Of a DNA stretch of 64,000 bases, positions 1 to 64,000 are shown one piece after another. The notes under the pieces were generated by a model that was not told where the DNA came from, searched no databases, and was given only the letters and a program-made list of their open reading frames with translations. The position numbers and the translations under genes are program-made. This DNA is from a virus. The stretch spans positions 1 through 64,000 of IMG/VR virus record IMGVR_UViG_3300029813_000275; one strand, given 5' to 3'. Numbering within the stretch: position 1 is the first letter of the stretch; the number at the start of each line of letters is the position of its first letter.

Positions 1-1
1 G

Positions 2-514
2 CAGCTTATTGTAAGTCAGGGGAAAGGTAATTGGCCACAAAATTTTAATAAAGTTTTAGATCAGGCAGAAGGAAAATATATTAAATATCTTCATGAAGAT
101 GATATGTTAACTGAAAATTGTATCGGGGATTCTGTTCAGGCAATGGAGGATCAGGAAGTAGATTTTATACATGGTGATGTAATTGAATTATATGAAAATA
201 CAGGAAGGGAAGTTATCAGGAAACCAAAAATAGAACTACCTACATTGCATGATTTGAAGAAAAGAAATGTTATTCATAGTGCTACTATAATGTATCGACG
301 GGAAGTGTTTGAGAAGATAGGTAGTTTTGATGAAATCCTGACAATATGTGAGGAATATGAATTCAATCTGCGTTGCTTAAATAATGGAATGAAAATAGGG
401 TATTGTCCGACTATTTTGGCATATTACAGAAGGCATCCAGCACAACAAATCAGAACGAAAAGCCGGGCAGCTCATTCAAAAGAAAGAAATATGGTTAATA
501 ATAAATACAAATGA
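2..514 (+). CDS. glycosyltransferase family 2 (GT-A fold), 5' end cut by window edge
   Basis: Frame open from nt 2 (QLIVSQGKGNWPQNFNKVLDQAEGKYIKYLHEDDML...). Acidic EDD (DxD-type) motif, then IHSATIMYRREVFEKIGSFDE and CEEYEFNLR patterns typical of GT2. ATGA overlap with next gene at 511-514. Confidence 0.7.
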   Translation, partial: QLIVSQGKGNWPQNFNKVLDQAEGKYIKYLHEDDMLTENCIGDSVQAMEDQEVDFIHGDVIELYENTGREVIRKPKIELPTLHDLKKRNVIHSATIMYRREVFEKIGSFDEILTICEEYEFNLRCLNNGMKIGYCPTILAYYRRHPAQQIRTKSRAAHSKERNMVNNKYK

Positions 515-1206
515 TTGAACAACATCCAATACTTATTACAGGAGTGCCCCGATCCGGCACAAGTATGATTGCAGCAGCAATAAACTTATGTGGTGGGTTT
601 AGTGGCAGAATGTCAAAACGGGGGATGTTTGGGAATGATAGGATCCGGGAAGAAATAATTAAACCTTATTTTCAAGGTATTGGAGTTGATTTGTCAGGGC
701 AATATCCTTTACCAATTATAAATGATTTAACTATTCCAATGAATTGGCATCAAAAGGTAGAGCAGATAATAATTAATGAGGGGTATAAAAAAGGACATTG
801 GATGTATAAAGATTCCAGATCGGGGTTAATATGGCCTGTATGGAATTTTGCCTTTCCGAATGCTAAGTGGATAATTGTACGGCGTAGAACAGGGGATATA
901 ATACAATCTTGTTTAAAGACAGCATTTATGGATGCTTTTACTTATGCAAATAATCAAAAGGTGATTGGAGTAAATACTGAGCAGGAAGGTTGGTTGTGGT
1001 GGGTGCATCAATATGAAAAGCGATTTGTTGAAATGATAACTGAGGGATTGAATTGTAAAGTGGTATGGCCTGACCGTATGGTGCATGGTGATTACCAGCA
1101 AATGTATGAAACATTAGAATGGCTGGGGTTATCCTGGAATAAGGAAATAGTAAATTTAATTGATCCTTTATTGTGGAATGTAAGACAAAAAGAAAGGAAT
1201 AAATAA
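511..1206 (+). CDS. sulfotransferase-family protein (PAPS-dependent type)
   Basis: N-terminal ILITGVPRSGTSM resembles the 5'-phosphosulfate-binding loop. IIVRRRTGDIIQS resembles the 3'-phosphate-binding RxxxD..S motif. Translationally coupled on both sides. Confidence 0.6.
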   Translation: MIEQHPILITGVPRSGTSMIAAAINLCGGFSGRMSKRGMFGNDRIREEIIKPYFQGIGVDLSGQYPLPIINDLTIPMNWHQKVEQIIINEGYKKGHWMYKDSRSGLIWPVWNFAFPNAKWIIVRRRTGDIIQSCLKTAFMDAFTYANNQKVIGVNTEQEGWLWWVHQYEKRFVEMITEGLNCKVVWPDRMVHGDYQQMYETLEWLGLSWNKEIVNLIDPLLWNVRQKERNK

Positions 1207-1580
1207 TGGCACGAACAACAGCAAGTGAAGTTAAAGAAATAATGGATAATTGCACTTTGGATGATGATATAGTTGATGTTTATATTGTTGGCGCAAATGC
1301 TTTAGTTACGAAAATACTTGGTAGCAACACGACGATTGGAGCTACTTTATTAGAGGAAGTGGAACGATGGTTTGCGGCACATATGATAGCTTCAACCAGA
1401 CATCGTTCTATTATGAAACAAAAAGTGGACGATGCTTCAGTTGAATACACCGGACAATTCCGGGAGAATTTATCGTCTACCCCGTACGGACAAATGGTAA
1501 TGCAATTAGATTCAACAGGGAAAATGGCAAATATTGGTAAAAAAGGGGCAAGTATAAATGCAGTGAAAAGTTTTGACTAA
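1206..1580 (+). CDS. head-tail adaptor (DUF4054-like)
   Basis: 124 aa; ...WFAAHMIAS...DDASVEYTG...TPYGQ pattern resembles DUF4054 connector proteins; first gene of the neck/tail array; TAATG overlap with the preceding gene. Confidence 0.5.
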   Translation: MARTTASEVKEIMDNCTLDDDIVDVYIVGANALVTKILGSNTTIGATLLEEVERWFAAHMIASTRHRSIMKQKVDDASVEYTGQFRENLSSTPYGQMVMQLDSTGKMANIGKKGASINAVKSFD

Positions 1581-1900
1581 TGGGATTAATGAAAGATGAT
1601 ATGATTTTTGAGCCATATTTTGGAGAGCATGCTGTAAATGATGTAATTATGAATGATATAACAGACATTTTTGATATAATGAAAAAGTCAAGAGGGGAGG
1701 ATATGATTTATGATATAGATAGTGGTTATCAGTGTAAAATGAAAGTACAAACAGGTATAATATCAGTTAGATATAAAGGATATGGATTATTTACAAATGA
1801 AAATAAACCTTATGAAGTATGGTATCCAGAAGATAATGCTCCTACAGGATATCAAACAGCAGATAATATTTGGAATTACATTAAGAAAATAAGTAATTAA
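1580..1900 (+). CDS. hypothetical protein (neck module)
   Basis: 106-aa ORF, start overlaps preceding stop, co-directional packed array. Confidence 0.55.
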   Translation: MGLMKDDMIFEPYFGEHAVNDVIMNDITDIFDIMKKSRGEDMIYDIDSGYQCKMKVQTGIISVRYKGYGLFTNENKPYEVWYPEDNAPTGYQTADNIWNYIKKISN

Positions 1901-2265
1901 TGGGAATTGAAAATATAATACAACGAATTTGTGTTCAAACAGCTATCTATTGGGGGGCACCGAAAGGTGATGGATATGGGGGAAAGGATTTTGATTCTAT
2001 TTATCCTATTGAAATTAATTGTCGATGGGAAGAAAAAACAAAAGTGATTAGTAACGCTCAGGGGGAAGAATTAATTTCAAATGCACAAGTAAGAGTAATC
2101 CAAGATGTGGATGAACAAGGATATTTATGTTTAGGGACTTTGGATGATTTGGATAGTGAAGAAGTAAGTCCGGAAACGGTTGATAAAGCATACACTATAA
2201 AGAAATTTGAGAAAATACCAAGTTTAGGATCAACTAATGAATTTGTAAGAAAAGCATATTTATAA
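1900..2265 (+). CDS. putative head-closure / neck protein
   Basis: 121 aa, position between adaptor and gp10-like gene; ...AIYWGAP..DGYGG....I.CRWEE... resembles head-closure proteins; weak. Confidence 0.4.
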   Translation: MGIENIIQRICVQTAIYWGAPKGDGYGGKDFDSIYPIEINCRWEEKTKVISNAQGEELISNAQVRVIQDVDEQGYLCLGTLDDLDSEEVSPETVDKAYTIKKFEKIPSLGSTNEFVRKAYL

Positions 2266-2804
2266 TGGCTTTAATTGGAGGTATACCGAAATCAGTACGC
2301 CCGGGAACGGGAATAAAAGGAATGGATATTGTTATGACCAATCTTCACAAGGAGATTGTTAAAATAAAAGGACGTAGCTTAAAAGGTTTAATTGAAGCAT
2401 CCATAATAGTAAGAAGAAGTATGGATTATAATGCTCCGACTATTCCGATAGATTTAGGTAATTTACGCTTAAGTTGGTTTGTTGTAACAGCCAGTGGAAT
2501 TCAAAAAGGAGAATCACCCAGTTTTAGAGAAGATGAGGGTGGTGAATTAGCATCGGAGCATGCTTCTACTATTAGTGAAGCACAATCATTGGCACAGGCA
2601 GCTTCTGTGCAAGGCCCTGTATTGATGATGGGATTTAGTGCAAATTATGCTATGTGGGTTCATGAAATGGTAGGTGCTAATTTCAGACAACCAAAAAAAG
2701 GTGCAGTGAGAGGATCACCCGGTGCTAAGTTTTTTGAACGTGCTTTGAAAGATAATAAGGCATTAATATTAGAAACAATACGAGATAATGCTTATATAAA
2801 ATGA
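2265..2804 (+). CDS. HK97 gp10-like tail completion protein
   Basis: 179 aa; DLGNLRLSW (DTGxLRxS-like), ANYAMWVHE and GAKFFERAL motifs resemble the HK97 gp10 family; synteny. Confidence 0.55.
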   Translation: MALIGGIPKSVRPGTGIKGMDIVMTNLHKEIVKIKGRSLKGLIEASIIVRRSMDYNAPTIPIDLGNLRLSWFVVTASGIQKGESPSFREDEGGELASEHASTISEAQSLAQAASVQGPVLMMGFSANYAMWVHEMVGANFRQPKKGAVRGSPGAKFFERALKDNKALILETIRDNAYIK

Positions 2805-2841
2805 ATGATAGTGGTATTTATAAAATTATTAATAGGATAAT

Positions 2842-3237
2842 ATGCAATCTTCGAGTGAAGGTATAAAGGAAATGCTTATAGCAGATACTCCATTAGGTTT
2901 AACTTTTGCCACTAATTTATTTATAGGTAGAGAACCGGTAAAACCTAATAATTGTGTTACTATATTTGATACACCAGGTTTTGCGCCGCTGCTTACATTG
3001 GATGGTGGGGGTTATTATTATCCATCTATTCAAATACGGGTACGAAATACAGACTATCAAACAGGATGGAGTTTAGTACATAAAATAATGGTTTCGTTAC
3101 ATGGTCGGGGAAATGAAACATCATCAGATGAGACATTATATACTGGTATTTATTGTTCCAGTGGGCCCGCGTTATTAGATTGGGATGAAAATAATAGGGC
3201 AAGATTCATCGTTAATTTTAATATTCAACGGCGATGA
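2842..3237 (+). CDS. putative tail terminator / minor capsid-like protein
   Basis: 131 aa directly upstream of the tail tube gene; LFIGREPVKPNNCVTIFDTPG...IQIRVRN pattern as in DUF3168/minor-capsid-type tail terminators. Confidence 0.45.
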   Translation: MQSSSEGIKEMLIADTPLGLTFATNLFIGREPVKPNNCVTIFDTPGFAPLLTLDGGGYYYPSIQIRVRNTDYQTGWSLVHKIMVSLHGRGNETSSDETLYTGIYCSSGPALLDWDENNRARFIVNFNIQRR

Positions 3238-3284
3238 ATTATAAAGTTTTAGTATTAATTAAAATAATGAAAAGGAGGTAAATT

Positions 3285-3716
3285 ATGAGTGAAGCAATTT
3301 TAGGTTTAGGTGCATCTTTTCGGAGATGGGATGGAAGTAATTGGGTTCATCTCGCTGAAATTATGAACATTGCCGGGCCGGGTAAAAGTCGGGATACACC
3401 CGAAGTCACTACGCTGGATTCAACAGATGGCTATCGTGAATTTATGAGTGGGCTTCGGGATGGTGGTACTGTTACTTTTACGATGATTTTCAGTCGGACT
3501 ACTTATGGCATAATAGATACTGATTTTGAAGATGATGATCTTCAGAATTATGAGATTTATTTGGTCCAGGATCCTGAAGGTACATCTTTTGAATTTGAAG
3601 GATTGGTGACAGAATTACCATTGACCATCGCACCCGGTGATCCAATGACAGTTGATGTAACTATCAAACTTAGTGGGTCGGTTACTGTGAATACCGGGTC
3701 TGGTAGTAGTGCATAG
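3285..3716 (+). CDS. major tail tube protein
   Basis: 143 aa; strong SD (AAAGGAGG) 7 nt upstream; ...ITGPGKSRDTPEVTTLDS..GYREFMSGLRDGGTVTF... pattern typical of siphovirus tail tube proteins; position before G/T chaperones. Confidence 0.8.
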   Translation: MSEAILGLGASFRRWDGSNWVHLAEIMNIAGPGKSRDTPEVTTLDSTDGYREFMSGLRDGGTVTFTMIFSRTTYGIIDTDFEDDDLQNYEIYLVQDPEGTSFEFEGLVTELPLTIAPGDPMTVDVTIKLSGSVTVNTGSGSSA

Positions 3717-3773
3717 TTAAATCAATTCTAATCAGGAATTGTTTTTAGTTATTAAATTATAAAAAAGTTAATC

Positions 3774-4196
3774 ATGCCAATCTTAGATAGAAAGAAATTA
3801 TTACAGAAAGAAAAATTGGAAATTGTCCAAGTGGACTTGGGCAAAGGTGAAATTACATTTGTTCGTCAAATGACAGGGCGGGAACGGGATCAATTTGAAC
3901 GCAGCCTTATTCGGGAAGTGAAAGATGTTAAGGGAAATCTTGATTACGTAAGGTCTTTGGAGGATTTCCGGGCAAAATTGGCAGTTAATACTCTTTGTGA
4001 TGAAAGTGGCGAAGCGTTATTGTTACCAAATGATGTTTCAACGCTGAGTCAAAACATGAGTGCTTTCAGATTGGAAAAAATTGTAAATGCAGCTCAGAAA
4101 TTAAATGCAATTACTGAAGCGGATAAAGAAGCATTAGTAAAAAACTTAGAAGGCGGCCGGGCCGCCAGTTCCAATTCCGACTCTGCAAAGAATTAG
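3774..4196 (+). CDS. tail assembly chaperone (gpG-like)
   Basis: 140 aa between tail tube and tape measure; contains slippery site near 3' end. Confidence 0.75.
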   Translation: MPILDRKKLLQKEKLEIVQVDLGKGEITFVRQMTGRERDQFERSLIREVKDVKGNLDYVRSLEDFRAKLAVNTLCDESGEALLLPNDVSTLSQNMSAFRLEKIVNAAQKLNAITEADKEALVKNLEGGRAASSNSDSAKN

Positions 4197-4528
4197 GTAT
4201 TGTTCATCCGGATTATTTATTGGATGAATTAACCTCGGTTCAGTTAAGCGAGTGGGAAGCATATGATAGATTGGATCCAATCGGAGAATGGAGAGCAGAT
4301 TTTAGAACAGCATCTTTGATTTCACAAGTTGTCAATATTGCCAGAACAATTTGGGGAAAAAGAAGTGTGGAAATGACTGCACCGTTGGATTATATGCCGG
4401 AATGGGATAGAAGTGAAGAAGAACCTAAAAGACAATCTGTTGAAGAAATGAAACAGATTCTTTTAGGGATAGCAGGAACTCAAAATGTCAGAAAGAAAAG
4501 AAGATTAGATAAACCAAAGAAATTATAA
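3774..4528 (+). CDS. tail assembly chaperone G-T fusion made by programmed -1 frameshift at 4139-4145
   Basis: The -1 frame is open from 4127 to 4528. It encodes ...LDELTSVQLSEWEAYDRLDPIGEWRADFRTASL..., the gpT-type motif (L..W.AY..L.P.G..R.D). A -1 shift from the G frame (mod 0) lands in this frame (mod 2). Confidence 0.75.
4139..4145 (+). promoter_or_regulatory. -1 ribosomal frameshift slippery heptamer A_AAA_AAC
   Basis: gtA AAA AAC in the zero frame of the G gene (X XXY YYZ form). Confidence 0.75.
4152..4166 (+). promoter_or_regulatory. GC-rich stem-loop, putative frameshift stimulator
   Basis: GGCGGC-cgg-GCCGCC perfect 6-bp GC stem, 6 nt downstream of the slippery heptamer, in an otherwise AT-rich genome. 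Confidence 0.6.
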
Positions 4529-7437
4529 TGTTTTTAGGAAGTCTCATAGCAACTTTGGGGGTTAATACAGCAGGACTTATTGCTGCCGAACGTAGTATGA
4601 AACAGTTTGAAGCAAGAATGAATGCTTCTGTCACTCGTATTAATACAAGATTACAAACTACCGGGGCAGCAATGAAGAAGTTTGGGCGGGGCATGTCTAT
4701 GTATATGACCGCTCCATTGGCATTGGTTGGAGGAGCTGCATTTAAAATGCACATGAGTTTTGAATCGTCAATGTCGAAGATTGTAGGTCTGGTTGGGGTT
4801 GCACAAGAACGAGTCGATCAATGGAGTAAGGATATTATTCAGATGGCCCCTAAATTAGGAAAAGCCCCAAAAGAATTGGCAGATGCTATGTTCTTTATTA
4901 CTTCAGCAGGGCTTAGAGGGTCTGAGGCTTTAGAGGTTTTAGAAATGTCGGCAAAAGCGTCTGCATCAGGATTAGGGGAAACCAAAATAGTTGCTGATTT
5001 GGTAACTTCAGCTATGAATGCTTATGGATCAGCTGCATTGAATGCAAAACAAGCTACTGATATTCTTACTGCCACAGTTCGGGAAGGAAAAGCTCAGGCA
5101 GATGTTTTGGCTTCGTCAATGGGTATGATACTTCCGATTGCTTCCAATATGGGAGTTGCATTTAATCAAGTTGGAGCTGCCGTTGCTGGTATGACCAGAA
5201 CAGGTACGAGCGCTCAAACAGCGTCAATGCAATTACGTCAGATTTTAGCTTCTTTATTGAAACCTTCCCAACAAGCAGAAAAAGCTCTTTGGGAAATGGG
5301 GACTTCATCCGAAGCATTGCGTAAAACTATACGGGAAGATGGATTACTCGCAGCATTGACAAAAATAAAAGATTTATCTGAAAAATATGGAGATACTGTT
5401 ATGGCTAAAGTATTTCCAAACATTCGGGCTTTGTCTGGGGTGTTGGATATTATGGGGTCTAATTTAGAAGATAATAAAAAAATATTTGCAGAATTAGAAA
5501 ATGCTGTTGGATCCGCAGAAAGAGCTTTTAAAGTAACTTCAGAAACAGCAGAACACAAATTTAATGTGGCAATGGCTTCGGCAAAAACCGTACTTACTGT
5601 TTTAGGTGGAACTGTGTCAAAAGAAGTTATACCTATTTTAGAACGATTTGCTGAAAAGATGCAAAACATGATAACATGGTTTGAAGGTTTGAATGATACG
5701 CAAAGACGAACAATTGTGCGAATTGCCGGTCTGATTGCGGTAATTGGGCCCTTATCAATGGCGCTTGGATGGTTGGTAGGAAACGTCTTACCAGGTTTGT
5801 TTACAATAGGCACGAAAGTTATAAAAATGCTTAGAATCATGACATTTGTAATGTTGAAAAATCCTATTATGATGCTTGTAACGGGAATAGGTATAGCTAT
5901 TGCTGCACTTATATCACTCAAGAAAAAAACAAAAGAAGCAGCAGATGCCCAATCATTTTTCAATAGTGCATTGGAAGAAGGAAGAGCATTGTTAGAAGAA
6001 TCTCAATCTATCGAAGATCGTATGAAACTGTTGGGTACTTTAAATAAAAGACAATTAACGGAATTCCAACAACGAATAGAAAATCAAATAAAATTAGAAG
6101 AAAATTTTACAACTGATTTATTAACAGAATTTAAAAGAAGATTAAAAACGGATGATAAACTGGCAAGATTAAGAAAAAATCTTATGGAATCAGAAGATGC
6201 CGCACATAGTTGGCATCTACAAAAATTGATTAAATTCAGAAAAGAATTTATCATGGAAGATTTGGAATTGGAAAATCAGGCAAATCAAAAACGAATGAAA
6301 TTATTGAATTCATATTTAATTCAAGTGGAAAAGGCATTAGCCGGAATTAAAGAAGAAGAAGTTAAAGTATTTATTTCTGAAGAAACTGTTGCGGCAATGT
6401 TAGAATTTAGGACTGAATTGAAATATGTTGATAAAATGGTTGAATATTTAGGAAATAAATTTGAGGGAACATCAGGGCAAATTGAAATTTGTAATCGGAC
6501 ACTGCAAACGCTTGCCCGATTAGGACTTGCAAAAACCAGTGAAGAAGTTCAGGAAGTTCTTAAAGAAATGAAAAAATTAGAAGAACAAATGAAAACACCT
6601 GTTGCTTCATCACTTGAAGGATTAATTGGGCTTTTAACAAAGATGACTGAACGTACCAGAATTACTAAAGGCATTGTTAAAGATTATACCGGTGAACTTG
6701 CTAAAATGGCATGGATGAATGCTGCTATTGGAGATACTTATGATAATGCGTCTATACAACTTCAAATATATACTAATGCATTAAATCAATTTTATGATGT
6801 TGGTATAAAAAGTGGTGAAGCGGTGGATTTTCTTATTGCAAAAATAAAAGAATTAAATGCAGCTGAGGAAATAGGGACAAGACTTTTTATGGCAAAAGCA
6901 CAAGTAATGCAAGATGTGATGGGATTAGGGATAACATTGGCTGATCGGCAGGTTGCAAAACTTGATGAACAATACGAAAGAGATATTACTGCGGCAAGCA
7001 ATAATGCCCAACAAAAAATAAAAATTGAAGAAGAATATAATAAAAAGAGAAGTGCCCTTTTGAGAAAAGCAGCTATTGCAGAAAAACTTGCCGGGATATT
7101 TAGTATTGCAATAAATACTGCAAAAGGAGTTATGGATGCTATGAGTAAAGTTGTTACTATACCTCTTGTCCCCTGGATTATTGCTGCCGGAGCTATTCAA
7201 GCAGCCGCAGTACTTGCACAACCTATACCAAAAATGGCAGGAGGCGGTATTATTCCTCCCGGGTATCCAAATGATACTTATCCCGCAATGCTTACTTCTG
7301 GTGAAGAAATCATTCCTGCCGGTAAATTAAATCGTCAACCGGTTGTGGTTAATTTAATTGGTGAATGGGAATTGAAAGGTGAAAATATGCATTATATAGT
7401 AAAAGAAGTTGAACGCAAACATAAAAACAATTTTTAG
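4528..7437 (+). CDS. tail tape measure protein
   Basis: 969 aa; Ala/Gly-rich N-terminal TMP core; internal hydrophobic segments; long coiled-coil region; immediately after G/T chaperones. Confidence 0.9.
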   Translation: MFLGSLIATLGVNTAGLIAAERSMKQFEARMNASVTRINTRLQTTGAAMKKFGRGMSMYMTAPLALVGGAAFKMHMSFESSMSKIVGLVGVAQERVDQWSKDIIQMAPKLGKAPKELADAMFFITSAGLRGSEALEVLEMSAKASASGLGETKIVADLVTSAMNAYGSAALNAKQATDILTATVREGKAQADVLASSMGMILPIASNMGVAFNQVGAAVAGMTRTGTSAQTASMQLRQILASLLKPSQQAEKALWEMGTSSEALRKTIREDGLLAALTKIKDLSEKYGDTVMAKVFPNIRALSGVLDIMGSNLEDNKKIFAELENAVGSAERAFKVTSETAEHKFNVAMASAKTVLTVLGGTVSKEVIPILERFAEKMQNMITWFEGLNDTQRRTIVRIAGLIAVIGPLSMALGWLVGNVLPGLFTIGTKVIKMLRIMTFVMLKNPIMMLVTGIGIAIAALISLKKKTKEAADAQSFFNSALEEGRALLEESQSIEDRMKLLGTLNKRQLTEFQQRIENQIKLEENFTTDLLTEFKRRLKTDDKLARLRKNLMESEDAAHSWHLQKLIKFRKEFIMEDLELENQANQKRMKLLNSYLIQVEKALAGIKEEEVKVFISEETVAAMLEFRTELKYVDKMVEYLGNKFEGTSGQIEICNRTLQTLARLGLAKTSEEVQEVLKEMKKLEEQMKTPVASSLEGLIGLLTKMTERTRITKGIVKDYTGELAKMAWMNAAIGDTYDNASIQLQIYTNALNQFYDVGIKSGEAVDFLIAKIKELNAAEEIGTRLFMAKAQVMQDVMGLGITLADRQVAKLDEQYERDITAASNNAQQKIKIEEEYNKKRSALLRKAAIAEKLAGIFSIAINTAKGVMDAMSKVVTIPLVPWIIAAGAIQAAAVLAQPIPKMAGGGIIPPGYPNDTYPAMLTSGEEIIPAGKLNRQPVVVNLIGEWELKGENMHYIVKEVERKHKNNF

Positions 7438-7439
7438 CA

Positions 7440-10400
7440 ATGGCACATGTACTTGAATATTATCATGAATATTATGACATCGGAGGTACGCTTCACCGGG
7501 TAGAATTATTACAGGATGGTTATTCCGGTGGTTCAACGCATATCAAAAAAAGTGATGCCGTTCCTGTTAGAATGAGACATACAGGATCGAAAACTGATTT
7601 TGAAAAAACAATTATTCAAGGACAGGAACTTGTATTTTCATTTCGTGTAGCACGTGATGATGTAGACACTTTTGATACCCTGTTTGAATCTGATTATAAA
7701 GATTACAAAGTTAAATATTATGTAGGGGAAGAACTTGAATTTGAAGGATATGTTAAACCTGAAAATTTAAGTAAACAATTTTCCAAAAATCCTCCTTATG
7801 TGGAAATCACACTTTCCGCTACTGATGCACTTGCAGATTTGAAAAATATTCTTTTCGGCGATGGTTCAATTATCAATGATAAATTGACAATTCTTGAAAT
7901 CTTAAAATACGCACTCACACCGATAGGAATCACATTAGATTTTCAGATACAACTTGGCACATATGAAAGCACTTACATGGCTGCTACTGAATGTGCTTTG
8001 AAAGAAATTGTTGTTGATGCACGGAGATTTTTCACAGAGAAAACAGGTAAAACTGAAATTTTATCTTGTCATGAAGTTATTGAAGCAGCGCTTAAAGATT
8101 TTTCAATTACTTTTAAACAACGTAAAGGCAAATATCAAATAACCAATCATAATGAATTAAATAGTTATCAATTCATATTTGATTGGTCAACCCTGACACA
8201 ACAAAGCCGCACGGCAACGGGTAATATTGTTGATATGATTGGGTATAAATATGATCCGGGTATTGAACAGCAAAAAATAAGACCATTAAAAACAGTCGCT
8301 ATAACTCATAAAAATAAAGATTTAGGTGAACCTTTAGTAGGCGTTGATAATTGGAATAACTGGGTTATTGATTTTTATTCACATACCGTATTAGCTGGCA
8401 ATGTATTACAATTATATAGTTCAGGAGAATCCTATGATGATTATATTCAATATACGGCAGGTTTTACAAAAATAACAGAAAATGATTATATAAAAATAAC
8501 ATTTGATGAAATACTTCACGCTTTTACTGGTGGTGGAATACCTTCAATAAAAATCAAGATTGAAATAACAAGACCGGACACAAGTACACTTCCACCTGTT
8601 TATTTTCCTTGCTATGGTGAATGGAATACTTGTGAAAGTTATTTAGCACCTGCATTTAAAATAACAGCATCTGGTGATTATATAATAAAAATATCATTTA
8701 TCCCTGATCCATATAATATCTGGGATTGGACTACTGCAACATTTTGGGTTAAAGATATGGTTTTTTCAAAAATTATAAACACAACCGAAGAATACGATCT
8801 TTCAAATATTACTTATGATAAACATTACCGCCAAACTTCCGGTAAAGGAATAGAAATTTTTGAAACAGAAACTTTACTTGCTGATACTTTACAGGTATCT
8901 GAAATAGGAGCTTTATTGGCAAATGGCGGGGCTGCAAATACAGCTTCCTGGAATACTTATGGGCATACTGAAGGTATAAGAATACTTGATATTTACGCAA
9001 GAAATATTCTTAACAACCGGTATAATTACAAAAATTATCTTAGAGCTGAAATTTCTGATCGTAATAATAATATTGATTTTGATAAGATTTTAACGATTTT
9101 AAGTAAAAATTATGTATGTATTTCTTATGATCGGAATTTCAAAGAATGTCTAATAACAGTTGAACTCATTGAACTTTTAACAACCCAGCAAGATTATAGT
9201 TTAATCAGTGAATTTTCTTTGGATTCTGTAGATGGCGTTCCTATCAAAGAAGGAGTTAATATCAATGTGGTAACTTCAACAACAACTCCTTATCATAATG
9301 AACTTGGTGGATTATATGGGGCTTCGCCTTATAATCATTTATCGGCGGCTGCTTATACTAATGTAGGAAATCTGGCTTCAATGGCATATCAGGCAACTGC
9401 TTCATATTACACGGCTGCCCAATTAAATGCCGGACAGTTAAACAATCTTTATTACACAGAAACAGAACTTAATGCCGGTCAGCTTAATAATTTATATTAT
9501 ACCGAAACCGAAATAAATACCTGGAGAGCCGAAGTAACTCAGACCGAAATGGGTTATTTGCATGGGGTGGCTTCAGATGTTCAAACACAAATCACAGCAA
9601 GGGCAATTATTGGAGCAGATGCAGCAAATGATCGGATAGCCACATGGACTGGTGCAACTACAATAAAAGGTGAACCAAATCTTACTTTCGATGGGGCTGT
9701 TTTAACAAACAAGGGACATAGATATCAACAATTCTCAACTGAAGCAGGAAAAACAGATTGGAGATTAACTTTAGCAAATGAAGATGCTGATCTTGCAAAA
9801 ATCTTTAATTATGACGTTGGTGGAGCTGCTTTTAAAAATATGGTTTTAGGAAATACTACTAAGCTTCTTTATTTAGATTTAGCAAACACAAGGATTGGAA
9901 TAAATAGAAGTGATCCTGCATATACTTTTGATATCAATGGAACTGGAAGATTTGTTGGTAATTTATATGGAGATGCAAATGTCCAACATAAAGATTTCAC
10001 TACCGGATTTCAGGGCACAAACTGGCAAATAACTGATGCAGGAAACGGTGAACTTAATAATTTGTTAGTACGTGGTGGATTAACTGTTTATGAATTAATA
10101 CTTAATCGTTTACACTATCAATGTGGCGGATTGATTATTGGCGCTGGTGGTGGAAAAATCAAAACAATTCATGTTGCAACACAAGGATCGGAACAATTGG
10201 AATTTGAGGATCCGGCAGGAAACAGTATTTTGCCTTTCACAGTTGGGGCAATAGTAATGGTTCAGGATTTTGATTTAAACCGGACAACAATTGTTAAAAA
10301 AATAGTCAGGCAGGTTGCTTCAATAACCGGACAGGTACTTACCCTGACAACTACGGCAGGATGGGTAATCGGAGATGATGTAGGTGCATTTGCATACGGT

Positions 10401-11714
10401 GATGAAGTTCTGGCAATCGGGCATGTATCTAATGCTGCATTGGATGCAAGTCTTTATTTCAGTGCAACAGATTCAGATAATCCTTTTTGCAGGGTATTTG
10501 ATGGGGTGGATTCGTATGCAAAATGGAGCTTAGGAGATAAGACTACAATAAAAATGCAGTGGGGCAATCTTGCGAGTTTGGCAGGTTATGATATTGTGCC
10601 GGCGGATCCCGGATATGGATTTTATTCTGATAATGTTTTTTTAAAAGGAAAAATTGTAGCGACTTTAGGCGAAATTGGTGGTTGGACAATTAGTTCGACT
10701 GCTTTAACAGGCGGGGCAAACGCAACAACAATAGCATTAACTCCTGCGACCGGAATCCATATGGGAAACGCTGTTTTTGCAGATGCTCCATTTTCGGTCA
10801 CAAATGCCGGAGTTTTGAAAGCAATAAGCGGCACAATCGGTGGATGGACGCTTGCATCAGATGCTCTATATACAGGAACGAAATATATAGCTGATGATTG
10901 GAGTGCAACAGGAATCACACTTGCAAATGATGGGGCAATACATACACCTAATTTTTATGTTAATACCAATGGCGAAATAGGGTTAAGACAAGTTGAAAGT
11001 GTTTTGTTTAAAACAGACATTAATAATTTAGGGATAAAAATTGCAGGAGGACATATTTGGGAAAATGAAATTAATTCAGATATTGGATATATAACAATTA
11101 ATAATGAAGGTCATAATGGAACTATGGATCATTTTAGACAACTTCAAATATATAATGGGAAAGGGGCAATGTTGGCGGAATTTAGTGGGTATTATAATAA
11201 AGTTAAATCATATGTTCTTTTGGAAAGTTCTGTAAATATTATTGATGGATATGCTGCTTACTTCTTCAATGATGGTAACCAGTCCAGCAGATATGGTATA
11301 GGCATACAATATGGAAAGGATATTCGTGATGGAGTAGCAGATTATCCTATTAGATTTTATGATGGTGATGGTGGTTTATCAGGATATATACTATCAAACG
11401 ACACTGATTTAACTCTCACACATATATCAGATATTTCATTAAAAGAAAACATAAAAGATTATACTATCAATGGGCTTGATATTATTGATCAATTACAGTA
11501 CAGATCATTCAACTTGAAAAAGAATCCAGATAAGGATAGGATAGTCCATGGTTGGATAGCAGATGAAGTTGAAAAGTTTTTACCTGAAATGGTATCAGTG
11601 GATCCTGAAACAGGATTGAAAACGATCAGTCAAACAAGGCTGATTCCTGTTTTAGTAGCTTCTGTAAAGGAATTGAAAAAGAAGATAAAAATATTGGAAG
11701 CTCAAAAAAATTAA
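7440..11714 (+). CDS. distal tail / tail fibre protein with C-terminal S74 intramolecular chaperone domain
   Basis: 1424 aa following the TMP. The C-terminus HISDISLKENIKDY...IVHGWIADEVEKFLPEMV...LIPVLVASVKELKKKI matches the peptidase S74 (endosialidase chaperone) signature. Repeated IGGWT(I/L).S.AL motifs. Confidence 0.85.
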   Translation: MAHVLEYYHEYYDIGGTLHRVELLQDGYSGGSTHIKKSDAVPVRMRHTGSKTDFEKTIIQGQELVFSFRVARDDVDTFDTLFESDYKDYKVKYYVGEELEFEGYVKPENLSKQFSKNPPYVEITLSATDALADLKNILFGDGSIINDKLTILEILKYALTPIGITLDFQIQLGTYESTYMAATECALKEIVVDARRFFTEKTGKTEILSCHEVIEAALKDFSITFKQRKGKYQITNHNELNSYQFIFDWSTLTQQSRTATGNIVDMIGYKYDPGIEQQKIRPLKTVAITHKNKDLGEPLVGVDNWNNWVIDFYSHTVLAGNVLQLYSSGESYDDYIQYTAGFTKITENDYIKITFDEILHAFTGGGIPSIKIKIEITRPDTSTLPPVYFPCYGEWNTCESYLAPAFKITASGDYIIKISFIPDPYNIWDWTTATFWVKDMVFSKIINTTEEYDLSNITYDKHYRQTSGKGIEIFETETLLADTLQVSEIGALLANGGAANTASWNTYGHTEGIRILDIYARNILNNRYNYKNYLRAEISDRNNNIDFDKILTILSKNYVCISYDRNFKECLITVELIELLTTQQDYSLISEFSLDSVDGVPIKEGVNINVVTSTTTPYHNELGGLYGASPYNHLSAAAYTNVGNLASMAYQATASYYTAAQLNAGQLNNLYYTETELNAGQLNNLYYTETEINTWRAEVTQTEMGYLHGVASDVQTQITARAIIGADAANDRIATWTGATTIKGEPNLTFDGAVLTNKGHRYQQFSTEAGKTDWRLTLANEDADLAKIFNYDVGGAAFKNMVLGNTTKLLYLDLANTRIGINRSDPAYTFDINGTGRFVGNLYGDANVQHKDFTTGFQGTNWQITDAGNGELNNLLVRGGLTVYELILNRLHYQCGGLIIGAGGGKIKTIHVATQGSEQLEFEDPAGNSILPFTVGAIVMVQDFDLNRTTIVKKIVRQVASITGQVLTLTTTAGWVIGDDVGAFAYGDEVLAIGHVSNAALDASLYFSATDSDNPFCRVFDGVDSYAKWSLGDKTTIKMQWGNLASLAGYDIVPADPGYGFYSDNVFLKGKIVATLGEIGGWTISSTALTGGANATTIALTPATGIHMGNAVFADAPFSVTNAGVLKAISGTIGGWTLASDALYTGTKYIADDWSATGITLANDGAIHTPNFYVNTNGEIGLRQVESVLFKTDINNLGIKIAGGHIWENEINSDIGYITINNEGHNGTMDHFRQLQIYNGKGAMLAEFSGYYNKVKSYVLLESSVNIIDGYAAYFFNDGNQSSRYGIGIQYGKDIRDGVADYPIRFYDGDGGLSGYILSNDTDLTLTHISDISLKENIKDYTINGLDIIDQLQYRSFNLKKNPDKDRIVHGWIADEVEKFLPEMVSVDPETGLKTISQTRLIPVLVASVKELKKKIKILEAQKN
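9423..9512 (+). repeat. tandem 45-nt (15-aa) repeat LNAGQLNNLYYTETE x2 inside the tail fibre gene
   Basis: Two identical peptide units; the DNA copies differ at 11 of 45 positions, all synonymous. Confidence 0.9.
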
Positions 11715-12097
11715 TGGTAAATCATTTCTCTTGTTGTTAAAACATTAAGATGTCCAAATATGATAGATTCTTTATTATAATGATAAGAATTTCCTGTAAA
11801 CATATCTTTTTCTTTGTTGTATTTTCCATAATATATAATAGAATAAAATTGATTTAGATGTACTTTAAAAGAAATTGTTGAATCATTCTCACTAAATTTA
11901 AAAATTTCCAAATGGTAAGTATAATATTCAATATCATGAATATTGAGAATTTCAAAACAGATGTTTAAACTGTCTGTTCTTTCTTTGTTGGTTGGCATAT
12001 AAGTTGTCCATTCACCTACAAAATAGGGTTTGATTTCATCTCTCTCGCATCCTAAAAATAGGAATATGAACACTAATGTTAATAATAACTTTTTCAT
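11711..12097 (-). CDS. lipoprotein (opposite-strand moron)
   Basis: MKKLLLTLVFIFLFLGC signal peptide with lipobox-like FLGC, followed by ERDE. Only minus-strand gene inside the late plus-strand block. Has its own TTTGTATAAT promoter motif upstream. Confidence 0.7.
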   Translation of the reverse strand: MKKLLLTLVFIFLFLGCERDEIKPYFVGEWTTYMPTNKERTDSLNICFEILNIHDIEYYTYHLEIFKFSENDSTISFKVHLNQFYSIIYYGKYNKEKDMFTGNSYHYNKESIIFGHLNVLTTREMIYH

Positions 12098-12139
12098 AAT
12101 TTTTGATTTTTAGTTTGAATAATGATTTAAATATACTAT

Positions 12140-12149
12140 ATTATACAAA
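12140..12149 (-). promoter_or_regulatory. promoter-like motif TTTGTATAAT (copy 1)
   Basis: Minus strand reads AAAAATTTTTTGTATAATATAG; about 43 nt upstream of the lipoprotein ATG (12097). Confidence 0.5.
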
Positions 12150-12206
12150 AAATTTTTGAAACAACTATATAAAAATAATAAATGTTTAACCAAAACCAAA
12201 AAAATC

Positions 12207-12581
12207 ATGATTGTAAATTTAAAACACGAAATTCTCGGCATTGATGATAAGCCAATTATCAATCCTCAAACGAATCTACCAAGGACTCTGCAAAGTGTCA
12301 TTATCGGAGCATTATTGTTCCCAAAAGGCAGGCGTAATCCACAGACCGGTGCAATAGAACAACCGGAAGACACTGATAAAGAAAAGTTTGAAAAGTATGA
12401 ACTTTACAAAAGAGTGAAAGCTGTTAATGTTGACGTGAAAAATGCAGATACAACAATTGAACTTACAGCTGAAGAAATAAGTAAAATTAAAAAACTGATT
12501 CATGAAATTGAACCCCAGCTTATTATGGGTCAGTGCTGGGATATGTTGGAAATGGGATACACTAAAAAAGACAAGAAATGA
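12207..12581 (+). CDS. hypothetical protein
   Basis: ORF open from TTG at 12156, but ATG at 12207 (MIVNLKHE...) is more plausible; stop overlaps endolysin start. Confidence 0.5.
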   Translation: MIVNLKHEILGIDDKPIINPQTNLPRTLQSVIIGALLFPKGRRNPQTGAIEQPEDTDKEKFEKYELYKRVKAVNVDVKNADTTIELTAEEISKIKKLIHEIEPQLIMGQCWDMLEMGYTKKDKK

Positions 12582-13027
12582 GAATTATCAACATGATAGT
12601 AATACATTGTTCCGCAACAGAAGAAGGGAATGACTATTCGGTTGCGGATATTACCCGTTGGCACAGAAAGCGTGGATTTTTTACTATTGCGTATCATTTC
12701 CTTGTACATCCTAATGGAACGATAGACGGGGCAAAAGAAGGATGTAGACCGATAAGCCGGATCGGAGCGCATGCTAAAGGTAAAAATCTTCATTCAATAG
12801 GTATTTGTTATATTGGCGGTATGAAAGACGGGAAAGCATCAGATACCAGAACTGTGATACAAACACATTCTTTAAGAGGGCTTGTTAAGGCATTACAATC
12901 AATGTTTGTTGGAGCGGAGGCTGTGGGGCATAGAGACCTCAGCGTTGATCTAAATGGTGATGGTGTTATAACAAAAAGTGAATGGATGAAAGAATGTCCT
13001 TCTTTTGATGTAAAAACAGAATTATGA
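12578..13027 (+). CDS. N-acetylmuramoyl-L-alanine amidase (endolysin, Amidase_2/PGRP type)
   Basis: IVIHCSAT....DITRWHRKRGF..IAYHFLV..NG....GR....GAHAKG.N..SIGICYIGG, classic T7-lysozyme-like amidase motifs. Confidence 0.85.
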   Translation: MRIINMIVIHCSATEEGNDYSVADITRWHRKRGFFTIAYHFLVHPNGTIDGAKEGCRPISRIGAHAKGKNLHSIGICYIGGMKDGKASDTRTVIQTHSLRGLVKALQSMFVGAEAVGHRDLSVDLNGDGVITKSEWMKECPSFDVKTEL

Positions 13028-13206
13028 AAATTTCAGTATATTTGACTTTCAGTAAAATTTGTGCCGGTGTAATAATTCTAATGAGTGTACTTTATGGGTT
13101 TATTTATAAAGATTCAACTGTATTTTTAGCCGGTGTAGGAATTGGAGCAGCCGGACTTGGCTGGAGACAACATAATCAAACAATTAGAAATAATGGGAAA
13201 AATTAA
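13024..13206 (+). CDS. holin-like membrane protein
   Basis: 60 aa, two hydrophobic helices, charged C-terminus, overlaps endolysin stop. Confidence 0.5.
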   Translation: MKISVYLTFSKICAGVIILMSVLYGFIYKDSTVFLAGVGIGAAGLGWRQHNQTIRNNGKN

Positions 13207-13417
13207 TGTTTATCGAATACTGTTTTTCATCTTACTTGGTATGTTATTGGGATTTGGGGCAGGCGTTTATGTAACTACAAAAACAATTCTTAATAATATG
13301 CCTCCATCTCAGGAAATTTCAATAGGTAAAATGAAACTTAAAGGGCAGGGGAATGTATTAGATGCTGATTTGTCCAATGAAATGCCAGTGGAAAAAAAGA
13401 AAAGAAGAAAAAAGTAA
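13193..13417 (+). CDS. membrane protein (holin/spanin-like), last gene of late block
   Basis: ATG at 13193 (MGKINVYRILFFILLGMLLGFGAGVYV...) gives one N-terminal TM helix and a KKKRRKK tail; the longer ORF from 13142 lies inside the preceding gene. Confidence 0.4.
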   Translation: MGKINVYRILFFILLGMLLGFGAGVYVTTKTILNNMPPSQEISIGKMKLKGQGNVLDADLSNEMPVEKKKRRKK

Positions 13418-13419
13418 CA

Positions 13420-13599
13420 TTAAATGTCTTTAAAAAAATCATTTAACATACACATCAATAAATACCATTGTTGTTTTGCCCAACCTGTAAATTTTTGCCC
13501 CTGCCGGTGAAATAATTTGCAATGAAGTTTTTGTATATGAAGCCTCATTTCAAGTTCACTGATTTTTGCTTCGAGTTCTTTTATAGTTTTTTTTGCCAT
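13420..13599 (-). CDS. hypothetical 59-aa protein (below ORF-track cutoff)
   Basis: MAKKTIKELEAKISELEMRLHIQKLH...; ATG at 13599 overlaps the 3' end of the upstream gene by 19 nt; ends 2 nt from the converging plus-strand stop. Weak support. Confidence 0.3.
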   Translation of the reverse strand: MAKKTIKELEAKISELEMRLHIQKLHCKLFHRQGQKFTGWAKQQWYLLMCMLNDFFKDI

Positions 13600-13931
13600 C
13601 CGTTTAATATTTTTTTTATTTCTATGGAGTTATCCACATATTTCCAAAGGAATCCACCACATGAATGTCTACGTCCTTTGCAAACAGCATTTATGGCGGT
13701 TTGATCAAAACCGTCGATTTTACCGGCATCTTTCCCACTTTTATATATTTTTATTACCTTTCCATCCTGATCCATTTGAATAACCGGTTTTCTCCCAGCG
13801 CAATATTGTGTCCCTTCTTCCCACCCAGCCACAAAAGCCCAGGCAATTCGATCACGGACAAAATAAGCATCAAAAACTTTTTGATCTGTAATTTCGATGG
13901 TTAATTTCTGAACTATTTTCAGCGCATCCAT
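13581..13931 (-). CDS. DNA-binding protein with NUMOD1-like C-terminal motif
   Basis: ...AGKIDGFDQTAINAVCKGRRHSCGGFLWKYVD resembles the helix-turn-helix module (..I..v..Gk.k.agGf.W.y) found at the C-termini of phage homing endonucleases; no nuclease domain present. Confidence 0.45.
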   Translation of the reverse strand: MDALKIVQKLTIEITDQKVFDAYFVRDRIAWAFVAGWEEGTQYCAGRKPVIQMDQDGKVIKIYKSGKDAGKIDGFDQTAINAVCKGRRHSCGGFLWKYVDNSIEIKKILNGWQKKL

Positions 13932-14147
13932 TTACGATGGTTCAATTTCTTTTAATATATCTTCAATTGTTATTTTTAAGCATTTTAAGAATTCAATATC
14001 AATACTATGAATTGCAAAGAGATTACCTACTTCACATGCTTTGAAACTTATTAATTTCTTATCATGAAATATTGCTTCAAAATTTCCAAAACCTTTGTGA
14101 TCCCATGTTAATGTTTTTATTTCTACTTTTTTTTCTGTTGTTTCCAT
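13932..14147 (-). CDS. hypothetical protein
   Basis: 71-aa ORF abutting neighbours in minus-strand array. Confidence 0.5.
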   Translation of the reverse strand: METTEKKVEIKTLTWDHKGFGNFEAIFHDKKLISFKACEVGNLFAIHSIDIEFLKCLKITIEDILKEIEPS

Positions 14148-14172
14148 AATTTCTTCTTTTATTTCTATAATT

Positions 14173-14796
14173 TTAATTTATTTGAGTGATACCTTTCACT
14201 ATTTTTGTTTCGAAAACTTTGTCGGCAGCTTCAATAATATCTTCCCGTGGTATACGTTCATCACTAACCATGATAATTTGAAAATTAAGTTTTTCAGATA
14301 TTTGTTTTATCATTTCTAAAACACGCTGGTTGGGAATTCGCCCTTTTAAATGTTTAAATGGTTCATCCAATATTATAACATTCCTGGATCGTGGCCTTTG
14401 CATACTCCAGGATGCAATTCTAAGGGCAAAAGCAGCTACATCAACAGCTCCTATTCCTGATGAAGATATAGGATCTACCTGATGATCATTCCGGACAAAA
14501 AATAAATCACATTCAGTTTTATTCCGCCGTTGGACAAATTCTACTTTCAATTCATATGGATTGTCAAATACCGCTGCAAGGGCAAGGGAAGTAATATCAG
14601 AAATATGAAAAGAAAGTTGAGTTTGTGTTTTTATACCAATTACTCGAATAATTTCTCTGGCTTGCTCATGTCGTCGTAAATCTCTGCCTTTTTCTTTTAT
14701 TTCACGATTGGAGGAAATAATGGATCTTTCAATTTCCAACTTTTGCCCTTTTTGCTGTTCTAATCGGTTACGTAGTTGTTGTATTTTATCAAACAT
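14173..14796 (-). CDS. Rad50/SbcC-like ATPase, C-terminal half (signature motif, Walker B, D-loop)
   Basis: N-terminal coiled coil, then ...PISSSGIGAVDVAAFALRIA (ABC signature-like) and RNVIILDEPFKHL (Walker B/D-loop), ...IIMVSDE (H-loop region). Confidence 0.7.
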   Translation of the reverse strand: MFDKIQQLRNRLEQQKGQKLEIERSIISSNREIKEKGRDLRRHEQAREIIRVIGIKTQTQLSFHISDITSLALAAVFDNPYELKVEFVQRRNKTECDLFFVRNDHQVDPISSSGIGAVDVAAFALRIASWSMQRPRSRNVIILDEPFKHLKGRIPNQRVLEMIKQISEKLNFQIIMVSDERIPREDIIEAADKVFETKIVKGITQIN

Positions 14797-15022
14797 TATA
14801 TTTTTCCTCCAGTTCTTCCGAGCCTTTATTTATTCTTTCATTAAACTGCTCAATTTCATTTTTCATTGTTTGTGCTTTTTCTTTCGCTTTTTCAACAGAA
14901 TTGCAATTCCATTGCTCTTTCAATTCTTTCATTACATATTGCTGACGCCCTTTTAATTCAGAGATTTTTGATTTGGCAACATCAATTTCTTCTTTGAGTT
15001 TAAATAATTCTTGTTCATTCAT
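14789..15022 (-). CDS. coiled-coil protein, probable descending coil segment of split Rad50/SbcC
   Basis: 77 aa, heptad-rich (ELFKLKEEIDVAKSKISELKGRQQ...); 8-nt ATGTTTGA overlap with the C-terminal ATPase half. Confidence 0.5.
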   Translation of the reverse strand: MNEQELFKLKEEIDVAKSKISELKGRQQYVMKELKEQWNCNSVEKAKEKAQTMKNEIEQFNERINKGSEELEEKYNV

Positions 15023-15024
15023 AA

Positions 15025-15222
15025 TTATTTATTTTTAAGTTCATTTGTTATCATGATAATAATTTGATCACTTACAAATTTAAGTTTAGTAAGCATAGGT
15101 TTTACTTCTGTGTAATGTGCTTTATTATTACTTATTTTTTTAATCATTTTAATAACATCATTATTGAATTGAAATCCTGATGATATCTTTGTCCTTAAAG
15201 ATTCTTTCGTTTTTCGTATCAT
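15025..15222 (-). CDS. hypothetical protein
   Basis: 65-aa ORF; overlaps upstream ORF by 62 nt, so internal ATG at 15147 may be the true start. Confidence 0.35.
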   Translation of the reverse strand: MIRKTKESLRTKISSGFQFNNDVIKMIKKISNNKAHYTEVKPMLTKLKFVSDQIIIMITNELKNK

Positions 15223-15364
15223 GATTAATGTTTTTAATTTTCATTTTTGCTTTTCTTTCATTCTCTCCTACATTAATTAGTTTGCATAATAAATAAACGA
15301 ATGCCACTCCTGCTCCAGCCAGGCAGGTAAGCATGATTTTCAAAACTTCATTTCCATTTTCCAT
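15161..15364 (-). CDS. small membrane protein
   Basis: 67 aa with one hydrophobic helix (IMLTCLAGAGVAFVYLLC). Confidence 0.45.
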   Translation of the reverse strand: MENGNEVLKIMLTCLAGAGVAFVYLLCKLINVGENERKAKMKIKNINHDTKNERIFKDKDIIRISIQ

Positions 15365-15380
15365 GATTATAATGGTTTAA

Positions 15381-15584
15381 TTATTCAATCAATTTTAGTA
15401 AAATTGTTTGCTCCTTTAACGGACACCAATCTGGGTTAATTGGTAGAAAATTTTTATCTTCTAATATAATTGTATAGGCATCAGAATTCTTTTTTTCTTC
15501 TAAACGACATGTCCATCCATCACAAAAATCATTCTGATCTATTACGGGGCAATTGATACATCCTTCAATATTAATTGTTTTCAT
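15381..15584 (-). CDS. small Cys-rich protein
   Basis: 67 aa; CINCP...CDGWTC...WCP cysteine pattern. Confidence 0.5.
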   Translation of the reverse strand: MKTINIEGCINCPVIDQNDFCDGWTCRLEEKKNSDAYTIILEDKNFLPINPDWCPLKEQTILLKLIE

Positions 15585-15793
15585 AGTATTTTATTGATTA
15601 TAGAATTATAATATTTTGCACTTCTAAGATTTTTATATGGATTATCCTTCTTCTTACCATTAGAAAATTCACAACATAAACTATCATGTCCATTTATAAC
15701 ATCATCATCATGACAACCACATTTACATTCCATTATTGTAGCCCATCTGTATTTATCATAATTTTTACAAAAATGGCAATTACATTTATTCAT
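15581..15793 (-). CDS. small Cys/His-rich protein
   Basis: 70 aa; CNCHFC...CKCGCH...CC pattern, ATGA-type overlap with the next gene. Confidence 0.5.
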   Translation of the reverse strand: MNKCNCHFCKNYDKYRWATIMECKCGCHDDDVINGHDSLCCEFSNGKKKDNPYKNLRSAKYYNSIINKIL

Positions 15794-15838
15794 AATATTT
15801 TAGTGATTAATGTTATCCTTAATTTCTATATTTATCTA

Positions 15839-16054
15839 TTAGTCAATTCTATAACAAGCTATTGCGGCATTTGCAATTAATTTTCCTGTTTTGATACTAA
15901 ATAAACCATATCCACTTTTGCACTTTATATCTTTTTTTATTATACAATCAATCCAATGTTCACAACATTCGTTGTCATGTTTTGTAACAGTAAACTTATC
16001 ACCTACAAATATAGGTTCAGCACTACCACAAATTAATCCTGTATTTTCTTTCAT
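15839..16054 (-). CDS. hypothetical protein
   Basis: 71-aa ORF in minus-strand array. Confidence 0.5.
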   Translation of the reverse strand: MKENTGLICGSAEPIFVGDKFTVTKHDNECCEHWIDCIIKKDIKCKSGYGLFSIKTGKLIANAAIACYRID

Positions 16055-16073
16055 GATTAAGTTATTTTAGTGA

Positions 16074-16430
16074 TTAACTAACTTGTGAATCGCCCAAGTA
16101 TTCTTCTAATATTTCAAATGCTTTTAAAAAGGCTGCTTCTTCAGCTTTTTTACGAGATTTATAACCATGTTGTCTATCCCTTGTTTTATGTTGAATTTCA
16201 TAACCAAACCCTAAAACTTTTGTATGATATTCACCCTTTAATGGAAATATATAAATTTCCTGTTCATCAAAGAAATCATATAAATCACGAATATCACCAC
16301 CATACATGATAATATCATCCATTTCTAAAAATTCCTTTTTAGTCATTGTTGCTTTTGGATCACCTTTAAACCATTTAAAAAATAAATTAAATGATTTAGG
16401 ATATTTTTTATTAATTTCTTTCCAGTTCAT
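16074..16430 (-). CDS. hypothetical protein
   Basis: 118-aa ORF in minus-strand array. Confidence 0.55.
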   Translation of the reverse strand: MNWKEINKKYPKSFNLFFKWFKGDPKATMTKKEFLEMDDIIMYGGDIRDLYDFFDEQEIYIFPLKGEYHTKVLGFGYEIQHKTRDRQHGYKSRKKAEEAAFLKAFEILEEYLGDSQVS

Positions 16431-16432
16431 GA

Positions 16433-16774
16433 TTATAGTATTTTAGTGATTAATGCTTTATTGTTTTCAATTTCAGCTTTGCAATACCGGTTATTTCCGA
16501 CATTGATTGTTTTTGGAAATGATGAATTTTTGTCTTTGACAAATATATTTGCATAACCGTATAAGGGCTTACTTGCATTTTCTATTTTAACCTCTCTTTT
16601 TGAGGCTTCGTATTCTTCAACTAATCTCTCATAACGTATTTTTCCTTCAGGTTCTTCTTCGCCACCAGATTCCCGTATTGAATACATTAAAATATCCCAA
16701 TCTGGCTTTGGTAATTCATGATACACAAAGATAACCTCGTTAGGCGTGAGTTCTATGTAACCTTGCTTTGTCAT
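16433..16774 (-). CDS. hypothetical protein
   Basis: 113-aa ORF in minus-strand array. Confidence 0.55.
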   Translation of the reverse strand: MTKQGYIELTPNEVIFVYHELPKPDWDILMYSIRESGGEEEPEGKIRYERLVEEYEASKREVKIENASKPLYGYANIFVKDKNSSFPKTINVGNNRYCKAEIENNKALITKIL

Positions 16775-16926
16775 TATCTAACTATTTTGGTTAATGGCAG
16801 TCTTATTCGGTCCCACTTATCATGATACCAACGGTTGTTGAATTTCGTTAGTATACATCCTTCGCCTAATCCTGGCAATTCTCTCCTGGTTTTGTATTTT
16901 TTATCCATAATTTTTGTTTGCTTCAT
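16774..16926 (-). CDS. hypothetical 50-aa protein (below ORF-track cutoff)
   Basis: MKQTKIMDKKYKTRRELPGLGEGCILTKFNNRWYHDKWDRIRLPLTKIVR; TAATG overlap with downstream gene fills an otherwise empty gap. Confidence 0.4.
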   Translation of the reverse strand: MKQTKIMDKKYKTRRELPGLGEGCILTKFNNRWYHDKWDRIRLPLTKIVR

Positions 16927-16949
16927 TGAAAAATTTCTATTTTACGTTT

Positions 16950-17183
16950 TTAATATACTTCCTTTTCTCCTACTAATTCTTTTAATTCTTTTTTGGATAA
17001 TTGTTTTTGTTGATATAACTGTTTTGCAAATTCATACAGGTCAAGTGGATGAGTATTTCTCAATAATGTTATATCAGACATTTTATCCACTGCATTTTTC
17101 AAAAAACAATTATGCGCTATCACATTCAATTCCATTTCTTGTCTTATTGTTATTGTCATGGTTTCAATTGCTATTCTTTTCAT
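16950..17183 (-). CDS. hypothetical protein
   Basis: 77-aa ORF, start overlaps stop of the Mre11-like gene. Confidence 0.5.
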   Translation of the reverse strand: MKRIAIETMTITIRQEMELNVIAHNCFLKNAVDKMSDITLLRNTHPLDLYEFAKQLYQQKQLSKKELKELVGEKEVY

Positions 17184-18079
17184 AATTCCATTGCTTTCAA
17201 TACTATATCCATAATCGGTTGACTAACCTGATTAGTCTGTGCAAACCGCTCTAAATTTTTTTCAAACTTTTCTTCTTCATCAATTTCCCATTCATCATCC
17301 AAACGTGAAATGAATGCTTTCATACGTTCATCCTGTTGTTTTTCCTGATCAATATACTCCCGGATAATCACATCTTGCTTAATTGGTAAGTAAACCGGTT
17401 CTACATGATTATTTTCTGCGTACCATAGATATACACAAGGTTTATGATCGATTTGATTTGCTTTATGCCTGGTAAGTGAACCGGGATTAACCAATATCCG
17501 ATCTTTAAATCTTTCAATTATTCGTAATACGAATGATTGATGATTGTGCCCTGTTACAATAAGATCATATTCGGGATATTTTTTAAGTAATTTTGCTGCT
17601 AACGGATCAGTACATCCCGGCCAGGGAAGTTTGCTTTTGTAGGTCATGATATGCCAAACAAGTATTTTTGTATTTGTAATTGGAAAAAATAAACTGGCTT
17701 TGGAAGGTTCAGCCAACCAATGACATCCAGGCAGTATTTCTAATAATCCAGCAGATTTTAAGGTATTAACACCACATTTATAAGCCAAATCCACACTATG
17801 TTGAGGCAAGTCATGATTACCGTATATAGTCCGGAAATTGTTAGGCAAATGCCGAATAGTTTCGGTTAATAGATAAGGGGATGGTTTCCAATGTTCAAAT
17901 AAATCCCCGCTATGAATAACCGGACAATTATATTTTATTTGTAATTGCCGTATAAAATCAACTTTATTCCATTGTGCCTGCCAAAAATCATCTGTTCGAC
18001 AAATCGGTTGGCTTTCCCGCAAATGAAAATCAGCACACAATATTAAGTCAGGATTTTTGCTTTGTTTAGTTCGTTTCAT
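17180..18079 (-). CDS. Mre11/SbcD-like nuclease (calcineurin-like metallophosphoesterase)
   Basis: Motifs LCADFHL (DxH), HSGDLFEH (GD), YGNHD (GNHD), TGHNH (GH.H), in canonical order. Confidence 0.8.
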   Translation of the reverse strand: MKRTKQSKNPDLILCADFHLRESQPICRTDDFWQAQWNKVDFIRQLQIKYNCPVIHSGDLFEHWKPSPYLLTETIRHLPNNFRTIYGNHDLPQHSVDLAYKCGVNTLKSAGLLEILPGCHWLAEPSKASLFFPITNTKILVWHIMTYKSKLPWPGCTDPLAAKLLKKYPEYDLIVTGHNHQSFVLRIIERFKDRILVNPGSLTRHKANQIDHKPCVYLWYAENNHVEPVYLPIKQDVIIREYIDQEKQQDERMKAFISRLDDEWEIDEEEKFEKNLERFAQTNQVSQPIMDIVLKAMEL

Positions 18080-18080
18080 T

Positions 18081-18263
18081 TCATTTCTTTATAGTTCTTT
18101 CTATTTTTATCCATTCGTTAGGATTTGAAATATTTATAGTTCGTATAAGAACTGCATAATATACATTTACTTCATGAACTATATACGCTTTAGAACCACC
18201 AATATTTCTAACAATATCACCTACTTCTAATTCTTCTATTGATTTGATTTTCGTTTCTTTCAT
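18081..18263 (-). CDS. hypothetical protein
   Basis: 60-aa ORF between Rad50 N-half and Mre11. Confidence 0.45.
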   Translation of the reverse strand: MKETKIKSIEELEVGDIVRNIGGSKAYIVHEVNVYYAVLIRTINISNPNEWIKIERTIKK

Positions 18264-18264
18264 T

Positions 18265-19323
18265 TCATTTTATTAAAATTTTATTTACTTTCTGATTGCA
18301 CAATGGACAAATATCTGGGAAAATTTCATTGAATTCCTGTTCTAATCTCTTTGCTGTACTTTCAGCATCTTCCCGTTGTCCTTTAGTATCATTTATAATA
18401 ATAATTAATTCCTTTAATTCATTCAACTTTTCTTTCTTATCTTTTCTACTTTCAAATAAACTTAATAATTGCAAAACAGATTTTTCTGCAGTAATAATAA
18501 TTGATTGTTCTTGCAAATCATCGGATATTTGTTCTGCTTCCTGAATAAGACGATTCAATAATCCTTGTTCATGTCGCTTAGTGTTTCGTCCTCTAATACA
18601 TTCCAAAACATTATTAAGAGTTTTTTCAGCTTTAATTATTTTGGATTTTTCTTTGATTTGTTCTGTTATATCCTGCAAAGAATTAATTGCCTTAATTAGT
18701 TTGTTTTGAGAATTGATTTTGATGATTAATTGATTTTGTATATTTTCCAAAACTTCCACATCTTCTTCAAACATATCTAAATGGGTAAAACTTTTCAATT
18801 TTTCTTCTGATTGCTCCACTTGTTTTTTACCGCTTGTGATATTCTGCTCAATTTCCTTGATCCATTGCTGTACTTTTCGCAATCCATTATCAATTTGATC
18901 TAAATGAGCTACATGATTAAAATGTTGGGCAACTTCCCCAGGACTGGAATCTAATAGAAAAGGACGATCTAATTGCTGTTGTAAATTGATTTCATTTAGA
19001 TTCAAGGCTTGCCGAATTTCATCAGGGACTTCTGTTCCAAAGGCTTTAAATAATTGTTTTCCAAGAACGTATTCATTACCTGCTTGATCTTTTAGACGAA
19101 TAATTTTTTGATTATCTGTTATGATTTCAATTGAAGTACAACCACCCCAAAGAGATCGAAAATCATCTCCTTGAGGACGATTCCAAATTAACCAACGCAA
19201 TGCCCGAATAATAGCAGATTTACCGGAATCCGAAAGTCCTATAATTACATTAACACCATTTACAAATTCTAATTTGGAATGCTTGTGGGATTGAAAATTT
19301 CGTATTTCAAGGGATTGAATCAT
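18265..19323 (-). CDS. Rad50/SbcC-like ATPase, N-terminal half (Walker A, ascending coiled coil, CxxC zinc hook)
   Basis: Start taken at MIQSLEIRNFQSH...VNVIIGLSDSGKSAIIRAL (SMC/RecF-type N-terminus with Walker A). Long coiled coil follows. Ends ...FPDICPLCNQKVNKILIK (CPLC hook motif 12 residues before the stop). Confidence 0.75.
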   Translation of the reverse strand: MIQSLEIRNFQSHKHSKLEFVNGVNVIIGLSDSGKSAIIRALRWLIWNRPQGDDFRSLWGGCTSIEIITDNQKIIRLKDQAGNEYVLGKQLFKAFGTEVPDEIRQALNLNEINLQQQLDRPFLLDSSPGEVAQHFNHVAHLDQIDNGLRKVQQWIKEIEQNITSGKKQVEQSEEKLKSFTHLDMFEEDVEVLENIQNQLIIKINSQNKLIKAINSLQDITEQIKEKSKIIKAEKTLNNVLECIRGRNTKRHEQGLLNRLIQEAEQISDDLQEQSIIITAEKSVLQLLSLFESRKDKKEKLNELKELIIIINDTKGQREDAESTAKRLEQEFNEIFPDICPLCNQKVNKILIK

Positions 19324-19324
19324 A

Positions 19325-19552
19325 TTAGTACATTGATATATGTAAATTATATTCATCACTTGATGTGATATTTCTACCATAAGCATCTTTATACAATTTT
19401 CTAATAGTGTTACTTACAGTTTCCCTCCATTCATTGGAAGTTGATCTATAACCAAATTCCTGCCCTCCAATATCATTACTGGCAGTTTTAATTAATATCT
19501 CCAAAGCCCTTTTTTTAGTAAGTTTTGATTTATTCATTATAATTTTGTTCAA
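19325..19552 (-). CDS. hypothetical protein
   Basis: 75-aa ORF in minus-strand array. Confidence 0.5.
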   Translation of the reverse strand: MNKIIMNKSKLTKKRALEILIKTASNDIGGQEFGYRSTSNEWRETVSNTIRKLYKDAYGRNITSSDEYNLHISMY

Positions 19553-19928
19553 GTATTTTAAAAAACTTCATTGCATCCATTATAATTACCGGAGGTTTTT
19601 GGCTTCGTTTACAAACTAACAACCAATCAGTTTCTTTTGTTTGATTCTTTTTTGCTTGTTCAATCCAACCTGGTATATTCCAAGTCTCCTGAAATTTACA
19701 TTCTACCGAGAATGGAAATAATTTACGGACTTGACTTTCCATTCGTATATCTGTTCCACTTTGTCCCATTGGTCGTGATTCAATAGGTTTATCTTCCCCA
19801 GAACTACCCCATTCATATCCGGTTAATTCGGATACTTTTTTACATACCCATTGCTGTAAATGCCGTCCTTTAGCTTTTGCTGATTGAGGAGTGATTCTTT
19901 TTTTCTTTGTTGGTTTAGTCCGTTTCAT
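19530..19928 (-). CDS. putative PD-(D/E)XK nuclease / Holliday-junction resolvase-like
   Basis: 132 aa; basic N-terminus; ...GTDIRME....FSVECK... fits the D...(D/E)xK arrangement; located in the recombination module. Confidence 0.4.
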   Translation of the reverse strand: MKRTKPTKKKRITPQSAKAKGRHLQQWVCKKVSELTGYEWGSSGEDKPIESRPMGQSGTDIRMESQVRKLFPFSVECKFQETWNIPGWIEQAKKNQTKETDWLLVCKRSQKPPVIIMDAMKFFKILEQNYNE

Positions 19929-20062
19929 TTTTGTTTTATCATCTTCTGATATTTTTCAAAAGTAATTCTTCCTTTAGCATATAATGATACTGCTTGATCC
20001 ACAGCACGTTTGTTACGTCCGTGTTTTTTTGCCCCTCCTGATTTTTTACCTTCTTTTTTCAT
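19925..20062 (-). CDS. small basic protein, 45 aa (below ORF-track cutoff)
   Basis: MKKEGKKSGGAKKHGRNKRAVDQAVSLYAKGRITFEKYQKMIKQK; ATGA overlap with downstream gene; fills the gap exactly. Confidence 0.4.
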   Translation of the reverse strand: MKKEGKKSGGAKKHGRNKRAVDQAVSLYAKGRITFEKYQKMIKQK

Positions 20063-20064
20063 AG

Positions 20065-20370
20065 CTATAATTCCCTAAGTTGTCTTTCTAATGAATCTAA
20101 TTGATTCTTAAGCACTTCATTTGTGCTTTCAATATAACCCCTTGTTAACATCTCTAACTTAGATAAGAATATATCATCATATATTCCACTTGGATTCATA
20201 ATAACGCCATTACTATTAAATCCAATAGATAAATTTACATTTCTACAACCATCTCTTCTTGTACTAATACACACCACATCAATCGGGTCATCAATCATTT
20301 CAATCTTACTTTTAACATCCTTAATTCTTGATGTTAATTTGTTACCTTTTTCTAATTGTTCTTTTGTCAT
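20065..20370 (-). CDS. hypothetical protein
   Basis: 101-aa ORF in minus-strand array. Confidence 0.55.
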   Translation of the reverse strand: MTKEQLEKGNKLTSRIKDVKSKIEMIDDPIDVVCISTRRDGCRNVNLSIGFNSNGVIMNPSGIYDDIFLSKLEMLTRGYIESTNEVLKNQLDSLERQLREL

Positions 20371-20372
20371 GA

Positions 20373-21407
20373 TTACCTTATTTTAGATTTACGTTCAGAT
20401 TCAAATTTTCGTTCAATTCGTTCCCAAAGATCAATAACTTCTTCTTGCAAAACATTCTCTAATTCCCCATCTTCTACCATTTGTATTGCCCCTTCCATAG
20501 ATTTATTTGAAATTCCTCCGCATACATAAACTTCTGTTTTTGTATAATCTTTAATAAATTGTAAGTTTTGCCTAATATCATCTATTCCATAATCAAATAA
20601 GATAGTCAATGGAGCCGTACGATAAGGCTTCCAAACAGAATTTCCAAACACTTCCACTTCAACATTAACACCATTTATACGTTCAACTTCTTTACCTGCA
20701 AATGTTTTTTTTGCTTTAATTTTTTTTATGATAGATGTTTTCAATCGCAAACTGGAATAAAACCCAATGGCTTCTCCACCAGGACTTTTATATTTCGGAC
20801 CGAATTGCTCAAAACTTTGACGGATTTGATTACTACACACCATCAGATAATTTTCTTTAGCAAGTATTCGACAAGTCTTTCGTAATTCTTCACTAAATTC
20901 TTTTGCTCGGCGCGCTCCGTATTGATCTTTGTCTTCCATTTCCATATCAGTAGACAATGCCGCAAGTGAATCAGCAAAGATGCCGTGTATTCCTATTCCT
21001 TCAGGTGCCCATTTTCGTACTGCTTTAAATACTTCAGGAACAGTATCCGGATTACCATAATTCATTTCATTAGTATTCAAATCAAATATTTGTGCAAATT
21101 GTTTGTTTAAACGTGCTTCCGGATCATGAAACATCACTTGTCCGTATTGTCGCTGGATTGCACCGGCTATTTCACACAGTAAAACAGTTTTGCCTGACAT
21201 AGTTGGCCCGAATATTTCAACTAATATACCAGCAGGTATTCCACCACCCCGAACACGGCCGCCGGATATAGCAAGATTTAATAAGGTCGATCCCGTACTG
21301 ATCATAGTAGTTGTATCACCATCATATTCCGGTTTCTTTTTAACATCCCGGGATACTTTACGTTTTACTTGTTCACTAAGGGAGAATGCATGTTTCGTTC
21401 TTTTCAT
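20373..21407 (-). CDS. RecA/UvsX-family recombinase
   Basis: ISTGSTLLNLAISGG...GGIPAGILVEIFGPTMSGKTVLL parallels RecA IPTGS..LD.ALGGG.P.GRIVEI.GPESSGKTTL; 344 aa. Confidence 0.75.
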   Translation of the reverse strand: MKRTKHAFSLSEQVKRKVSRDVKKKPEYDGDTTTMISTGSTLLNLAISGGRVRGGGIPAGILVEIFGPTMSGKTVLLCEIAGAIQRQYGQVMFHDPEARLNKQFAQIFDLNTNEMNYGNPDTVPEVFKAVRKWAPEGIGIHGIFADSLAALSTDMEMEDKDQYGARRAKEFSEELRKTCRILAKENYLMVCSNQIRQSFEQFGPKYKSPGGEAIGFYSSLRLKTSIIKKIKAKKTFAGKEVERINGVNVEVEVFGNSVWKPYRTAPLTILFDYGIDDIRQNLQFIKDYTKTEVYVCGGISNKSMEGAIQMVEDGELENVLQEEVIDLWERIERKFESERKSKIR

Positions 21408-21790
21408 TTCACATGGGATTCAAACGCTGCAAGAATTGTATGAACATAATTATTACTAATCCCTTTATTTTCCAATTCAATTTCCAAGTTCTTTTGAAAA
21501 AGTTCTAAATTCAAATTAGATCCTACAGGACATGAAGGTTTGTTTATTAATCGCCATTGATAAACAGCGTTATCCACAATTACTTCAATAAGCTTTTTTA
21601 CCGGATTTGTAATTTCTTTATTTCTGTACCATTCATCCATTTGATCCTTTACTATTATTGATTTTGTTATCTCTTTGGATAAGGCATAAAGAGATAAATA
21701 AGAACTAACTTGCGGGGTTAAATACGCCCCGACAAGTTTTCCCGGAATAGATACTTTCTTATTTCGTATTTTAAATATTTTTTTCATCAT
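21404..21790 (-). CDS. hypothetical protein
   Basis: 128-aa ORF coupled to both neighbours. Confidence 0.55.
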   Translation of the reverse strand: MMKKIFKIRNKKVSIPGKLVGAYLTPQVSSYLSLYALSKEITKSIIVKDQMDEWYRNKEITNPVKKLIEVIVDNAVYQWRLINKPSCPVGSNLNLELFQKNLEIELENKGISNNYVHTILAAFESHVK

Positions 21791-22806
21791 TCTTGTACTT
21801 CAAGACAATCATCCCATTTATCACATTCATCACAATCATTCGGATGATCCCCGCAATCCTTACCAAACACATGACCATGTGGACATTCATTTTCATTATG
21901 CGGTTCTATTTTTTCTTCATGTTTCTGCCGGGTGAGTTTAGGTGATTTTGGTAAATCCTCTTCTTTTTCTTTTTCTTCATGAAGATTGGTTTTTGGCTTT
22001 CTATATGATGATGTTTTTGGTTTTTCTTCTTTTTCAATTTCCACCACTTTGTCATCCGATTCATCATCTTCTGAATCTTCCATTTCCAGGAATTTGGCTT
22101 CAAGTTCCTTGTAAGAAAGAACATTCAATAATTCATCCAGATTAGGAACTTCATCCAAAATATCTTCAGTGTATTTTTCTTTTCGATCTAAAAATTCTAT
22201 ATCACGTGTTTTTGGAAATAAACTTTTACCAAATTTCTCCCATCTGAATTTGACTTTCAATGTCAATCCTTCTTCCAAATCTGGAAATATACCATTATCT
22301 GTATCTTCTTCAAGTTGATCGTTTAATTCATTTTGGAATAAGAACCAAGACATATCCCACACATAAATACTTTCATCATGATCTTTTGAACCATACGGAA
22401 TAACCGCATACAAATCTCGATCTTTTGCTGCTACATCTTTAAGATCATCCCAATCCGTTCCTTTTCTTCTTTGGTCAGCTACCCATGCACAAACAGGACA
22501 TTTCTTACCAATAGAAGTAGGACAAACAAATGTATCATTGTTGACCCCAATATTGCGGTGAACTTTGAATGGTCGTTTGTACCAATGTGAATCTACAACC
22601 GCACATTCTGTATCAATATCACGATCAGGGTGATTGGAATCAGTAACTACATATGGAATAATGTCCAGGAGAATTTCACGGGTTTTTTCCTTTAAAGTGA
22701 GTGCTTTTACCCCTTCCGGAAGATTAAGATAACCATAAGAAGCCACTTTTTGCCTTTTGGCATCATTGACTGTTTGATTTCTAAAATTACTTTTTCTTTT
22801 TTTCAT
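21787..22806 (-). CDS. gp32-like single-stranded DNA-binding protein with extra C-terminal Cys/His cluster
   Basis: MKKRKS N-terminus, H...C......CPVC zinc pattern (HRNIGVNNDTFVCPTSIGKKCPVCAW), acidic tract EDSEDDESDD. These parallel T4 gp32 architecture. The tail ends CPHGH..C..H...C..C....C. Confidence 0.55.
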   Translation of the reverse strand: MKKRKSNFRNQTVNDAKRQKVASYGYLNLPEGVKALTLKEKTREILLDIIPYVVTDSNHPDRDIDTECAVVDSHWYKRPFKVHRNIGVNNDTFVCPTSIGKKCPVCAWVADQRRKGTDWDDLKDVAAKDRDLYAVIPYGSKDHDESIYVWDMSWFLFQNELNDQLEEDTDNGIFPDLEEGLTLKVKFRWEKFGKSLFPKTRDIEFLDRKEKYTEDILDEVPNLDELLNVLSYKELEAKFLEMEDSEDDESDDKVVEIEKEEKPKTSSYRKPKTNLHEEKEKEEDLPKSPKLTRQKHEEKIEPHNENECPHGHVFGKDCGDHPNDCDECDKWDDCLEVQE

Positions 22807-22945
22807 TTTTTTCAGTTTTTGATTTTTCGTTTAAAAATTTTTCAATAATATTTAACCATGCTTTCATTTGTATTTTACTTAACAAATAAAAAGCTAAAGA
22901 GGCTAAAATTCCATAAGCAATATATGTAATAATAGTAATTATCAT
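22787..22945 (-). CDS. small membrane protein, 52 aa (below ORF-track cutoff)
   Basis: MIITIITYIAYGILASLAFYLLSKIQ... one TM helix, Lys-rich tail; fills the 22807-22948 gap. Confidence 0.35.
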   Translation of the reverse strand: MIITIITYIAYGILASLAFYLLSKIQMKAWLNIIEKFLNEKSKTEKNEKKKK

Positions 22946-22948
22946 TTT

Positions 22949-23185
22949 TTATTTTTTTGTTGTTGGTAATACAAAGCAAAGTTCTTGCACTTTTTGAAAA
23001 GGATTTAAATTTTTTCTTTCTTTCATGATGAATTCTTTATCATTTTTTTGATTTTTTCTTTTCACAATAAGTTCTTCACCATGTTTTAGATAATTTATTT
23101 TATTATATAAGTTAGCAAGTATTCTTTGATCGTTTGCGGTTTCTGCTCGAAATGCACAATAATCTTGTTTTACATCTAATTTCAT
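22949..23185 (-). CDS. hypothetical protein
   Basis: 78-aa ORF in minus-strand array. Confidence 0.5.
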   Translation of the reverse strand: MKLDVKQDYCAFRAETANDQRILANLYNKINYLKHGEELIVKRKNQKNDKEFIMKERKNLNPFQKVQELCFVLPTTKK

Positions 23186-23670
23186 TTTTGCCTCCTCATC
23201 ATTTTTTTACCTACATTTGTATCAACCCGTTTTTGTTTCTGTTTTTGTTCCCACTCATAGGATAAGTCACGGGGAACTTTTGGTCCGGCAAAATATTGTT
23301 GTCCATATAATTTTACAAGATTTTCCAATGCTGTTTTTCTTTGTTCAATAGCAGCAACAGCGCCTTTTGCTATTTCTGCCTCAAACCGGGCTTCAATATA
23401 CTTTGCATTCGCCATTATATATTTTTGTTGCGTGATAATTGTATTAAAAATGGCAGATTCTGTTATTTTAGTAATATCAAACTTTTCAGGATCAAGGCGA
23501 ATTTCTTTATCTAATCCAGCTTTTACCAAATCCAATCTTTCTTTTTCGTTATCTGCTTCCATTCTTGTTTCAGCAGCATGTCTGGTGTATTTCATCATTA
23601 ACCGAGCCTGTGATAACCATTCTATATCCAAAGCATCCGGATCAATTTGTGTGTCTTTTTCGTAATTCAT
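23182..23670 (-). CDS. hypothetical protein, possibly UvsY-like recombination mediator
   Basis: 162 aa, helical; loose resemblance in length and pattern to T4 UvsY, and proximity to SSB and RecA-like genes; weak. Confidence 0.3.
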   Translation of the reverse strand: MNYEKDTQIDPDALDIEWLSQARLMMKYTRHAAETRMEADNEKERLDLVKAGLDKEIRLDPEKFDITKITESAIFNTIITQQKYIMANAKYIEARFEAEIAKGAVAAIEQRKTALENLVKLYGQQYFAGPKVPRDLSYEWEQKQKQKRVDTNVGKKMMRRQK

Positions 23671-23921
23671 GATTTTGTTTTATAATTTTGTTCTATAATT
23701 TCCATTATTTGATTCTTCAATATATGAGCAACTTCGTATTGCTCATTATCAATAGCTTGTTGATATTGAGTTAATAAGTCCGGTTTTGGTTCATGTTCCT
23801 TAGCGAATTTGCGGACAGCTTTATGTAATATTAATGCAGCTTCAACTGGACTTTTATCTGTAAATGTCATTTCAGTAAAACTAAAAGCGAACTCAAATAA
23901 TATGGTTTCTAAATCTTTCAT
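23667..23921 (-). CDS. hypothetical protein
   Basis: 84-aa ORF, overlapping starts/stops. Confidence 0.5.
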   Translation of the reverse strand: MKDLETILFEFAFSFTEMTFTDKSPVEAALILHKAVRKFAKEHEPKPDLLTQYQQAIDNEQYEVAHILKNQIMEIIEQNYKTKS

Positions 23922-24130
23922 TTTATTTTAAAATAAATTGTATCTTTTTTAATTGTTTTATCATAATTTTGAATACCATTCAGAGCATCTATTTGCCCCT
24001 GTCTGTATCCTTTATCAAAATTTCTGCTTTTAGAGCCTTCTGGATTATATGTACTTAATATAATCCAAAAAGATATAAATGCAACTGTGAAAGTAATCCA
24101 CCATAAAATTTTCCAAACATTTGTTTTCAT
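23918..24130 (-). CDS. small membrane protein
   Basis: 70 aa with N-terminal TM helix (WKILWWITFTVAFISFWIILS). Confidence 0.5.
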   Translation of the reverse strand: MKTNVWKILWWITFTVAFISFWIILSTYNPEGSKSRNFDKGYRQGQIDALNGIQNYDKTIKKDTIYFKIK

Positions 24131-24136
24131 AGTTAT

Positions 24137-24331
24137 TTAATTTTCTAATGATGATGGTATTTCAAACCTCAAGAAAAATATTTTTAATACATTAATTTCA
24201 GAATATGCATCATAAACAAATGAAAACAAATCTATGCTTTCATATTTAAACTTTTCATGTTCTATTTCTAAAATGTGAAATCCGAATAGTCCACATTTTC
24301 CTAAACTGATTGATAGTAAATTAATTTTCAT
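24137..24331 (-). CDS. hypothetical protein
   Basis: 64-aa ORF in minus-strand array. Confidence 0.4.
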   Translation of the reverse strand: MKINLLSISLGKCGLFGFHILEIEHEKFKYESIDLFSFVYDAYSEINVLKIFFLRFEIPSSLEN

Positions 24332-24335
24332 ATCA

Positions 24336-25247
24336 TTAATTTTTTACTACTGTGTAGCATGATAGGACAAGCCCCGGAAAGCCCGAATTCCAAAAATTAT
24401 CTACAAATTCCTCTAATACCAGTCCGGCACGTTCATTATCTGACTTTAACACGACAGCCTGAGCATATCCTAATACATGCCGACGAATGCCTTCCGGGTC
24501 TTCCTCTTTCAATCCATTGAGAATATTGCTTATTTTTTTCCATCCATCCCCTGAAATTAACGCCCTACATAATTCAATACTTTGTGATTGCTGTTCAGCA
24601 GACCTCTGGGCTACTTCCAAACGTTTTTCAGGATCAACCCTCAATACCTGGTCTAATATTTGAAGCGCGTTCCGGGGATAACCAAAACTATCCTGAATGA
24701 TTTGTTCATATACAATCTTTGGTAATGTCTCCTCTTCTGCTTTCACCACACTCCGCAGTAATCCGAACATTTGTCGTTCATTCAGAGATTTAACCTGAAA
24801 CTGGATGCAACGCCCTTTTATTGTCGATATCAGCTTTTGTGGTTCAGTAGTGCAAAGAACAAAATAAACATGTTCGGGGGTATCCTCTAATATTTTCAAC
24901 AATGCATTCTGGGCATCATTCGTATTTTTATGCACTTCATCCAATAACCATACCCGACAATCGCCTTCCAGAGGTTTAAAATGTGATTGCTTACGGATTT
25001 CACGAATAGTATCAATTCCCCGGAAATCTGCTGAATCCACTTCCCGGAAATCCTGTCCTTTGCATTCAAGCCGATTAGCTATAATACGTCCAATAGTGGT
25101 TTTACCACAACCGGTCGGGCCGTGTATAAGAAATGAATGAGGACATGTTTTTTTATTACTTAACATTTCATTCAAAGTATCAATCACTTCAAAATTACCA
25201 CGGATTTCATCCAAGGTTGTTGGTCGGTATTTAAGATATAGATTCAT
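24336..25247 (-). CDS. clamp loader AAA+ ATPase (DnaX/RFC-like)
   Basis: KYRPTTLDEIRGN...FLIHGPTGCGKTT (Walker A), WLLDEVH (Walker B), NALLKILEDTPEHVYFVLCTT, KGRC (SRC-like). Confidence 0.85.
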   Translation of the reverse strand: MNLYLKYRPTTLDEIRGNFEVIDTLNEMLSNKKTCPHSFLIHGPTGCGKTTIGRIIANRLECKGQDFREVDSADFRGIDTIREIRKQSHFKPLEGDCRVWLLDEVHKNTNDAQNALLKILEDTPEHVYFVLCTTEPQKLISTIKGRCIQFQVKSLNERQMFGLLRSVVKAEEETLPKIVYEQIIQDSFGYPRNALQILDQVLRVDPEKRLEVAQRSAEQQSQSIELCRALISGDGWKKISNILNGLKEEDPEGIRRHVLGYAQAVVLKSDNERAGLVLEEFVDNFWNSGFPGLVLSCYTVVKN

Positions 25248-25249
25248 TT

Positions 25250-25447
25250 TTAACTATTTTCATCTTCAATAAATTTATCAATATAATAAGCGTACAAAAC
25301 TGCATCCCCCTGGAAATTATTTCTATACCATATTCTGAATTCAATCAATGTTTCTCTTTGATACGCCTTCAGGATTGTTAGTGCATCCTTTTTTTCTCCT
25401 GCTTCAAGTAATTTTTCAATGTCATCTAATATGCTTTTTGCTTTCAT
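25250..25447 (-). CDS. hypothetical protein
   Basis: 65-aa ORF; preceded by TTTGTATAAT motif. Confidence 0.5.
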   Translation of the reverse strand: MKAKSILDDIEKLLEAGEKKDALTILKAYQRETLIEFRIWYRNNFQGDAVLYAYYIDKFIEDENS

Positions 25448-25485
25448 TATTTTATAAATGTTAAATTAATAATTCTTTTATATAT

Positions 25486-25495
25486 ATTATACAAA
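25486..25495 (-). promoter_or_regulatory. promoter-like motif TTTGTATAAT (copy 2)
   Basis: Minus strand AAAATTTTTTGTATAATATATA; 39 nt upstream of ATG at 25447, in the 54-nt gap after the polymerase gene. Confidence 0.5.
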
Positions 25496-25501
25496 AAATT
25501 T

Positions 25502-26896
25502 TTAAATTGAAATACTTTCCTTTTCAGCCCATGACCTATCTACCGGGCAAATCTCAAAATCCACGCTTAACGGAACGCTGATCCACGACCATGCTTTTCG
25601 CAAATCTTCACATGTAACACGTTTTATAACTTTCACAACATGTTGCAATTCAGTAGGGGCAACATCAAAAATTATTGAATCATGTATTTGTCCGATTAAT
25701 TTGGTATCCCATTGTTCTTTAATCATGATTTTATCCAATTCAATGAATGACCATAAAAGGCAATGAAAAGCAGAACCACTGATAGGATAATTAGTAACTT
25801 CTTTTTTATTCATTACCCCGCTGCACCGAAAACCGGTTAATGTATCAATATAACCACGCTTTTGATATATACCCCACCACCGGTTTTTCCATGCCTGATA
25901 ACCGGCAAACCGGTTTTCCCAGAAATCATATTCAATTTGTTCTATATGATCCGTAAAACCGTTAAAGGATTTAATGCCTTTTGATATTAAATGATCTGAT
26001 AAATGCATTTCTTCAGATATTTTAATTCCCTGTCCGTTTTTCCATTTACTTTGCGGTAATCCTCCCCAACGACATGCCAGATTCACACCGCAATTTTTAT
26101 AATAATCACCGTAAAACTCCGGAAATACAAAACCGTTTTTGGCAGCGCCCCTTAATATTTTATGCTCTACTGAAGATTCGTCAAATTTATCAATCATAAA
26201 AATCTGCTTCGCCATATCGGCATGCATATCAGAAGCCGGATTATTTATATATTTTATCATATTTGGATCATTGTGGTAGCAAGCACTTATACAAACTTCC
26301 AATTTTGAATAATCCACTTCCAGTAACTGATGCCCCGGACGGGGATATATTGCCTTACGGCAAGCCTGCATAGCTTCCTCGTCCCTGATTGGTATGTTCT
26401 GAAAATTCGGATGATCCGAACTGCTGCGATAAGTACGAACTAAATGCAAATTGAAAAATGGATGAATATAACCATTGACTTGTTCCCGCATGAATCCTTC
26501 TAGGTAAGTATCCCGTATCTTTTTCAATTTACGAATTCTCAATATATCATTCAATTCCGGTATGTTCAGTTGTGTCAAAGCATCCTCATCAGTTGATCCC
26601 TGCTCACCCACAGTTAATTTCACAGGTTTTAATCCTTTTTCCTTATACAAAAAATATCCTAATTGCATATTGGAATTAATATTTGGTTTATTTTTTGTTG
26701 TATGTCCCCAATGTTGGTAGAATTTACTTCGGTAAAATTTATCTTCTAACAGCTTTATTTTTTGAGTTAAATGTTGTTTTTGCTGTTCAATGTAATCTAT
26801 GTCTACACGGATTCCTTGTCTTTCGGCTCTGGAAAAAGCCAAAATACCAGAATGTAACAAATCATATGCTATTTTAATATTTGGATTAAGATTCAT
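25502..26896 (-). CDS. family A DNA polymerase, polymerase (thumb-palm-fingers) domain only
   Basis: HPNFQNIPIR, LLEVDYSKLEVC (motif A DYSQIELR-like), RGAAKNGFVFPEFYG (motif B), QIHDSIIFDV (motif C HDE-like). Confidence 0.9.
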   Translation of the reverse strand: MNLNPNIKIAYDLLHSGILAFSRAERQGIRVDIDYIEQQKQHLTQKIKLLEDKFYRSKFYQHWGHTTKNKPNINSNMQLGYFLYKEKGLKPVKLTVGEQGSTDEDALTQLNIPELNDILRIRKLKKIRDTYLEGFMREQVNGYIHPFFNLHLVRTYRSSSDHPNFQNIPIRDEEAMQACRKAIYPRPGHQLLEVDYSKLEVCISACYHNDPNMIKYINNPASDMHADMAKQIFMIDKFDESSVEHKILRGAAKNGFVFPEFYGDYYKNCGVNLACRWGGLPQSKWKNGQGIKISEEMHLSDHLISKGIKSFNGFTDHIEQIEYDFWENRFAGYQAWKNRWWGIYQKRGYIDTLTGFRCSGVMNKKEVTNYPISGSAFHCLLWSFIELDKIMIKEQWDTKLIGQIHDSIIFDVAPTELQHVVKVIKRVTCEDLRKAWSWISVPLSVDFEICPVDRSWAEKESISI

Positions 26897-27374
26897 GATT
26901 TTTAAACCATTTGTTTGGTGTTAATATCCTGTTAAAGTTCTTTATTACGCTTAAATCCCATATACAACCTCCTGATACATCCCAGGCACAAAACACCATT
27001 GAAAAAAATGTAAGAAAACTATTGTATTTAATATCAGAATAATTTATTATTTCAATTCCTTTATAATCATTCTTTACTTTTTTCCAATCAATATATGGTA
27101 CATTTTTTATCATACATTTTTCATATCTTTTTTGAAATTCACATAATTCACCATTATCTGATATAACAAATACATCAGTCATATCAATATCTAATTCAAA
27201 TAAATATTTTTTTATCCAATCAGGTTCTTCACCATAACACCAATCAAGCCATTCATTATTAATTCCATACCATAATCCAAGAGGTTTAAAACTTTCAATC
27301 CCTGAATAGCATTTAGAATTAATTAATGTTTTGGAATTCGTATTATGCACTCTTTTCATAATTTTCTTCTCCAA
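26886..27374 (-). CDS. hypothetical protein
   Basis: 162-aa ORF between the two polymerase genes. Confidence 0.55.
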   Translation of the reverse strand: MEKKIMKRVHNTNSKTLINSKCYSGIESFKPLGLWYGINNEWLDWCYGEEPDWIKKYLFELDIDMTDVFVISDNGELCEFQKRYEKCMIKNVPYIDWKKVKNDYKGIEIINYSDIKYNSFLTFFSMVFCAWDVSGGCIWDLSVIKNFNRILTPNKWFKNHES

Positions 27375-27574
27375 TTATATTCTGATGCTGATATTTTGAA
27401 TACTTCACATTTACTACCATCAGGCATCCAAAATTCAAAATCTTCCGGATTATATCCATTTTTTTTCAATTCATTAATCAATAATCCAAGCCAACTTTCC
27501 AGTGGGATATGTTTTTTACCATCAAATGCCGCGCTCACCCCGTTTGGAAAAGTATATACTATTTTTTTATTCAT
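27356..27574 (-). CDS. hypothetical protein
   Basis: 72-aa ORF between the two polymerase genes. Confidence 0.5.
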   Translation of the reverse strand: MNKKIVYTFPNGVSAAFDGKKHIPLESWLGLLINELKKNGYNPEDFEFWMPDGSKCEVFKISASEYNWRRKL

Positions 27575-27591
27575 GATTAAAATTTTTATTT

Positions 27592-27819
27592 CTAAATCTT
27601 AATAAACCACCATTCTCTGCCATCAGTGCAATAATTAAATTCAATCTTAATAATTGCTATACATTTATAATATCCAAGAATGTAATCTTCTATAAATTTA
27701 ATTACTTCCGGATAACAATGCCCTCTAAGCACAATGAAAGATTTACTATTATAAGCTAATCTTAGCTCATGTTTGTAATCATTTTCAATTTTTGTTTTTA
27801 TTTTTGTAAGCTGTTCCAT
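27592..27819 (-). CDS. hypothetical protein
   Basis: 75-aa ORF between the two polymerase genes. Confidence 0.5.
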   Translation of the reverse strand: MEQLTKIKTKIENDYKHELRLAYNSKSFIVLRGHCYPEVIKFIEDYILGYYKCIAIIKIEFNYCTDGREWWFIKI

Positions 27820-27847
27820 GGTTTATAGTTTTAAATAGTTTATAATT

Positions 27848-28756
27848 TTAATAAAAAAGAGGTTTACAAAGCGATCCTCTTAATACTATTTGTAAAGCCC
27901 GTTCATAAGTAATCTCATTATTTTTAATATTCATCATCTGTTCATACCTTTTTGATTCTCTCTTTTTTAATCTTTCAAAACGTGTTTTATCAAACATAAT
28001 ACCGAATGCACAATAAGCACATCCCGTAGATTTTTCTCCTTTATCATAAATATCACAATACTTTAAATTATTCTGCTTTATATATTTCCAAACATCTTCT
28101 TTTGTCCAAATTGATAAAGGCATGCATGTATTTCTTTTGGTATTAATACAACTGGTTTGGAGATAACAAATTCTTCTGATTCTGGAATCAATTGCTTTAT
28201 CACCTATAAACATTCCATCTTTTCGAAATGATTTCATAGGTTTTATCTTTAAAAAATCACAGCATTTATCACTAATATCAAAAGGCGCATTGATTAAATA
28301 TTGATATTTTTTCGGTAATTTGAATGATTTTGTCCTTGTTCCATCTCTTTTGATGCCTGTTAAATATAAATTTCTGGTCGCTTCATTACGGGGATTAGGA
28401 TGACGTAAATCCCATATCATTCGAGCTGTTATTTTACTTATTAAAGGAAATCCATATTTATTTATAACTTCAGTAAAAGTAATATCCGGCTTAACTATTT
28501 TAACATTGTCTGTATTTTTAACAAATTTCAAAATTTCAGAAAATTCATTTGTAGTATTTGAAAATACTGCTTTTTTGTTTTTATTTATCATTCTAATAAG
28601 ATGAAGCATTACAACGCTATCTATCCCTCCAGAGAACGCTATCGTACTATTTGGATACATAGAAAAAAAAGAATCAATAATGTATAAAGAATGATCTATT
28701 TTTTGTGATAATGTCCAATTAATTCTATCATTCAATTCTTTATTTGAAATTTTCAT
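27848..28756 (-). CDS. PAPS reductase-like PP-loop ATP pyrophosphatase
   Basis: STIAFSGGIDSVVMLHL (SGGxDS PP-loop as in the PAPS_reduct/DndC/IbrA family); C-terminal CAYCAFG cysteines; 302 aa. Confidence 0.7.
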   Translation of the reverse strand: MKISNKELNDRINWTLSQKIDHSLYIIDSFFSMYPNSTIAFSGGIDSVVMLHLIRMINKNKKAVFSNTTNEFSEILKFVKNTDNVKIVKPDITFTEVINKYGFPLISKITARMIWDLRHPNPRNEATRNLYLTGIKRDGTRTKSFKLPKKYQYLINAPFDISDKCCDFLKIKPMKSFRKDGMFIGDKAIDSRIRRICYLQTSCINTKRNTCMPLSIWTKEDVWKYIKQNNLKYCDIYDKGEKSTGCAYCAFGIMFDKTRFERLKKRESKRYEQMMNIKNNEITYERALQIVLRGSLCKPLFY

Positions 28757-30051
28757 TAAAAAGGCAAATCATTATAATTCATTAATTCCATTTGAAGCAT
28801 ACTTAACCTGTATGCATAAATTGCATCAAGCCCGCAATATTCTAATAGTTTTTCCTGGCCACCAGGCTGTTTCAATAATTCATAAATCCTATTCATATTA
28901 TTTCCACCCTTTGTTGTGGCCTGTAAATATGAGGTAATTTCACTTGCATAATCTACTATCCCAAAATTTACGTATGTCTGAAATTTTAAACCGGTAATAC
29001 CCGGTCGATTATCCAAAACATGAGCAGCTAACATGCTATCCCATATCCAGTTTTGAATTGGTTGTTGTAATTGTTTAACGCCCCACACCTCCTCAAATTT
29101 TATATTGTGTGCTATTTTACCGATGTTAGGATTAGCAAGTAAATCAATGAAAGGTTGTCGTGCTTTTCGACTTTTCGGCATCATAAACACAAAACATTTA
29201 TTTTCACTGATAGCCACAGCAGCACAAATAATCCGATGTCCTTTACTATGTGGTTTCAACCCGGTTGTTTCATAATCAATAGCAACTTTATCAATTTTAA
29301 TAATATGATCCCCATATTTACCTTGCAAAGCAGATAGAATAGATAAATCTTCAATCGTTTCAATATTTGGTTCTTGATATACTGGAAAATATTGATGTTC
29401 AGGAAAACGTTCATTTGTTTGTCTAATAGCACGTTCCAAATCCTGTATCCATACTGTTTCTACTTCTTTTTCCGAACGGCTTACATAGCTGGAATGAAAC
29501 ATTGGACAAATCCAGGTATTGAAATCCTGATCAGGTATTGCCCATCCCCGCCATTTCATTATCCCTCCTAAGTCTTTTTTCCAACGATGTGCCAATAAGC
29601 AATACAAAGCAGAATTTCCTAACAATACAATCACTTTTGGTCGGTATCGTTCAATTGTTTGTAATATATTTTTCCGGCAACAATCAATTTCATAATTATT
29701 TGGTGTTCGGTTAATTCCTTCCTTATCTATTGGACGGCAATTTACTGCATTAACATTTAAACAATCTTCAAATAAATCTATTCCTAATCTGCGATATGTT
29801 TTCTGAAGTAATCTACCAGTTTTACCTTGCCATGGTTTACCCCGTTTATCTTCAATCTCCCCCGGAGCTTCCCCGATGTTGAGAATGCCTTTTTTGAAAT
29901 TACCAAATGGTTTCATTTTTGGATTTAGTACATTTCTACATAATCCGCATGAAACGCAGGAATAAGTTTTGCCATCCGGGCGGAATTTTGATTCAGTTTG
30001 TTTTGTTGTAAAAAATCCTTGGTTCATAATGCTTTTTTCAAACGATACCAT
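28756..30051 (-). CDS. uracil-DNA glycosylase family-4 domain fused to PolA-type 3'-5' exonuclease domain
   Basis: N-terminus: CVSCGLC and GEAPGEIEDKRGKPWQGKTGRLL (UDG4 motif A), FHSSY (HPS-like motif B). C-terminus: VAIDYETTGL (Exo I DxE) and exonuclease-like remainder. Ends at the exo/pol domain boundary. Confidence 0.8.
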   Translation of the reverse strand: MVSFEKSIMNQGFFTTKQTESKFRPDGKTYSCVSCGLCRNVLNPKMKPFGNFKKGILNIGEAPGEIEDKRGKPWQGKTGRLLQKTYRRLGIDLFEDCLNVNAVNCRPIDKEGINRTPNNYEIDCCRKNILQTIERYRPKVIVLLGNSALYCLLAHRWKKDLGGIMKWRGWAIPDQDFNTWICPMFHSSYVSRSEKEVETVWIQDLERAIRQTNERFPEHQYFPVYQEPNIETIEDLSILSALQGKYGDHIIKIDKVAIDYETTGLKPHSKGHRIICAAVAISENKCFVFMMPKSRKARQPFIDLLANPNIGKIAHNIKFEEVWGVKQLQQPIQNWIWDSMLAAHVLDNRPGITGLKFQTYVNFGIVDYASEITSYLQATTKGGNNMNRIYELLKQPGGQEKLLEYCGLDAIYAYRLSMLQMELMNYNDLPF

Positions 30052-30383
30052 ATTTGTGGCATCATTATAGGTGGAAATCTATAACAAAAATCTTCTCCTG
30101 TAATTTCAATATATTCTAAACTATCTTTTTTATTAACGGAAATATCGTAAAAAGGTAATTTTATTTTATTAATAAGAGAAACATTTTTCTCATTAAAAAT
30201 ACAAGTAATAATTTTGATGCGTCTTTTTTTACTTCCAGGGTACATTAAATAAATAGTTTTATGAGATATTGTTTCTACTGGTTGTAATATAGTATACAAT
30301 TGTTCAAAAATACAGCTAATCTTTTCCTTAAAGGAAAATCGACGAACTTCCCAGTCACTAAAAAATGATTCCATATCAAACAA
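30024..30383 (-). CDS. hypothetical protein
   Basis: 119-aa ORF in minus-strand array. Confidence 0.5.
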   Translation of the reverse strand: MFDMESFFSDWEVRRFSFKEKISCIFEQLYTILQPVETISHKTIYLMYPGSKKRRIKIITCIFNEKNVSLINKIKLPFYDISVNKKDSLEYIEITGEDFCYRFPPIMMPQIWYRLKKAL

Positions 30384-30392
30384 TTTTTATTT

Positions 30393-31394
30393 CTATTCGT
30401 TCCATAACATTGATAAGTATTCCCAATTTTCACCTTCAAACTTCAAACGGTTTTCACCAAGTATACAGGTTAACGTTTCCGCCAAAATATCTTTTAAAAG
30501 ATATGGAGTAATGGAAAATGTTACCGGGTCACCATCATATTTCATATTTATTTCTTCTTCAAACCACCCAGAATCAGATTCACTTCTTACTTTTAATCTT
30601 TTATCTTTTAAAGTGATAATAATATGCTCATCCAAAAAATGATCGCGTTTACTAAATACAGTGGCGCGATCCAACACTTCATTAATAGTTTTCGGAAAGG
30701 TAATCGGAACACCTTCCACATCCATAAGATGAGCGCATTCAGGAAATTTATCTTCAAACACCCGGCAGGATATGATTGTCCCCTCATCAGTTTGAAAATG
30801 CACCCATCCTTCACCCTCAGTAATCATTTCCGGCTCTAATTTAATTAGTTCTGCAACTGATGTGGCCGGGATCAGGAATGTTTTAATAGGCATCTTTTCT
30901 TCTAACTGGCATCGGGTAATACGATAAGCATCCGACGCTTCAATAATATCTTCATTAATATGTACGCAAGTCAACGCCGGTCTACTCATATCGTGAGAAC
31001 ATGCTGCCATAGCAAATTTTATATGCTTAAGAAAATCTTCCGGTAATTTTTCCCATTTATCTTGTCTCCTGATTTCTTCCAGGGGTAATTTGATTTCCTG
31101 CTGAAGTGTTAGTCCGGCTTTTGCCCGGCCGGATTCCAAGATGATTTCATTCTCTTTTGTTGTAATTTCAATTTCATCCTTTTTAATTTTCCCCAGCAAT
31201 TTATATAACTCCTCAGCTTGAATAGCTCCTTCCATTTCCAGCCCTTCAACCGGATGAGAAATACTGATTTCATCATTGTATGTAACAACGCGCCCTTTCA
31301 TAAAGGCAAACGAATTGGATTGTTCAATCATTTCTTTGTTAGCCAACCCTGGCTTAACAATTTCTAATGCTTTTTGTAATTCTGTTTTGTTCAT
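30393..31394 (-). CDS. DNA polymerase sliding clamp (beta/DnaN-like)
   Basis: 333 aa; the N-terminus ELQKALEIVKPGLANKE....SFAFMKG.VVTYNDEISISHPVEG..MEGAIQAEELYKLL follows the DnaN pattern; adjacent to replication genes. Confidence 0.6.
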   Translation of the reverse strand: MNKTELQKALEIVKPGLANKEMIEQSNSFAFMKGRVVTYNDEISISHPVEGLEMEGAIQAEELYKLLGKIKKDEIEITTKENEIILESGRAKAGLTLQQEIKLPLEEIRRQDKWEKLPEDFLKHIKFAMAACSHDMSRPALTCVHINEDIIEASDAYRITRCQLEEKMPIKTFLIPATSVAELIKLEPEMITEGEGWVHFQTDEGTIISCRVFEDKFPECAHLMDVEGVPITFPKTINEVLDRATVFSKRDHFLDEHIIITLKDKRLKVRSESDSGWFEEEINMKYDGDPVTFSITPYLLKDILAETLTCILGENRLKFEGENWEYLSMLWNE

Positions 31395-31400
31395 TTTTTA

Positions 31401-31583
31401 TTATTTTAAATGTTTCTTTCTTGGATCACATCTACCAGTAATACAATATTGAGTTAATAAAACTTTAGTAATTTCTTGTTCCTTCAAAAAATAGAAACTT
31501 ACTAATCTTCTGTTTGCTTTTTTCTTGGTTAAACTTCTTCCAAGACTTCTATCAGTTAACCAAGTTGCCATATAGATTTTCAT
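31401..31583 (-). CDS. hypothetical 60-aa protein resembling the N-terminus of the adjacent DpdA
   Basis: MKIYMA...(18 aa)...RRLVSFYF versus DpdA MIIYFA...(17 aa)...RRLLSYFF. Confidence 0.35.
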   Translation of the reverse strand: MKIYMATWLTDRSLGRSLTKKKANRRLVSFYFLKEQEITKVLLTQYCITGRCDPRKKHLK

Positions 31584-31586
31584 GAT

Positions 31587-32663
31587 TTAAAAAAAACTAC
31601 TAATTTCTTTTCTTTTAAATGCCCAAGGCCATTCTGGCATGGATTTCTCCAAATCCAGAAAGTAAATAATATTCATTTCATCTCTGAGTTGGTATTTATT
31701 TGATATTCCTGGTTCTTTTATGATTTCCAGTTCTCTTTTACTTGTTTTGTTTTTTGGTTTCTTTTCAGCCCAACGTTCATTTATGGCTGGTTTATATGTT
31801 TGATCAACTTTTTTAAAGTCGGAATGTCCCAGTTTGTATCCTTTTTCGTGAATATAGTTGAGAAGAATTTGTTTATTAATTGGAGATAAAGTTTCAATAT
31901 GTTTTCCAGCCTCTTTAATGTTTGGATTTCGATTAGAAACTGTTATTTTCCAAGAATTCTCATCATAAATCCACCGTCCATTTTTGTACCGGGGAATAAA
32001 AATTGATCCCATCCTTCCAGTAATTACCCAAGAAGTACTATCCACACTATACCAGGGATAACGCAACATAATACTTAGAGCAGTTAATCCGAAACCATGC
32101 ACTTTCATTTTTGGGTATCCTTTTTGATCACACAAAAGATTAAGAAAAACAAAATCTAATTGTTTTATGATTTGTGTTTTCGATATTGTACCGCCTGCCA
32201 TTCCTCCCAACGCAATATAATCGTAACCACGGTTTAAATAACGTTTTAACCATTTTGGATCTTCGAAAGTAGTATGAAAAACTGGTAGTGGATGTAATCC
32301 GGCTTTCTCCATTATCATTTGATTTTTCCAAGTTTCTTTAGGACTACTAATCACATCTAAATTAGCATAAATATCAATTACATCCTTATGTTCTTTAATG
32401 AATGAAATGTAATCTTCAATGTTAATTTCTTTTCCTTGTGTCCAAGCAGAAAAAGCTCCTGAGTCAAGAAACAGTTCTACTTTTTTGTTTTTAGGCATGA
32501 TGTAATTGATTGTTCTAATCATTTCTATACTCTCCTTTTGATATCTTGGCATGTTCCACTCTTCAATTATGAAAAAATATGAAAGTAGGCGTCTTTTTCC
32601 TATAAGTAATACTTTTCTTTCTCTCTTATACGTTCCAGTAGCTCCAGCGAAATAAATGATCAT
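31587..32663 (-). CDS. dpdA: DpdA-type DNA transglycosylase (tRNA-guanine transglycosylase superfamily)
   Basis: [12 protein letters not shown] corresponds to the TGT catalytic DSGGFQ loop in its DpdA form; 358 aa; ATGA-coupled to folE and embedded in the que gene cluster. Confidence 0.7.
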
Positions 32664-33214
32664 TTTATCAGTTCCATTAATTCAATTCTGGCTTCAGACT
32701 TTTCCATGAAAGCTCCTTTCAAACTTGAAGTAGTCATTATAGAATGTTGTTTTGAAATTCCTCTCATTCTCATACACATATGAATTGCTTCAATAATACA
32801 GGCTGCTCCTAAAGGTTTCAAATATTTCATAAGAGCATACGTTACTTGTTCCCCGATTCGTTCTTGAATTTGTAAACGCCTTGCATAAATATCAACCAAT
32901 CGTGCCAATTTGGAAATGCCCACTACTTGTTTATCCGGAATGTAAGCAACATGAGCTTTTCCAAAAAATGGTAACATATGATGTTCACACATTGAGAAAA
33001 GTTCAATATCTTTGAGCAGCACAATTTGATCATAACCATCAGAATTGAAAGTTGTGGTTAATACATCTGCTGGACTTTTCTTATAACCGGTGTATAACTC
33101 AGTCCAAGAGCATATTATTCGTTTTGGGGTGTCTAATAAGCCCTCTCTGTTTGGATTCTCTCCAATATACTTTATCTGATTAATAAGATTTTGTTTAATT
33201 TCTTTTTCTTTCAT
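32660..33214 (-). CDS. folE: GTP cyclohydrolase I
   Basis: [21 protein letters not shown]....[24 protein letters not shown] is the FolE signature. Start placed at the ATG that forms an ATGA overlap with the queC stop; the ORF is also open to 33241. Confidence 0.9.
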
Positions 33215-33726
33215 ATCATAAGTTTTTGTCTTTCTCGACAATTAGAACAGTCACAATTATGCCAATTGTCATTATTTTTATAACAATTATAAAAATCAGT
33301 ATTATTTCTATTAAGTAAGAACTGAAAGCATTTTCTTTTAGTCCATCCAACAATTGGTAGTTTAACTTTAATTTTAAGAAGATGTCCATAAATTTTCAAA
33401 GTTAACCAATTTGCATCCCCCCATTTGTCAAACAAAGGAAGAATCCAACGAGTTCCTAAATAGATTTCATCATATCCTCGTATTTGTATTTGATTAATAA
33501 AGTGAAAGTTTCTTCCAGGTATATCATCCCAACCAGGCATTTTAATAGTAAAAAAATTAACTGTTTGGTGTAAACTACAAAGTTTCTTGGCTTTCTCTTG
33601 TTCTTTACTTTTGTAACTTTGATTATAATCCACAAAAAAAGCATCAAAACTTACTCCACGTTCAATTAGCTGACAAAACACAACTGCACTATCAAATCCA
33701 CCAGATAATAAAAGAGCCTTTTTCAT
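33211..33726 (-). CDS. queC: compact QueC-like PP-loop enzyme (7-cyano-7-deazaguanine synthase family; DpdL-type alternative not excluded)
   Basis: [14 protein letters not shown] (SGGxDS), VDYNQ (DYGQ-like), IPGRN, C-terminal NCY...C.C..CRER zinc-type cysteines; only 171 aa versus about 220-230 for typical QueC. Confidence 0.7.
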
Positions 33727-34067
33727 TTCTTTTTTTTAAGTGTAAAAGTAAACAGTGGATATAATGGTTGCCAAGACATTTTACCACTATGTGTGAACAT
33801 ATCAAGTATTACATGTACCAAAACTCCACTTGATAGTTCCGGTTTAACTAACCACAATACAATTATCAATAACATTGAGTGTGACACTCGATACATTATC
33901 AATTCCACTTTGGATAAGGAATTTGCATTAAAAGATTTTCCTGTCTTTCGTATTTTGATTTCATTCCAAACAAGTGGTAAGTCCGGAATAACTGCACCTA
34001 CAAAAAATCCTAAACCAAGTTGAGTAGCTCCTATTACACCGGACAGTAAATGCCATTTAAAATGCAT
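33723..34067 (-). CDS. small polytopic membrane protein, YdjM/DUF457-like putative metal-dependent hydrolase
   Basis: 114 aa; 3 hydrophobic helices; His/Asp positions (HFKWH, PDLP, SHS, HVILDMFTH) resemble the membrane-bound YdjM family; weak. Confidence 0.35.
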   Translation of the reverse strand: MHFKWHLLSGVIGATQLGLGFFVGAVIPDLPLVWNEIKIRKTGKSFNANSLSKVELIMYRVSHSMLLIIVLWLVKPELSSGVLVHVILDMFTHSGKMSWQPLYPLFTFTLKKKK

Positions 34068-34069
34068 CT

Positions 34070-34840
34070 TTATTTACTTTTAGCTATTGCAGGCAGTGCT
34101 TTGCCTTTTGACCATTGGCGTGTCCAACTGATAATAGTTGTTTTCTTTACCCGCCCATCAACTATTTTAAGTAGTTTTTCACAATCAGTTTCTCCATTTT
34201 TCCATGCAAAATAAACCAAAGCTTTATTTGATTTGGAGTAGTCTTTCACATCAGGAGATTTCTCCTTTTCAGTTTTTTCAAACTTTTCTTCTTTGACTTG
34301 TTTCGATTCTTCTCTTAGCACACCCAACATGACCATCCGAAGCTCTTTTGTGGTTTTGTACCTACTCAATTGTCCGCGAATTCCTTTGAACTCATCATTG
34401 CTTTTAGCAATATCCCGCAGGTCTTTCAATCTTTCTGCGGATTTGACTTCAGAAAATAAATCATCTCCTTCCTGTTTTTCTTCCTCTGTTTGGACTTCTT
34501 CAGCTTCTTCAAACTTTCCTTCAGTAGGATCCTCAAGTTCCTCAGAATCTTTCAATATCCCGAGTTCCTGAAAAACCTGGAGTACCGGTATTTTTATTTT
34601 TCCATCCCCGACAATTCCTTTCTTCCCCAACTCATCTTCGGAATTAACAAACAACTCCTGGAGAACTTTAAAGGTTTCATCTGTTAATTCATCATCTGGT
34701 GTAAGAAACAAAGCAGCTTCTTTTACCAACGTCTCCAATTCATCAGGTGGCACTTTTGTATCAACTGCAGGTTCAAATTCACCAATCAATTGAAGTTCTT
34801 CTGCTGCTGTGATTAACAGCGCTGTTTTAATTTTTGTCAT
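34070..34840 (-). CDS. highly acidic protein with basic C-terminal domain
   Basis: 256 aa; the N-terminal two thirds are very rich in D/E; the C-terminus is K/R-rich (...WTRQWSKGKALPAIAKSK); preceded by TTTGTATAAT motif. Confidence 0.55.
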   Translation of the reverse strand: MTKIKTALLITAAEELQLIGEFEPAVDTKVPPDELETLVKEAALFLTPDDELTDETFKVLQELFVNSEDELGKKGIVGDGKIKIPVLQVFQELGILKDSEELEDPTEGKFEEAEEVQTEEEKQEGDDLFSEVKSAERLKDLRDIAKSNDEFKGIRGQLSRYKTTKELRMVMLGVLREESKQVKEEKFEKTEKEKSPDVKDYSKSNKALVYFAWKNGETDCEKLLKIVDGRVKKTTIISWTRQWSKGKALPAIAKSK

Positions 34841-34876
34841 GATTTTTTTGATTTTTGATTAACATTTATTATTATT

Positions 34877-34886
34877 ATTATACAAA
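34877..34886 (-). promoter_or_regulatory. promoter-like motif TTTGTATAAT (copy 3)
   Basis: Minus strand GAAAAATAATTTGTATAATAATAA; 37 nt upstream of ATG at 34840. Confidence 0.5.
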
Positions 34887-34900
34887 TTATTTTTCAATTA

Positions 34901-35665
34901 TTATACTCCAATTTTATTATTCCATAAAACTATGTGTTCTCTAAGACCGAATCGCACATTTTCTTGTACTGCTAATTTAACAATAGCAGGACTATTTTTT
35001 AATATCTCTTTTCTGGTTCTGCCTTGCGGCATCAAAATTATTTGTTCTTTTAAGATATATCCGGGTGCTATAAAATCAGTTTCTATTTCTTTCCAATCTT
35101 TTTTCCAACAAATAACAAACTTGAACCATGCATTATTTTGACAAGATAATAGTTTGAGAACTGCTGGTTTGTATCTTGTAGAATACAAATTTCCAGAGTT
35201 TGAAAGTTTAGGTGAATTGTTCCATTGATCTACCATGCAGAACATATCCCAGTGGGGTAGTATTATACATTCATTTTCAAGTTCAATAAAAGGCTTAAAT
35301 TTATAATATGTAACGAATGCCTGCAAAAATTTAATGAGCCGGGTTTGTTGTTTTAAAGGACTTCCTCCTGTAATAACCAAATGTTGTCCATTATAAAGTT
35401 TTTCTGCTAAACCAACCTGATCCATTAATTCAAATAATTCTGTAAATGTATATGAACTACCATATTTTCTAATAACTTTGGTATCACACCATTTACAGTT
35501 TAAAATACAACCCTGTAATCGTAAGAATGTCGCAGGATATCCAGTAGTTATTCCTTCACCTTGTATTGTATCATAAAAAAGTTCCGAAACATCAAGATAT
35601 AGTTTCTCCCCTTCAGGAATAGTTTTTGTACAAGCTGGATTTGCTTTAATTAATTGTTTCATCAT
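34901..35665 (-). CDS. queE: 7-carboxy-7-deazaguanine synthase (radical SAM)
   Basis: LFYDTIQGEGITTGYPATFLRLQGCILNCKWCDT is the QueE signature (E.F.SiQGEG..G.p..F.R..GC.L.C.wCDT). Confidence 0.85.
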   Translation of the reverse strand: MMKQLIKANPACTKTIPEGEKLYLDVSELFYDTIQGEGITTGYPATFLRLQGCILNCKWCDTKVIRKYGSSYTFTELFELMDQVGLAEKLYNGQHLVITGGSPLKQQTRLIKFLQAFVTYYKFKPFIELENECIILPHWDMFCMVDQWNNSPKLSNSGNLYSTRYKPAVLKLLSCQNNAWFKFVICWKKDWKEIETDFIAPGYILKEQIILMPQGRTRKEILKNSPAIVKLAVQENVRFGLREHIVLWNNKIGV

Positions 35666-36033
35666 TTTCTCGCATCATAAGATGGTTCATATCTTGCTGT
35701 TGTTTTTGGAGTCTCTTTTACAGTAACCGCTATCATTTTTGGATAAGTTTTTGTGAAAGTATTAAATAAAAATTTAGCCAGATTTTCAGCAGTAGGATTA
35801 AAATCAACCACATCATTTAAATGTTTATGATCAAGATTGCTACCAATGAATTGTTTAAAAAGATTCAGGTTTCTGTAATCAATAACAAATCCTTTTTCAT
35901 CAAGAGAGATTGATTCCAGTTCAATTATCACGATATAGTTATGCCCGTGCAAATTTACACATGGATGATCCACAGGTAAATTTTCCAATTTGTGACTGGC
36001 TGAGAATGAAAATTCTTTTGAAATAGTGTACAT
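35662..36033 (-). CDS. queD: 6-carboxy-5,6,7,8-tetrahydropterin synthase
   Basis: FSFSASHKL......C.NLHGHNY.V.IE......GFVIDY..L......LDHKHLN, the PTPS/QueD signature. Confidence 0.85.
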   Translation of the reverse strand: MYTISKEFSFSASHKLENLPVDHPCVNLHGHNYIVIIELESISLDEKGFVIDYRNLNLFKQFIGSNLDHKHLNDVVDFNPTAENLAKFLFNTFTKTYPKMIAVTVKETPKTTARYEPSYDARK

Positions 36034-36038
36034 GATTT

Positions 36039-36239
36039 CTATTTTTTATGATTTAATTCCTTTTGCCATCCTTTTAATTTTTTCCTTTTTGGAAAATAGA
36101 TAGGATTTTGCCCTATCATAAAATGAACCTCACGTTTAGCTGTCTTAAGTTCTTTCTTCTGTTCCGGCAGTGGGTTTTTTATCATTCCTGCAATTGCAGA
36201 AAAAAGAACCAATAATCTGCTTTGGTTAAATGATCTCAT
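36039..36239 (-). CDS. hypothetical protein
   Basis: 66-aa ORF; hydrophobic N-terminus; preceded by TTTGTATAAT motif. Confidence 0.45.
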   Translation of the reverse strand: MRSFNQSRLLVLFSAIAGMIKNPLPEQKKELKTAKREVHFMIGQNPIYFPKRKKLKGWQKELNHKK

Positions 36240-36257
36240 ATATTATCCTTTTACTAT

Positions 36258-36267
36258 ATTATACAAA
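36258..36267 (-). promoter_or_regulatory. promoter-like motif TTTGTATAAT (copy 4)
   Basis: Minus strand AAAATAAAATTTGTATAATATAG; 19 nt upstream of ATG at 36239. Confidence 0.45.
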
Positions 36268-36296
36268 TTTTATTTTTAACATTTACCAAAAACTTC

Positions 36297-37037
36297 CTAA
36301 AAAAATGCTTGAAGTCCATTTTTCTTTTGTTTTATAATTATTTCATGTCTTCTTTTCGAAATTTTTATAGCTTTTTCATTTATATCACATCCAATAAAAT
36401 TTCTATTTAGATCAAAACAAACTTCCGCAGTAGTTCCTGACCCCATATAAAAATCTGCTACTAAATCATCTTCGTTTGAACTTGCTTTTATTATTCGTTC
36501 TAATAATGCTTTTGGTTTCTGTGTACTATATATATGATATTCATCATCTATTTGAAAAATACCACTTTTGTCTTGAATGCCTTTTATATTCCACCAATCT
36601 TGTAAATTACTTCCATAACAATTTTTTTGTTTATTAAAAGTATAAGAATCTGTCTTACTATATAGTAATATATTATCATGGGTTCTTCTAAAAAACTTAC
36701 TATCTCCGCCGCCGGCCCCATACAACCAAACAATTTCATTTAAAAATCTGTCATATCCAAATACGTCATCCATTATACATCGAATCCAATGATTAATTCT
36801 CCAATCCATTTGCAAATAAATACTTCCGGTATTTTTTAAAATACGATACATTTCTTTAATACGTGGGATATAATGTTTTTCAATTATTTTATATTCAGGT
36901 TTCAAATCTTTATATTCTTTATATTTTTTTCCAGTGCCATAAAGAATATCACAATAAATTAAATCAATAGTATTATCCAGTATTTCAACCATCAATTCTA
37001 AATTATCACATTGTCGTATATCCATTGTAATTTTCAT
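36297..37037 (-). CDS. beta-class N6A/N4C-type DNA methyltransferase with atypical motif IV (DILY)
   Basis: IDLIYCDILYG at the position of DPPY; YSTQKPKALLERII; DLVADFYMGSGTTAEV (motif I FxGSGTT); FIGCDINEKA. Confidence 0.75.
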   Translation of the reverse strand: MKITMDIRQCDNLELMVEILDNTIDLIYCDILYGTGKKYKEYKDLKPEYKIIEKHYIPRIKEMYRILKNTGSIYLQMDWRINHWIRCIMDDVFGYDRFLNEIVWLYGAGGGDSKFFRRTHDNILLYSKTDSYTFNKQKNCYGSNLQDWWNIKGIQDKSGIFQIDDEYHIYSTQKPKALLERIIKASSNEDDLVADFYMGSGTTAEVCFDLNRNFIGCDINEKAIKISKRRHEIIIKQKKNGLQAFF

Positions 37038-37040
37038 CTT

Positions 37041-38582
37041 TCACCAAAAACTTCCCAAAAAAGGCTGTCCTCTATGTAAATTCTGTAAAATAGTTACTTC
37101 ATTCAAATTACTGAAATCCCCTTCACGTATTGCCAATTCATTGATTCTCATTAATCCCAATTGTTTTTCCCGGTCTTTTGTATCCCTATTCAAGCCGTAC
37201 ATTGCAGTTACATGATCAATTTTACGGCGATCCTCTGAAAAATTAGTTATTTTTAACCGGTTTTGCTCATAACTTTTCGCATCAGCTTGCGTAGCGGTCA
37301 CCACTAAACGGTGTCCTTTCTGGGATAAGCTACGCAATCCCCTCCAAATTTCATCCTGCTGATGCCGAAATTCCATTTTTGTTTTCGCTATTAATATATC
37401 AGCATAGTCAATTACAATTAAATCAGGAATGAAATCATCCTGTTTTTCCCAAATATCTAAAAGCGATTCTATTTCTTCAACAGATAAAGTTTTATTTACA
37501 TGCGTAGATAATTTGAATCGCCTTTTATTTTTTATAAAAAATTTATCAATGGCATCTTTTGCTTCCACAACTGTTAGCGGCCCCCCTGAATCAATCTGTT
37601 CAATCCAGGGGGTACCTAATTTATCTGTTTTATAACTTTCACAATTGAAACAAGGACAATAATCCGGGTTCTCTTTATATTCCTCTATTAATTCATCCAA
37701 TGTGATTTCCTCACGTAAAGATTCTTTTGTTCTTCCCTCAAATATTCCGAAACCACATTCCCGTTCTTCTTTATTACACATATCCAACTGATTTAAAACA
37801 CAATCCCGGACAGGCTGATACATTTTACCACTATATTTTTTTAAGTTTGATTTTTTTGTTAAATAAGTGCATATACGTTTTAATTGCTGATTTTCTGTCA
37901 TATCACCAGCCTGAAAAAAAGCTACTTTTGCTTTCTGTTTACAACCACGCATTGCTATATCCAATAACCAAAATGTTTTTCCACGTTTGCCAGACCCCAT
38001 CAAAGCAACGAATCCGCCGCGTATCATTTGAGTATTCCAAAATTCTCCCAACTGGCGTGGATATTTAACAACAGGCCGTCCGGCTTCAGCAAATGCTTTA
38101 TCTACCCGTTGTAATGCTGTTTCATTGCTTAAATCCAAATCAATTCCCGAATCTATTGTAAGTGATTTATATTCATGTGCTATTTTTTCAGCTTCCAGTA
38201 ATTCCCCTTTATCAACAAGTGTTAAAATTTCATCACCATGTTGTTTTAAATGCTGCTCTTTTAAATAATCGTATGTTTGGTCAAGTAAGTATTCAAGATT
38301 AAATTTTCCTTCCTGTTCATATTCTTCACTTAAAGCAGGTAGAATTTCCTGCTCAATTTCTTCCGCTATATCTTTTTGAAGCCCCTCTTTTAACTTTTGA
38401 TAATAAATTCCTTCAATATCACGCTCAGGCGCTTTATTATATTTCTCGTAGTATTCCATCACCCACATTGCTAAGCGACGGGCAGTAGACGATTGTAAGA
38501 ATTTAACATCAAAAACATTATGAATTTGTTGAATAAATTCCGTGGATGTGATTAATCCAATTATGATTTTACGTTCAATCAT
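37041..38582 (-). CDS. DnaB-like replicative DNA helicase (RecA-fold)
   Basis: GFVALMGSGKRGKTF (Walker A), DLIVIDYADIL (Walker B), helical N-terminal domain, inserted Cys cluster (C..C...C / CPCFNC). Confidence 0.7.
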   Translation of the reverse strand: MIERKIIIGLITSTEFIQQIHNVFDVKFLQSSTARRLAMWVMEYYEKYNKAPERDIEGIYYQKLKEGLQKDIAEEIEQEILPALSEEYEQEGKFNLEYLLDQTYDYLKEQHLKQHGDEILTLVDKGELLEAEKIAHEYKSLTIDSGIDLDLSNETALQRVDKAFAEAGRPVVKYPRQLGEFWNTQMIRGGFVALMGSGKRGKTFWLLDIAMRGCKQKAKVAFFQAGDMTENQQLKRICTYLTKKSNLKKYSGKMYQPVRDCVLNQLDMCNKEERECGFGIFEGRTKESLREEITLDELIEEYKENPDYCPCFNCESYKTDKLGTPWIEQIDSGGPLTVVEAKDAIDKFFIKNKRRFKLSTHVNKTLSVEEIESLLDIWEKQDDFIPDLIVIDYADILIAKTKMEFRHQQDEIWRGLRSLSQKGHRLVVTATQADAKSYEQNRLKITNFSEDRRKIDHVTAMYGLNRDTKDREKQLGLMRINELAIREGDFSNLNEVTILQNLHRGQPFLGSFW

Positions 38583-38584
38583 GT

Positions 38585-39463
38585 TTATTCTTTCGGAAGT
38601 AATTCTCCTGTTTTGGTTCTATATTTTCCGTCTTCATTTCTATACCAACGTCTCCCATGTGCAATGATTGAATCCGGTTCACTTGGAGTAAACCGCTTTT
38701 GTCTTTCCATAGCAGCTTCCAACTTAAGAAATTTGTTTCGTAAAGATTGCCCGGATTCTATTACCGGGATATATTGCCCACCTATATTTTTTCTGTACCA
38801 TTCCAACATTTGTTGTACTCTTTGATAGGATACTTTATTATTTTCTACAAGCTGCCGAATATCATTTGTCCAGGAGTTGAGCTGAATTGTAGTATGTTCT
38901 ATATTTTTGTTTGTATGAATTGTATCAGATAAATGTTTTGCAAGTGGAAGGTATGTTGCGTTTCTTTCTTTTATGGGAGGATTTTTACTTGGAGGAATAT
39001 TATTTTTATTATTAGAATTTAAAGCATTTATATTATTATAACTTAAAGCATTTATCTTTTGTTTACCAGTTCTGGATTTTACCAGTTCTGGGTTTTGATA
39101 GTTCTGGGTAGTATCTTTTTTCCAAATAAAATTAACTTTTATATACCATCCGGATATTTTACCAAGAGTATCTCTTGTATTTAATTTTTCAATTAGTTTC
39201 AGTTCTATTAATTGTTGTTGCGTTCTGTATAGTTTTTGATACCCCCAACCAAGTCCTTCCATACAATAATTATTTGTAGCTTTAGGTTGGTTGGTTTTTT
39301 GCCATTTGGCAGTATAATAATAAAAGCAATATAAAGCTATCAGGTCAGCAGGATTTGATTTTGATAGAAATGTATCCAATAACGGTTTTGATAAAATGAT
39401 TGGTTCTTGTTCAACCGGATATATTAGTTTTGGATTGTTGTTAGGTTGTCTGGTTCGTTTCAT
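38585..39463 (-). CDS. putative replication initiator / replisome organiser
   Basis: 292 aa immediately upstream of the helicase. Winged-helix-like N-terminal region. Direct repeats (iterons) and an AT-rich tract lie inside the coding sequence, as in lambda O-type initiators. Confidence 0.4.
   Translation of the reverse strand: MKRTRQPNNNPKLIYPVEQEPIILSKPLLDTFLSKSNPADLIALYCFYYYTAKWQKTNQPKATNNYCMEGLGWGYQKLYRTQQQLIELKLIEKLNTRDTLGKISGWYIKVNFIWKKDTTQNYQNPELVKSRTGKQKINALSYNNINALNSNNKNNIPPSKNPPIKERNATYLPLAKHLSDTIHTNKNIEHTTIQLNSWTNDIRQLVENNKVSYQRVQQMLEWYRKNIGGQYIPVIESGQSLRNKFLKLEAAMERQKRFTPSEPDSIIAHGRRWYRNEDGKYRTKTGELLPKE
39011..39054. repeat. AT-rich direct repeat AA(T/C)TTAAAGCATTTA x2 (24-bp spacing)
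   Basis: aatttaaagcattta at 39016-39030 and aacttaaagcattta at 39040-39054; encodes INALSYNN/INALNSNN in the initiator. Confidence 0.7.
39061..39108. repeat. three tandem 16-bp iteron-like direct repeats, candidate replication origin
   Basis: gtttaccagttctgga / ttttaccagttctggg / ttttgatagttctggg, contiguous, core AGTTCTGG conserved. Confidence 0.6.
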
Positions 39464-39464
39464 T

Positions 39465-39716
39465 TTAATAAGTTTTTCCTAAAGAACGCCATTGATCTTC
39501 ATCATAAAACGACCAATCAAACATATCGTCAATATTGAACATCTTTTTTTCTAAGAGATTTAATGTTCCCCATTCAAATAATTGGATAAGATATTTGTTT
39601 TCTGATATTTGCCCAATTATTTCTCCAAGAAATGTAGGGATTCGATGTTGTTCTTTATTTTCAAACGTTATAAAAAATAATCCTATTAAAGGATTTGTAC
39701 CATTTAATTTTTCCAT
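39465..39716 (-). CDS. hypothetical protein
   Basis: 83-aa ORF in minus-strand array. Confidence 0.5.
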   Translation of the reverse strand: MEKLNGTNPLIGLFFITFENKEQHRIPTFLGEIIGQISENKYLIQLFEWGTLNLLEKKMFNIDDMFDWSFYDEDQWRSLGKTY

Positions 39717-39761
39717 TTTGTTTTTAGTTTTAGTTAAATTTATATGGTTTTGTTTGTTTCA

Positions 39762-40307
39762 TTATTCATCTTGGGGTAGACTTTTTTGGATAATTTTTTT
39801 AAATTCTAATTTAACATCATCCGGTAATTTGGAATTTTCTACTCTACCAGCAAGTGCAAATGTATTTTCTTCTATGTTTCTTTCCCAAATCTCATATGCT
39901 TTTACTATTTCTGGATATTTTGTAAAACTGATTTTAGCATCTTTACACGTTTCTATCGTTTTAGTAGATGTATTTATTTGCTTTTTTCCTCTTTTTACCA
40001 AATCTTTAAGTAGAGCTTGTCCATCTGTCATTAATTGTACTCCATATTTATTAACAACATGTAATTTGCATGGACGTCGATTACGTACAAATTCTTTGTT
40101 TATAGCTTCTACCCAAGTGGGTCTAATTCCTCTCCATAAAATATTATCAATTTTTGATTTTGGAAGATAAAATTTCATGTAGTCTTTAGTAAAGTTATTC
40201 CATGTAATTGGGCGGTCAATAAGATCATTTAATTTTTCAAACAAATGATCTGCAGCATCTTTAATTCTTAAAGAGCCTTTTTCTCCTTTAATACTAAATT
40301 TGTTCAT
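39762..40307 (-). CDS. hypothetical protein
   Basis: 181-aa ORF in minus-strand array. Confidence 0.55.
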   Translation of the reverse strand: MNKFSIKGEKGSLRIKDAADHLFEKLNDLIDRPITWNNFTKDYMKFYLPKSKIDNILWRGIRPTWVEAINKEFVRNRRPCKLHVVNKYGVQLMTDGQALLKDLVKRGKKQINTSTKTIETCKDAKISFTKYPEIVKAYEIWERNIEENTFALAGRVENSKLPDDVKLEFKKIIQKSLPQDE

Positions 40308-40309
40308 TG

Positions 40310-41353
40310 TTATTCCTCCTTTATATTAATTTTAGTTCCAAAAAAATTCATTAATCGATTTATTGAACCAATTAGGTCAGAAAATTTATCAAGTGTTGTT
40401 AATTCAAATTGCATGTTCTTTATCCTTTCAACTTTCATGTTGCCTAATCTATCATTGATGGAAGATATGGTTCTGAAAAGTTTCCCAGATTCATATAGGA
40501 TATTTTGAATTTCTAAAAGTATGTTTTCTATTTCCATATCTCGATTACTTTTTCCATCTAATTCTTGTTTGATCATTGTTTTCATGGTTGGTTCAAATGA
40601 TCGACGCATTCCATGCACTTTTTTATCTTTGCTTCTACCTTTAAAAGAATCAATTCTTGTTTTAACTTTTTTAGCAACTTCAAGTTCTTTTTCTTTTGTG
40701 ATATCCCTTCGTGGTTCTTGTTCTTTGATTTCACCTATGGATTTTTTAAAACTTGATCTGACACTGGTATTTCCAAAGGCTTTTGCTATTTTAATGTCTG
40801 TTTCTTCTCCATCCAACACTTCTAATGCTTTTTGTATGCTATATTGTTTCCAGGGCTTTCCAAGAAATTTAAGTATAATTGGCCAACCAACTCCTTGGTT
40901 TTTTAATCTTATCCAATATTCTGGGTCTTTACTAAAATCAATGAAAAGCATATAAAAGGTTTCATTTATATGCTTTAATTCTTTCCAAGAATTATATTTT
41001 CGTATTTCGGTATTGATGAAATCACGGACAGCCCGAATCGTTTCAATCTTTACAGCATCATCAAATTTCCAGTATTCCATATTTTCATTTGCCATTATAC
41101 GTACCATTGTAGAATTATCCAATTTTCTAACTGGAATATCAACTTTCTTAATGTTGAGTTCTTGTAAAGCTATTAGGCGGTGATGCCCATAAGCAATTTG
41201 GTAAGAACCATTTTGTTGTCTTGCTACAATATTATCCCAGAATGTTGTTTCAGAAATTGATGCTTTTAAAGCATCTACTTTCATTCTATCCACAGGATAT
41301 TTATCCATATTACGATATGGATTTGGTTTGAGATCTTTTACTTGTACTTTCAT
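40310..41353 (-). CDS. ParB-like nuclease-domain protein
   Basis: VKDLKPNPYRNMD....D...V.AL..SI........NIVARQ..NGSYQIAYGHHRLIAL is the ParB/Srx N-terminal domain signature; 347 aa. Confidence 0.75.
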   Translation of the reverse strand: MKVQVKDLKPNPYRNMDKYPVDRMKVDALKASISETTFWDNIVARQQNGSYQIAYGHHRLIALQELNIKKVDIPVRKLDNSTMVRIMANENMEYWKFDDAVKIETIRAVRDFINTEIRKYNSWKELKHINETFYMLFIDFSKDPEYWIRLKNQGVGWPIILKFLGKPWKQYSIQKALEVLDGEETDIKIAKAFGNTSVRSSFKKSIGEIKEQEPRRDITKEKELEVAKKVKTRIDSFKGRSKDKKVHGMRRSFEPTMKTMIKQELDGKSNRDMEIENILLEIQNILYESGKLFRTISSINDRLGNMKVERIKNMQFELTTLDKFSDLIGSINRLMNFFGTKINIKEE

Positions 41354-41574
41354 GATTGTTTAAGTTTTTTAATTTGTAATTTTTCTTGTTTTTTAGCTTT
41401 ATATATGGCTTCTATTGCTTCATTGATAGGAGCTAAACTATGTTTTTCATAATCATAGTCCCATTTTACAGGACTATCAATAGTTTGCATATTTTCATGA
41501 TATTTTCTTATATTCTGAATTGAATATTTTAAAGATTGCAAGATTGTATTTGCATATTTAATATCTATTTCCAT
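41350..41574 (-). CDS. hypothetical protein
   Basis: 74-aa ORF, ATGA-type overlap with the ParB-like gene. Confidence 0.5.
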   Translation of the reverse strand: MEIDIKYANTILQSLKYSIQNIRKYHENMQTIDSPVKWDYDYEKHSLAPINEAIEAIYKAKKQEKLQIKKLKQS

Positions 41575-41607
41575 AAAGCAATATATTTTTAAAAGGTAAG
41601 TAAATAA

Positions 41608-41704
41608 AAAAGTCTAAAGGAAAACGCGGGGAAGCATTAACTACCTTTAGACTTTTAACCAGAAAACAAAAGAATATTTTTATCAATCATATTTCTTCCC
41701 CGCA
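41608..41704 (-). other. structured non-coding element: two interleaved perfect inverted repeats
   Basis: 13-bp arms 41608-41620 / 41644-41656 (AAAAGTCTAAAGG / CCTTTAGACTTTT). 9-bp GC-rich arms 41626-41634 / 41695-41703 (GCGGGGAAG / CTTCCCCGC). One arm of each repeat lies between the arms of the other. Confidence 0.5.
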
Positions 41705-41782
41705 AATTTTTTGTAAATATAAAAAGAATATTTAAAATAAAAAAATTTATTTTCATTTATTTTATTTATCATTGATAATCAG

Positions 41783-42016
41783 TTATTTATCATCTAAAAT
41801 TCCTGAAATAAAATCACCATATATATCAATCCATTTATCAAACTTTTCTTTTTTCAGAATGATTGCTCCTGTGAAAAATAGATAAGGCCACATTAAGAAT
41901 AACAGACTAAAAATAACAATTGAATATATAAGCGATATTATCAGGGCTAAAAGTAAGTAAAGTAATATACCAATATTACATTTCCAGATTTTGAAAGATT
42001 TGTGTATTTTTTTCAT
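41783..42016 (-). CDS. small membrane protein
   Basis: 77 aa, two TM helices. Confidence 0.5.
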   Translation of the reverse strand: MKKIHKSFKIWKCNIGILLYLLLALIISLIYSIVIFSLLFLMWPYLFFTGAIILKKEKFDKWIDIYGDFISGILDDK

Positions 42017-42912
42017 TTCAGTATAGTTTTAATTAAATAATCAGCATCTTCTTGTTTCATACCTCCCGGATCCCCTTCAATATCTACACGCCAGGCGCCC
42101 ACCCCTCTAAACAATAATTCAGCCACTAATTTATTAGCTTGTCTTTTAGCTTGTGGATCACTATCAAATACAACAGCAATTCGTTTGAATGTATTAGCCA
42201 TAATACGAATTTGAAAATTGGTGTATTGAATACCAAGTGTTGCAAATGCATTTACACCAAACCGCCACACATCAACTATTCCTTCAACGCAAATCCCAGT
42301 ATTTCCCCAAGCGTTTTGCTTTCCATATAGAATATGTTTATGGTGAATTAATTCCCGGTCTGCGGGACAGGTTAAATATTTAAGTTTATGTTTATTGGTA
42401 ATATCACGCCCTTGGAAACTTACTTGGTCACCGCCCCAGAAAATCGGTGCAATAATCCGGTGCTTATAACTAATATTATCTAAAAAACTGACCGGCCCCG
42501 TTCCTAATAGATTCCATTCCTGGATTAGGTAGGCAGGGTCGAATCCTCTTTGTTCAAGATATTGTTTATGCCTGTTGGTTAAGAAAGTTGCCCCGCTTGG
42601 TAATTTGTGAGCTTTTAAACGAATTTTTCTTTTAATTTCTTTTACCGGTTTGGTTTTTCCTGCATATTGTTTTTGAATCCGTTTAGCTTCTTTTATGTTT
42701 ACTTTCAATAATCTTGCTATTGTTGCTTCTATAGAATGTGATTCACAACGCCAGCAAAAGAAATAATCATTATCCAGATTCCACCCCAAATGCATTCCGG
42801 GATTTCCGCTGCAAAATGGACATTCAGTATTGATCCATCCATATCGGTAATGCCGGTGCCCTTCGGGTGCATAAAGAATATTAAAATCTTCGTAAAATTG
42901 GATGATATTCAT
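42013..42912 (-). CDS. DNA primase (zinc finger + TOPRIM)
   Basis: CPFCSG......FFCWRCESH zinc ribbon; ICVEGIVDVWRF and AVVFDSDPQAKRQ TOPRIM motifs. Confidence 0.8.
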   Translation of the reverse strand: MNIIQFYEDFNILYAPEGHRHYRYGWINTECPFCSGNPGMHLGWNLDNDYFFCWRCESHSIEATIARLLKVNIKEAKRIQKQYAGKTKPVKEIKRKIRLKAHKLPSGATFLTNRHKQYLEQRGFDPAYLIQEWNLLGTGPVSFLDNISYKHRIIAPIFWGGDQVSFQGRDITNKHKLKYLTCPADRELIHHKHILYGKQNAWGNTGICVEGIVDVWRFGVNAFATLGIQYTNFQIRIMANTFKRIAVVFDSDPQAKRQANKLVAELLFRGVGAWRVDIEGDPGGMKQEDADYLIKTILK

Positions 42913-43167
42913 TTATGATTCTTTGTTTTTAAAATCTGATAGTTCTTTAAATTTTTTAAATAAATTGTATTCTTTGATTAATTTTCCTGAACTATTAGGA
43001 TTTTTCAATTGATGTTTTGTCATCCACAGGATTGTACTCATTAAAAGCGATTCTTTACTTTTTTCAGTTTTCAAAAGTAGATATTCATCAAGAGATGTTT
43101 TTAATATATCTAATAACATTTCTTCTGATGCCAATTCTGCCAACATAATCATAAGGTCTGGTTTCAT
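42913..43167 (-). CDS. hypothetical protein
   Basis: 84-aa ORF; preceded by TTTGTATAAT motif. Confidence 0.5.
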   Translation of the reverse strand: MKPDLMIMLAELASEEMLLDILKTSLDEYLLLKTEKSKESLLMSTILWMTKHQLKNPNSSGKLIKEYNLFKKFKELSDFKNKES

Positions 43168-43190
43168 AATTTTAGTTTTTTATTTAATAT

Positions 43191-43200
43191 ATTATACAAA
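43191..43200 (-). promoter_or_regulatory. promoter-like motif TTTGTATAAT (copy 5)
   Basis: Minus strand AATTAAAAAATTTGTATAATATATT; 24 nt upstream of ATG at 43167. Confidence 0.45.
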
Positions 43201-43208
43201 TTTTTTAA

Positions 43209-43664
43209 TTAAGAGAATGCCAATCGCAAATCACGTATTCCAATCCAGACTTTTTGCCATGACCAATGTTTCTTTTCTACCATTTCCCGGGCAATTTTTT
43301 TACGTGCAAGTTCTGGTGTAACAGATGAATATTTAATAGGATTACTAAGAACAACTTCTGCCATTTCTTGTGCATCTTTAGAAAGATTTTCAAAATAAGC
43401 CTTTGAATAAACCGGACGGGCTATATTAATATCTTCTACACCACAAACATGACCGTTTTGTTTTTCTTGTTCTTTCAGATAATTCTTTAAATGTGAAGTT
43501 ATGCAATGCCACATGTAGGTTGAGATTTTTCCTTGCTTTGGATCATAGTTTTTCAGGGCTTCACAATAAGCCAATGCAGCTTCCTGGAATAAGTCATCAC
43601 ATTCAATCCTGGTTGTTGTATGAAACGACCAAGCAATTTTCCTGATTAGATTTATGTTTTCCAT
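43209..43664 (-). CDS. sigma-70-family (ECF-like) RNA polymerase sigma factor
   Basis: 151 aa; CDDLFQEAALAYCEALKNYDPKQGKISTYMWHCITSHLKNYL matches sigma region 2 (DL.QE....l..a...yd...g.fstY....i......). Confidence 0.55.
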   Translation of the reverse strand: MENINLIRKIAWSFHTTTRIECDDLFQEAALAYCEALKNYDPKQGKISTYMWHCITSHLKNYLKEQEKQNGHVCGVEDINIARPVYSKAYFENLSKDAQEMAEVVLSNPIKYSSVTPELARKKIAREMVEKKHWSWQKVWIGIRDLRLAFS

Positions 43665-43665
43665 A

Positions 43666-43851
43666 TTATTTTGCTTTGAGATTTGGTAAACCTAAAACCC
43701 AACATATTCTACAACATCCCCATCCATGTTTATTCATATATTTGAAAGTAGTATCTGTTAAAGGATATTCTTTCTCACAAAAAAGACAATAAAAAGTTTT
43801 AACTTCTTTGAAGAGTTTTATTTTTCTGACTGGATTTATGTTTTTCATCAT
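43666..43851 (-). CDS. small zinc-ribbon protein
   Basis: 61 aa; CLFC....CCRIC cysteine pairs. Confidence 0.5.
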   Translation of the reverse strand: MMKNINPVRKIKLFKEVKTFYCLFCEKEYPLTDTTFKYMNKHGWGCCRICWVLGLPNLKAK

Positions 43852-44051
43852 TCAATAGTATGCATCATTAATGTTATGAGCAAATGATTGTAATCACTGG
43901 TCATGCATTCAGTAATAACTAAATTGATTTCTTTCATTGTCCAGCCTTGAAGTTTAGCTTCCTTTTGGAATGCCCCCATTAATGAAAAAGCATTTCCATT
44001 CAGTCCAACTAAGGTCATTTTAACTTGTTTTCCGTTTACTAAGTTTTCCAT
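43848..44051 (-). CDS. hypothetical protein
   Basis: 67-aa ORF, overlapping stop/start. Confidence 0.5.
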   Translation of the reverse strand: MENLVNGKQVKMTLVGLNGNAFSLMGAFQKEAKLQGWTMKEINLVITECMTSDYNHLLITLMMHTIE

Positions 44052-44077
44052 GATTTCTAAATTTTATTTGATTAAAT

Positions 44078-44254
44078 TTAATAATTAATAATTTCAAATG
44101 AATAGTAATTTTTTTGATAACCAAATCCTTTGTCAAGATTTGAGGCAGTTATTTGCTGAACTAATTTTAATACTTGCCCATCAAATTTTGCAGATGGCCT
44201 AATTACCTGAAAATTTTTCTTGTCTTCTGTGAAGTAAATTATTATTGTTTTCAT
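44078..44254 (-). CDS. hypothetical 58-aa protein (below ORF-track cutoff)
   Basis: MKTIIIYFTEDKKNFQVIRPSAKFDGQVLKLVQQITASNLDKGFGYQKNYYSFEIINY; fills most of the 44052-44257 gap. Confidence 0.4.
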   Translation of the reverse strand: MKTIIIYFTEDKKNFQVIRPSAKFDGQVLKLVQQITASNLDKGFGYQKNYYSFEIINY

Positions 44255-44257
44255 GAT

Positions 44258-44569
44258 TTATGGATTTTTTATGAAATTTCCGATTTCTCGCCTTGTCATA
44301 TAGAAATTTTTTGCAACTAATATTAAGATTATTTCTTTTAATGAATAATCTTTACTGATGTTTACCCATACAAGTTTACCTGTTTCTTCATCTTTACAAT
44401 CAACTTTGAAAGCAGGGAATTCTTTTTGAATAATTAATTTACGATAATACTTTGCATTTCTGATTAATTCATTTTTTTCTGACCAATCAATATACGCATT
44501 ACCTAAACCAATTTTGGATGCCCTTTCGTAAGCATCATCAATATAATTCCTTAATTCTTGCTTTGTCAT
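44258..44569 (-). CDS. hypothetical protein
   Basis: 103-aa ORF in minus-strand array. Confidence 0.55.
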   Translation of the reverse strand: MTKQELRNYIDDAYERASKIGLGNAYIDWSEKNELIRNAKYYRKLIIQKEFPAFKVDCKDEETGKLVWVNISKDYSLKEIILILVAKNFYMTRREIGNFIKNP

Positions 44570-44754
44570 GATTTATGTTCTTCTTTTTTTAACATTTCTT
44601 TTACTTTAAATGCCTGTTCTTTTAAATATAAATGACCGGCAAAATATATTGATTCAGATTGATGACTATCATCCACTAAACAATGATAAATCCCTTGTGC
44701 ATCTCTTAAAGCAATCCAGATGTATTTTCCATCTCTTTTTGTTACTATTTCCAT
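44566..44754 (-). CDS. hypothetical protein
   Basis: 62-aa ORF, ATGA overlap. Confidence 0.5.
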   Translation of the reverse strand: MEIVTKRDGKYIWIALRDAQGIYHCLVDDSHQSESIYFAGHLYLKEQAFKVKEMLKKEEHKS

Positions 44755-44756
44755 GA

Positions 44757-44987
44757 TTAAACTTTTTTTACTTTCATTTGGAAAACATCCGTCACCTCAT
44801 AACAACCATATGGGGTAGTGATACAATATTCGCCGGTTGTGTTGAAATGAGAAATTTTTGCAATTTCGATAAGGGCTTCTTGAATAGTATGAAATATTCC
44901 AGGTTGAAGAATAAATCTTATTCCATTTTTGGGCTTCCAAGAAATTCTAACTATCACGTACCAGGCATTTAATTCTTCTGTTTTCAT
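44757..44987 (-). CDS. hypothetical protein
   Basis: 76-aa ORF in minus-strand array. Confidence 0.5.
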   Translation of the reverse strand: MKTEELNAWYVIVRISWKPKNGIRFILQPGIFHTIQEALIEIAKISHFNTTGEYCITTPYGCYEVTDVFQMKVKKV

Positions 44988-45008
44988 GATTTTTAAATTT
45001 TATTTGAT

Positions 45009-45263
45009 TTACCAAATATAAAATTCCATTTCGTCAGAAGTGATTGTTTTGTCAAGCGTGATTGTCTTTTTATTTTTTAATAATTCTGTAATACTAAAAG
45101 TACTTCCTACATTTGTGAGGGATGCTTTTTTATGCATATACCATGACCATGCCCCTTCTTCCCGTTGCCAATATCCAGCATAAGTTCTATGGAATGAATT
45201 AATATCCAATTCTATATCAAATTTTTCTTTTGCTAATTTTGCAAATTTTTCGATCTTTGTCAT
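45009..45263 (-). CDS. hypothetical protein
   Basis: 84-aa ORF, start overlaps the SNF2 stop. Confidence 0.5.
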   Translation of the reverse strand: MTKIEKFAKLAKEKFDIELDINSFHRTYAGYWQREEGAWSWYMHKKASLTNVGSTFSITELLKNKKTITLDKTITSDEMEFYIW

Positions 45264-47290
45264 GATTCATATTCTTTCATTAATTCACTTAATAATGATT
45301 CACTTTCGGTTACTTTCCCATCTAAGACACTGTCTAACACTTTGCGTTTCTTGTCAATCAATTTGGCAATCTTTTCTTCGATAGTATTAGCGGCTAATAA
45401 ATAATTTATGTTCACACTATTTCGTTGTCCGATACGATGACAGCGATCTTCTGCCTGTGTGACTTCACCAGGGGTCCAAGGGAGTTCTAAAAATACCACA
45501 TTACTGGCAGCGGTCAGGGTGATACCAACCCCGGCAGCTTTAATATTACCAATAAATAATTGAATTTTATCATCATTTTGAAATGTATCAACTGCTTTTT
45601 GACGATTAGCGCCGGTAACTGATCCATCTACTTTCACAGCAATATTTCCAAATTCTTCCATTAAGCTATTAATAACAAACCGGTGAGTGGCAAATATGAT
45701 CAATTTACCATCTACATTAAGAAAATTACGAATCCAATCAATACACTGTGTTAATTTACCTTTAACAGCCAATTGTTTTAATCCTTCGATTTCCGCTAAG
45801 GTTTCTGCGTTTGAAGCTCTTTGTGCAGCTTCCCGTCCTTTTTGTAATTGTACGAATTGGATGAAATTATTTTCAGCAAATGCATATTCCTTTTCATTGT
45901 TTAATTCCATTGGTACATAAGAACGTGTTTTTTCAGGTAAATCAGATAGTACATCTCGTTTCAATCTCCGAAGCATTATTGTATTTATTAATAAACTGTG
46001 GAATTCATTGGTATTAGTTGCCCCATCAAAAGTCCAGCCAAATCCATTATGTCTTGCTCCATAAAATTTACGGGCGGTTTCCCAAAAAGAGGGTAATATT
46101 GTAGGGTCAATTATTCTAATAGCGTTATCTATTTCTCTGGGACGGTTAACAATCGGCGTTCCGGAAAGGGCTATTATATGAGAAATATTTTTACTTAATT
46201 TTTTTATAGCTTTGGTGCGTTTAGCTTTATTATTTTTAAAGTAATGGCACTCGTCAGTTATAAGCACTCGGATGTTGATTGTTTGAAGTTTTTCTATCCA
46301 GGCAAGCAGTATGTCATAATTGATAATAATGAGTTCCCCGAATAAACCCATATCAATATTTGTACCAGATAAGATTTGTATTTTTGGAGAATCCATCCAT
46401 TTTTCAGCTTCTCTTGCCCAATTAAGTTTTAATGATGCAGGCACTACAATAATGACAGGGCGTAATTCAGGATGTATCATTAGCCATGCAAGAGCCTGTA
46501 TTGTCTTTCCTAATCCCATTTCATCTGCTATTAAAGCCCTGCCTTGTTTATGTTCAATAAAGGCAACACCTTTTTTTTGGAAAGGATATAAAGGATATTT
46601 CAATCCAGGGATTTCAATCTCATCAATTTGATCAACGTTTGCTTTTGTGTGTTGGAGATATTCTTCAAGCCTTGGATCCAAAGTGAATCTCCATTCCTTT
46701 AACATTTCAACAGCATCGACGGATAATGGAGCAATCCAATGTTTTTCTTCAGCGTTCCATTTACGGTCAGGGAGAGTACGTACCAAATCCAAATCTTCAC
46801 GGTTGAAAGGAAATTGGATTTTAATAGCAAACTTTTCACTTTTTTGATATTTGACTAAGATTGCCCGCCGGCTTGAATTGTTATTTGAATTGGAATTATT
46901 CAATTTTGGATGGTTTGAAGGAATGATTACCTCTTCATTTGTTTTAAGGGTTTCTGATATAGTGGATTTTGGTATCCACCCATCCACTTTAATATCTTCT
47001 CTGATAATTTGTTTTAACCGTTCAATATTCTCTTTTGAATATCCCCCAACCAGATCCCAATTCCAATAATGTTTTCCACATTCAGGGCCTATGCCTAATT
47101 CAACTGAAACAGGATGTGTTAATGTTCTTCCGCATACACAGCAAACTCCCATGCGGGCAGTTTCAATCGTTCCATGTCCATATAAATAAATTGCTTTGTC
47201 GGTTTCAATAATAGGTTTTCCTACAAAATAAATTGGTATTTTATTTCGTACGGCAAATCCTTTTTTGATTTTATATAGTTTTGTTTTCAT
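45260..47290 (-). CDS. SNF2-family helicase with N-terminal Cys motif
   Basis: LYPFQKKGVAFIE...ALIADEMGLGKTIQALAW (motif I), LITDECHYFKN (DEAH-like), QLFIGNIKAAGVGITLTAA...AEDRCHRIGQ (motifs V/VI). N-terminal CCVCGRTLTHPVSVELGIGPECGKH motif. Confidence 0.9.
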   Translation of the reverse strand: MKTKLYKIKKGFAVRNKIPIYFVGKPIIETDKAIYLYGHGTIETARMGVCCVCGRTLTHPVSVELGIGPECGKHYWNWDLVGGYSKENIERLKQIIREDIKVDGWIPKSTISETLKTNEEVIIPSNHPKLNNSNSNNNSSRRAILVKYQKSEKFAIKIQFPFNREDLDLVRTLPDRKWNAEEKHWIAPLSVDAVEMLKEWRFTLDPRLEEYLQHTKANVDQIDEIEIPGLKYPLYPFQKKGVAFIEHKQGRALIADEMGLGKTIQALAWLMIHPELRPVIIVVPASLKLNWAREAEKWMDSPKIQILSGTNIDMGLFGELIIINYDILLAWIEKLQTINIRVLITDECHYFKNNKAKRTKAIKKLSKNISHIIALSGTPIVNRPREIDNAIRIIDPTILPSFWETARKFYGARHNGFGWTFDGATNTNEFHSLLINTIMLRRLKRDVLSDLPEKTRSYVPMELNNEKEYAFAENNFIQFVQLQKGREAAQRASNAETLAEIEGLKQLAVKGKLTQCIDWIRNFLNVDGKLIIFATHRFVINSLMEEFGNIAVKVDGSVTGANRQKAVDTFQNDDKIQLFIGNIKAAGVGITLTAASNVVFLELPWTPGEVTQAEDRCHRIGQRNSVNINYLLAANTIEEKIAKLIDKKRKVLDSVLDGKVTESESLLSELMKEYES

Positions 47291-47296
47291 GGCTTT

Positions 47297-47554
47297 TTAT
47301 TTACAAATTTCACAATCTATTTGTTTACATTTTTCAGGAAATCCCATTAAATAATCATTCACTAAATCCTGATATGCTTCATTTATATTAGGATACCCAT
47401 TTAATTGCAAGTCTTTGTAATGAATATCATTACCATAAAATACAAAACCATTTGGGGCATCCAAAGAAATAAATCCATAATTTTTAACTGTGCCCCAAAT
47501 TTCATATTTTACATTGTATTTATTACAAATTTCTATAAATTGCTTACGTTTCAT
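47297..47554 (-). CDS. hypothetical protein
   Basis: 85-aa ORF in early array. Confidence 0.5.
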   Translation of the reverse strand: MKRKQFIEICNKYNVKYEIWGTVKNYGFISLDAPNGFVFYGNDIHYKDLQLNGYPNINEAYQDLVNDYLMGFPEKCKQIDCEICK

Positions 47555-47558
47555 GATT

Positions 47559-47891
47559 TTAATATTTTGTTCTTATAAGTTTGATTTCGTTATTCATTTT
47601 CAGTTTTTCATAAGTTTCTTTGTAACGATTTTTCCGTCTATTTAACACAGCATAGAATTCCTTGTTTTCTTTTGCAAGGAATGGGCGGTCTTTAATCATT
47701 CCATTTGGAAATAACAATTTAACGAGTTCTTCAGAAAGACAATGTTCATACCCATCACCAACTTCGTAATATCTGATTTTGTTATTAATTCGGGCTTGTA
47801 TTACAAAATTGATATTATTATGCCAACGGTATTTTTTATTTGGTCGGGCGGTTGCGAGGAGTTTCATGATTTTTTGTTTTTTTGAGAACAT
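47559..47891 (-). CDS. hypothetical protein
   Basis: 110-aa ORF in early array. Confidence 0.5.
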   Translation of the reverse strand: MFSKKQKIMKLLATARPNKKYRWHNNINFVIQARINNKIRYYEVGDGYEHCLSEELVKLLFPNGMIKDRPFLAKENKEFYAVLNRRKNRYKETYEKLKMNNEIKLIRTKY

Positions 47892-48121
47892 GCATATAAT
47901 ACTTCTCCTGAAGAACTAATAATAGAAATAATGTAATCACAACCATCACCATTTACTTCATCTATTTTTTCTATTAATTGTTGTTCACTTAATGATTCAT
48001 CTTCTAAGCCACACAAATGATTTTTATGAATGTCAATTAATGATTGTTTTGTCGTTCCTGTGTATTTTGTGACGCCGCTATTTTTGAAATAGCCTTCAAA
48101 AGATACAAATAATGTTTTCAT
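47864..48121 (-). CDS. hypothetical protein
   Basis: 85-aa ORF in early array. Confidence 0.5.
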   Translation of the reverse strand: MKTLFVSFEGYFKNSGVTKYTGTTKQSLIDIHKNHLCGLEDESLSEQQLIEKIDEVNGDGCDYIISIISSSGEVLYACSQKNKKS

Positions 48122-48132
48122 GGCTTTGTTTT

Positions 48133-48348
48133 TTATAGTTTTATCGACCGAAATGAGTTAAGGAAAATTTCTCTTTCAGTTTTTTCATTGATAAAATATT
48201 TTTCAACTTCATCATCATACCAAAAATCAACTCCGGAAATGAAATTTTCTTTTAGAATTTCGGGATTACCCTTAAATTCTTTCAAAGGATTGCCCATAAA
48301 GGAATTACTTTCTTTCCATTTTTTGTAAGTTTCTTCTGCTGTTTTCAT
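48133..48348 (-). CDS. hypothetical protein
   Basis: 71-aa ORF in early array. Confidence 0.5.
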   Translation of the reverse strand: MKTAEETYKKWKESNSFMGNPLKEFKGNPEILKENFISGVDFWYDDEVEKYFINEKTEREIFLNSFRSIKL

Positions 48349-48383
48349 GGTTTTATAGTTTTAATTAAGAATTTGAACACTGC

Positions 48384-48400
48384 CCCGGAAACGATCCGGG
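48384..48400 (-). other. GC-rich hairpin in intergenic gap
   Basis: CCCGGA-aacga-TCCGGG, 6-bp stem; stands out in AT-rich context; no adjacent U-run. Confidence 0.35.
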
Positions 48401-48417
48401 ACTTGCTCCAAGCAGGA

Positions 48418-48609
48418 TTATTCATCTGGTATATCAAATTCAAGATGAACATTACCACAATAATTTATTTGTGATATTATTCTCTTTTGTTGATCTTTAG
48501 CAAATAAATCAAATATGTCAGGTTCAGATAATTCACAAATCTTATTATTAATATACCACTGATATTTTCCAAATCCGACATCTTTTCGTTCTAATTTTAT
48601 TGTTTTCAT
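48418..48609 (-). CDS. hypothetical protein
   Basis: 63-aa ORF in early array. Confidence 0.5.
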   Translation of the reverse strand: MKTIKLERKDVGFGKYQWYINNKICELSEPDIFDLFAKDQQKRIISQINYCGNVHLEFDIPDE

Positions 48610-48619
48610 GGCTTTTAGT

Positions 48620-48814
48620 TTATCCTAAAATTTTAATTTCTTCGCCTTTTGCTGCAAGATCAATAAGTTCAAAAGCATCTTCATTATCAAGACGTTTTAA
48701 TATTTGCGAAGTTGAAACGGTACTGGTTACATTAGGATAACTTAATAATTCATTTACCTGCTTATATGTAGCAGGAAAGAAAACTTTTTTGAAAGGTAAT
48801 TTTACTGTTTTCAT
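48620..48814 (-). CDS. hypothetical protein, first gene of minus-strand block
   Basis: Start placed at MKTVKLPF (48814). This matches the catggctt start context of neighbouring genes. The longer ORF to 48868 would swallow a TATAAT-like element at 48830-48835. Confidence 0.45.
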   Translation of the reverse strand: MKTVKLPFKKVFFPATYKQVNELLSYPNVTSTVSTSQILKRLDNEDAFELIDLAAKGEEIKILG

Positions 48815-49031
48815 GGCTTTAGGTTTTAAATTATACTGTAAAGATAATAATAATTTTCCGTATTCCAAACTTTTTTAAAGTTATTTTTAATATTTCTTTA
48901 AAAGAATTATAAGGATAAATAGTTAGTAATTAAAGAGTTATGAATATTTTTTAAAAAAAGACGTAATTTATATTGATTATAAATAAAAAATCCATTTTTT
49001 TTATTTAATTTTATGGTATTAATCTTTAATT

Positions 49032-49547
49032 ATGAAAAGAACCAGATTTCAAAAATTTCCGAAGGATTCTGGTGTATATTCAATTACATCTAAGATAAAT
49101 AACAAACGTTATATCGGCAGCGCATTTGATCTCAAAAGAAGAAAACAAGGTCATTTGTATGCCCTGAGAAAAAGGCAACATGAAAATCCTCATTTACAAA
49201 ATCATGTTAATAAATATGGATTGGATGATTTACAATTTTTTATACTTGAATTTTGCCAAAAGGAAAAGTTGATTGAACGAGAACAATATTGGTATGATTT
49301 GATACAACCGGAATTTAATATATGTAAAGAAGCCAGAAGTGTTATGTTTGGAAGGAAACATACAATAGAAGCGAAACGAAAGATAGGTGAAAAAAATAAA
49401 GGTAATATACATTCAGAAGAGGCAAAACGAAGAATGAGTGAATCCCTTAAAGGAAAGAAAGGAAAGAAAGGGCCTAAAGGATTTAGAACAGTAAAACATT
49501 ATGCTTATGTTTATTTCTTTTCTGATTTTAATATTCTTAGAGCATGA
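49032..49547 (+). mobile_element. GIY-YIG homing endonuclease (Seg/I-TevI-like) with NUMOD3-type repeats
   Basis: SGVYSITSKINNKRYIGSA.DLKRR...H (GIY-(10)-YIG), REQYWYDL..PEFNI, then GRKHTIEAKRKIGEKNKG / HSEEAKRRMSESLKGKKG repeats. Sits directly upstream of the terminase genes. Confidence 0.8.
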
Positions 49548-50074
49548 AACGAACAAAATATTCAGATTATCTACTATTAAAAAGAACAAAGCCGGGAAAA
49601 TGGAATAATGACAGATGCCGCCAGGTCTTTGAATTGGCTTTGTTAGGTTTAATAGATAAAAAGATAGCACAGGCAATGGATGTAAGTGTTCAAACTATTG
49701 ATAATTGGAAGCGAAGACACCCTGAATTTTTAGAAGCAATGCGAGCTGGTAAGGATAAGGCTGATGCAAAAGTAGTAAAAGCATTATATGAAGTAGCTAT
49801 CGGATATAGTCATCCAGACGTACATGTTTCAAACTACAAAGGAGAAATAACAATAACCCCAATCACAAAACATTACCCCCCTAATCCTTATGCAGGGTAC
49901 AAATGGTTGACTATACGACAACGCAAAATATGGGCAGAAGTAAATAAATCGATCCCACCACCAGCTAATTTAACCCAAATTAATTTTAATATGTTTACAA
50001 AACAGGAAAAATTGGCATTGGAAAAAATAGGCATGATACAATTAATAGAACAAGGCAATATAAATAATGATTGA
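49544..50074 (+). CDS. terminase small subunit
   Basis: 176 aa immediately upstream of, and overlapping, the large terminase; HTH ...DKKIAQAMDVSVQTIDNWKRRHPEFLEAM typical of TerS. Confidence 0.65.
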   Translation: MKRTKYSDYLLLKRTKPGKWNNDRCRQVFELALLGLIDKKIAQAMDVSVQTIDNWKRRHPEFLEAMRAGKDKADAKVVKALYEVAIGYSHPDVHVSNYKGEITITPITKHYPPNPYAGYKWLTIRQRKIWAEVNKSIPPPANLTQINFNMFTKQEKLALEKIGMIQLIEQGNINND

Positions 50075-51599
50075 ACAACAAACACTGATACATGCTGATA
50101 AATCAAAATTAGAATGGGCGAAGGAAGCAATAAAAGACCCATTTGCGATTAGAAGAAGCATTAATGATGATTCATTATTTGAATTTATAAAGTATTTCTG
50201 GTCAATAGTGTCAACAGATAAATTTGAGACAAATTGGCATATTAATGAAGTTTTATGTAAAGAATTAGAAACAATAATACAACGTGTGGCAATAGACGCC
50301 CCAAAATTATATGATCTTATAATAAATATCCCTCCAGGCACTACTAAAACTATTGTATGTTCAATAATGTTTCCGGTATGGTGTTGGACAAAATGGTATT
50401 GGATGAAATTTATTACCGGTAGTTATTCATCAGATTTATCGTTAGAAAGTGCGGAATATAGCCGGGATATAATAAGAAGTAATAGTTTTAAAGCAATATA
50501 CCCGGAATTAGCTATTAAAGAAGATAAAGATGCAAAAGGAAATTTTAAAGTAGTTAAAAAAGAACAAACATTTCCAGGGCGGGAATTTCGCATAATACAA
50601 GGAGGGAATCGATTCAGTACTTCTGTAGGTGCAAAGGTGACAGGTTTCCATGGACATGTTATAATAATGGATGATCCACTGAATCCGGAACAAGCGGTTA
50701 GTGAAAAAGAATTAGCAACAGCAAATCGGTTTATAGGACAAACATTATCTACCCGAAAAACAAACAAAGCAGTAACGCCTACTATATTAATAATGCAACG
50801 TTTGCATCAGGATGATCCAAGTGGGCACATGTTAAATAAAAAGAAAAAGAAAATTCGTCATATTAGCTTACCGGGTGAAATACGTAATTATCGGGAACAG
50901 GTGTATCCACAAGAATTGATTAAGTATTATAAAAACGACTTATTGGATCCGGTTCGTATGGATTGGAAAGTATTGGAAGACATGGAAGCCGATCTGGGAC
51001 AATACGGTTATGCCGGACAAGTAGGACAGAAACCAACACCACCCGGCGGTGGTATGTTCAAAGTGGATCATTTTAATATAATTAATACTTTACCTGCTCC
51101 AATTAACTTTGTTCAGACTGTTCGGTATTGGGATAAGGCCGGAAGTGAGGGCACAGGAGCATTCACAGTCGGTGTGAAAATAAGTAAACTGCAAAATGGT
51201 CATTATATTATTGAAGATGTTCGGCGGGGGCAATGGGCAACCGAGGAACGGGAACAAATCATAAAACAAACAGCCATTGCAGATGGGGGAAATGTTCAAA
51301 TAGGCATTGAACAGGAACCCGGTTCAGGGGGTAAGGAATCAGCAGAAGGAACAATTCGTAATCTGGCAGGATTCAGTTGTTTTGCTGAACGCCCGACTGG
51401 AGATAAGGAATTCCGGGCTGACCCTTTTTCGGTACAGGTAAATAATGGAAATGTTATGTTGTTACATGGTGATTGGAATCATGAATTTGTGGAAGAATAT
51501 CGTAATTTTCCAGTTAGTACGTATAAGGATCAGGTAGATGCCGGCTCAGGAGCTTTTAACAAACTAACAACAAAACGAATTGCAAGACGGATAACATAA
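50067..51599 (+). CDS. terminase large subunit
   Basis: 510 aa; NIPPGTTKT (Walker A-like), HVIIMDDPLNPE (Walker B), C-terminal RNaseH-like nuclease region (YWDKAGSEG...EQEPGSGGK...). Confidence 0.85.
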   Translation: MIEQQTLIHADKSKLEWAKEAIKDPFAIRRSINDDSLFEFIKYFWSIVSTDKFETNWHINEVLCKELETIIQRVAIDAPKLYDLIINIPPGTTKTIVCSIMFPVWCWTKWYWMKFITGSYSSDLSLESAEYSRDIIRSNSFKAIYPELAIKEDKDAKGNFKVVKKEQTFPGREFRIIQGGNRFSTSVGAKVTGFHGHVIIMDDPLNPEQAVSEKELATANRFIGQTLSTRKTNKAVTPTILIMQRLHQDDPSGHMLNKKKKKIRHISLPGEIRNYREQVYPQELIKYYKNDLLDPVRMDWKVLEDMEADLGQYGYAGQVGQKPTPPGGGMFKVDHFNIINTLPAPINFVQTVRYWDKAGSEGTGAFTVGVKISKLQNGHYIIEDVRRGQWATEEREQIIKQTAIADGGNVQIGIEQEPGSGGKESAEGTIRNLAGFSCFAERPTGDKEFRADPFSVQVNNGNVMLLHGDWNHEFVEEYRNFPVSTYKDQVDAGSGAFNKLTTKRIARRIT

Positions 51600-51754
51600 T
51601 AAGGTACTTTACGAAAGAAAAGTTTAATTAATCGTTCTATTAACAACCCGATTAAGAAAAATTGGGAAGTGGAACTCCGGATTAGCCTTATTTTTAAAAA
51701 TATAAGAATCTTACATGGCAGTATTATTTATTAATCATATAAATATTTATAATT

Positions 51755-51925
51755 ATGAAAACAATTGAATTAGGACAGAAAGTAAAAGGAAAAGTAAATG
51801 AGAAAAATGAATTACCGGAGGATCAATGGATTGATGAACAGCTGTTGGAATGGATGAATGATGGTATTTTGACTGAATCAAAATCAATTGATGGTGGAGG
51901 ATTTAGAAATCATCCGGGATCATGA
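51755..51925 (+). CDS. hypothetical 56-aa protein (below ORF-track cutoff)
   Basis: MKTIELGQKVKGKVNEKNELPEDQWIDEQLLEWMNDGILTESKSIDGGGFRNHPGS; ATGA overlap with next ORF. Confidence 0.4.
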   Translation: MKTIELGQKVKGKVNEKNELPEDQWIDEQLLEWMNDGILTESKSIDGGGFRNHPGS

Positions 51926-52149
51926 CAGTATTTGAATTTCGATATAATTGGTGTATTTATGAATGTGGAATGATAACTGTCAGTTTGCATAAAACAAGTA
52001 AAGGAGCTATTAAAGCAATGGAGAAACATAAAACGCAAAAGAAAAAAGAATGGGAGAAAACGTATTCTGATGAACCGGGGATGAAAAAAGATTTTCCATT
52101 TGCTATGCATGAATATTGGGATGTAATTGAAACTGAAGTATTGGAATAA
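51922..52149 (+). CDS. hypothetical protein
   Basis: 75-aa ORF in late array. Confidence 0.5.
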   Translation: MTVFEFRYNWCIYECGMITVSLHKTSKGAIKAMEKHKTQKKKEWEKTYSDEPGMKKDFPFAMHEYWDVIETEVLE

Positions 52150-52158
52150 ATTTGTAAT

Positions 52159-53307
52159 ATGGCTATAACTTTAACAGGCACTCGCATAACCGTAGAATTT
52201 CAGGATGGTGATCCCAAAGGGGATTCATGGGATGATCCCTTTACTTTAGATGATGTTGTTACGGATATTGCAAACGTAACAAAACAGGGCAATCAGATTT
52301 ATATTCCTTATTCATTATACATAATTGATGCAGATACTTACTTTTTAGCTGAAAATATGCAGGTTTATTTCCCCGTTGAGACACAAGACGATTATTATAA
52401 GTTATATGTAAGCGATTGCCATTTTAGAAGTCAGGGAACAGAAGGAATGTATTGGTATTGTAAATATAATAGTAGTTATTCAAGGATTAGTATTTTAAAT
52501 GGTTTCTTTGATATTAAAAATACCGTTTTCTCAAACTTTAGATATTGTTATTTTGGTGGAAGTGCAAATAAGAATATGATAATTGAAGATAGTGCATTTT
52601 ATAAAATGACATATTTATTTCTTCCTTATAATAATAATGTTGAAGTTAGTGATATAATGATTGCAGGAAATTCTGAATTTAGTCCTTGTGCAGATTTTGC
52701 TGATGTAGAAGGAATAAAAATATTAAATAATTTAATTGGTGTGTATTTATATGTTTTTAGTGGTGCAATAAATTGTGAATTAAGAATTAAAAATTGTACT
52801 AACAATATTAAATTCCGCCCATTGTATAGTGATCAGATTGCGAATTTAACGAATTCAAAAATAAATGTTGATTCTTATAATATTAATTCATATGGAATAG
52901 GGGATATAACATTGAATCTAATTTCAACATTCAAAATTAATATTGAAAATGGAGACGGGGGAACAGCAAAACTATATGACAAAGATGATAACCTGATATG
53001 GACTGAAGCACTATCAGGTGAACTTGAAAAAGCTGTTACATACTATAAACATTATGTTGAAACGGATGGAATGTTGGTAGCAGACGAAAAAACAACCTAT
53101 GAACCTTTCAAACTTGTCGTTTCAAAAGCTAATTATCTGGATTTGACGATTCCGAATATTACAATAGAACCTGGAGAGGAAACTCATATAACAGGAAAAA
53201 TTGTAAAACCGACTTATTATCATCAGGCAATTAGCGGTAAGGTAGAAGTTTCGGAAGTCACGGGCAAAGTAACTGTTGAAGATGAAATATCAGGAACTGT
53301 AAATTAA
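52159..53307 (+). CDS. hypothetical protein, possibly beta-helix/fibre-like
   Basis: 382 aa; N/I/V-rich repeating strand-like segments in the middle; C-terminal short repeats ISGKVEVSEVTGKVTVEDEISGTV. Confidence 0.5.
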   Translation: MAITLTGTRITVEFQDGDPKGDSWDDPFTLDDVVTDIANVTKQGNQIYIPYSLYIIDADTYFLAENMQVYFPVETQDDYYKLYVSDCHFRSQGTEGMYWYCKYNSSYSRISILNGFFDIKNTVFSNFRYCYFGGSANKNMIIEDSAFYKMTYLFLPYNNNVEVSDIMIAGNSEFSPCADFADVEGIKILNNLIGVYLYVFSGAINCELRIKNCTNNIKFRPLYSDQIANLTNSKINVDSYNINSYGIGDITLNLISTFKINIENGDGGTAKLYDKDDNLIWTEALSGELEKAVTYYKHYVETDGMLVADEKTTYEPFKLVVSKANYLDLTIPNITIEPGEETHITGKIVKPTYYHQAISGKVEVSEVTGKVTVEDEISGTVN

Positions 53308-53313
53308 GAGATC

Positions 53314-53613
53314 ATGGGAGCAAATGCAATTACATTATACCATGAAAATACCCGGACAATTACATGTACGGTAACGGGATTATCTGACTTGAGTGGTTAT
53401 ACAGCAACACTAACAGTACAAAAGAAGCCTGAAGATATGACAGCGGTAATTACAAAAGCAGGATCAATTTCAGATTTGGTAATAACATTTGTTTTAACAG
53501 CAATAGAAACAAATATTGATCCATATGAATATCTTTATTACATTACAATAAGTAATGCAACAAATAAATATACAATCGTTGATGATTTATTTAAGATTAG
53601 ATACAGGCCATAA
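53314..53613 (+). CDS. hypothetical protein (beta-sandwich-like)
   Basis: 99 aa, alternating T/V/I pattern suggestive of an Ig-like fold; weak. Confidence 0.45.
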   Translation: MGANAITLYHENTRTITCTVTGLSDLSGYTATLTVQKKPEDMTAVITKAGSISDLVITFVLTAIETNIDPYEYLYYITISNATNKYTIVDDLFKIRYRP

Positions 53614-53625
53614 ACTTTCAACATA

Positions 53626-53871
53626 ATGAACAAAAATATTGAAGTCAACGAGGAAAGTTTTATTGATCTTGTTAAGAACATAAGAGAGATAAGAACTTGT
53701 CTTCTGGGGGACGAATATCATCCGGACGGATTAGTTCATCAAGTAAAACAGAATACTGATTGTATTAATAAAGTAAAAAGAAAACAAATGGGATTCTTCG
53801 CTATTATAGGTGGAGCATGGACTGCATTTACGATTGGAATTTCTTTATTGATTAGTCACATGAAAAATTAA
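53626..53871 (+). CDS. small protein with C-terminal TM helix
   Basis: 81 aa; ...KRKQMGFFAIIGGAWTAFTIGISLLISHMKN. Confidence 0.5.
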   Translation: MNKNIEVNEESFIDLVKNIREIRTCLLGDEYHPDGLVHQVKQNTDCINKVKRKQMGFFAIIGGAWTAFTIGISLLISHMKN

Positions 53872-53880
53872 AAGAAACGA

Positions 53881-55278
53881 ATGCCTGATAAAAACAAAAT
53901 AAGTGGAAATACAATACAAGTATTGAGCGCATTGGTATCACGTGCTGTACTTGCAGGGAGACTTGGACAACAATTTGGCGGTGACCGGGATATGTATCAG
54001 GCACTGGGTTATCCGCTTATAATTGAGTATAAAGATTATTTTGCACGGTATACCCGGCAGGATATAGCAAAGGCAATTATTGACCGCCCTGTAAAAGTTA
54101 CATGGCGGGGGGATGTGGAAATTATTGAATCGGATGATGATAAAGAAACAGCTTTGGAAAAGGCATGGAAAGAATTGGATGAGGCATTGGGATTGAAATC
54201 ACGATTTGTACGATTGGATAAATTATCAGGTATTGGTACATATGGGATATTGTTATTGGGATTGGATGATGTAAAAAATAAAGAAGATTTTATAAAGCCA
54301 GTGTTTGGAGGCCAAAGGAAATTATTATATGTAAAACCGTTCGGGCAGGATAATGCAACAATCACTGCATGGGAATCCGATACAAATAATCCACGGTATG
54401 CACAACCTGTTAAATATGATATTGTGATAACTGATTCAGGTTCTAATGTCAGTTCCCAGATTAGCGTACATCATAGCAGGGTTATTCATGTGGCAGATGA
54501 GATATTGGAAAATGAAACAGAAGGAGCCCCCCGATTAGAATGTGTGTATAATCGTTTAATGGATTTGGAAAAAGTGGTTGGTGGTGATGCTGAAATGTTT
54601 TGGCGAAGTGCGCGTCCGGGATTTGAAGGAAAAGTAGATAAGGATTTTCAGATGACCCCGAAGATGATAGAAGATTTAAAAGAACAATTGGATGAGTATG
54701 AACATAATCTTCGCCGGTTTCTCATAAATGAAGGGGTTGATATAAACGCATTGATACAACAAATTGCCGATCCGAAAAATCATGTTGATATACAAATACA
54801 AATGATTGCAGCAGTAAAAGGTATTCCGAAACGGATACTTACAGGCAGTGAGCGTGGAGAATTGTCAAGCAGTCAGGATAAAGAGGAGTGGATGTCGTTT
54901 GTTCAATTACGGCGTGAGGAGTATGCTGAACCAAAAATAATACGGCCGTTTGTTGACCGTTGTATTGAATATAAGGTATTACCAAAGCCTGCGGAATCAT
55001 ATTCGGTCAAATGGCAGGATTTGTTTGCACCAAGTGAGAAAGAACGTGTTGAAATTGGTAAAGGGCGTTCTACGGCGTTGAAGGAATATTCGATGAATCC
55101 GATGGCAGAATCCATTGTACCACCTGAAGCATTCCTGAAATGGTTTCTTGGCCTGGATAAAGATGTCGTTAAAATGATAGAAAAAATGAGGGATGCAGTC
55201 ATGTTGGAAGAACAACAACAACAGGCAACAGAAGAAGAAGAACAAATAATTGAAGAAGAACAAATAGAACAAGGATAA
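53881..55278 (+). CDS. portal protein (DUF1073-like)
   Basis: 465 aa; size, position before the Mu-F-like gene, N-terminal ...LGYPLIIEYKDYFARYTRQDIAKAIIDRPV... pattern, and acidic Q/E-rich C-terminus. Confidence 0.8.
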   Translation: MPDKNKISGNTIQVLSALVSRAVLAGRLGQQFGGDRDMYQALGYPLIIEYKDYFARYTRQDIAKAIIDRPVKVTWRGDVEIIESDDDKETALEKAWKELDEALGLKSRFVRLDKLSGIGTYGILLLGLDDVKNKEDFIKPVFGGQRKLLYVKPFGQDNATITAWESDTNNPRYAQPVKYDIVITDSGSNVSSQISVHHSRVIHVADEILENETEGAPRLECVYNRLMDLEKVVGGDAEMFWRSARPGFEGKVDKDFQMTPKMIEDLKEQLDEYEHNLRRFLINEGVDINALIQQIADPKNHVDIQIQMIAAVKGIPKRILTGSERGELSSSQDKEEWMSFVQLRREEYAEPKIIRPFVDRCIEYKVLPKPAESYSVKWQDLFAPSEKERVEIGKGRSTALKEYSMNPMAESIVPPEAFLKWFLGLDKDVVKMIEKMRDAVMLEEQQQQATEEEEQIIEEEQIEQG

Positions 55279-55280
55279 TT

Positions 55281-56237
55281 ATGTTTCATAGTTTATTAAA
55301 TAGTAGAGTAATATCAATTCATGATCATTCAATTACGGTTTACAATAACTATGATCCAACCCGGACAACTGTATTACGAAATGCTTTTGCAAGGGAAATG
55401 AATCGTAGATTCCGGCAATTGACGCAGGTGATACGTCGGGCGGTGGTTGAGGAGGATTGTTTTGGATTGCAACCGGGTTTTTATCAGTTGGCTTCACCCG
55501 GCAGGCAGGCATTTGCTTTTCCACGTAGTGCAGATAAAGTAAGTGGATTTATGACATGGCTACAAGGACAAGTTGATCGTGGTATTCTGGAAATACGGGA
55601 ATTGGCACAGGTTGGTGTTGGTGTAGAAGGGGCATGGACAAATAAATATGTGTTTGATTCGTATAAACGGGGCGTAATCCGGGCACGTTATGAGTTGCAG
55701 AAAGCCGGGTTTGATGTACCAACAATTCAACAGACTGGTGGAATAGAAATTAGTATGTCCACGCCGTTTCATCTGGATCGGTTGGGATTATTATATACAC
55801 GGGTTTATAGCGGGTTAAAAGGTATAACAGCAGCAATGGATACTCAAATCAGCCGGATATTGGCGCAAGGGATTGCTGATGGTGATGGCCCACGGTTACT
55901 TGCCCGGAAAATGATCGGCACTATTAATGGAGCGGGGATGGGTGATTTAGCCATTACTGATACATTGGGTAGATTCATACCGGCCCAACGGCGTGCTACA
56001 ATGCTGGCACGCACAGAAATAATTCGGGCACATCACCAAGCTACTATTCAGGAATATCGTAACTGGGCTGTTGAAGAAGTGATAGTAAAAGCAGAATGGA
56101 TGTCAGCGGGTGACGACCGGGCGTGTAATCGTTGTTTGGATAGGGATGGAAGTAAATTTACATTAGATCAGATTGAAAAAGAAATACCGTTGCATCCAAA
56201 TTGCCGGTGTTGTGCTTTGCCTTATAAAATGAAATAA
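55281..56237 (+). CDS. Mu F-like / SPP1 gp7-like minor head (head morphogenesis) protein
   Basis: ...RTEIIRAHHQATIQEY...WMSAGDDRACNRC..DG......PLHPNCRCC, canonical Phage_Mu_F C-terminal signature. Confidence 0.85.
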   Translation: MFHSLLNSRVISIHDHSITVYNNYDPTRTTVLRNAFAREMNRRFRQLTQVIRRAVVEEDCFGLQPGFYQLASPGRQAFAFPRSADKVSGFMTWLQGQVDRGILEIRELAQVGVGVEGAWTNKYVFDSYKRGVIRARYELQKAGFDVPTIQQTGGIEISMSTPFHLDRLGLLYTRVYSGLKGITAAMDTQISRILAQGIADGDGPRLLARKMIGTINGAGMGDLAITDTLGRFIPAQRRATMLARTEIIRAHHQATIQEYRNWAVEEVIVKAEWMSAGDDRACNRCLDRDGSKFTLDQIEKEIPLHPNCRCCALPYKMK

Positions 56238-56254
56238 AATAGGAGGATAATGTA

Positions 56255-56380
56255 ATGAAAAAATTTTGGAATAAATTTGGAGATGATTGGTTTATGATTA
56301 AACTATATCTCAGTTCTTGTTTTGTATTTGGAGTTATATTATTGAGTATAGCAGTTTTGGTAATATTAAAAATATTGTAA
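56255..56380 (+). CDS. 41-aa membrane peptide (below ORF-track cutoff)
   Basis: Strong SD AGGAGG 5 nt (ataat) upstream of the ATG; MKKFWNKFGDDWFMIKLYLSSCFVFGVILLSIAVLVILKIL. Confidence 0.5.
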   Translation: MKKFWNKFGDDWFMIKLYLSSCFVFGVILLSIAVLVILKIL

Positions 56381-56382
56381 AA

Positions 56383-56868
56383 ATGCCTTGGACAATAACA
56401 GATGTGGAGCGTCATAAGCATGGATTAACCGATGCTCAAAAGCGACAATGGGTACGAATAGCCAATTCAGCACTTGCAAAATGTCAAAGAGAAGGAGGAC
56501 GTAATTGTGAGGCTTCCGCTATCCGGCAGGCTAATGGAGTTGTGGGACATAGTATTTCTTTTGAGAATACACAGAAAACAATTGAAAAATTAATTACTTA
56601 TGTAGATGCCGGACATGGAGAACCCATTGAAGATTGGGAATATTTAATTCATCATGTTGAAGTGGTTGAGGGTGAGGAAGAATTGCATCATTGTTTTTTA
56701 TTAGATCATCTTGGAAACAAATATGAAATTGATCATATAACAGATGAAGAAGGCGATCAACGGCATTATATTGTGGGATTAGTAGAGGATCAGGATGTAT
56801 ATTGGAGTGATCAGGAGGCAATTGAAGATGGGCAAGATGTTCCTTGTCCAGCAAGACAATTAGGATAA
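56383..56868 (+). CDS. ChaB-like N-terminal domain protein with acidic C-terminus
   Basis: Start at MPWTITDVERHKHGLTDAQKRQWVRIANSALAKC....EASAIRQANGVV, resembling the ChaB fold pattern; the upstream part of the 56317 ORF overlaps the small peptide gene. Confidence 0.4.
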   Translation: MPWTITDVERHKHGLTDAQKRQWVRIANSALAKCQREGGRNCEASAIRQANGVVGHSISFENTQKTIEKLITYVDAGHGEPIEDWEYLIHHVEVVEGEEELHHCFLLDHLGNKYEIDHITDEEGDQRHYIVGLVEDQDVYWSDQEAIEDGQDVPCPARQLG

Positions 56869-56869
56869 A

Positions 56870-57631
56870 ATGAGAACACCAGCAAAAATAGGATCGTTTT
56901 ATTTCACAATAGGTAGAGAATCAGAATTCTCTAAAAAGGATTTTTTACAGATTCTTAATTCTGCTATTGAGGATATAGTAAATAGTTGTACGCATCCTGG
57001 AATTTTATTATCAGGTGGGGTAGATAGTTCATTATTAGCAATAATTGCTACAAAATATTGTCTTAATATTCCTTGTTTTGTTGTAGGGGACAATATTATG
57101 AATCCGGATGTGCAGGCTGCAATGCAATTGGCAGAGGAAAAAAAATTGAATTTATATGTTCATCTTCTTAATCCGACAGAAATATCACGTATTCAAAAGG
57201 AAACAAAAGCAATTTATTCTAATATTTATGAAGGAGATGATTGTGTATTTGCTGCTTTAGAATTTGCTTCCCCATTTGTTACCGATTTAATTGCCACGGA
57301 TGGAATTGATGAATTGATGGGCGGATACTGGGGGCATCGGGACAGAAAAAGGTTTCCTGATATAAAAGATGCTTTTAAACATTTTTGGGATGAATTGGAA
57401 GAAAAACATTTAACTCCGATGAATAGATCAGCTGAATGCCACGGCTTGGATCTTATTTTTATATACTTACTGCCTGAAATTATTGAACAGCTTTCAAGAA
57501 TCTCATTAAAAAATCGAATCAGAGAAAATGTTAGTAAAGCCGTTTGGAAAGAGATTGCTCTGATGGCAGGAGTGCCTTCATGGATTATAGAAAGAAAAAA
57601 ACAAGGATTTGTTGATGCTTTTAAAGAATAA
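56870..57631 (+). CDS. asparagine synthase-like PP-loop ATP pyrophosphatase lacking a glutaminase domain
   Basis: HPGILLSGGVDSSLLAIIA (AsnB SGGLDSS signature) and TDGIDELMGGYW (AsnB GEG.DE.fgGY motif); only 253 aa, no N-terminal Ntn Cys. Confidence 0.7.
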   Translation: MRTPAKIGSFYFTIGRESEFSKKDFLQILNSAIEDIVNSCTHPGILLSGGVDSSLLAIIATKYCLNIPCFVVGDNIMNPDVQAAMQLAEEKKLNLYVHLLNPTEISRIQKETKAIYSNIYEGDDCVFAALEFASPFVTDLIATDGIDELMGGYWGHRDRKRFPDIKDAFKHFWDELEEKHLTPMNRSAECHGLDLIFIYLLPEIIEQLSRISLKNRIRENVSKAVWKEIALMAGVPSWIIERKKQGFVDAFKE

Positions 57632-57636
57632 ATAAT

Positions 57637-59178
57637 ATGTCATATTTGGAAAAAGTACTTTTTGGGATTAATAAAAGGAAAAAAGGAGAATCTTGTATTT
57701 TCATCAGAGAAGTACAAATCAACGAGAATTATACTATTCGTAATGAAATGCATCAAGGCAGGAAACATATCGTAGTACCCGTTGTAATGATGGTAGAAGG
57801 TGTGCATAAAGGAAGTGCAGGGCATTTACTACATTTAGCAGAAGATTTAGGGCGATTTCCAGAAGCATGGAATGGTATTCCGGTTACTATTCAGCACCCG
57901 GAAGAGGATGGACATAATGTTTCCGCTAATTCACCTGATTTGATTGACGCCCAAACAATAGGACGAATTTATAACACTCATATGGATGAAGGGAAGTTGA
58001 AGGCTGAAGCATGGTTAGATGAAGAACGATTGCGGGAGCAAAGCGCTATTGCATTAGCAGCAATACAACAACAACGTGTGTTGGAAGTGAGTGTTGGGGT
58101 GTTTACTGAGGAAGAAAACGTTCCAGGCATTTGGAATGGAGAGCAATATGAAGCCATAGCTAGAAACCATCGCCCAGATCATTTGGCATTATTGCCTGGT
58201 GGGAAAGGGGCTTGTTCATGGGAAGATGGTTGTGGAATTCGATTAAATAAGAAAGGAGGTAACAGTGTGAAAAAGACAGATGATGAATTAATTATTGATG
58301 ATAAGAAATTATCAGAGATAATGAAAAGTCTGAATAATGAAAATTTGGCAGTTATTCCAATTAATGTAAATGAACAGGGATTGAGATCACTTGTCAGTAC
58401 TATTCAGGCAAAACTTGATGTCATGGATTCAGATACTAAAGTACATTTCTTACAGGAGGTGTATGAAGATTTTTTTGTCTATGAAATCAGGGGAAGAAGT
58501 GAAGGTTCTGTATTATATAAACGAACATATCAGGTAAATACTGATGAGTCTGTTGAATTTACTGGAGAACCGGTTGAAGTCAGACGTAAAATAGAATACG
58601 TCACAATGGAAAGTTCTGGATTGACCAGAACGAAATTTAATAATTTAAAGAAAGGAGTAGTAACAATGAGTGAAAAAAAAGAAGGCGCTCCCTGTAAAGT
58701 AACTGAACTTATCAATCACAAGTTGACAAAGTTCACTGAAGATAACAGAGAGTGGCTGGAAACTTTGGAAGAAGGTCAATTGGATACATTATTTCCAAAT
58801 GAACCGGAAGCCAAAAAAGAGGATCCTCCGCAAATAAATGCGGAGCAAGTAAAACAGGTGGTAAGGGAATTATTTTCCAAACAGGAAGAATATATTGACC
58901 TGATGCCTGAAAATATGCGAGATTCAACGCGTGCTGGATTAAAACTTCATAAAGAACAGCGCGAAAAGATGATTAAGGGAGTTCTTGATAACGTAAAAGA
59001 CGTTTGGACTGAGGATGAACTGAAATCAATGGATGCAAATACTTTAAATAAAGTATTTAATTCAATAAAAAAAGAGGAAATAACTGATTATTCCTTACTT
59101 GGTACGGGTGTTTCGGGCGGAAAAGGACAAACACCTTTATATCCGGGCGGAATAGAAATTGAAGAAACTAAAAAATAA
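57637..59178 (+). CDS. DUF2213-type prohead protease/scaffold fusion protein
   Basis: N-terminal HIVVPVVMM.EGV....LH.AE.L.....WNGIPVTIQHP...SVGVF.....PG.WNGEQYEAIARNHRPDHLALLP.GKGACS matches DUF2213; C-terminal half is charged/coiled (scaffold-like); directly upstream of decoration and capsid genes. Confidence 0.65.
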   Translation: MSYLEKVLFGINKRKKGESCIFIREVQINENYTIRNEMHQGRKHIVVPVVMMVEGVHKGSAGHLLHLAEDLGRFPEAWNGIPVTIQHPEEDGHNVSANSPDLIDAQTIGRIYNTHMDEGKLKAEAWLDEERLREQSAIALAAIQQQRVLEVSVGVFTEEENVPGIWNGEQYEAIARNHRPDHLALLPGGKGACSWEDGCGIRLNKKGGNSVKKTDDELIIDDKKLSEIMKSLNNENLAVIPINVNEQGLRSLVSTIQAKLDVMDSDTKVHFLQEVYEDFFVYEIRGRSEGSVLYKRTYQVNTDESVEFTGEPVEVRRKIEYVTMESSGLTRTKFNNLKKGVVTMSEKKEGAPCKVTELINHKLTKFTEDNREWLETLEEGQLDTLFPNEPEAKKEDPPQINAEQVKQVVRELFSKQEEYIDLMPENMRDSTRAGLKLHKEQREKMIKGVLDNVKDVWTEDELKSMDANTLNKVFNSIKKEEITDYSLLGTGVSGGKGQTPLYPGGIEIEETKK

Positions 59179-59195
59179 GAAAGGAGGAAAAAATA

Positions 59196-59705
59196 ATGGC
59201 TAATACAATTAAGTTAAAAAAATACTTGGATATTATTGAAGAATATGGTGCTGAAGCCGCAATAACTCCAGGTATGTTGCTTGAACTTAACAGTAGTGGT
59301 AATGTTCAAGTACATTCAACAGCGGGAGGTAATGTCCTTCCGATGTTTGCTCTTGAAGATGAGCTCCAAGGCAATGATATTGATGATGCTTATGTTGCCG
59401 ATGATAAAGTACAGGTGTGGGTTGCTGTTCGGGGGGAATGGGTGTATGCTATTTTAGCAGATGGACAAAATGTCAGCGTCGGTGATTTTCTTGAATCGGC
59501 AGGCAGCGGTCTTCTCCAAAAACATGAACCTGATGAATATAATGAGAGCGCATCAATCGGAGGTATTTATACTAACCAGATCGTTGGTGTTGCACTTGAA
59601 GCTATGGATTTATCTACTTCGAGTGGAGAAGAGTCCAGTTTAGGGCTTGGATCAAGTATCGAAACCGTTGGATATAACAGACGTATTAAAATAAGAATTA
59701 AATAA
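59196..59705 (+). CDS. head decoration protein (DUF2190-like)
   Basis: 169 aa; strong SD AAGGAGG; ...ITPGMLLELNSSGNVQVHS....P.FALED.......V.VWVA.RGEWVYAIL...VSVGDFLESAGSG pattern; position just before the MCP. Confidence 0.55.
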   Translation: MANTIKLKKYLDIIEEYGAEAAITPGMLLELNSSGNVQVHSTAGGNVLPMFALEDELQGNDIDDAYVADDKVQVWVAVRGEWVYAILADGQNVSVGDFLESAGSGLLQKHEPDEYNESASIGGIYTNQIVGVALEAMDLSTSSGEESSLGLGSSIETVGYNRRIKIRIK

Positions 59706-59727
59706 AAAAGAAAGGAGGAAAAATAAA

Positions 59728-60828
59728 ATGGAAAATGTACAAGTTGATTTATTAGGAATAAACGGACAAGTTCAGGGTGATGTGGCAGCCCAGTTATTGG
59801 GTAATGAAATAAGCCTTGGTACTATGCGCCCATTTATAGGGGATGATGGTAGGGCTTATGTTACTATATACAATGGGGGTGATCAAAAAAACCCAGCCAG
59901 TTATGTGACAAATCCTATCAATACTAATGCAACACTTCGCAGGGATGAATGGAAATTGTTGGATGATGCTTTATTGGAAGTTTCCCGGCAAAGACTCGGT
60001 GGAGTTCAGGATTTGATTGATAAAGGTTTAGTTTATAATCTTGGCAATGCAATGGGAACGACCGTACTCGAATGGCATGATGTGAGTGATGCAATGGAAG
60101 CTGTTGTTACAATGGATGGAGTGACAAGGGCTGCGGGTGACCGCCCGGTATTTAAACATAATTATTTGCCGATTCCAATTATCCATAGTGATTATGAGAT
60201 TAATGCACGTGTATTGGCTGCAAGCCGGAGTTTAGGGAATCCTTTGGATACGACTTCTGCTGAAAGAGCTGCCCGTAGGGTAAATGAAAAACTGGAAGCC
60301 ATGTTATTTACTAACACGACTTACAGTTTTGGTGAAAAAGATGATCGTAATCTTAACACTATTTATAGTTATATTAATCATCCGGATCGTAGCCAGGTTG
60401 CTTTAACCGGGGCATGGACAGGATTAACAGGTGCACAAATAGTTGCGGATGTTTTGACTAATATGGTACAAACAAGTATTGATGCGCTTCATTATGGGCC
60501 TTGGATGTTGTATATTCCAACAGCTTATCAAACAGTGATAGATGCAGATTATGTTGTTGCAGCTCCGCAAAATACGATTCGTGAACGTATTTTGAAGATT
60601 GCTGGTATTACCGGGATTAAAACAATAGATACATTGCCTGATGGTAATGTTTTATTGGTTCAAATGACCAGTGACGTTGTTCGTTTGGTACGTGGTATGG
60701 GTCTTCAGAGTGTTGAATGGCAAACTGAAGGAAAATTCATAACCAAATATAAGGTACTTACTATTCAGGTTCCTCAGATTCGTTCTGATCAGAATTTAAA
60801 AAGTGGTATTGTTCATGGTTCTGCTTAA
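59728..60828 (+). CDS. major capsid protein (HK97 fold, encapsulin/linocin-M18-like family)
   Basis: 366 aa; strong SD AAAGGAGG; ...NATLRRDEWKLLDDALLEVSRQRLGGVQDLIDKGLVYNLGNAMGTTVLEW..VSD... pattern of encapsulin-like capsid proteins. Confidence 0.85.
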   Translation: MENVQVDLLGINGQVQGDVAAQLLGNEISLGTMRPFIGDDGRAYVTIYNGGDQKNPASYVTNPINTNATLRRDEWKLLDDALLEVSRQRLGGVQDLIDKGLVYNLGNAMGTTVLEWHDVSDAMEAVVTMDGVTRAAGDRPVFKHNYLPIPIIHSDYEINARVLAASRSLGNPLDTTSAERAARRVNEKLEAMLFTNTTYSFGEKDDRNLNTIYSYINHPDRSQVALTGAWTGLTGAQIVADVLTNMVQTSIDALHYGPWMLYIPTAYQTVIDADYVVAAPQNTIRERILKIAGITGIKTIDTLPDGNVLLVQMTSDVVRLVRGMGLQSVEWQTEGKFITKYKVLTIQVPQIRSDQNLKSGIVHGSA

Positions 60829-60834
60829 TCTAAG

Positions 60835-60857
60835 AGTCACTAATCAGGTGATTTTTT
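60835..60857 (+). terminator. weak intrinsic terminator candidate after the capsid gene
   Basis: AGTCAC-taatcag-GTGATT (6 bp including one G-U) followed by TTTTT. Confidence 0.3.
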
Positions 60858-60872
60858 AAAAAAATTATAATT

Positions 60873-61235
60873 ATGGAACGTACAAAAACAACTGATAATA
60901 CAGTATCTGAAAAAATCAGATGGAAAAAAATTGGTGGCGGATCCCTTCGGTTATTAATCGATGGAAAACGGCGTATAATTAAGCCTAATGAGAAGTTCAC
61001 GGCCACCCCAGATGAAGTGCCACAGGCATTTCGGGATGTAGTTGTGCCTTTGGATACTATTCCCGGAACTCCACCAACCCCTGTAATAACAACGGGAGTT
61101 CAAACTGTTTATGTAGCAAAGCCACGAGGAAAAAGTGGAGATTGGGACGTAGTGGATCCAAATGGAAAAGTTCTTAACGAAAAAGCTCTTAAAAAAGAAG
61201 TAGCTGATAAGTTGATTGAAGATTTAGCAAAGTGA
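60873..61235 (+). CDS. hypothetical protein
   Basis: 120-aa ORF; overlaps start of next gene. Confidence 0.55.
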   Translation: MERTKTTDNTVSEKIRWKKIGGGSLRLLIDGKRRIIKPNEKFTATPDEVPQAFRDVVVPLDTIPGTPPTPVITTGVQTVYVAKPRGKSGDWDVVDPNGKVLNEKALKKEVADKLIEDLAK

Positions 61236-61930
61236 TTTGGAAGGTCCCTCGCATATGGGAAGGGGGAGATGTATGGATAATGGGAGGAGGGCCCTCAGTA
61301 CCAAAGCAGTTCGATATTCCCGATCGGGTTGTTCAGAATGTAGTTAAAGGCGCTTTTTCTCCTGCTGCATACTCTCCTTATATGTCTGCACTTCATGATA
61401 AGCATGTAATTGGTATTAATGTAGCTTATTTGATTGGGGATTGGATAGATATGGTATTTTTTGGTGATAAAGGATTCTTTTTGAAGCACCAACTTGCGTT
61501 ATCTAAATTTCCAGGATTAAAAGTTTCCTGCTATCCCGGAGCAAATGACTTGAATTGGGTTAAATACGTTGTACGGGATAAAAAGCATTCACGGGGTATA
61601 AGTTCAGATTCAAGAACAGTCAGTTGGAATGGTAATTCAGGAGCTGCTGCAATCAGTGTAGCTGCACATGCCGGGGCGAAGCGGATTATATTGTTGGGAT
61701 TTGATATGAAAGTGGGTGAAAAGGATATACAACACTGGCATGATTTATATGGACGTTTTGCAGCTAAAGATCCAAGGAAAAGAAAACGCATGGCATTTTA
61801 CAAGCATCTGGCGGGTTTTCCACAAATTGCTAAAGATGCAAAACACATGGGTATTGAAATTTTGAATGCCTGCTCTGATAGTGCAATTGAATGTTTAAGA
61901 AAAGTAACTGTTAAAGAAATTTTACAATGA
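61232..61930 (+). CDS. MptE/DUF115-like protein (putative nucleotide-sugar transferase of the Maf/sialyltransferase-like class)
   Basis: GTG start; VWIMGGGPSV....VIGINVAY.......D....NGNSGAAAISVAAHAGAKRIILLGFDM......HW pattern resembles DUF115. Confidence 0.4.
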   Translation: MIWKVPRIWEGGDVWIMGGGPSVPKQFDIPDRVVQNVVKGAFSPAAYSPYMSALHDKHVIGINVAYLIGDWIDMVFFGDKGFFLKHQLALSKFPGLKVSCYPGANDLNWVKYVVRDKKHSRGISSDSRTVSWNGNSGAAAISVAAHAGAKRIILLGFDMKVGEKDIQHWHDLYGRFAAKDPRKRKRMAFYKHLAGFPQIAKDAKHMGIEILNACSDSAIECLRKVTVKEILQ

Positions 61931-63096
61931 AACAAATAGGAGTTGGGGAATTAATTTTAGGTAAAGAAGAAAAGAAATTGCTAAATCAGGTGATTAATAG
62001 TAATCGACTGTCCTATGGAAAATTTACAAAGAAATTTGAGGAATTATTTGCTAATGAACATGATTCAAAATACGGCGTTTTTTGCAATAGTGGAACTTCT
62101 GCTTTATATATGGCTTTAGCTGCATTGAAAGAAAAATATCAGTGGAAAAGACATGATGAAATTATTGTTCCTGCCACTACTTTTGTTGCTACAATTAATA
62201 TAATATTGCTCAATGATTTAATTCCAGTATTGGTGGATGTGGATAAAGAAACATATAATATTAATACAAAATTAATTGAGAATAAGATAACAAAAAGAAC
62301 AAAAGGAATTATTCCAGTTCATTTATTTGGATTACCAGCGGATATGGATTCAATTCTTGAAATTGCAAAATGTAATAATCTGAAAGTAATTGAAGATTCT
62401 TGTGAATGCATGTTTGCAAAATATAAGAATAAAAAAGTAGGTTCATTTGGCGAGATAGGATGTTTTTCTACTTATGTTGCCCATTTTTTGGTAACTGGGA
62501 TTGGAGGATTTTGTATTTCTGATGATGAGGAAATTATAAAAATACTTAGGAGTCTGATGAATCATGGAAGAGATTCAATATATATTACAATTGATGACGA
62601 TAAAAATATTCCTATTAAGAAACTGCAAGAAGTAATTGCCAAACGATTTAATTTTACTCGCGTCGGATTTAATTTTAAAGCAACTGAATTGGAGGCAGCA
62701 ATTGGTTTAGGACAATTCAAACAAAGAAATAAAATAATCAGTCGCCGTAAGGAAATAGCACATAAATTTATACAAGGATTGAAAAGATTAAATGTTCATA
62801 TGCAATCACCTTGTATCCCAAATGATCGAGATCATAATTTTATGATGTTTCCAATTGTATTGAAAACAATATGTAAAGAAAATTTAATAAGATTTCTTGA
62901 AAAAAATGATATTGAAACCAGGGATATGCTACCTCTTCTTGATCAACCTGCATATAAAGGGATGTTTAATATTGAAGATTTTCCTGTTTCACAATGGATT
63001 AAGAAATATGGGTTTTATATAGGTTGTCATCAATATATTACAGACGGTGAGGTGAAATATATCATTGAAAAATTTTATGAATTTTTTAGAAAATGA
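61927..63096 (+). CDS. DegT/DnrJ/EryC1-family PLP/PMP enzyme with His in place of the Schiff-base Lys (ColD-type sugar 3-dehydratase signature)
   Basis: 389 aa; NSGTSALYMAL, IPVHLFG, DSCE. At the F-S-x-x-x-x-K position the sequence is CFSTYVAHFLVTGIGG (His186). Downstream ...DDEEIIKILRSLMNHGR. Confidence 0.7.
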   Translation: MKQIGVGELILGKEEKKLLNQVINSNRLSYGKFTKKFEELFANEHDSKYGVFCNSGTSALYMALAALKEKYQWKRHDEIIVPATTFVATINIILLNDLIPVLVDVDKETYNINTKLIENKITKRTKGIIPVHLFGLPADMDSILEIAKCNNLKVIEDSCECMFAKYKNKKVGSFGEIGCFSTYVAHFLVTGIGGFCISDDEEIIKILRSLMNHGRDSIYITIDDDKNIPIKKLQEVIAKRFNFTRVGFNFKATELEAAIGLGQFKQRNKIISRRKEIAHKFIQGLKRLNVHMQSPCIPNDRDHNFMMFPIVLKTICKENLIRFLEKNDIETRDMLPLLDQPAYKGMFNIEDFPVSQWIKKYGFYIGCHQYITDGEVKYIIEKFYEFFRK

Positions 63097-64000
63097 AGAA
63101 AGCATTAATTACGGGTATTACAGGGCAAGATGGATCATATCTTGCTGAACTTTTGTTGAAAAAAGAATATGAAGTTCATGGATTAGTAAGAAGAACTTCT
63201 CAGGATAATCATCATAATATTAGGCATTTTGAAAATGATGTAAAATTTCATTGTGGAGATATGACAGATTCAGTAAGTATTAATAATATTGTTGCAAAAG
63301 TTATGCCTGATGAAATCTACAATTTTGCAGCCATGAGTCAAGTGAGAGTTTCATATGATTCTCCTGTTTCTACATTTGATATTAATACTTTAGGGTTTCT
63401 AAGAGTGATAGAAGCGGTGAGAAGAATAAAACCTGATACTAAATTGTACCAAGCCTGTTCTTCTGAAATGTTCGGTAAAGTACAGGAGACGCCTCAAACT
63501 GAAATAACCTCATTTTATCCACGATCGCCGTATGGAGCCAGTAAAGCTGCCGCCTTTTATTTAGGGCGCGCTTATCGTGAAGGATACGGGTTAAAAATTT
63601 ATAATGGAATTTTATTTAATCATGAATCACCTCGCAGAGGAGATACTTTTTTAAGTCAAAAAGTTGTAAAAGCCGCTGTAAAAATTAAAAAAGGTTTACA
63701 AGATAAATTAACACTTGGGAATCTTGATGCTAAACGGGATTGGGGGTATGCTAAAGAATACATGGAATGGGTTTATAAAATTGTACAGGAAGAACCAAAT
63801 GATTATTTGATTTGCACAGGAGAAACACATTCAGTAAGAGAATGGGTTGAATTAACTTTTAAACTTTTAGGATTAGACTGGAAAAAATATGTGGATTTTG
63901 ATGAAAATTTAAAACGACCGGCAGAAGTTGATATTTTGTTGGGGGATTTTTCCAAGTCAAAAAATGATTTAGGATTTAATCCACAAGTGAAATTTAAAGA
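63093..64000 (+). CDS. gmd: GDP-mannose 4,6-dehydratase (3' end cut by window edge)
   Basis: Not in ORF track (no stop in window). Translation: MKKALITGITGQDGSYLAELLLKKEYEVHGLVRRTS...YNFAAMSQV...CSSEMFGKVQETPQTE...PRSPYGASKAAAFY...ILFNHESPRRG, classic Gmd motifs. ATGA overlap with the preceding gene. Confidence 0.92.
   Translation, partial: MKKALITGITGQDGSYLAELLLKKEYEVHGLVRRTSQDNHHNIRHFENDVKFHCGDMTDSVSINNIVAKVMPDEIYNFAAMSQVRVSYDSPVSTFDINTLGFLRVIEAVRRIKPDTKLYQACSSEMFGKVQETPQTEITSFYPRSPYGASKAAAFYLGRAYREGYGLKIYNGILFNHESPRRGDTFLSQKVVKAAVKIKKGLQDKLTLGNLDAKRDWGYAKEYMEWVYKIVQEEPNDYLICTGETHSVREWVELTFKLLGLDWKKYVDFDENLKRPAEVDILLGDFSKSKNDLGFNPQVKFK

Follow-up and report, generated by a model that had tools for sequence, protein, structure and literature searches.

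An ancient split of a uracil-DNA glycosylase-carrying family A DNA polymerase into two genes in a large clade of uncultured phages

How does a phage replicate its genome when its family A DNA polymerase is carried by two genes with four others lying between them? The question is raised by an uncultured phage with a DTR-bounded genome of 69,105 bp, 64,000 nucleotides of which (the window) were analysed here. From the sequence alone it had been predicted that a gene for a uracil-DNA glycosylase (UDG) and a 3′–5′ exonuclease (exo) is separated from a gene for the polymerase (pol) domain, and that the replicase must assemble from two polypeptides. We find that the family A DNA polymerase of this phage consists of two separate genes, one for the UDG and proofreading and one for synthesis, and that the whole genome holds this one PolA locus only. 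The arrangement is real, old and common to a large phage clade, and it is of an already known kind, found here in a new polymerase lineage.

Results

All genes of the locus lie on the minus strand, and the coordinates, strand and lengths first given for the exo gene (28756–30051) and the pol gene (25502–26896) agree with our ORF check. A DnaN-like sliding clamp gene (30393–31394; weak matches to PF02767 and PF02768) is located 5′ of the exo gene, and a gene for a gamma/tau-like AAA+ clamp loader (24336–25247; PF13177, 2.9e-25) is downstream of the pol gene. As predicted, the gap between the two halves (26897–28755, 1,859 bp) is filled by four independent, tightly packed ORFs. The first encodes a 302-aa PAPS-reductase-fold PP-loop protein (27848–28756; PF01507, 4.3e-26; phrog_424, 1.5e-38), and its start overlaps the exo stop in the sequence TAATG, another detail of the original prediction that held. 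It is followed by genes for two proteins of no family, of 75 aa (27592–27819) and 72 aa (27356–27574), and by one for a 162-aa member of phrog_8582, of function not known (26886–27374), which overlaps the pol start by 11 nt.

The exo gene encodes a 431-aa protein with an N-terminal family-4 UDG followed by a DEDDy-type exonuclease, in keeping with the two domains first recognized in it. PF03167 matches residues 49–195 (2.9e-21) and PF01612 (DNA_pol_A_exo1) matches residues 250–416 (6.8e-10; 39.4 bits against a cut-off of 23.6). Alignment to TM0511/1L9G (phmmer, 8.7e-19) and column conservation in 40 split-clade subunits place the UDG domain at about residues 29–213 (29413–29967); it also aligns to the T. 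thermophilus UDG. The exonuclease domain, delimited by PF01612 and catalytic residues invariant in relatives, spans about residues 229–423 (28783–29367). The features of a family-4 UDG are all present: motif A (GEAPG, 60–64), motif B with its histidine (FHSSY, 185–189; H186), an alpha/beta fold and four cysteines, C32, C35, C105 and C125, which are conserved in relatives and are the probable Fe–S ligands. The CxxCxxC previously read as a UDG motif stands for C32 and C35 but not for its third cysteine, C38, which lacks conservation, 27 of 40 relatives having Tyr in its place. Exo I (D259/E261), Exo II (N316/E320) and Exo III (Y405/D409) are invariant in relatives. At the acid of Exo II, Asp in the NxxxD form of the motif, 40/40 split and 77/77 fused relatives carry Glu (E320), and the carboxylates of a DEDDy site are in place. 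An AF2 model of the subunit (pLDDT 87.5, pTM 0.85) has as its closest fold the phiLo UDG-PolA 9qhs and then T. maritima UDG (TM0511; TMt 0.83, rmsd 2.0 Å, 35% identity).

The pol gene encodes 464 aa with complete PolA thumb, palm and fingers. Its match to PF00476 (DNA_pol_A; 1.8e-49, 169.1 bits against a cut-off of 34.3) starts from profile position 2 at residue 34, and the domain matches Bst and Klenow Pol I at 1e-27. Residue 20 aligns with residue 213 of the Klenow-fragment chain, approximately Pol I residue 536, and residue 1 thus corresponds to about residue 517, the boundary between the exonuclease and polymerase domains. Motif A (DYSKLEV, D195/E200), motif B (R249/K253/Y262–G263) and motif C (IHDS, H405/D406) contain the PolA catalytic residues listed, all of them invariant in the A1 alignment; in motif C the split clade has HDS in place of HDE, and the fused consensus has HDA. 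The gene therefore runs from the thumb through all three motifs, as had been claimed. The companion claim, that the exo gene ends where PolA exonucleases end, is likewise borne out: its ORF stops directly after the last exo helix, and the Met of the pol ORF sits at the domain boundary.

This cut is conserved in the clade. In all 70 IMG/VR loci with both halves the polymerase is split at the same boundary, with gaps ranging from −11 nt (overlapping stop and start) to 2,254 nt, and there are more than 120 clusters of pol-only proteins of about 460 aa at 60–71% identity. Catalytic residues of the UDG, exo and pol domains are invariant or nearly so throughout the split clade. A sliding clamp gene lies upstream of the exo gene in 33/33 loci whose upstream sequence extends to 4 kb or more, the same clamp–exo order is found in Edwardsiella phage ZHS, and a clamp-loader gene is downstream of pol in 67 of the 70 loci. 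Among named phages, the closest relatives also carry a UDG on their polymerase (Edwardsiella phage ZHS, SPO1-like Bacillus phages and phiLo); by these relationships the locus falls outside the T7-like PolA subfamily (cluster 5).

Might the two products nevertheless work apart, as a stand-alone exonuclease-less polymerase and a free UDG-exo enzyme for repair or proofreading in trans, meeting through transient or clamp-mediated binding and not as a stable Klenow-like heterodimer? Proofreading in trans occurs elsewhere, for example by the E. coli epsilon subunit, and an N-terminal GFF and the C-terminal LPF are both short and disordered, like the motifs that bind sliding clamps. However, the exo-to-pol order and the strand are kept in 70/70 loci despite the variable gap, and collinear re-fusions occur that are modelled as one compact enzyme. 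We consider independent action improbable.

These re-fusions emerged from the trees. A FastTree phylogeny of 204 pol domains consists of a fused basal grade and one nearly all-split clade of 122 that holds the window, with six state changes, and an IQ-TREE quick tree of 62 rows agrees with it. FastTree supports the split clade moderately (75) and the deep IQ-TREE branches are weak, so how many deep state changes took place, and in which direction, is not firm. By contrast, the split/fused sister pairs P0121/P0118, P0122/P0073 and P0131/P0090 are supported at 99–100, and these sequence relationships make three re-fusions within the split clade well supported, although each re-fused protein is a single-contig observation and assembly or frameshift errors may be among them. 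Two loci with 43% identity (L001 and L002) and MW202554 split independently, indicating that fission recurs. The AF2 model of the re-fused P0122 (pLDDT 92.9, pTM 0.90) superposes on Klenow over exo and pol (TMt ~0.8), and its sole internal weak block, residues 401–410, falls exactly at the fission point. The structural argument for association of the subunits comes from this relative's model and not from the window's two chains. Together with the clade-wide split, the catalytic residues kept in both halves and the fixed order and strand, the collinear, Klenow-like re-fusions favor the prediction that the replicase is assembled from two polypeptides.

The exo subunits of the split clade share a further feature. 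A clade-specific Leu-Pro-Phe (LPF) tail, at 28759–28767 in the window, is the C-terminal end in about 56 of 70 split relatives (~80%), with synonymous codon and stop-codon variation, and in a further locus (L033) LPF lies four residues before the end. About 20% of split exo subunits are without it, so the two-subunit state can do without the tail. It is missing from 75/77 fused relatives: only the nested re-fused P0122 has LPF, and P0121 has VPL. These retained tripeptides lie in the linkers of the re-fused proteins and, judging from the aligned sequences, are the scar of the former split. In the isolated AF2 model the LPF tail is disordered, with low pLDDT.

What, then, of the four genes in the gap? 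If they had made the split, as the original prediction implied, a recent mobile cassette consisting of the PAPS-reductase gene and the three small ORFs would have broken a contiguous polymerase gene, like mobE in Aeh1 nrdA. The locus is indeed a mobile-element hotspot in relatives: a GIY-YIG endonuclease gene lies in the gap of L046 and L047 only, the exo gene of L069 carries a LAGLIDADG intein, and many pol subunits contain inteins, inside domains. Yet in about 24 related loci the split is the same although the insert is absent and the gap measures at most 20 nt. Gap cargo varies by lineage and belongs to at least 29 unrelated families in relatives, none in common with the window; annotated examples include DNA methylases, radical SAM enzymes, a TAGT glycosyltransferase and the GIY-YIG endonuclease. 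Homologues of the window's passenger genes were found in the exo–pol gaps of 0/80 related loci, and no free-standing HNH, GIY-YIG or LAGLIDADG gene, nor any endonuclease domain, is present among the window's four gap ORFs. The split thus predates its cargo, the four genes did not cause it, and a recent cassette is largely refuted and very unlikely for the window. A search of relatives for a contiguous gene had been proposed as a way to date the insertion; it did recover fused, orthologous UDG-exo-pol proteins (860–880 aa, 50–63% identity).

Production of one joined polymerase despite the split, whether through RNA splicing, protein trans-splicing, programmed frameshifting or stop read-through, is hardly credible even though SPO1-type polymerase genes carry group I introns, inteins are common in the pol genes of this family and the ORFs abut in some relatives (in L066 as two ORFs in the same frame across one stop), because 1.86 kb of densely coding, overlapping ORFs separate the window's halves, the exo and pol ends coincide with the domain boundary, abutting relatives are mostly in different frames and use all three stop codons, and, as originally noted, intron and intein signatures are missing, with no Rfam match at E ≤ 1, intron RNA included, over 24000–31500 and no Hint or intein domain, whole or half, in a Pfam profile search of any ORF of the locus.

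Discussion

Altogether we favor, with a probability of roughly 85%, a model in which the locus encodes one family A replicase in two subunits that arose by old fission of a single-chain ancestor. Fission would have occurred in the flexible exo/pol linker of a UDG-exo-pol enzyme of the SPO1-like, "active UDG" type and been inherited by a large clade of uncultured 55–77-kb phages. The two proteins are predicted to reassemble non-covalently with the Klenow-like geometry of the single-chain enzyme, and the resulting replicase probably works with the sliding clamp and clamp loader that the phage itself encodes on either side of the locus. Once two cistrons were present, the intercistronic site could have become a permissive slot in an essential, co-transcribed replication operon, filled with different passengers by lineage; here these would be the PAPS-reductase-fold protein and three small ORFs, apparently translationally coupled at both ends.

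For the UDG domain, two roles had been suggested. Uracil surveillance is plausible: motif A, the motif B histidine and the four cysteines are kept, the predicted fold resembles TM0511, and active UDG-PolAs have been published (PMC13697223). By analogy with solved UDG-PolAs, the domain may scan template DNA for uracil. The alternative, a deazapurine sensor, finds no support: UDG-PolAs are a far older and more widespread architecture than the deazaguanine module, and among split-clade relatives with 4 kb or more of upstream flank about one third have no dpdA or folE there. In addition, DpdA-type modification is post-replicative.

In 2023, natural exo/pol splitting of a family A polymerase was presented as a novelty of T7-like cyanophages (PMC10201439), but it was already visible in annotations of LUZ24-like phages (PMC3890496). 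In S-SBP1-like cyanophages the two products are predicted to form a complex that matches the unsplit enzyme (Czernecki et al. 2023, NAR, PMC10201439). The window shares with them a cut at the 3′–5′ exo/pol boundary, two separately translated genes in exo-to-pol order, termini in a solvent-exposed linker and a presumably preserved complex. Unlike the window's lineage, the S-SBP1-like enzymes belong to the T7-like cluster 5 and have no UDG, and their genes overlap via a frameshift with nothing between; the window's lineage has the UDG on the N-terminal piece, gap cargo of up to 2.25 kb and a conserved LPF C-terminus. LUZ24-like Pseudomonas phages encode a "DNA polymerase part I" (3′–5′ exonuclease) and a "part II" with about ten ORFs between (PMC3890496). 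In these cultured phages, too, the exo and pol genes of a family A enzyme share a strand and are separated by small unrelated ORFs that take up about 2 kb; they lack a UDG domain, however, and represent an unrelated PolA lineage.

Single-chain UDG-PolAs are found in SPO1-like and SP15-like phages (YerA41, phiLo; Missoury et al. 2026, NAR, PMC13697223) and in the N4-like cluster 17. In domain order, N-terminal family-4 UDG, 3′–5′ exo and then pol, the window matches them, and it keeps the UDG catalytic motifs as the SPO1 and SP15 types do. They are one polypeptide whereas the window has two, 1,859 bp apart; judged from sequence, the locus would work like a UDG-PolA without being a single-chain member. 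The window phage is also without SP15-type inserts and has a 7-deazaguanine (G-modification) module rather than a thymidine hypermodification pathway. A further parallel is offered by T4-like genes in pieces, namely gp43A/43B of Aeromonas phages 25 and 44RR, Aeh1 nrdA-mobE and T4 gp39/gp60-mobA, among which the split gp43A/B of phage 25 co-purify and are active (PMC2988022). There, too, an essential replication or nucleotide enzyme is encoded in two reassembling cistrons, the gap sometimes holds a free-standing homing endonuclease, and TAATG start/stop overlaps suggest translational coupling. However, gp43 is a family B polymerase and the endonuclease is held to have caused the split or to have settled in it early, whereas many of the window's relatives are split without an insert and their cargo is mostly non-endonuclease.

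More speculatively, the LPF tail could have evolved on the exo subunit after fission as a docking peptide for the pol subunit or the clamp, and such docking would partly substitute for the lost covalent link. Combined with the cargo this yields a broader reading, which we put forward tentatively and think rather unlikely as a whole: the LPF carboxy terminus would be a dedicated tether to the pol subunit or sliding clamp, a new replisome interaction motif, and the gap a protected slot with a preference for genes of DNA modification and anti-restriction (methylases, radical SAM enzymes, the TAGT glycosyltransferase, the PAPS-reductase-fold protein), whose expression would thereby keep pace with that of the polymerase. 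In the split clade the UDG catalytic motifs hardly vary, whereas in most fused relatives they are eroded; if this joint reading were true, the difference would be a sign of altered function linked to having two subunits.

These findings extend a known phenomenon to the UDG-carrying PolA lineage, where it goes far back, is widespread, with hundreds of protein clusters, and can be reversed. In virome surveys, a pol-only gene of about 460 aa should not be taken for an exonuclease-deficient polymerase, and in surveys of PolA diversity a partner gene is worth seeking up to several kb upstream. The variable gap may help to find new phage DNA-modification or anti-defence genes. Finally, the fused, split and re-fused sister lineages constitute a natural experiment on what covalent linkage gives a replicase, one that is also open to the question of how a new terminus acquires an interaction motif.

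Results

The virus record is 69,105 bp long, with direct terminal repeats and ~32% G+C, and the window covers most of it. The replication operon lies on the minus strand and runs from 31394 to 24336, opening with a DnaN-like sliding clamp (30393-31394) and a 119-aa ORF and closing with a 65-aa ORF and a gamma/tau-like clamp loader (24336-25247). Between these lie the two halves of a family-A DNA polymerase. The first is a 431-aa ORF (28756-30051, minus strand; the exo subunit) with matches to uracil-DNA glycosylase (UDG; PF03167, 2.9e-21) and to the PolA 3'-5' exonuclease (PF01612, 6.8e-10), and the second is a 464-aa ORF (25502-26896, minus strand; the pol subunit) that matches DNA_pol_A (PF00476, 1.8e-49) from profile position 2. 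The 1,859-bp gap that separates them holds four further minus-strand ORFs of 302, 75, 72 and 162 aa; the exo stop codon overlaps the start of a PAPS-reductase gene in the sequence TAATG, and the 162-aa ORF shares 11 nt with the start of pol. The last predicted helix of the exo ORF spans residues 398-423 and the ORF ends a few residues later. On comparison with solved structures, residue 213 of the Klenow-fragment chain aligns with pol residue 20, which puts the first pol residue near Pol I residue 517, where the exo/pol boundary classically lies. Searches yielded no Rfam match to introns or ribozymes at the locus, no Hint/intein domain among its ORFs and no second PolA elsewhere in the genome. 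The exo end, the gap, the overlaps, these negative results and the single PolA establish that the original prediction of a split polymerase was right in its domains, boundary, gap, overlap and lack of intron or intein signal. Promoter and terminator counts did not exceed shuffled expectation and do not indicate separate transcription units.

Alignments and models suggest functional enzyme parts. The UDG domain can be aligned with the family-4 UDGs of T. maritima (TM0511) and T. thermophilus and carries the motif A GEAPG, the ED-x-x-G-x-P-x-x-G-K-x-G-x-L-L segment and the motif B histidine in FHSSY, with C32, C35, C105 and C125 occupying the Fe-S ligand positions. The CxxCxxC signature noted earlier holds for its first two cysteines, but the third, C38, is not conserved among relatives. 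An AF2 model of the exo subunit (pLDDT 87.5, pTM 0.85) finds its best fold match in the phiLo UDG-PolA (9qhs), followed by family-4 UDGs (TMt 0.83, rmsd 2.0 Å, 35% identity) and DnaQ-like exonucleases. The exonuclease residues D259/E261 (Exo I), N316/E320 (Exo II) and Y405/D409 (Exo III) do not vary across 40 split and 77 fused relatives, and polymerase motifs A, B and C are likewise invariant among relatives. There are two substitutions: the Exo II acid at residue 320 is Glu in place of the usual Asp, a Glu fixed in 117/117 relatives examined, and motif C (pol residues 405-407) reads HDS in place of the usual HDE, with a split consensus of HDS, a fused consensus of HDA and invariant H and D. 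UDG motif A and the motif B histidine are near-invariant in the split clade (37-39/40); among the 77 fused relatives GEAPG is present in only ~14 and the motif B histidine in 29, and the four cysteines are present in all.

A blastn search of 25400-30100 against 50,697 phage records gave no match, so every comparison was made at the protein level; at the ~67-72% protein identity of the nearest relatives, synonymous sites would be saturated for dN/dS. Pol-only proteins of ~460 aa form more than 120 clusters at 60-71% identity, and this length class comprises 2,839 proteins at E<=1e-20. Regarding the proposed check for a contiguous gene, protein searches also returned many single-chain UDG-exo-pol proteins of 860-880 aa at 50-63% identity. 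The homologues number roughly 3,900 in total. We examined the best 80 of 317 matching IMG/VR loci, plus two more distant loci. In all 70 of the best 80 that contain both halves these are separate ORFs, exo then pol, on one strand, with the pol start lying between -11 and 2,254 nt from the exo stop. In some two dozen loci the gap is no larger than 20 nt; their two halves mostly differ in frame, and each of the three stop codons occurs.

The gaps of these best 80 loci hold at least 29 unrelated families. The annotated cargo includes an N6/N4 DNA methylase, C5 cytosine methylases, radical SAM proteins (one with a SPASM domain), a TET-associated glycosyltransferase and a GIY-YIG endonuclease; most small gap ORFs of relatives matched no Pfam family. 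Homologues of the window's four gap ORFs occur in none of the 80 gaps, and a search of the same loci gave a single weak PAPS-reductase match (23%), outside the gap of one relative (L021). The suggestion that a four-gene insertion split the polymerase is thus not supported: some relatives have the same split with gaps of 20 nt or less, and none of the 80 loci has this cargo in its gap, which argues that fission came first and that the four genes are lineage-specific passengers. Judging by these comparisons, the split is evidently inherited and the gap genes are not its cause. We considered the 162-aa ORF as a polymerase accessory and rejected it because it is missing from all relatives examined among the best 80 of 317. 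Some pol subunits (P0093, 609 aa; P0117, 660 aa; and L048:909-2933) carry 140-240 extra N-terminal residues, in P0093 a glucosaminidase domain (PF01832); the extension resembles fusion of a gap passenger to the pol gene, or else the start was mis-called. In the window's own gap, the PAPS-reductase-fold PP-loop gene (27848-28756) shares the genome with a ParB_N protein (40310-41353; PF02195, 2.6e-08), a pairing that recalls, by analogy, IbrA/IbrB- or Dnd-like DNA-modification pairs.

Trees were built from metagenome protein clusters. FastTree analysis of 204 pol domains, rooted on the fused polymerases of Lysinibacillus phage LysYB1 and Edwardsiella phage ZHS, resolves fused forms as a basal grade and places the window in a single clade of 122 members (support 75), almost all of them split; the tree needs six changes between split and fused states. 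IQ-TREE (LG+C20, 62 rows) agrees, its starred branches requiring at least five changes, and none of 500 label shuffles on this tree was equally clustered. Three fused proteins lie inside the split clade as sisters of split ones (P0121/P0118, support 100; P0122/P0073, 100; P0131/P0090, 99), although frameshift errors of assembly could underlie some of them. In junction alignments, a short variable linker joins the last exo helix to the first pol helix of the basal fused proteins, pol subunits have M-x-x-N-P at their N-terminus and split exo subunits LPF at their C-terminus; LPF or VPL is retained within the linkers of re-fused P0122 and P0121, which we read as a scar of split ancestry. A pair of 43%-identity relatives (L001/L002) and the GenBank metagenomic podovirus MW202554 represent independent splits. 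The exact number of fission and re-fusion events is uncertain because deep branches are only moderately supported. In the podovirus (MW202554.1 1727-4364; L086) each half is annotated as its own "DNA polymerase" CDS, the two lying side by side ~150 bp apart, with a ParB-like gene just upstream. A cultured reference for the fused state, Edwardsiella phage vB_EpM_ZHS (OM621816.1 38959-42687; L085), is distant (~25% identity) and has the window's gene order: DnaN-like clamp, single-chain UDG-exo-pol, small ORF, clamp loader.

The pol gene of the split clade is an intein hotspot. Inteins lie inside the polymerase domain in ~40 retrieved pol-subunit clusters, including P0095 and P0123-P0130 (PF14890, often with HNH or LAGLIDADG); the window's pol gene is intein-free. 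One relative's UDG-exo subunit (L069:1014-3401, 795 aa) has a LAGLIDADG intein in its exonuclease part (PF03161, 6.6e-31; PF14890).

Two short motifs stand out. The exo subunit ends in L-P-F-COOH in ~80% of split exo subunits, and all three codons and the stop codon vary synonymously, so constraint acts on the protein. The tail is missing from 75/77 fused relatives and disordered in the model of the isolated exo subunit; it may serve to dock the exo subunit to the pol subunit or to the clamp. An N-terminal (E/Q)GFFTxKE motif (residues 10-16) in a disordered segment is conserved in 68/77 fused and 35/40 split relatives and is a candidate partner-binding short linear motif, perhaps with the clamp as partner.

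Discussion

Altogether, we infer indirectly, from gene order, conserved residues, models and precedent, that the two halves probably still make one enzyme. Exo-pol order and strand are constant although the gap varies, catalytic residues are kept in both halves, and the re-fusions found in nature are collinear. The AF2 model of re-fused P0122 is one compact enzyme (pLDDT 92.9, pTM 0.90) that superposes on Klenow over ~690 columns covering exo and pol, and its sole weak internal segment, residues 401-410, falls exactly at the fission point. Published precedents point the same way: Czernecki et al. predicted that the exo-pol complex is preserved in S-SBP1 and noted that PolA stability depends on the exo domain (PMC10201439), and the two pieces of the split family B polymerase of Aeromonas phage 25, gp43A/B, purify together in active form (PMC2988022).

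It had also been proposed that the genome replaces G with a deazapurine and that the UDG domain may sense it. The first proposal is reasonable on gene content, since FolE, QueD, QueE, a short QueC and a DpdA-like transglycosylase are encoded just upstream. DpdA-type modification happens on DNA after synthesis. We find no support for the sensor role and set it aside: of 33 related loci that reach 4 kb or more beyond the exo gene on its upstream side, only about two-thirds have dpdA (22) or folE (20), the motifs of the UDG domain are canonical, and UDG-PolAs are far more widespread than the deazaguanine module. Within that module, the FolE gene of the 43%-identity relative L001 (640-2040; IMGVR_UViG_3300025600_000019) carries an intein with an HNH endonuclease (PF14890, 5.3e-14; PF13392).

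UDG-PolA fusions are known from N4-like phages, with an inactive UDG, and from SPO1-like and SP15-like phages, with an active one, and by cryo-EM the UDG domain is seen to scan the template in front of the fork (PMC10201439, PMC13697223). Exo|pol gene fission has been described in T7-like cyanophages (PMC10201439), which share it with the window, and was noted earlier in uncultured cyanophages (10.1101/325100). In LUZ24-like phages, annotation has long named a "DNA polymerase part I", the exonuclease, and a "part II", with ~ten small ORFs between them (PMC3890496), an exonuclease/polymerase gene pair spaced by small ORFs as in the window. With these fusions, fissions and paired genes published, the window's arrangement is of a known kind. 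The window's case adds to these the pairing of a UDG-plus-exo subunit with a pol subunit encoded apart from it, the size and age of the split clade with its dynamics of fission and re-fusion, the LPF tail of the exo subunit, and a gap cargo with a flavour of DNA modification.

Follow-up and report, generated by a model that had tools for sequence, protein, structure and literature searches.

A predicted phage 7-deazaguanine DNA-modification module with a candidate two-part QueC-family enzyme

The closest described systems are the clusters of Queuovirinae-type phages, such as Escherichia phages CAjan and 9g (dPreQ0/dG+), which combine a DpdA1 transglycosylase with FolE, QueD, QueE and a QueC of ~240 aa. 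[quoted passage not shown] The QueC family also includes departures from the canonical enzyme. Gat-QueC, found in phage 9g and in archaea, joins a QueC-family domain to an accessory domain and occurs, as here, in a phage DpdA cluster (PMC10516641); its QueC part is canonical and its accessory domain is a glutamine (class-II) amidotransferase. Cap9 of type IV CBASS is a minimal QueC-family protein deazaguanylase of ~185 aa (PDB 9NTO) that occurs in a CD-NTase/Cap10 context.

We analyzed a window of 64,000 nucleotides of viral DNA that matches no GenBank phage at the DNA level and comes from a phage lineage that is low in G+C and different from the Queuovirinae-type phages. Between 31401 and 37037 its minus strand carries genes for a DpdA-type DNA-guanine transglycosylase, FolE, QueD, QueE and a QueC-like PP-loop protein (Table 1). 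All ORFs named in the first-pass annotation are present on the minus strand at the coordinates it gave. Its statement that these five genes lie on one strand within 5.6 kb agrees with the coordinates and the profile matches, and the mostly ATGA-type coupling that it described is borne out by four overlaps (QueD/QueE, YdjM-like/mini-QueC, mini-QueC/FolE and FolE/DpdA). We take this region to be a phage 7-deazaguanine DNA-modification module.

Table 1. Features of the module and of the genes interspersed with it
Feature	Position	Strand	Basis
orf60, small basic protein, conserved, next gene after DpdA	31401..31583	-	homologues and pairwise similarity
DpdA-type DNA-guanine transglycosylase (358 aa), DpdA1/CAjan-like	31587..32663	-	phrog_887, E 5e-55
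FolE, GTP cyclohydrolase I	32660..33241	-	PF01227, E 1e-69
mini-QueC (171 aa), QueC-family PP-loop ATP-pyrophosphatase	33211..33726	-	Pfam QueC, TIGR00364, PADLOC, fold
YdjM-like helical His/Asp protein (114 aa), mini-QueC partner	33723..34067	-	overlap/fusion across loci
modular acidic/basic protein (256 aa)	34070..34840	-	homologues in L002-L014, L068
TTTGTATAAT motif, promoter-like, 37 nt ahead of the acidic-protein start	34877..34886	-	
QueE, radical-SAM CDG synthase (254 aa)	34901..35665	-	phrog_2076, E 1.7e-45
QueD, CPH4 synthase (123 aa)	35662..36033	-	PF01242, E 2.7e-30
orf66, basic ORFan, pI 10.7, first ORF after second promoter-like motif	36039..36239	-	no family match
TTTGTATAAT motif, promoter-like, 19 nt ahead of orf66	36258..36267	-	
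Beta-class N6/N4 DNA methyltransferase (246 aa), motif IV DILY	36297..37037	-	PF01555, 148.5 bits

The transglycosylase is 38% identical to CAjan DpdA (E 8e-49) and has the same catalytic motifs. Its family profile matches bacterial DpdA 7UI4 (E 1.5e-4), and among the residues that could be aligned D67, F71, D103, H130 and D208 correspond to D95, F99, D130, H181 and D256 of the bacterial enzyme; the loop by which the protein was initially recognized spans residues 65-74. FolE exceeds the TIGR00063 cut-off (222.5 against 181.6 bits) and probably begins at the 33214 ATG, for a length of 184 aa, and its ATGA overlaps the stop codon of mini-QueC. QueE carries CxxxCxxC at residues 53-60 (CILNCKWC), and its matches to several NCBIfam QueE models are under their cut-offs. 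QueD scores 88.0 bits against TIGR03367 (cut-off 89.25) and has a CxxxHGH motif (CVNLHGH) at residue 25, which rules out the alternative that this QueD-family protein is DpdL. In 13 of 16 relatives a homologue of the orf60 product, at 42-65% identity, comes after DpdA, and the orf60 product resembles the N-terminal 36 residues of DpdA itself, with pairwise similarity to DpdA residues 22-35 (E 0.002).

The window and the CAjan/9g-type clusters agree in the local order FolE-DpdA-small ORF-sliding clamp-DNA polymerase, and the window, like the dPreQ0 group, has no amidotransferase. A Pfam scan of the 29 other minus-strand ORFs found no QueF, ArcS, GATase, CxxCxxCC (DpdM-type) or formyltransferase domain, and neither Gat-QueC, DpdL, DpdM nor DpdN was found, in agreement with the earlier report of no QueF, ArcS or Gat-QueC. 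Because none of these domains was found and QueD is not DpdL, the dPreQ0 proposed in that report is a fair default. Since the QueC-like protein is not a canonical QueC, the complete preQ0 module that it described is something we can only infer.

The enzyme that had been called QueC-like does belong to the PP-loop family, but it is ~50 residues shorter than a real QueC and is not a canonical one, and we refer to it as mini-QueC. Its Pfam QueC match (47 bits) is confined to residues 5-65, its TIGR00364 score of 38 bits is far short of the 150-bit cut-off, and it matches the PADLOC 'QueC' model (PDLC00911) with E 6.7e-15. Its top sequence match in the PDB is Cap9 (9nto_B, E 9e-4), and the best folds for its AF2 model are Cap9 (target-normalized TM-score 0.75) and canonical QueC 3bl5 (0.67; Foldseek E 2.8e-6), with which it shares a Rossmann-like fold. 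Like canonical QueC, the mini-QueC family has the SGGxDS PP-loop, the RN pair in VPxRN and the YPDC Asp, and the window gene, again like canonical QueC, shares an operon with QueD and QueE. The family also retains YxQ(x)5E (YxQxYxxxE, where canonical QueC has YxQxHxxE), a spacing that is the same in Cap9, and the Cap9 residues equivalent to these conserved motifs bind deazaguanine and ATP. At 30-45% identity, ~90 clusters of the family still hold the PP-loop and ~25 further invariant positions.

Other parts of the sequence differ. Canonical QueC has an insertion of ~27 aa before (V/I)PxRN that mini-QueC does not, and YPDC corresponds to LPLFDK(W/Y)xDxNW, in which Leu-Phe takes the place of a Tyr that is essential in E. 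coli QueC (PMC13329287). The H(x)4YxDCxxxF of Cap9 becomes R(x)4LFDKxxxA. The window mini-QueC carries the zinc motif C-x9-C-x-C-xx-C, and relatives fused to the YdjM-like domain have no Cys4 site, unlike canonical QueC. Full conversion to the nitrile by mini-QueC is not assured from its sequence, because the YPDC Tyr is replaced, the insertion is missing and the fused forms are without the Cys4 zinc site.

What accompanies mini-QueC is a small protein that Cap9 does not have. We found the YdjM-like and mini-QueC domains adjacent with overlapping genes, or fused as a single protein of 246-256 aa, in ~20 non-redundant viral loci (L017, L020, L022-L038, L076 and L079-L081). The genes overlap by ATGA in the window and also overlap in L017, L020, L037, L038 and L076, and on three contigs seeded independently from the YdjM-like protein (L079, L080 and L081) an overlapping mini-QueC was next in all three. 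Both domains occur in one protein of 245-274 aa at 15 IMG/VR loci (11 distinct proteins), and the protein database holds ~65 clusters of such fusions at 90% identity. Gene order around the pair varies by lineage, but the two partners are not separated and keep a DpdA-like gene and FolE/QueD/QueE as neighbors, and an HMM of canonical QueC found no other QueC in the pair-bearing loci. The exception is a close relative (L019, mini-QueC 85% identical) with no YdjM-like gene ahead of mini-QueC on a contig of only 6.7 kb. The mini-QueC/YdjM-like family is absent from 50,697 GenBank phage records. Because it is fused or adjacent to mini-QueC in these ~20 loci, we consider the YdjM-like gene to be an obligate partner and, on sequence grounds, part of the QueC step itself.

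The partner is unlike the amidotransferase of Gat-QueC, being a helical His/Asp domain of ~105 aa attached to a truncated rather than a canonical QueC part. H5, D28, N34, E35, H62, S63, H84, D88 and H92 (alignment numbering; one higher in the full protein) are invariant or nearly so, and the four His, two Asp and the Asn-Glu pair persist down to 27% identity. A similar His/Asp ligand pattern occurs in YdjM/DUF457 (PF04307) and in zinc-dependent phospholipase C (Zn_dep_PLPC, PF00882), which match the HxxxDxxxH region weakly: of 47 members examined, 16 match the former and 22 the latter, with all scores under the curated cut-offs and a domain only ~60% as long as those families. The protein probably binds metal, judging by the His/Asp pattern alone. 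Its AF2 model is a five-helix bundle (pLDDT 95.6) with no significant structural relative in the PDB by Foldseek (best E 3.2), and the concatenated window pair, modeled from an alignment that includes the natural fusions, gave pLDDT 93.7 and pTM 0.80.

The remaining genes had been described as passengers, any of which might tailor the base, together with the YdjM-like gene. The four are not equivalent, given that the YdjM-like gene belongs to the QueC step, and we place the acidic protein, orf66 and the methyltransferase outside deazaguanine chemistry. The 256-aa protein is less than the "extremely acidic" one that had been reported, with pI 4.9, a net charge of -12 and a basic C-terminus. It matches 284 representative clusters and nothing in Pfam, PHROG or PADLOC. 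Its putative DNA-binding C-terminal domain of ~55 aa is also found alone and is elsewhere swapped for a sequence that by eye resembles a winged-helix or ParB-like domain. We regard it as a conserved, modular, non-enzymatic member of the replication module of this phage lineage. The methyltransferase does have the atypical catalytic motif noted earlier, with DILY at residue 30 aligning to DPPY of solved methyltransferases; DILY is kept in 25 viral homologues, of which just one has a Que gene nearby. Between helicase and QueD no methyltransferase occurs in L076 (no ORF), L077 (a 70-aa ORF only, not homologous to orf66) or most of L002-L014, and we take this gene to be an independent insertion rather than a module member.

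The two internal promoter-like motifs are also enriched. Six exact copies of TTTGTATAAT occur in the window against 0.89 expected, a number reached in none of 100 shuffles, and five of the six are minus-strand copies that precede a start codon by 19-45 nt and have a common longer context, AAAAAnnTTTGTATAATAT. The motif at 34877-34886 would head an acidic-YdjM-miniQueC-FolE-DpdA-orf60 unit and that at 36258-36267 an orf66-QueD-QueE unit.

We favor, as probable, a replication-module operon in which a base is made from GTP and swapped for guanine in the phage's own DNA, with the CDG step carried out by a two-part QueC. FolE would convert GTP to H2NTP, QueD would convert H2NTP to CPH4, and QueE would convert CPH4 to 7-carboxy-7-deazaguanine (CDG). 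The minimal PP-loop domain would then adenylate the CDG carboxylate and, with its YdjM-like partner, form the amide or nitrile in place of canonical QueC; the partner domain may well be a lid or a metal module, making up for what the truncated active site lacks. The DpdA1-type transglycosylase would exchange guanine in DNA for the product. The observations behind this proposal are what the genes encode, the conservation of catalytic residues, the fact that the two proteins are paired or fused, and their location in the slot of QueC. Sister phages (L002-L014) have the order helicase-QueD-QueE-acidic-QueC-FolE-DpdA-orf60-clamp, with a full-length QueC of 220-260 aa in the slot held by the pair in the window. 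Because the pair sits exactly where these phages, whose DpdA is 54-70% identical, have an ordinary QueC, preQ0 is the most likely product, giving dPreQ0 in DNA, with dADG as second choice.

Alternatively, the two-part enzyme might make something other than preQ0, leaving dADG or an undescribed 7-deazaguanine derivative in phage DNA, whether by stopping at ADG, by joining adenylated CDG to some amine in place of ammonia, the way Cap9 and QatC use a protein N-terminus, or by acting on CDG already inserted in DNA. By size, profile score and fold mini-QueC is nearer to Cap9 than to QueC, and Cap9 goes no further than an N-substituted amide; mini-QueC also has the YxQ(x)5E spacing of Cap9, the stacking Tyr and the insertion covering the QueC pocket are gone, an extra His/Asp domain always accompanies it, and some DpdA enzymes accept several intermediates of the pathway for insertion (PMC10516641, PMC6884629). 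However, the exchange of QueC within an otherwise conserved cluster, beside so similar a DpdA, argues for the same product, no candidate gene for an amine donor or acceptor is conserved beside the pair, and neither a CD-NTase nor a QatB-like partner accompanies it, so we regard a different product as rather unlikely. That mini-QueC is a decayed, inactive remnant, with the host performing the last step or CDG itself being inserted, is very improbable: it is truncated and far under the QueC equivalog cut-off, and some phages have no QueC at all (PMC6884629), but the ~90 clusters retain their invariant positions, AF2 confidence for the pair is very high, and a decaying gene would not fuse repeatedly to a conserved partner.

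Two further readings concern the neighbors. The YdjM-like protein might be a small membrane protein, an anchor or a means of deazaguanine-base uptake or retention, linked to mini-QueC for localization rather than catalysis. Its nearest Pfam family is the YdjM inner-membrane family, it is marginally hydrophobic for a membrane protein (GRAVY 0.47, Kyte-Doolittle 19-residue maxima of 1.6-2.0), its weak Foldseek neighbors are membrane helical bundles, and the CAjan cluster contains a putative preQ0 transporter. We consider this improbable, since the YdjM-like protein is not similar to that transporter, of which the window has no homologue, its helices are short (10-24 residues) and bear invariant polar His/Asp/Asn/Glu, and its covalent fusion, through a very short linker, with an enzyme that is soluble and that in the fused forms has lost its own zinc site points to a shared catalytic unit. 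The view of the first-pass annotation, a canonical preQ0 module with unrelated passengers, is distinctly improbable, even though the genes are interleaved and co-oriented, promoter-like motifs precede the acidic protein and orf66, and the acidic protein holds its position between QueE and QueC in the sister phages. The acidic protein has low-complexity linkers, exchangeable C-terminal domains and no enzyme family match, and it also tracks the replication module where DpdA and Que genes are absent, between helicase and clamp in L068. The methyltransferase is a full-length PF01555 protein of a family not tied to Que genes and is missing in the nearest relatives (L076 and L077), and orf66 has no homologue in L001-L016, L076 or L077.

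We suggest that DNA carrying the product of this two-part QueC step would be protected from restriction. A shortened QueC paired with, or fused to, a small, putatively metal-binding helical protein would represent an undescribed form of the enzyme, seen so far only in uncultivated viruses.

The cluster had been described as a complete preQ0-type 7-deazaguanine DNA-modification module interrupted by four passenger genes, each a possible tailor of the base. The observation itself was confirmed and its interpretation holds in part, but the picture of the passengers does not. Our main result, judged from sequence comparison, is that one supposed passenger, the YdjM-like protein, is the partner of the QueC-like PP-loop protein (mini-QueC). 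This corrects the reading of the cluster: one of the four is core to the pathway, and the other three (the acidic protein, orf66 and the methyltransferase) are unrelated to its chemistry.

Gene families were assigned with Pfam, PHROGs and NCBIfam. The window has a G+C content of ~32%, and the cluster sits inside a long minus-strand gene run (about 13.5-48 kb), the phage's replication and nucleotide-metabolism module. Plus-strand ORFs lie on either side of this run, among them a large terminase. ATGA overlaps are found at four cluster junctions, and 2 nt separate the acidic-protein and YdjM-like genes. Further along the run, a family-A DNA polymerase is encoded in two pieces, with a PAPS-reductase-like PP-loop protein (a weak BrxP-like match) and a 162-aa ORF between them.

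Coordinates of the module, its surroundings and related features
Feature	Position	Strand	Remark
DnaB-like helicase	37041-38582	-	first in transcription direction
DNA methyltransferase	36297-37037	-	
orf66	36039-36239	-	
QueD	35662-36033	-	
QueE	34901-35665	-	
Acidic/basic protein, 256 aa	34070-34840	-	
YdjM-like protein, 114 aa	33723-34067	-	
QueC-like protein (mini-QueC), 171 aa	33211-33726	-	
FolE	32660-33241	-	start probably 33214
DpdA	31587-32663	-	
orf60	31401-31583	-	
Sliding clamp	30393-31394	-	
UDG/3'-5' exonuclease protein	28756-30051	-	
Family-A DNA polymerase, both pieces	25502-30051	-	UDG + 3'-5' exonuclease, 28756-30051; polymerase domain, 25502-26896
PAPS-reductase-like PP-loop protein	27848-28756	-	between polymerase pieces
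ParB_N protein	40310-41353	-	~3 kb upstream of cluster
Sigma-70 region-2 protein	43209-43664	-	
AAAAAnnTTTGTATAATAT motif sites	12140, 25486, 34877, 36258, 43191	-	each before a minus-strand gene
Extended FolE, sister phages	L005:5493-6377		also L002, L006, L008-L010, L012-L014

Exact copies of TTTGTATAAT occur six times in the window against an expectation of 0.89, and six or more were seen in 0 of 100 shuffles. Five of these copies lie on the minus strand in intergenic positions, 19-45 nt 5' of a start codon, and have the context AAAAAnnTTTGTATAATAT in common. Because of these copies and their placement, the module looks like two transcription units, one comprising orf66, QueD and QueE and the other running from the acidic protein through the YdjM-like protein, mini-QueC, FolE and DpdA to orf60 and continuing into the clamp gene. 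Among the phage's own products is a sigma-70 region-2 protein, a candidate sigma factor for which the AAAAAnnTTTGTATAATAT sites are candidate promoters.

The QueC of the proposed complete preQ0 set is not a canonical QueC. Mini-QueC scores 38 bits on the NCBIfam equivalog TIGR00364, far below the cut-off of 150.3, and is 171 aa long versus about 220 aa for the canonical enzyme. The Pfam QueC model (PF06508) matches at 47.3 bits (gathering threshold 22) over residues 5-65 only, and is outscored by the PADLOC model 'QueC' (PDLC00911), which we take from its 190-position length to be a CBASS (Cap9-type) model. The best solved-structure match by sequence was Cap9 (9NTO_B, E 9e-4), a minimal QueC-family protein of type IV CBASS. 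For motif comparison we used the QueC signature of Libby et al. 2026 (PMC13329287). Mini-QueC keeps SGGxDS (SGGFDS, residues 8-13) and (V/I)PxRN (IPGRN, residues 69-73), is missing the ~27-residue insertion before VPxRN, and has LPLFDK instead of YPDC; YxQxHxxE appears as YNQSYKSKE, with Cap9-type spacing, Tyr in place of His and Glu displaced by one position. E. coli QueC cannot do without Y35 and Y131 (PMC13329287). For the QueC zinc site C(x)8CxxCxxC, mini-QueC has four Cys spaced C-x9-C-x-C-xx-C (residues 148-163). Compared with Cap9, mini-QueC matches in fold and carries YxQ(x)5E and RN but not the YxDC of H(x)4YxDCxxxF. The Cap9 operon has a CD-NTase and the TGT-like Cap10; the neighbors of mini-QueC are FolE, DpdA, QueD and QueE. 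Pfam scans of the ORFs around mini-QueC found no CD-NTase.

Mini-QueC homologues of 171-177 aa on other contigs are each overlapped 5' by a gene for a 119-120-aa YdjM-like protein with 28-36% identity to the window's 114-aa protein (E 1e-16 to 1e-21), and this pairing is kept although the order of the surrounding DpdA, FolE, QueD and QueE genes varies. Three database homologues are single proteins of 246-262 aa with an N-terminal YdjM-like and a C-terminal mini-QueC part. A motif-based scan of IMG/VR yielded 17 loci, 15 with the fused form (11 distinct proteins) and two with the split pair, and every one adjoins a DpdA-like gene and FolE/QueD/QueE. A profile search of 5.8 billion proteins returned ~65 fusion clusters, together with ~25 mini-QueCs and 24 YdjM-like proteins that stand alone; on all three contigs seeded independently from stand-alone YdjM-like proteins, a mini-QueC gene overlaps the 3' end. 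The Cys4 site is gone in the fused forms and in some split forms; the window protein keeps its four Cys. In L076 and L077, the window's closest relatives, the order is helicase-QueD-QueE-acidic protein-YdjM-like-mini-QueC, and an HMM built from canonical QueCs detected no further QueC in the pair or fusion loci. The sole exception to the pairing is L019, a 6.7-kb contig in which the acidic-protein gene leads directly into a mini-QueC 85% identical to that of the window. One 108-kb split-pair viral contig also carries an IS200/IS605-type TnpA (Y1 transposase) and a TnpB/Cas12f-like gene (L017:1148-2669).

Searching IMG/VR via DpdA gave 16 relatives at 50-70% identity, which have in common the order helicase-QueD-QueE-acidic protein-QueC-FolE-DpdA-orf60-clamp-UDG/exonuclease. 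The interval from QueE to FolE is spanned in 12 of the 16, and all 12 have a full-length QueC of 220-260 aa; in the window, the YdjM-like/mini-QueC pair occupies this slot. That the pair displaces QueC from the same position, beside a conserved DpdA, speaks most strongly for a product of the same kind.

The QueE-FolE interval is a gene-turnover hot spot. Two sister phages each have two QueC-family paralogues (L007:3322-5107 and L011:8093-9426), and the former has a CxxCxxCC protein (PF03692, YkgJ/DpdM-like) between QueE and FolE; these gene sets may make yet another derivative. In another sister phage, QueE is a 523-aa ORF broken by a NUMOD3-containing insert (L002:5652-7223), and in a further one a GIY-YIG homing endonuclease lies within the cluster (L003:7082-7552). 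Most sister phages, though not the window, encode a FolE with an N-terminal extension of ~115 aa (YGVPKGGMI...) that has no Pfam match.

The YdjM-like family has invariant or near-invariant H5, D28, N34, E35, H62, S63, H84, D88 and H92 (alignment numbering; add one for the full protein) down to 27% identity. YdjM/DUF457 (PF04307) matches at 18-19 bits against a threshold of 29, with sub-threshold matches in 16 of 47 members, and the zinc-dependent phospholipase C Pfam gives sub-threshold matches in 22 of 47. AF2 models the protein as a five-helix bundle (pLDDT 95.6). A Foldseek search of the 113-aa domain against the PDB returned nothing significant and did not confirm a phospholipase C/P1 nuclease fold; the sole significant match in BFVD was a UniProt fusion protein annotated "QueC [uncultured Caudovirales phage]". 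The 114-aa protein showed no similarity to the putative preQ0 transporter of CAjan. When the window pair was concatenated and modeled with an alignment that included natural fusions, AF2 gave a pLDDT of 93.7 and a pTM of 0.80, and the C-terminal half of the AF2 model overlays Cap9 at a TMt of 0.75 and QueC at 0.67. We infer a metal-binding role for the helical His/Asp domain, which would complete or cover the truncated active site. A membrane anchor is the weaker alternative: the protein is only borderline hydrophobic, and its invariant polar residues lie in helices that are short.

The base-exchange enzyme appears intact. The window DpdA shares 38% identity with DpdA of Escherichia phage CAjan over 222 residues (E 8e-49) and matches phrog_887 (E 5e-55); CAjan DNA has dPreQ0 at about 32% of G positions (PMC6884629). 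With a single DpdA as query, phmmer found no match in the PDB, and the solved bacterial DpdA 7UI4 was reached only by a family profile of 17 DpdA-like sequences (E 1.5e-4). In that alignment, with 7UI4 numbering corrected for a 20-residue tag, window D67, F71, D103, H130 and D208 correspond to Salmonella DpdA D95 (general acid/base), F99 (base stacking), D130 and H181 (both base recognition) and D256 (nucleophile), and D67, D103 and D208 are invariant across the 17 sequences. Thus the TGT-fold catalytic aspartates, the loss of which would have told against the module, are present. Tandem DpdA paralogues occur in related viral contigs (L071:1124-4213, L075:13318-15139). The 60-aa basic product of orf60, found 3' of DpdA in 13 of the 16 relatives, resembles the N-terminal 36 residues of DpdA (MKIYMA...RRLVSFYFL vs MIIYFA...RRLLSYFFI, pairwise E 0.002) and may be an N-terminal piece of DpdA that was duplicated or split off. 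Genes with a ParB N-terminal domain adjoin the DpdA-like gene in split-pair loci (L017:6105-6755, L020:2679-3380, L081:6602-7237), recalling the pairing of bacterial DpdA with DpdB. The window's own ParB_N protein was ruled out as a DpdB analogue, its similarity to these three being at the domain level only.

[quoted passage not shown] A weak QueF match falls inside FolE and reflects the shared T-fold. The window protein with CVNLHGH, i.e. the QueD motif CxxxHGH, is therefore QueD; CVNLHGH instead of LxxxHRHxF rules out the CDG decarboxylase DpdL.

The remaining supposed passengers have associations of their own. The acidic protein has a pI of 4.9, an acidic center and a basic C-terminus, and an exhaustive search gathered 284 representative clusters. 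The family is modular: a helical motif at the N-terminus is joined by an acidic linker to a middle motif, from which a Lys-rich linker leads on to a ~55-aa C-terminal domain. This last domain also stands alone as a 70-106-aa protein and is swapped in some relatives, where by eye the C-terminus resembles ParB (P0157) or a winged helix (P0142, P0147, P0151, P0156). Because of these alternative C-termini, we suggest that the family may tether its N-terminal modules to DNA. All 11 loci found via the C-terminal domain belong to the same phage lineage, and one (L068) has the gene between helicase and clamp with no DpdA or Que genes. The acidic protein is best read as a DNA-associated replication-module protein, not a tailoring enzyme. 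For orf66, sequence comparison that included the relatives found no detectable homologue, and the 70-aa ORF at the same position in L077 is not similar to it.

The methyltransferase was correctly noted to have an atypical catalytic motif. It is a full-length β-class N6/N4 enzyme (PF01555, 148.5 bits vs 26.7, profile positions 1-220 of 221) with the SAM-binding motif I FxGxG as FYMGSGTT at residue 196, and DILY aligns to the DPPY of motif IV, departing from (D/N/S)PP(Y/F). All 25 viral homologues, at 48-74% identity, keep the variant D(I/V/C)L(Y/F), and just one of them is near a Que gene. The closest relatives of the window lack the methyltransferase gene. These homologues represent a widespread viral methyltransferase family (L039-L063) in which the variant is embedded in IDLIYCDILYGTG(R/K).

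We consider it probable that the two-part QueC is functional and that the module modifies DNA with a 7-deazaguanine base made by way of it. Should this be so, dPreQ0 would be the product with slightly better than even likelihood, dADG would be a lesser candidate, and something else would be only a little less likely than dADG. An unlikely reading is that the virus-only YdjM-like::mini-QueC combination is a new 7-deazaguanine branch point and not a plain QueC substitute. Under it, the His/Asp metal domain and open active site would stop the reaction at the amide; alternatively, adenylated CDG would be coupled to a different amine, or the enzyme would act on CDG already in DNA. The window phage and dozens of uncultivated fusion carriers would then hold a base outside the catalogue of eight.

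The system is one of the phage DpdA/preQ0 modules, a known class, and most resembles the CAjan/9g type. What is new is the QueC step carried out by a pair or fusion, because searches found no precedent: tblastn with the fusion and 114-aa proteins had no match in 50,697 GenBank phage records, and the 2026 PF06508 survey (PMC13329287) has neither pair nor fusion in any cluster it describes. Two motif scans built on the mini-QueC and fusion profiles found no relative in 185,579 bacterial and archaeal GTDB species genomes, although scans on one or two short motifs do not prove absence. At the DNA level the region matched no GenBank phage, and a full-text search found, among the papers it covered, none linking QueC with DUF457, YdjM or YbcI.

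7-Deazaguanine bases in phage DNA thwart restriction enzymes and, in vitro, Cas9. Which base a phage carries is predicted from the known enzymes, namely FolE, QueD, QueE, QueC, DpdA and a small number of tailoring enzymes. A set of uncultivated phages appears to do the QueC step by a different two-part enzyme, which current annotation either labels "QueC" or misses. Should its product be preQ0, this enzyme would carry out a two-step ATP-dependent reaction in a new and compact way and add another case of QueC-fold remodeling; should the product be different, a new DNA base awaits discovery.

Follow-up and report, generated by a model that had tools for sequence, protein, structure and literature searches.

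AS-like enzymes turn C-terminal carboxylates of ribosomal peptides into an amide, a nitrile or a hydrazide (PMC13060819, PMC13622209). TsrC and ScdTA (amidation), PesC (nitrile) and FzmA (hydrazide on a C-terminal Arg) combine AS-type adenylation with a polypeptide that is encoded next to the enzyme. These proteins are full-length with a glutaminase domain, to which FzmA adds an RRE domain, and their donors are of the glutamine type. Lasso-peptide cyclases of the McjC type, beta-lactam synthetase and carbapenam synthetase have the AsnB fold and form amides intramolecularly and without glutamine via an acyl-adenylate; they have kept a vestigial N-terminal domain, and a lasso system also depends on a B protease, on an RRE and on a leader peptide. 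On the phage side, domains fused to MuF or portal proteins are taken to be head-packaged, injected effectors (PMC5512222), and in MuF polymorphic toxins the toxin domain is found at the MuF C-terminus with the immunity gene next to it (PMC5576092, PMC5512222).

Here we describe the gene AsnL from a 64,000-nt stretch of viral DNA, referred to as the window (positions 1 to 64,000 of IMG/VR record IMGVR_UViG_3300029813_000275). AsnL resembles the TsrC group in its predicted AS-type adenylation and in lying next to the gene for a polypeptide, and a sister subfamily of AsnL is found beside short peptides ending in ...CHGCR in rSAM clusters. It differs from that group in lacking the glutaminase domain and in its candidate substrate, a folded domain of about 85 aa (HHdom) which is often part of a virion protein. 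In contrast to the lasso cyclases and the beta-lactam and carbapenam synthetases, not even a vestigial N-terminal domain is present, and no B protease, RRE or leader peptide was recognised among those AsnL neighbours that were scanned or carry a Pfam label (part of the ORFs).

AsnL is a synthetase domain without a glutaminase

The first-pass annotation had described a 253-aa ORF with two AsnB signatures, without a glutaminase domain and with a short C-terminus, and had taken it for a stand-alone adenylating enzyme of the AsnB fold. All of this was borne out. Both motifs could be located (G-I-L-L-S-G-G-V-D-S-S-L-L-A, residues 44-57; A-T-D-G-I-D-E-L-M-G-G-Y-W, residues 142-154), and the protein matches the Pfam family Asn_synthase (PF00733, E=3.9e-18, 66.7 bits, cut-off 21). 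The NCBIfam model asn_synth_AEB matches only with its positions 233-377 of 517, so that its N-terminal glutaminase part is not covered. The start of AsnL aligns at about residue 205-230 of AsnB/ASNS, and the Ntn glutaminase domain with Cys-1 is absent. The short C-terminus is confirmed by the profile alignment with human ASNS, which ends at about residue 473 of 560; the last ~85 residues of AsnB/ASNS are thus missing from AsnL. TIGR01536, the equivalog model for glutamine-hydrolysing asparagine synthetase, reaches only 62.7 bits against a cut-off of 267.

The AlphaFold2 model of AsnL (pLDDT 94) could be superposed on the C-terminal domains of human ASNS, E. coli AsnB, CarA and beta-lactam synthetase with query-normalised TM values of 0.67-0.80, and Foldseek returned 9b6c, 1ct9 and 8sue (E about 1e-9, TMq 0.74-0.80). 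The best single-sequence match in the PDB is CarA (E=1.6e-5). Closer alignment found the ATP-binding residues intact. Across 32 aligned homologues, S, G, G, D and S of the PP-loop S48-G49-G50-V51-D52-S53 are invariant, as are the DGIDE motif, K223 and K244. The segment T143-D144-G145-I146-D147-E148 aligns to the second nucleotide/Mg motif SGEGSDE, and K244 to the catalytic Lys (E. coli K449, human K466), for which a catalytic role is described in human ASNS (PMC6748925). AsnL thus has in common with the synthetase domain (PF00733) of AsnB and human ASNS the fold (TM 0.74-0.80), the PP-loop SGGxDS, the motifs (S/T)G(E/D)GxDE and GGY..H, and the catalytic Lys. It differs at Asp-400 and Arg-403, conserved synthetase-site residues of human ASNS (PMC6748925), which are replaced in AsnL by H180 (invariant) and P183 (conserved in at least 90%), and in accompanying, and perhaps needing, a separate His/Cys-rich protein. 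The acidic pocket D144/D147/E148 is retained; its counterpart in ASNS binds the aspartate alpha-amino group, so that a small amino-acid substrate is possible.

About 146 cluster representatives belong to the AsnL family at E<1e-30, and nearly all of them have 230-295 aa. Among the matches listed in a metagenome scan, few were close members of the family. The N-terminal extensions of the rare longer proteins (P0060, P0058 and P0055) yielded no domain in a Pfam scan. Purifying selection acts on the AsnL and HHdom genes alike, with a dN/dS of 0.22-0.31 for AsnL against three relatives, which indicates a real gene under selection. The more specialised profiles fit poorly: the lasso-cyclase model NF033535 gives 11.4 bits (cut-off 525), the macrolactam-cyclase model NF033561 11.7 bits (cut-off 300) and the WbuX/PseA model for N-acetyl-sugar amidotransferases, TIGR03573, 19.9 bits (cut-off 203). 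Pfam QueC has no match at E<=0.01, and in a search with the family profile A1 the QueC structure 3bl5 ranked only 25th (E=0.0069).

The head-gene neighbourhood and the partner protein

AsnL is tightly packed among head genes (Table 1), with 1 nt between the upstream stop (56868) and its ATG (56870), and 5 nt between its own stop (57631) and the next ATG (57637). Pfam and PHROGs support the previous assignment of the Mu-F-like, protease, decoration and capsid genes around it. The upstream gene, previously called ChaB-like, is not detectably ChaB: its residues 1-75 have no Pfam match even at E<=1, PF06150 (ChaB) included, and the sole structural hint is a Foldseek match of the partner model to ChaB 1SG7 with E=3.6 and TM 0.25/0.46. 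Among the loci examined, this helical N-terminal part is present only in the window and in L007 and L008. As the first-pass annotation had already supposed, no published description of an AsnL-type gene in a phage head module was found.

Table 1. Features of the AsnL locus in the window. Positions are nucleotides of the window, except for the residue features of AsnL, which are given in protein numbering.
Feature	Positions	Strand	Basis or remark
Short QueC-like gene, separate from AsnL	33214-33726		
Portal	53881-55278	+	PF06381; Pfam and PHROGs
Mu-F-like minor head protein	55281-56237	+	Pfam and PHROGs
Helical N-terminal part of partner protein (75 aa), the so-called 'ChaB-like' part	56383-56607	+	Outside the mobile cassette
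HHdom, His/Cys-rich domain (~85 aa) at the C-terminus of the upstream gene product	56608-56868	+	Conserved AsnL partner
Mobile cassette (HHdom, AsnL and first ~19 codons of the next gene), 1.07 kb	56620-57692 (head-region matches to L006 and L172 over 56620-57694)	+	Nucleotide comparison
AsnL, glutaminase-less AsnB-type synthetase domain, 253 aa, ATG start	56870-57631	+	ORF, Pfam, NCBIfam, AlphaFold2, alignments
AsnL residue features	PP-loop S48-G-G-V-D-S53; T143-D-G-I-D-E148; H156; K223; R242/K244/G246	+	Alignments
Conserved N-terminal helix (MSYLEKVLFGINKRKKGES), KRK / Lys-rich, of the downstream protease/scaffold gene	57637-57693	+	Travels with the cassette
DUF2213 protease/scaffold	57637-59178	+	Pfam and PHROGs
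Head decoration protein	59196-59705	+	Pfam and PHROGs
Major capsid protein (DUF6260)	59728-60828	+	Pfam and PHROGs
MptE-like glycosyltransferase	61232-61930		Beside head genes; Pfam/PHROGs
DegT aminotransferase	61927-63096		Beside head genes; Pfam/PHROGs

HHdom is an uncharacterised small beta-sheet domain with the motif EDWEYLIHH...ELHHC...DHLGN...H...VYWSDQEA...VPCPARQLG-stop. Its seven invariant positions (Y87, H90, H91, H102, H103, C104 and H128 in P0202 numbering) are all Tyr, His or Cys; no acidic residue (Asp/Glu) and no Lys is invariant. There was no match in Pfam (even at E<=10), NCBIfam, PHROGs, PADLOC, PDB sequence profiles or Foldseek/PDB. Cyanases were the top Foldseek matches, at a meaningless TM of 0.16. 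A remnant of the AsnB glutaminase domain was also considered and rejected, as hhalign against 54 full-length AsnB sequences gave a probability of 0.1%. The family has more than 170 members, many from Patescibacteria; all listed ones are unnamed or hypothetical, with one labelled YjaZ.

HHdom is always found at the very C-terminus of its host protein, be this a fusion of portal and MuF, a probable portal or a short protein of helical build. The sole verified case is L004, where HHdom ends a Pfam-verified portal+Mu-F protein. The L005 fusion protein is a probable portal according to its size and position; the N-terminal parts of the L005 and L196 fusions had no phmmer match to verified portals. 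In the HHdom model the C-terminal tail is flexible (final two pLDDT blocks 77 and 55). Phage HHdoms have a conserved tail, ...PCxxRQL, with 0-4 variable extra residues after RQL, and three subtypes of the domain (L005/L086, Patescibacteria 'up' and HC type) have quite different C-termini.

AsnL and HHdom form a mobile two-gene cassette

Among loci with readable flanks, HHdom is found beside AsnL in all phage loci and in all but one cellular locus. When searched in reverse, starting from HHdom, AsnL is immediately downstream in 16 of 16 viral HHdom loci. The usual order is HHdom followed by AsnL, and it is inverted in HC-type loci. A fusion of the two was not encountered among the loci examined. 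A neighbour-joining tree of AsnL splits by HHdom subtype, showing that the two proteins diversify in parallel. AsnL and HHdom are best read as one functional two-gene cassette, adjacent wherever either was found, with one possible exception. That the enzyme is half of such a cassette had not been noticed previously, and this partnership changes what its most likely substrate is.

The cassette has 88% nucleotide identity between the window and L006, and 76% between the window and L172. It is the only head-region segment which the window has in common with L006, and, over the stretch compared, the only segment of any kind in common with L172; portal, protease and capsid of both belong to Pfam families other than those of the window. 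The conserved Lys-rich helix at its downstream end is found on differing proteins, namely DUF2213 in the window, Peptidase_S78 in L172 and a 113-aa ORF in L006. HHdom and AsnL thus move between phage genomes as a single 1.07-kb unit.

In head modules, the cassette is always inserted between portal/MuF and protease/scaffold. When cultured relatives were sought by tblastn, neither AsnL nor its partner protein had a match among 50,697 phage records, and Brevundimonas phage MaInes, the nearest cultured capsid relative (38% identity), is devoid of the cassette. The pair is also kept in a 316-kb jumbo-phage contig without nearby head genes, and it occurs in Patescibacteria chromosomes among housekeeping genes, again with no head genes nearby. 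No third conserved gene accompanies it in the Patescibacteria loci, where LOG/SLOG genes are present in only two cases. Given this chromosomal setting, the pair may have a role in the cell that has nothing to do with virions.

The position directly upstream of prohead protease/scaffold and capsid genes recurs in at least 10 phage lineages. This would be expected if AsnL acted on one of the major head proteins (capsid, decoration, scaffold or protease), either by amidation or by isopeptide cross-linking, as had been suggested from the window. The co-travelling KRK helix of the downstream gene also fits, and the order of enzyme and protease recalls the logic of a lasso-peptide cyclase with its leader protease. 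However, the capsid, protease and portal genes near AsnL come from three or more unrelated Pfam families when the phage loci are compared, so that no common head substrate is evident. The pair also persists in the jumbo-phage contig and in Patescibacteria, away from head genes, and the lasso-cyclase model stays at 11 bits against 525. We therefore consider modification of a major head protein very unlikely.

We are equally doubtful of AsnL as an enzyme for amidating a sugar acid in a virion glycan, for making amido-deazaguanine from carboxy-deazaguanine, or for boosting the Asn supply as an ammonia-dependent asparagine synthetase. The first two of these had been put forward in the first-pass annotation and are no longer favoured. 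Glycan genes do occur close to AsnL, beside the head genes, though in only about four of the seven annotated phage loci (the window, L004, L089 and L091), the window encodes FolE and a QueE-like protein in addition to the short QueC, and the acidic pocket of ASNS is kept. Yet there is no glycosyltransferase within 10 kb of AsnL in L001, L005 and L086, the WbuX/PseA score lies far below its cut-off, and Pfam QueC gave no match. The deazaguanine genes lie 23 kb away on the opposite strand, and the cassette is common to phages in which nothing else in the stretches compared matches the window. Asp-400 and Arg-403 of ASNS are replaced in AsnL. None of the three roles explains the obligatory HHdom partner, its fusion to portal/MuF or the mobility of the cassette.

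A two-gene module that occurs in either order, at scattered chromosomal sites as well as in phages, and is mobile as a unit, is reminiscent of a toxin with its antidote. HHdom could be a head-delivered toxic effector, e.g. a small His/Cys metal-dependent nuclease-like domain, and AsnL its enzymatic antidote or activator, comparable to type VII toxin-antitoxin systems and to the immunity genes of MuF toxins. Like the domains of MuF polymorphic toxins and polyvalent proteins, HHdom is found within head modules at the C-terminus of a portal+MuF fusion or right after MuF, and the next gene follows immediately (PMC5576092, PMC5512222). Unlike those, it belongs to no described effector or toxin family, and its neighbour is a predicted ATP-dependent enzyme instead of a small immunity protein, a role in which such enzymes are rare. 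PADLOC and toxin-family searches with the pair found no match, nor did any resemblance to HNH or His-Cys-box nucleases emerge. Strong conservation among Patescibacteria core genes would also be unusual for a toxin-antitoxin module, and we regard this explanation as improbable.

Proposed function of AsnL

The sister subfamily of AsnL occurs in rSAM/SPASM clusters, where its neighbours are peptides with an invariant ...C.QCS.CHGCR ending. These peptides also adjoin AsnL+HHdom in phages L001 and L091; the window itself contains no Cys-rich ...C.QCS.CH.CR peptide. We tentatively propose, as the reading we prefer although it falls short of an even chance, that AsnL is an ATP-dependent maturase which modifies the free C-terminal carboxylate of a head-internal HHdom protein. 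HHdom would be a module inside the head that is tethered to portal or MuF, possibly binds a metal and is possibly delivered into the host along with the DNA. AsnL would be its dedicated maturase, using ATP to adenylate a carboxylate of the HHdom protein, and the acyl-adenylate would be resolved by an amine. Since neither Asp nor Glu is invariant in HHdom, and since the domain is always C-terminal with a flexible, conserved tail, its C-terminal alpha-carboxylate is the likeliest target. The product may be a C-terminal amide formed from free ammonia, or a related group such as a nitrile or a lactam. Reactions of this type are carried out on ribosomal peptides by TsrC, ScdTA, PesC and FzmA, although these known enzymes retain the N-terminal domain that is missing from AsnL. 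What survives of the first-pass annotation is the broad notion that a head protein undergoes ATP-dependent amide chemistry, with the target redirected to the co-encoded HHdom protein. Given the variable residues after RQL and the three divergent HHdom C-termini, a single recognition mode is not evident.

The absence of AsnL-HHdom fusions from the loci examined fits an enzyme-substrate pair but is also compatible with a loose heterodimer. Alternatively, AsnL and HHdom may together make up a single two-subunit enzyme whose substrate is some third molecule, with HHdom as a metal-binding accessory that structurally stands in for the missing N-terminal domain. HHdom may supply the nucleophile (ammonia, or else a thiol or persulfide of the invariant Cys) and, in phages, tether the enzyme to portal/MuF for packaging and injection, in line with the literature paradigm for such fusions (PMC5512222). 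The acyl substrate could be small (aspartate, a cell-wall precursor or a signalling molecule), which is consistent with the acidic pocket and with the housekeeping surroundings in Patescibacteria. The order of HHdom and AsnL mimics that of the N- and C-domains of AsnB, and invariant His, Cys and Tyr are typical of a metal or catalytic site, not of a carboxylate substrate. On the other hand, HHdom is unlike the AsnB N-domain in the hhalign comparison, the gene order is inverted in HC-type loci, and no fusion of HHdom to AsnL was found although it fuses readily to structural proteins. Its obligate C-terminal position would be left unexplained. On balance, a two-subunit enzyme seems somewhat unlikely to us.

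In a further reading, AsnL is an ATP-dependent protein ligase or maturase whose target is a virion protein. Once AsnL had activated the C-terminus of HHdom, tethered to portal/MuF, this end would either form a covalent bond with an amine on a different head component, or HHdom would become a modified effector for packaging and injection. A candidate acceptor for the joining route is the Lys-rich N-terminal helix of the protease/scaffold that co-travels with the cassette. We judge this scheme to be unlikely.

Implications

AS-like enzymes are emerging as versatile rewriters of peptide C-termini into amides, nitriles, hydrazides and lactams. The cassette would extend this chemistry to a minimal enzyme that consists of the synthetase domain only, to a folded, probably metal-binding domain without known relatives, and to the interior of the virus particle. 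Because it moves among unrelated head modules yet keeps the same insertion point, it offers an accessory head function that can be cleanly tested, and it gives a first functional handle on the HHdom family. If the joining route is true, an enzyme-made isopeptide link, similar to those of ubiquitin or Pup, would exist inside a phage head. If the effector route is true, RiPP-style maturation would act on a viral structural protein, in a system shared with Patescibacteria. Should the product be a modified injected effector or a covalent link within the head, phages would be using a new principle to assemble or to take over their hosts.

AsnL as a minimal AsnB-type enzyme

The first-pass annotation had described AsnL as an AsnB-type enzyme without an N-terminal glutaminase domain and with a short C-terminus, and its reading frame and both of the AsnB motifs quoted for it were found in the 253-aa product. 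AsnL matches Pfam Asn_synthase (E=3.9e-18) and aligns to the NCBIfam AsnB models in their synthetase part alone. As its profile alignment with human ASNS spans residues 231-473 of 560, AsnL indeed lacks the glutaminase domain as well as ~85 residues at the C-terminal end, and it falls outside the definition of a glutamine-hydrolysing asparagine synthetase. An AlphaFold2 model, computed from an alignment of 32 homologues (pLDDT 94), fits the C-terminal domains of human ASNS, E. coli AsnB, carbapenam synthetase and beta-lactam synthetase with TM-scores of 0.67-0.80 (query-normalised).

Among 32 homologues with identities down to 28%, the PP-loop residues S48, G49, G50, D52 and S53 are invariant, as are D80, G145-I-D-E148, G151-G-Y153, H156, K223, R242, K244 and G246. 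In ASNS, an acidic pocket that receives the amino group of the substrate and an essential lysine have been described (PMC6748925). Judged from these invariant catalytic residues, AsnL is an intact member of the AS superfamily and should function as an adenylating enzyme. Its family is sizeable: clustering at 50% identity gave 146 representatives with E<1e-30, which with few exceptions measure 230-295 aa; none of its members was found among 50,697 deposited phage genomes.

The partner domain HHdom

When the neighbours of AsnL were clustered, initially for 19 and later for 30 loci (numbered L below), the adjoining gene proved to be homologous at nearly all of them. The common part is a module of ~85 aa, termed HHdom. 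In the window it belongs to the upstream gene that had been called ChaB-like; the gene position stands; the ChaB label is the one detail of that annotation that could not be confirmed. In 60 sequences, one Tyr, five His and one Cys are invariant (Y87, H90, H91, H102, H103, C104 and H128 in protein P0202); none of the invariant positions is Asp, Glu or Lys. No match for HHdom was obtained from Pfam, even with E<=10 allowed, nor from NCBIfam, PHROGs, PADLOC or the sequences and folds of the PDB. No Pfam domain is present in any of 172 database relatives; the best 120 of them are all unnamed or hypothetical except for one with the label YjaZ. The model consists of a small beta-sheet and a short helix (pLDDT about 85-95 within the domain), followed by a poorly ordered C-terminal tail.

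Whatever protein carries HHdom, the domain invariably forms its very C-terminus. This protein may be free-standing (~100-130 aa), may have a helical N-domain of 75 aa in front (window, L007, L008) or may be a larger one that ends in HHdom (L004, L005, L009, L086, L194, L196). Four subtypes can be distinguished. Two are from phages, one with a tail that reads ...PCxxRQL and 0-4 further residues, the other without tail (L005, L086). The gene of the Patescibacteria type precedes AsnL, and an 'HC' type, which is richer in Cys (LFHHIHH..VHHCGGAH..HCxCGKH..CPxGGWHxESG), is usually encoded downstream.

A mobile cassette

Among AsnL loci with readable flanks, HHdom is missing only in L174. Searching from the HHdom side, AsnL was found directly downstream in all 16 viral contigs recovered, and a rough neighbour-joining tree of AsnL splits exactly along the HHdom subtypes. 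Both genes are under purifying selection (dN/dS 0.11-0.31). At the nucleotide level, the head region of the window matches phage contig L006 only at 56626-57694 (88% identity) and in a small upstream ORF (51922-52150); outside the head region there are three short matches in the distant 15-18 kb region. The sole match to L172 is 56620-57692 (76% identity). The segment common to all three consists of HHdom and AsnL plus ~19 codons from the start of the gene that follows. It is flanked in L006 and L172 by PF04860 portal, Peptidase_S78 and PF05065 capsid genes, the counterparts of which in the window are PF06381, DUF2213 and DUF6260. On the sequence level the two genes are thus one unit, and HHdom is established as an obligatory, co-evolving, co-mobile, His/Cys-rich and always C-terminal partner of AsnL.

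The gene following AsnL starts with a similar amphipathic helix ending in Lys/Arg (M(S/T)YLEKV..GI(N/D)KRK or MLS..WI..RIE.RK), independent of the protein behind it (DUF2213, Peptidase_S78, S78_2 or a 113-aa ORF). The ATG of this following gene falls, in several lineages, within the conserved GFVDA codons of AsnL.

AsnL also occurs in 12 species-representative genomes, 8 of which bear the label of Patescibacteria or of one of the candidate phyla within it (Uhr-, Portnoy-, Sacchari- and Shapirobacteria, Parcubacteria). In Patescibacteria the pair is surrounded by housekeeping genes (SerRS, class-II Asp/Asn/Lys tRNA synthetase, SecA, TIM, PGK, RecA, FtsH, PolA), and no third conserved gene was found beside it. 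A LOG/SLOG ('lysine decarboxylase'-family) gene follows the pair at two loci, of which one is labelled Patescibacteria and the other Gammaproteobacteria, and was seen nowhere else.

Coordinates of AsnL, HHdom and associated features
Feature	Locus	Positions	Strand	Remarks
AsnL	window	56870-57631	+	253 aa, AsnB-type synthetase domain
HHdom	window	56608-56865		C-terminal half of 'ChaB-like' gene; EDWEYLIHHVEVVEGEEELHHCFLLDHLGNKYEIDHITDEEGDQRHYIVGLVEDQDVYWSDQEAIEDGQDVPCPARQLG
Start helix of post-AsnL gene	window	57637-57693
	L006	8289-8345
	L172	~4887-4940
	L091	10728-
	L010	2561-
	L089	~9177-
LOG/SLOG gene	L176	1313-2128		Patescibacteria
	L178	9024-9821		Gammaproteobacteria
Acb1-type match	L001	20357-20741
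NAD-related gene trio	L004	2879-5235
Sister cluster	L103	2295-6013		also in L098, L100-L102, L113
	L106	1556-9180
Sugar-pathway genes	window	61232-64000	+	MptE/sialyltransferase-like protein, DegT aminotransferase, NAD-epimerase/dehydratase homologue
	L089	3202-4323, 12160-17056		UDP-GlcNAc 2-epimerase-type gene between TerS and TerL
	L091	2371-8976		1497-aa protein, several glycosyltransferase domains and B12-radical-SAM domain
	L004	19205-20236
Deazaguanine-type cluster	window	31590-35665	-
FolE	window	32663-33241	-
QueC-like	window	33214-33726	-	171 aa; matches first ~60 of 210 QueC model positions only
QueE-like radical-SAM protein	window	34904-35665	-
Replication module	window	25505-30051	-
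Family-A DNA polymerase domain protein	window	25505-26896	-	only 464 aa
PAPS-reductase/PP-loop protein	window	27851-28756	-	between polymerase and UDG/exonuclease genes
UDG-superfamily/3'-5' exonuclease fusion	window	28759-30051	-	separate gene

Setting in phage head modules

The neighbours and spacings given in the first-pass annotation were reproduced; the order is portal, Mu-F, enzyme, DUF2213 protease/scaffold, decoration and capsid, with spacers of 1 nt and 5 nt. The cassette lies between portal and/or MuF and protease/scaffold plus capsid genes in the window, L004, L006, L007, L089/90, L091 and L172, and equally in L005, L008, L013 and L086, where the upstream portal is presumed from size and position. 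At least three mutually unrelated sets of head proteins surround it. In a 316-kb jumbo-phage contig (L001), the pair is found among replication genes; an Acb1-type (anti-CBASS 2H phosphoesterase) Pfam match lies ~10 kb away.

In L004, HHdom ends a Pfam-verified portal+Mu-F fusion and so is physically tethered to portal/MuF in this lineage; in others, position suggests the same, the 'portal' part in L005 being presumed from size and position. Upstream of the L004 head module is a trio of NMN adenylyltransferase-like (CTP_transf_like), Nudix and NAMPT genes, which is similar to phage NAD+ reconstitution pathways. In the comparative literature, domains fused to MuF or portal are regarded as head-packaged effectors that are delivered with the DNA (PMC5512222; see also PMC5576092). 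A reading of the pair as toxin and neutraliser is considered very improbable.

What AsnL may act on

We tentatively propose that AsnL would act on HHdom, the target being its free C-terminus. A carboxylate is required for AS chemistry, and as none of the acidic side chains of HHdom is invariant, the C-terminus is the only target available throughout; this would also account for HHdom never being internal and for a phage tail that is conserved yet flexible. In the main rival explanation, which is considered rather unlikely, HHdom would be the metal-binding subunit or tether for an enzyme with a different target.

Relatives of AsnL at ~143-155 bits sit in one conserved gene cluster, together with a radical SAM/SPASM protein (nearest model: the ACGX system), a 50-aa peptide with the invariant C-terminus C.QCS.CHGCR, an alpha/alpha-toroid protein (LanC/prenyltransferase-like), a TPR/metallo-beta-lactamase giant (~800-1085 aa), a ~172-aa protein and a GT4 glycosyltransferase; the AsnL-type enzyme itself is short. 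This looks like a RiPP class without prior description. A peptide of the same type also adjoins HHdom and AsnL in phages L001 and L091. The AsnL profile also detected P0192, a protein of 494 aa in which an AsnL-like domain is naturally fused to a PP-loop domain of the Dph6-type diphthamide synthases (PF01902); the family of this second domain amidates a carboxylate on a protein. As recent studies show, ribosomal peptides can have their C-terminal carboxylate turned by AS-like enzymes into a nitrile (PesC), into a hydrazide where the last residue is Arg (FzmA) or into an amide (TsrC, ScdTA) (PMC13060819, PMC13622209).

Neighbouring pathways

The glycan and deazaguanine genes mentioned in the first-pass annotation are present in the window. 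Of the 7 phage loci with annotation, 4 have glycan genes close to the head genes, and in several AsnL-carrying phages sugar-pathway genes directly adjoin the head genes. This suggests virion glycosylation; the link with the cassette is one of association. The truncated QueC of the deazaguanine-type cluster is odd; unassigned ORFs of 358, 114 and 256 aa surround these genes and are possibly DpdA or QueD. The replication genes may represent a split polymerase. The roles originally proposed for AsnL, capsid cross-linking or amidation of a sugar acid or of deazaguanine, are jointly quite improbable, because none of them accounts for the partnership with HHdom, the occurrence in Patescibacteria or the mobility of the cassette.

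We found no papers that describe HHdom, or a gene of the asparagine-synthetase type within the head module of a phage. The superfamily of AsnL is known; new are its minimal architecture, its partnership with HHdom, the cassette in the head module and a distribution shared between phages and Patescibacteria.
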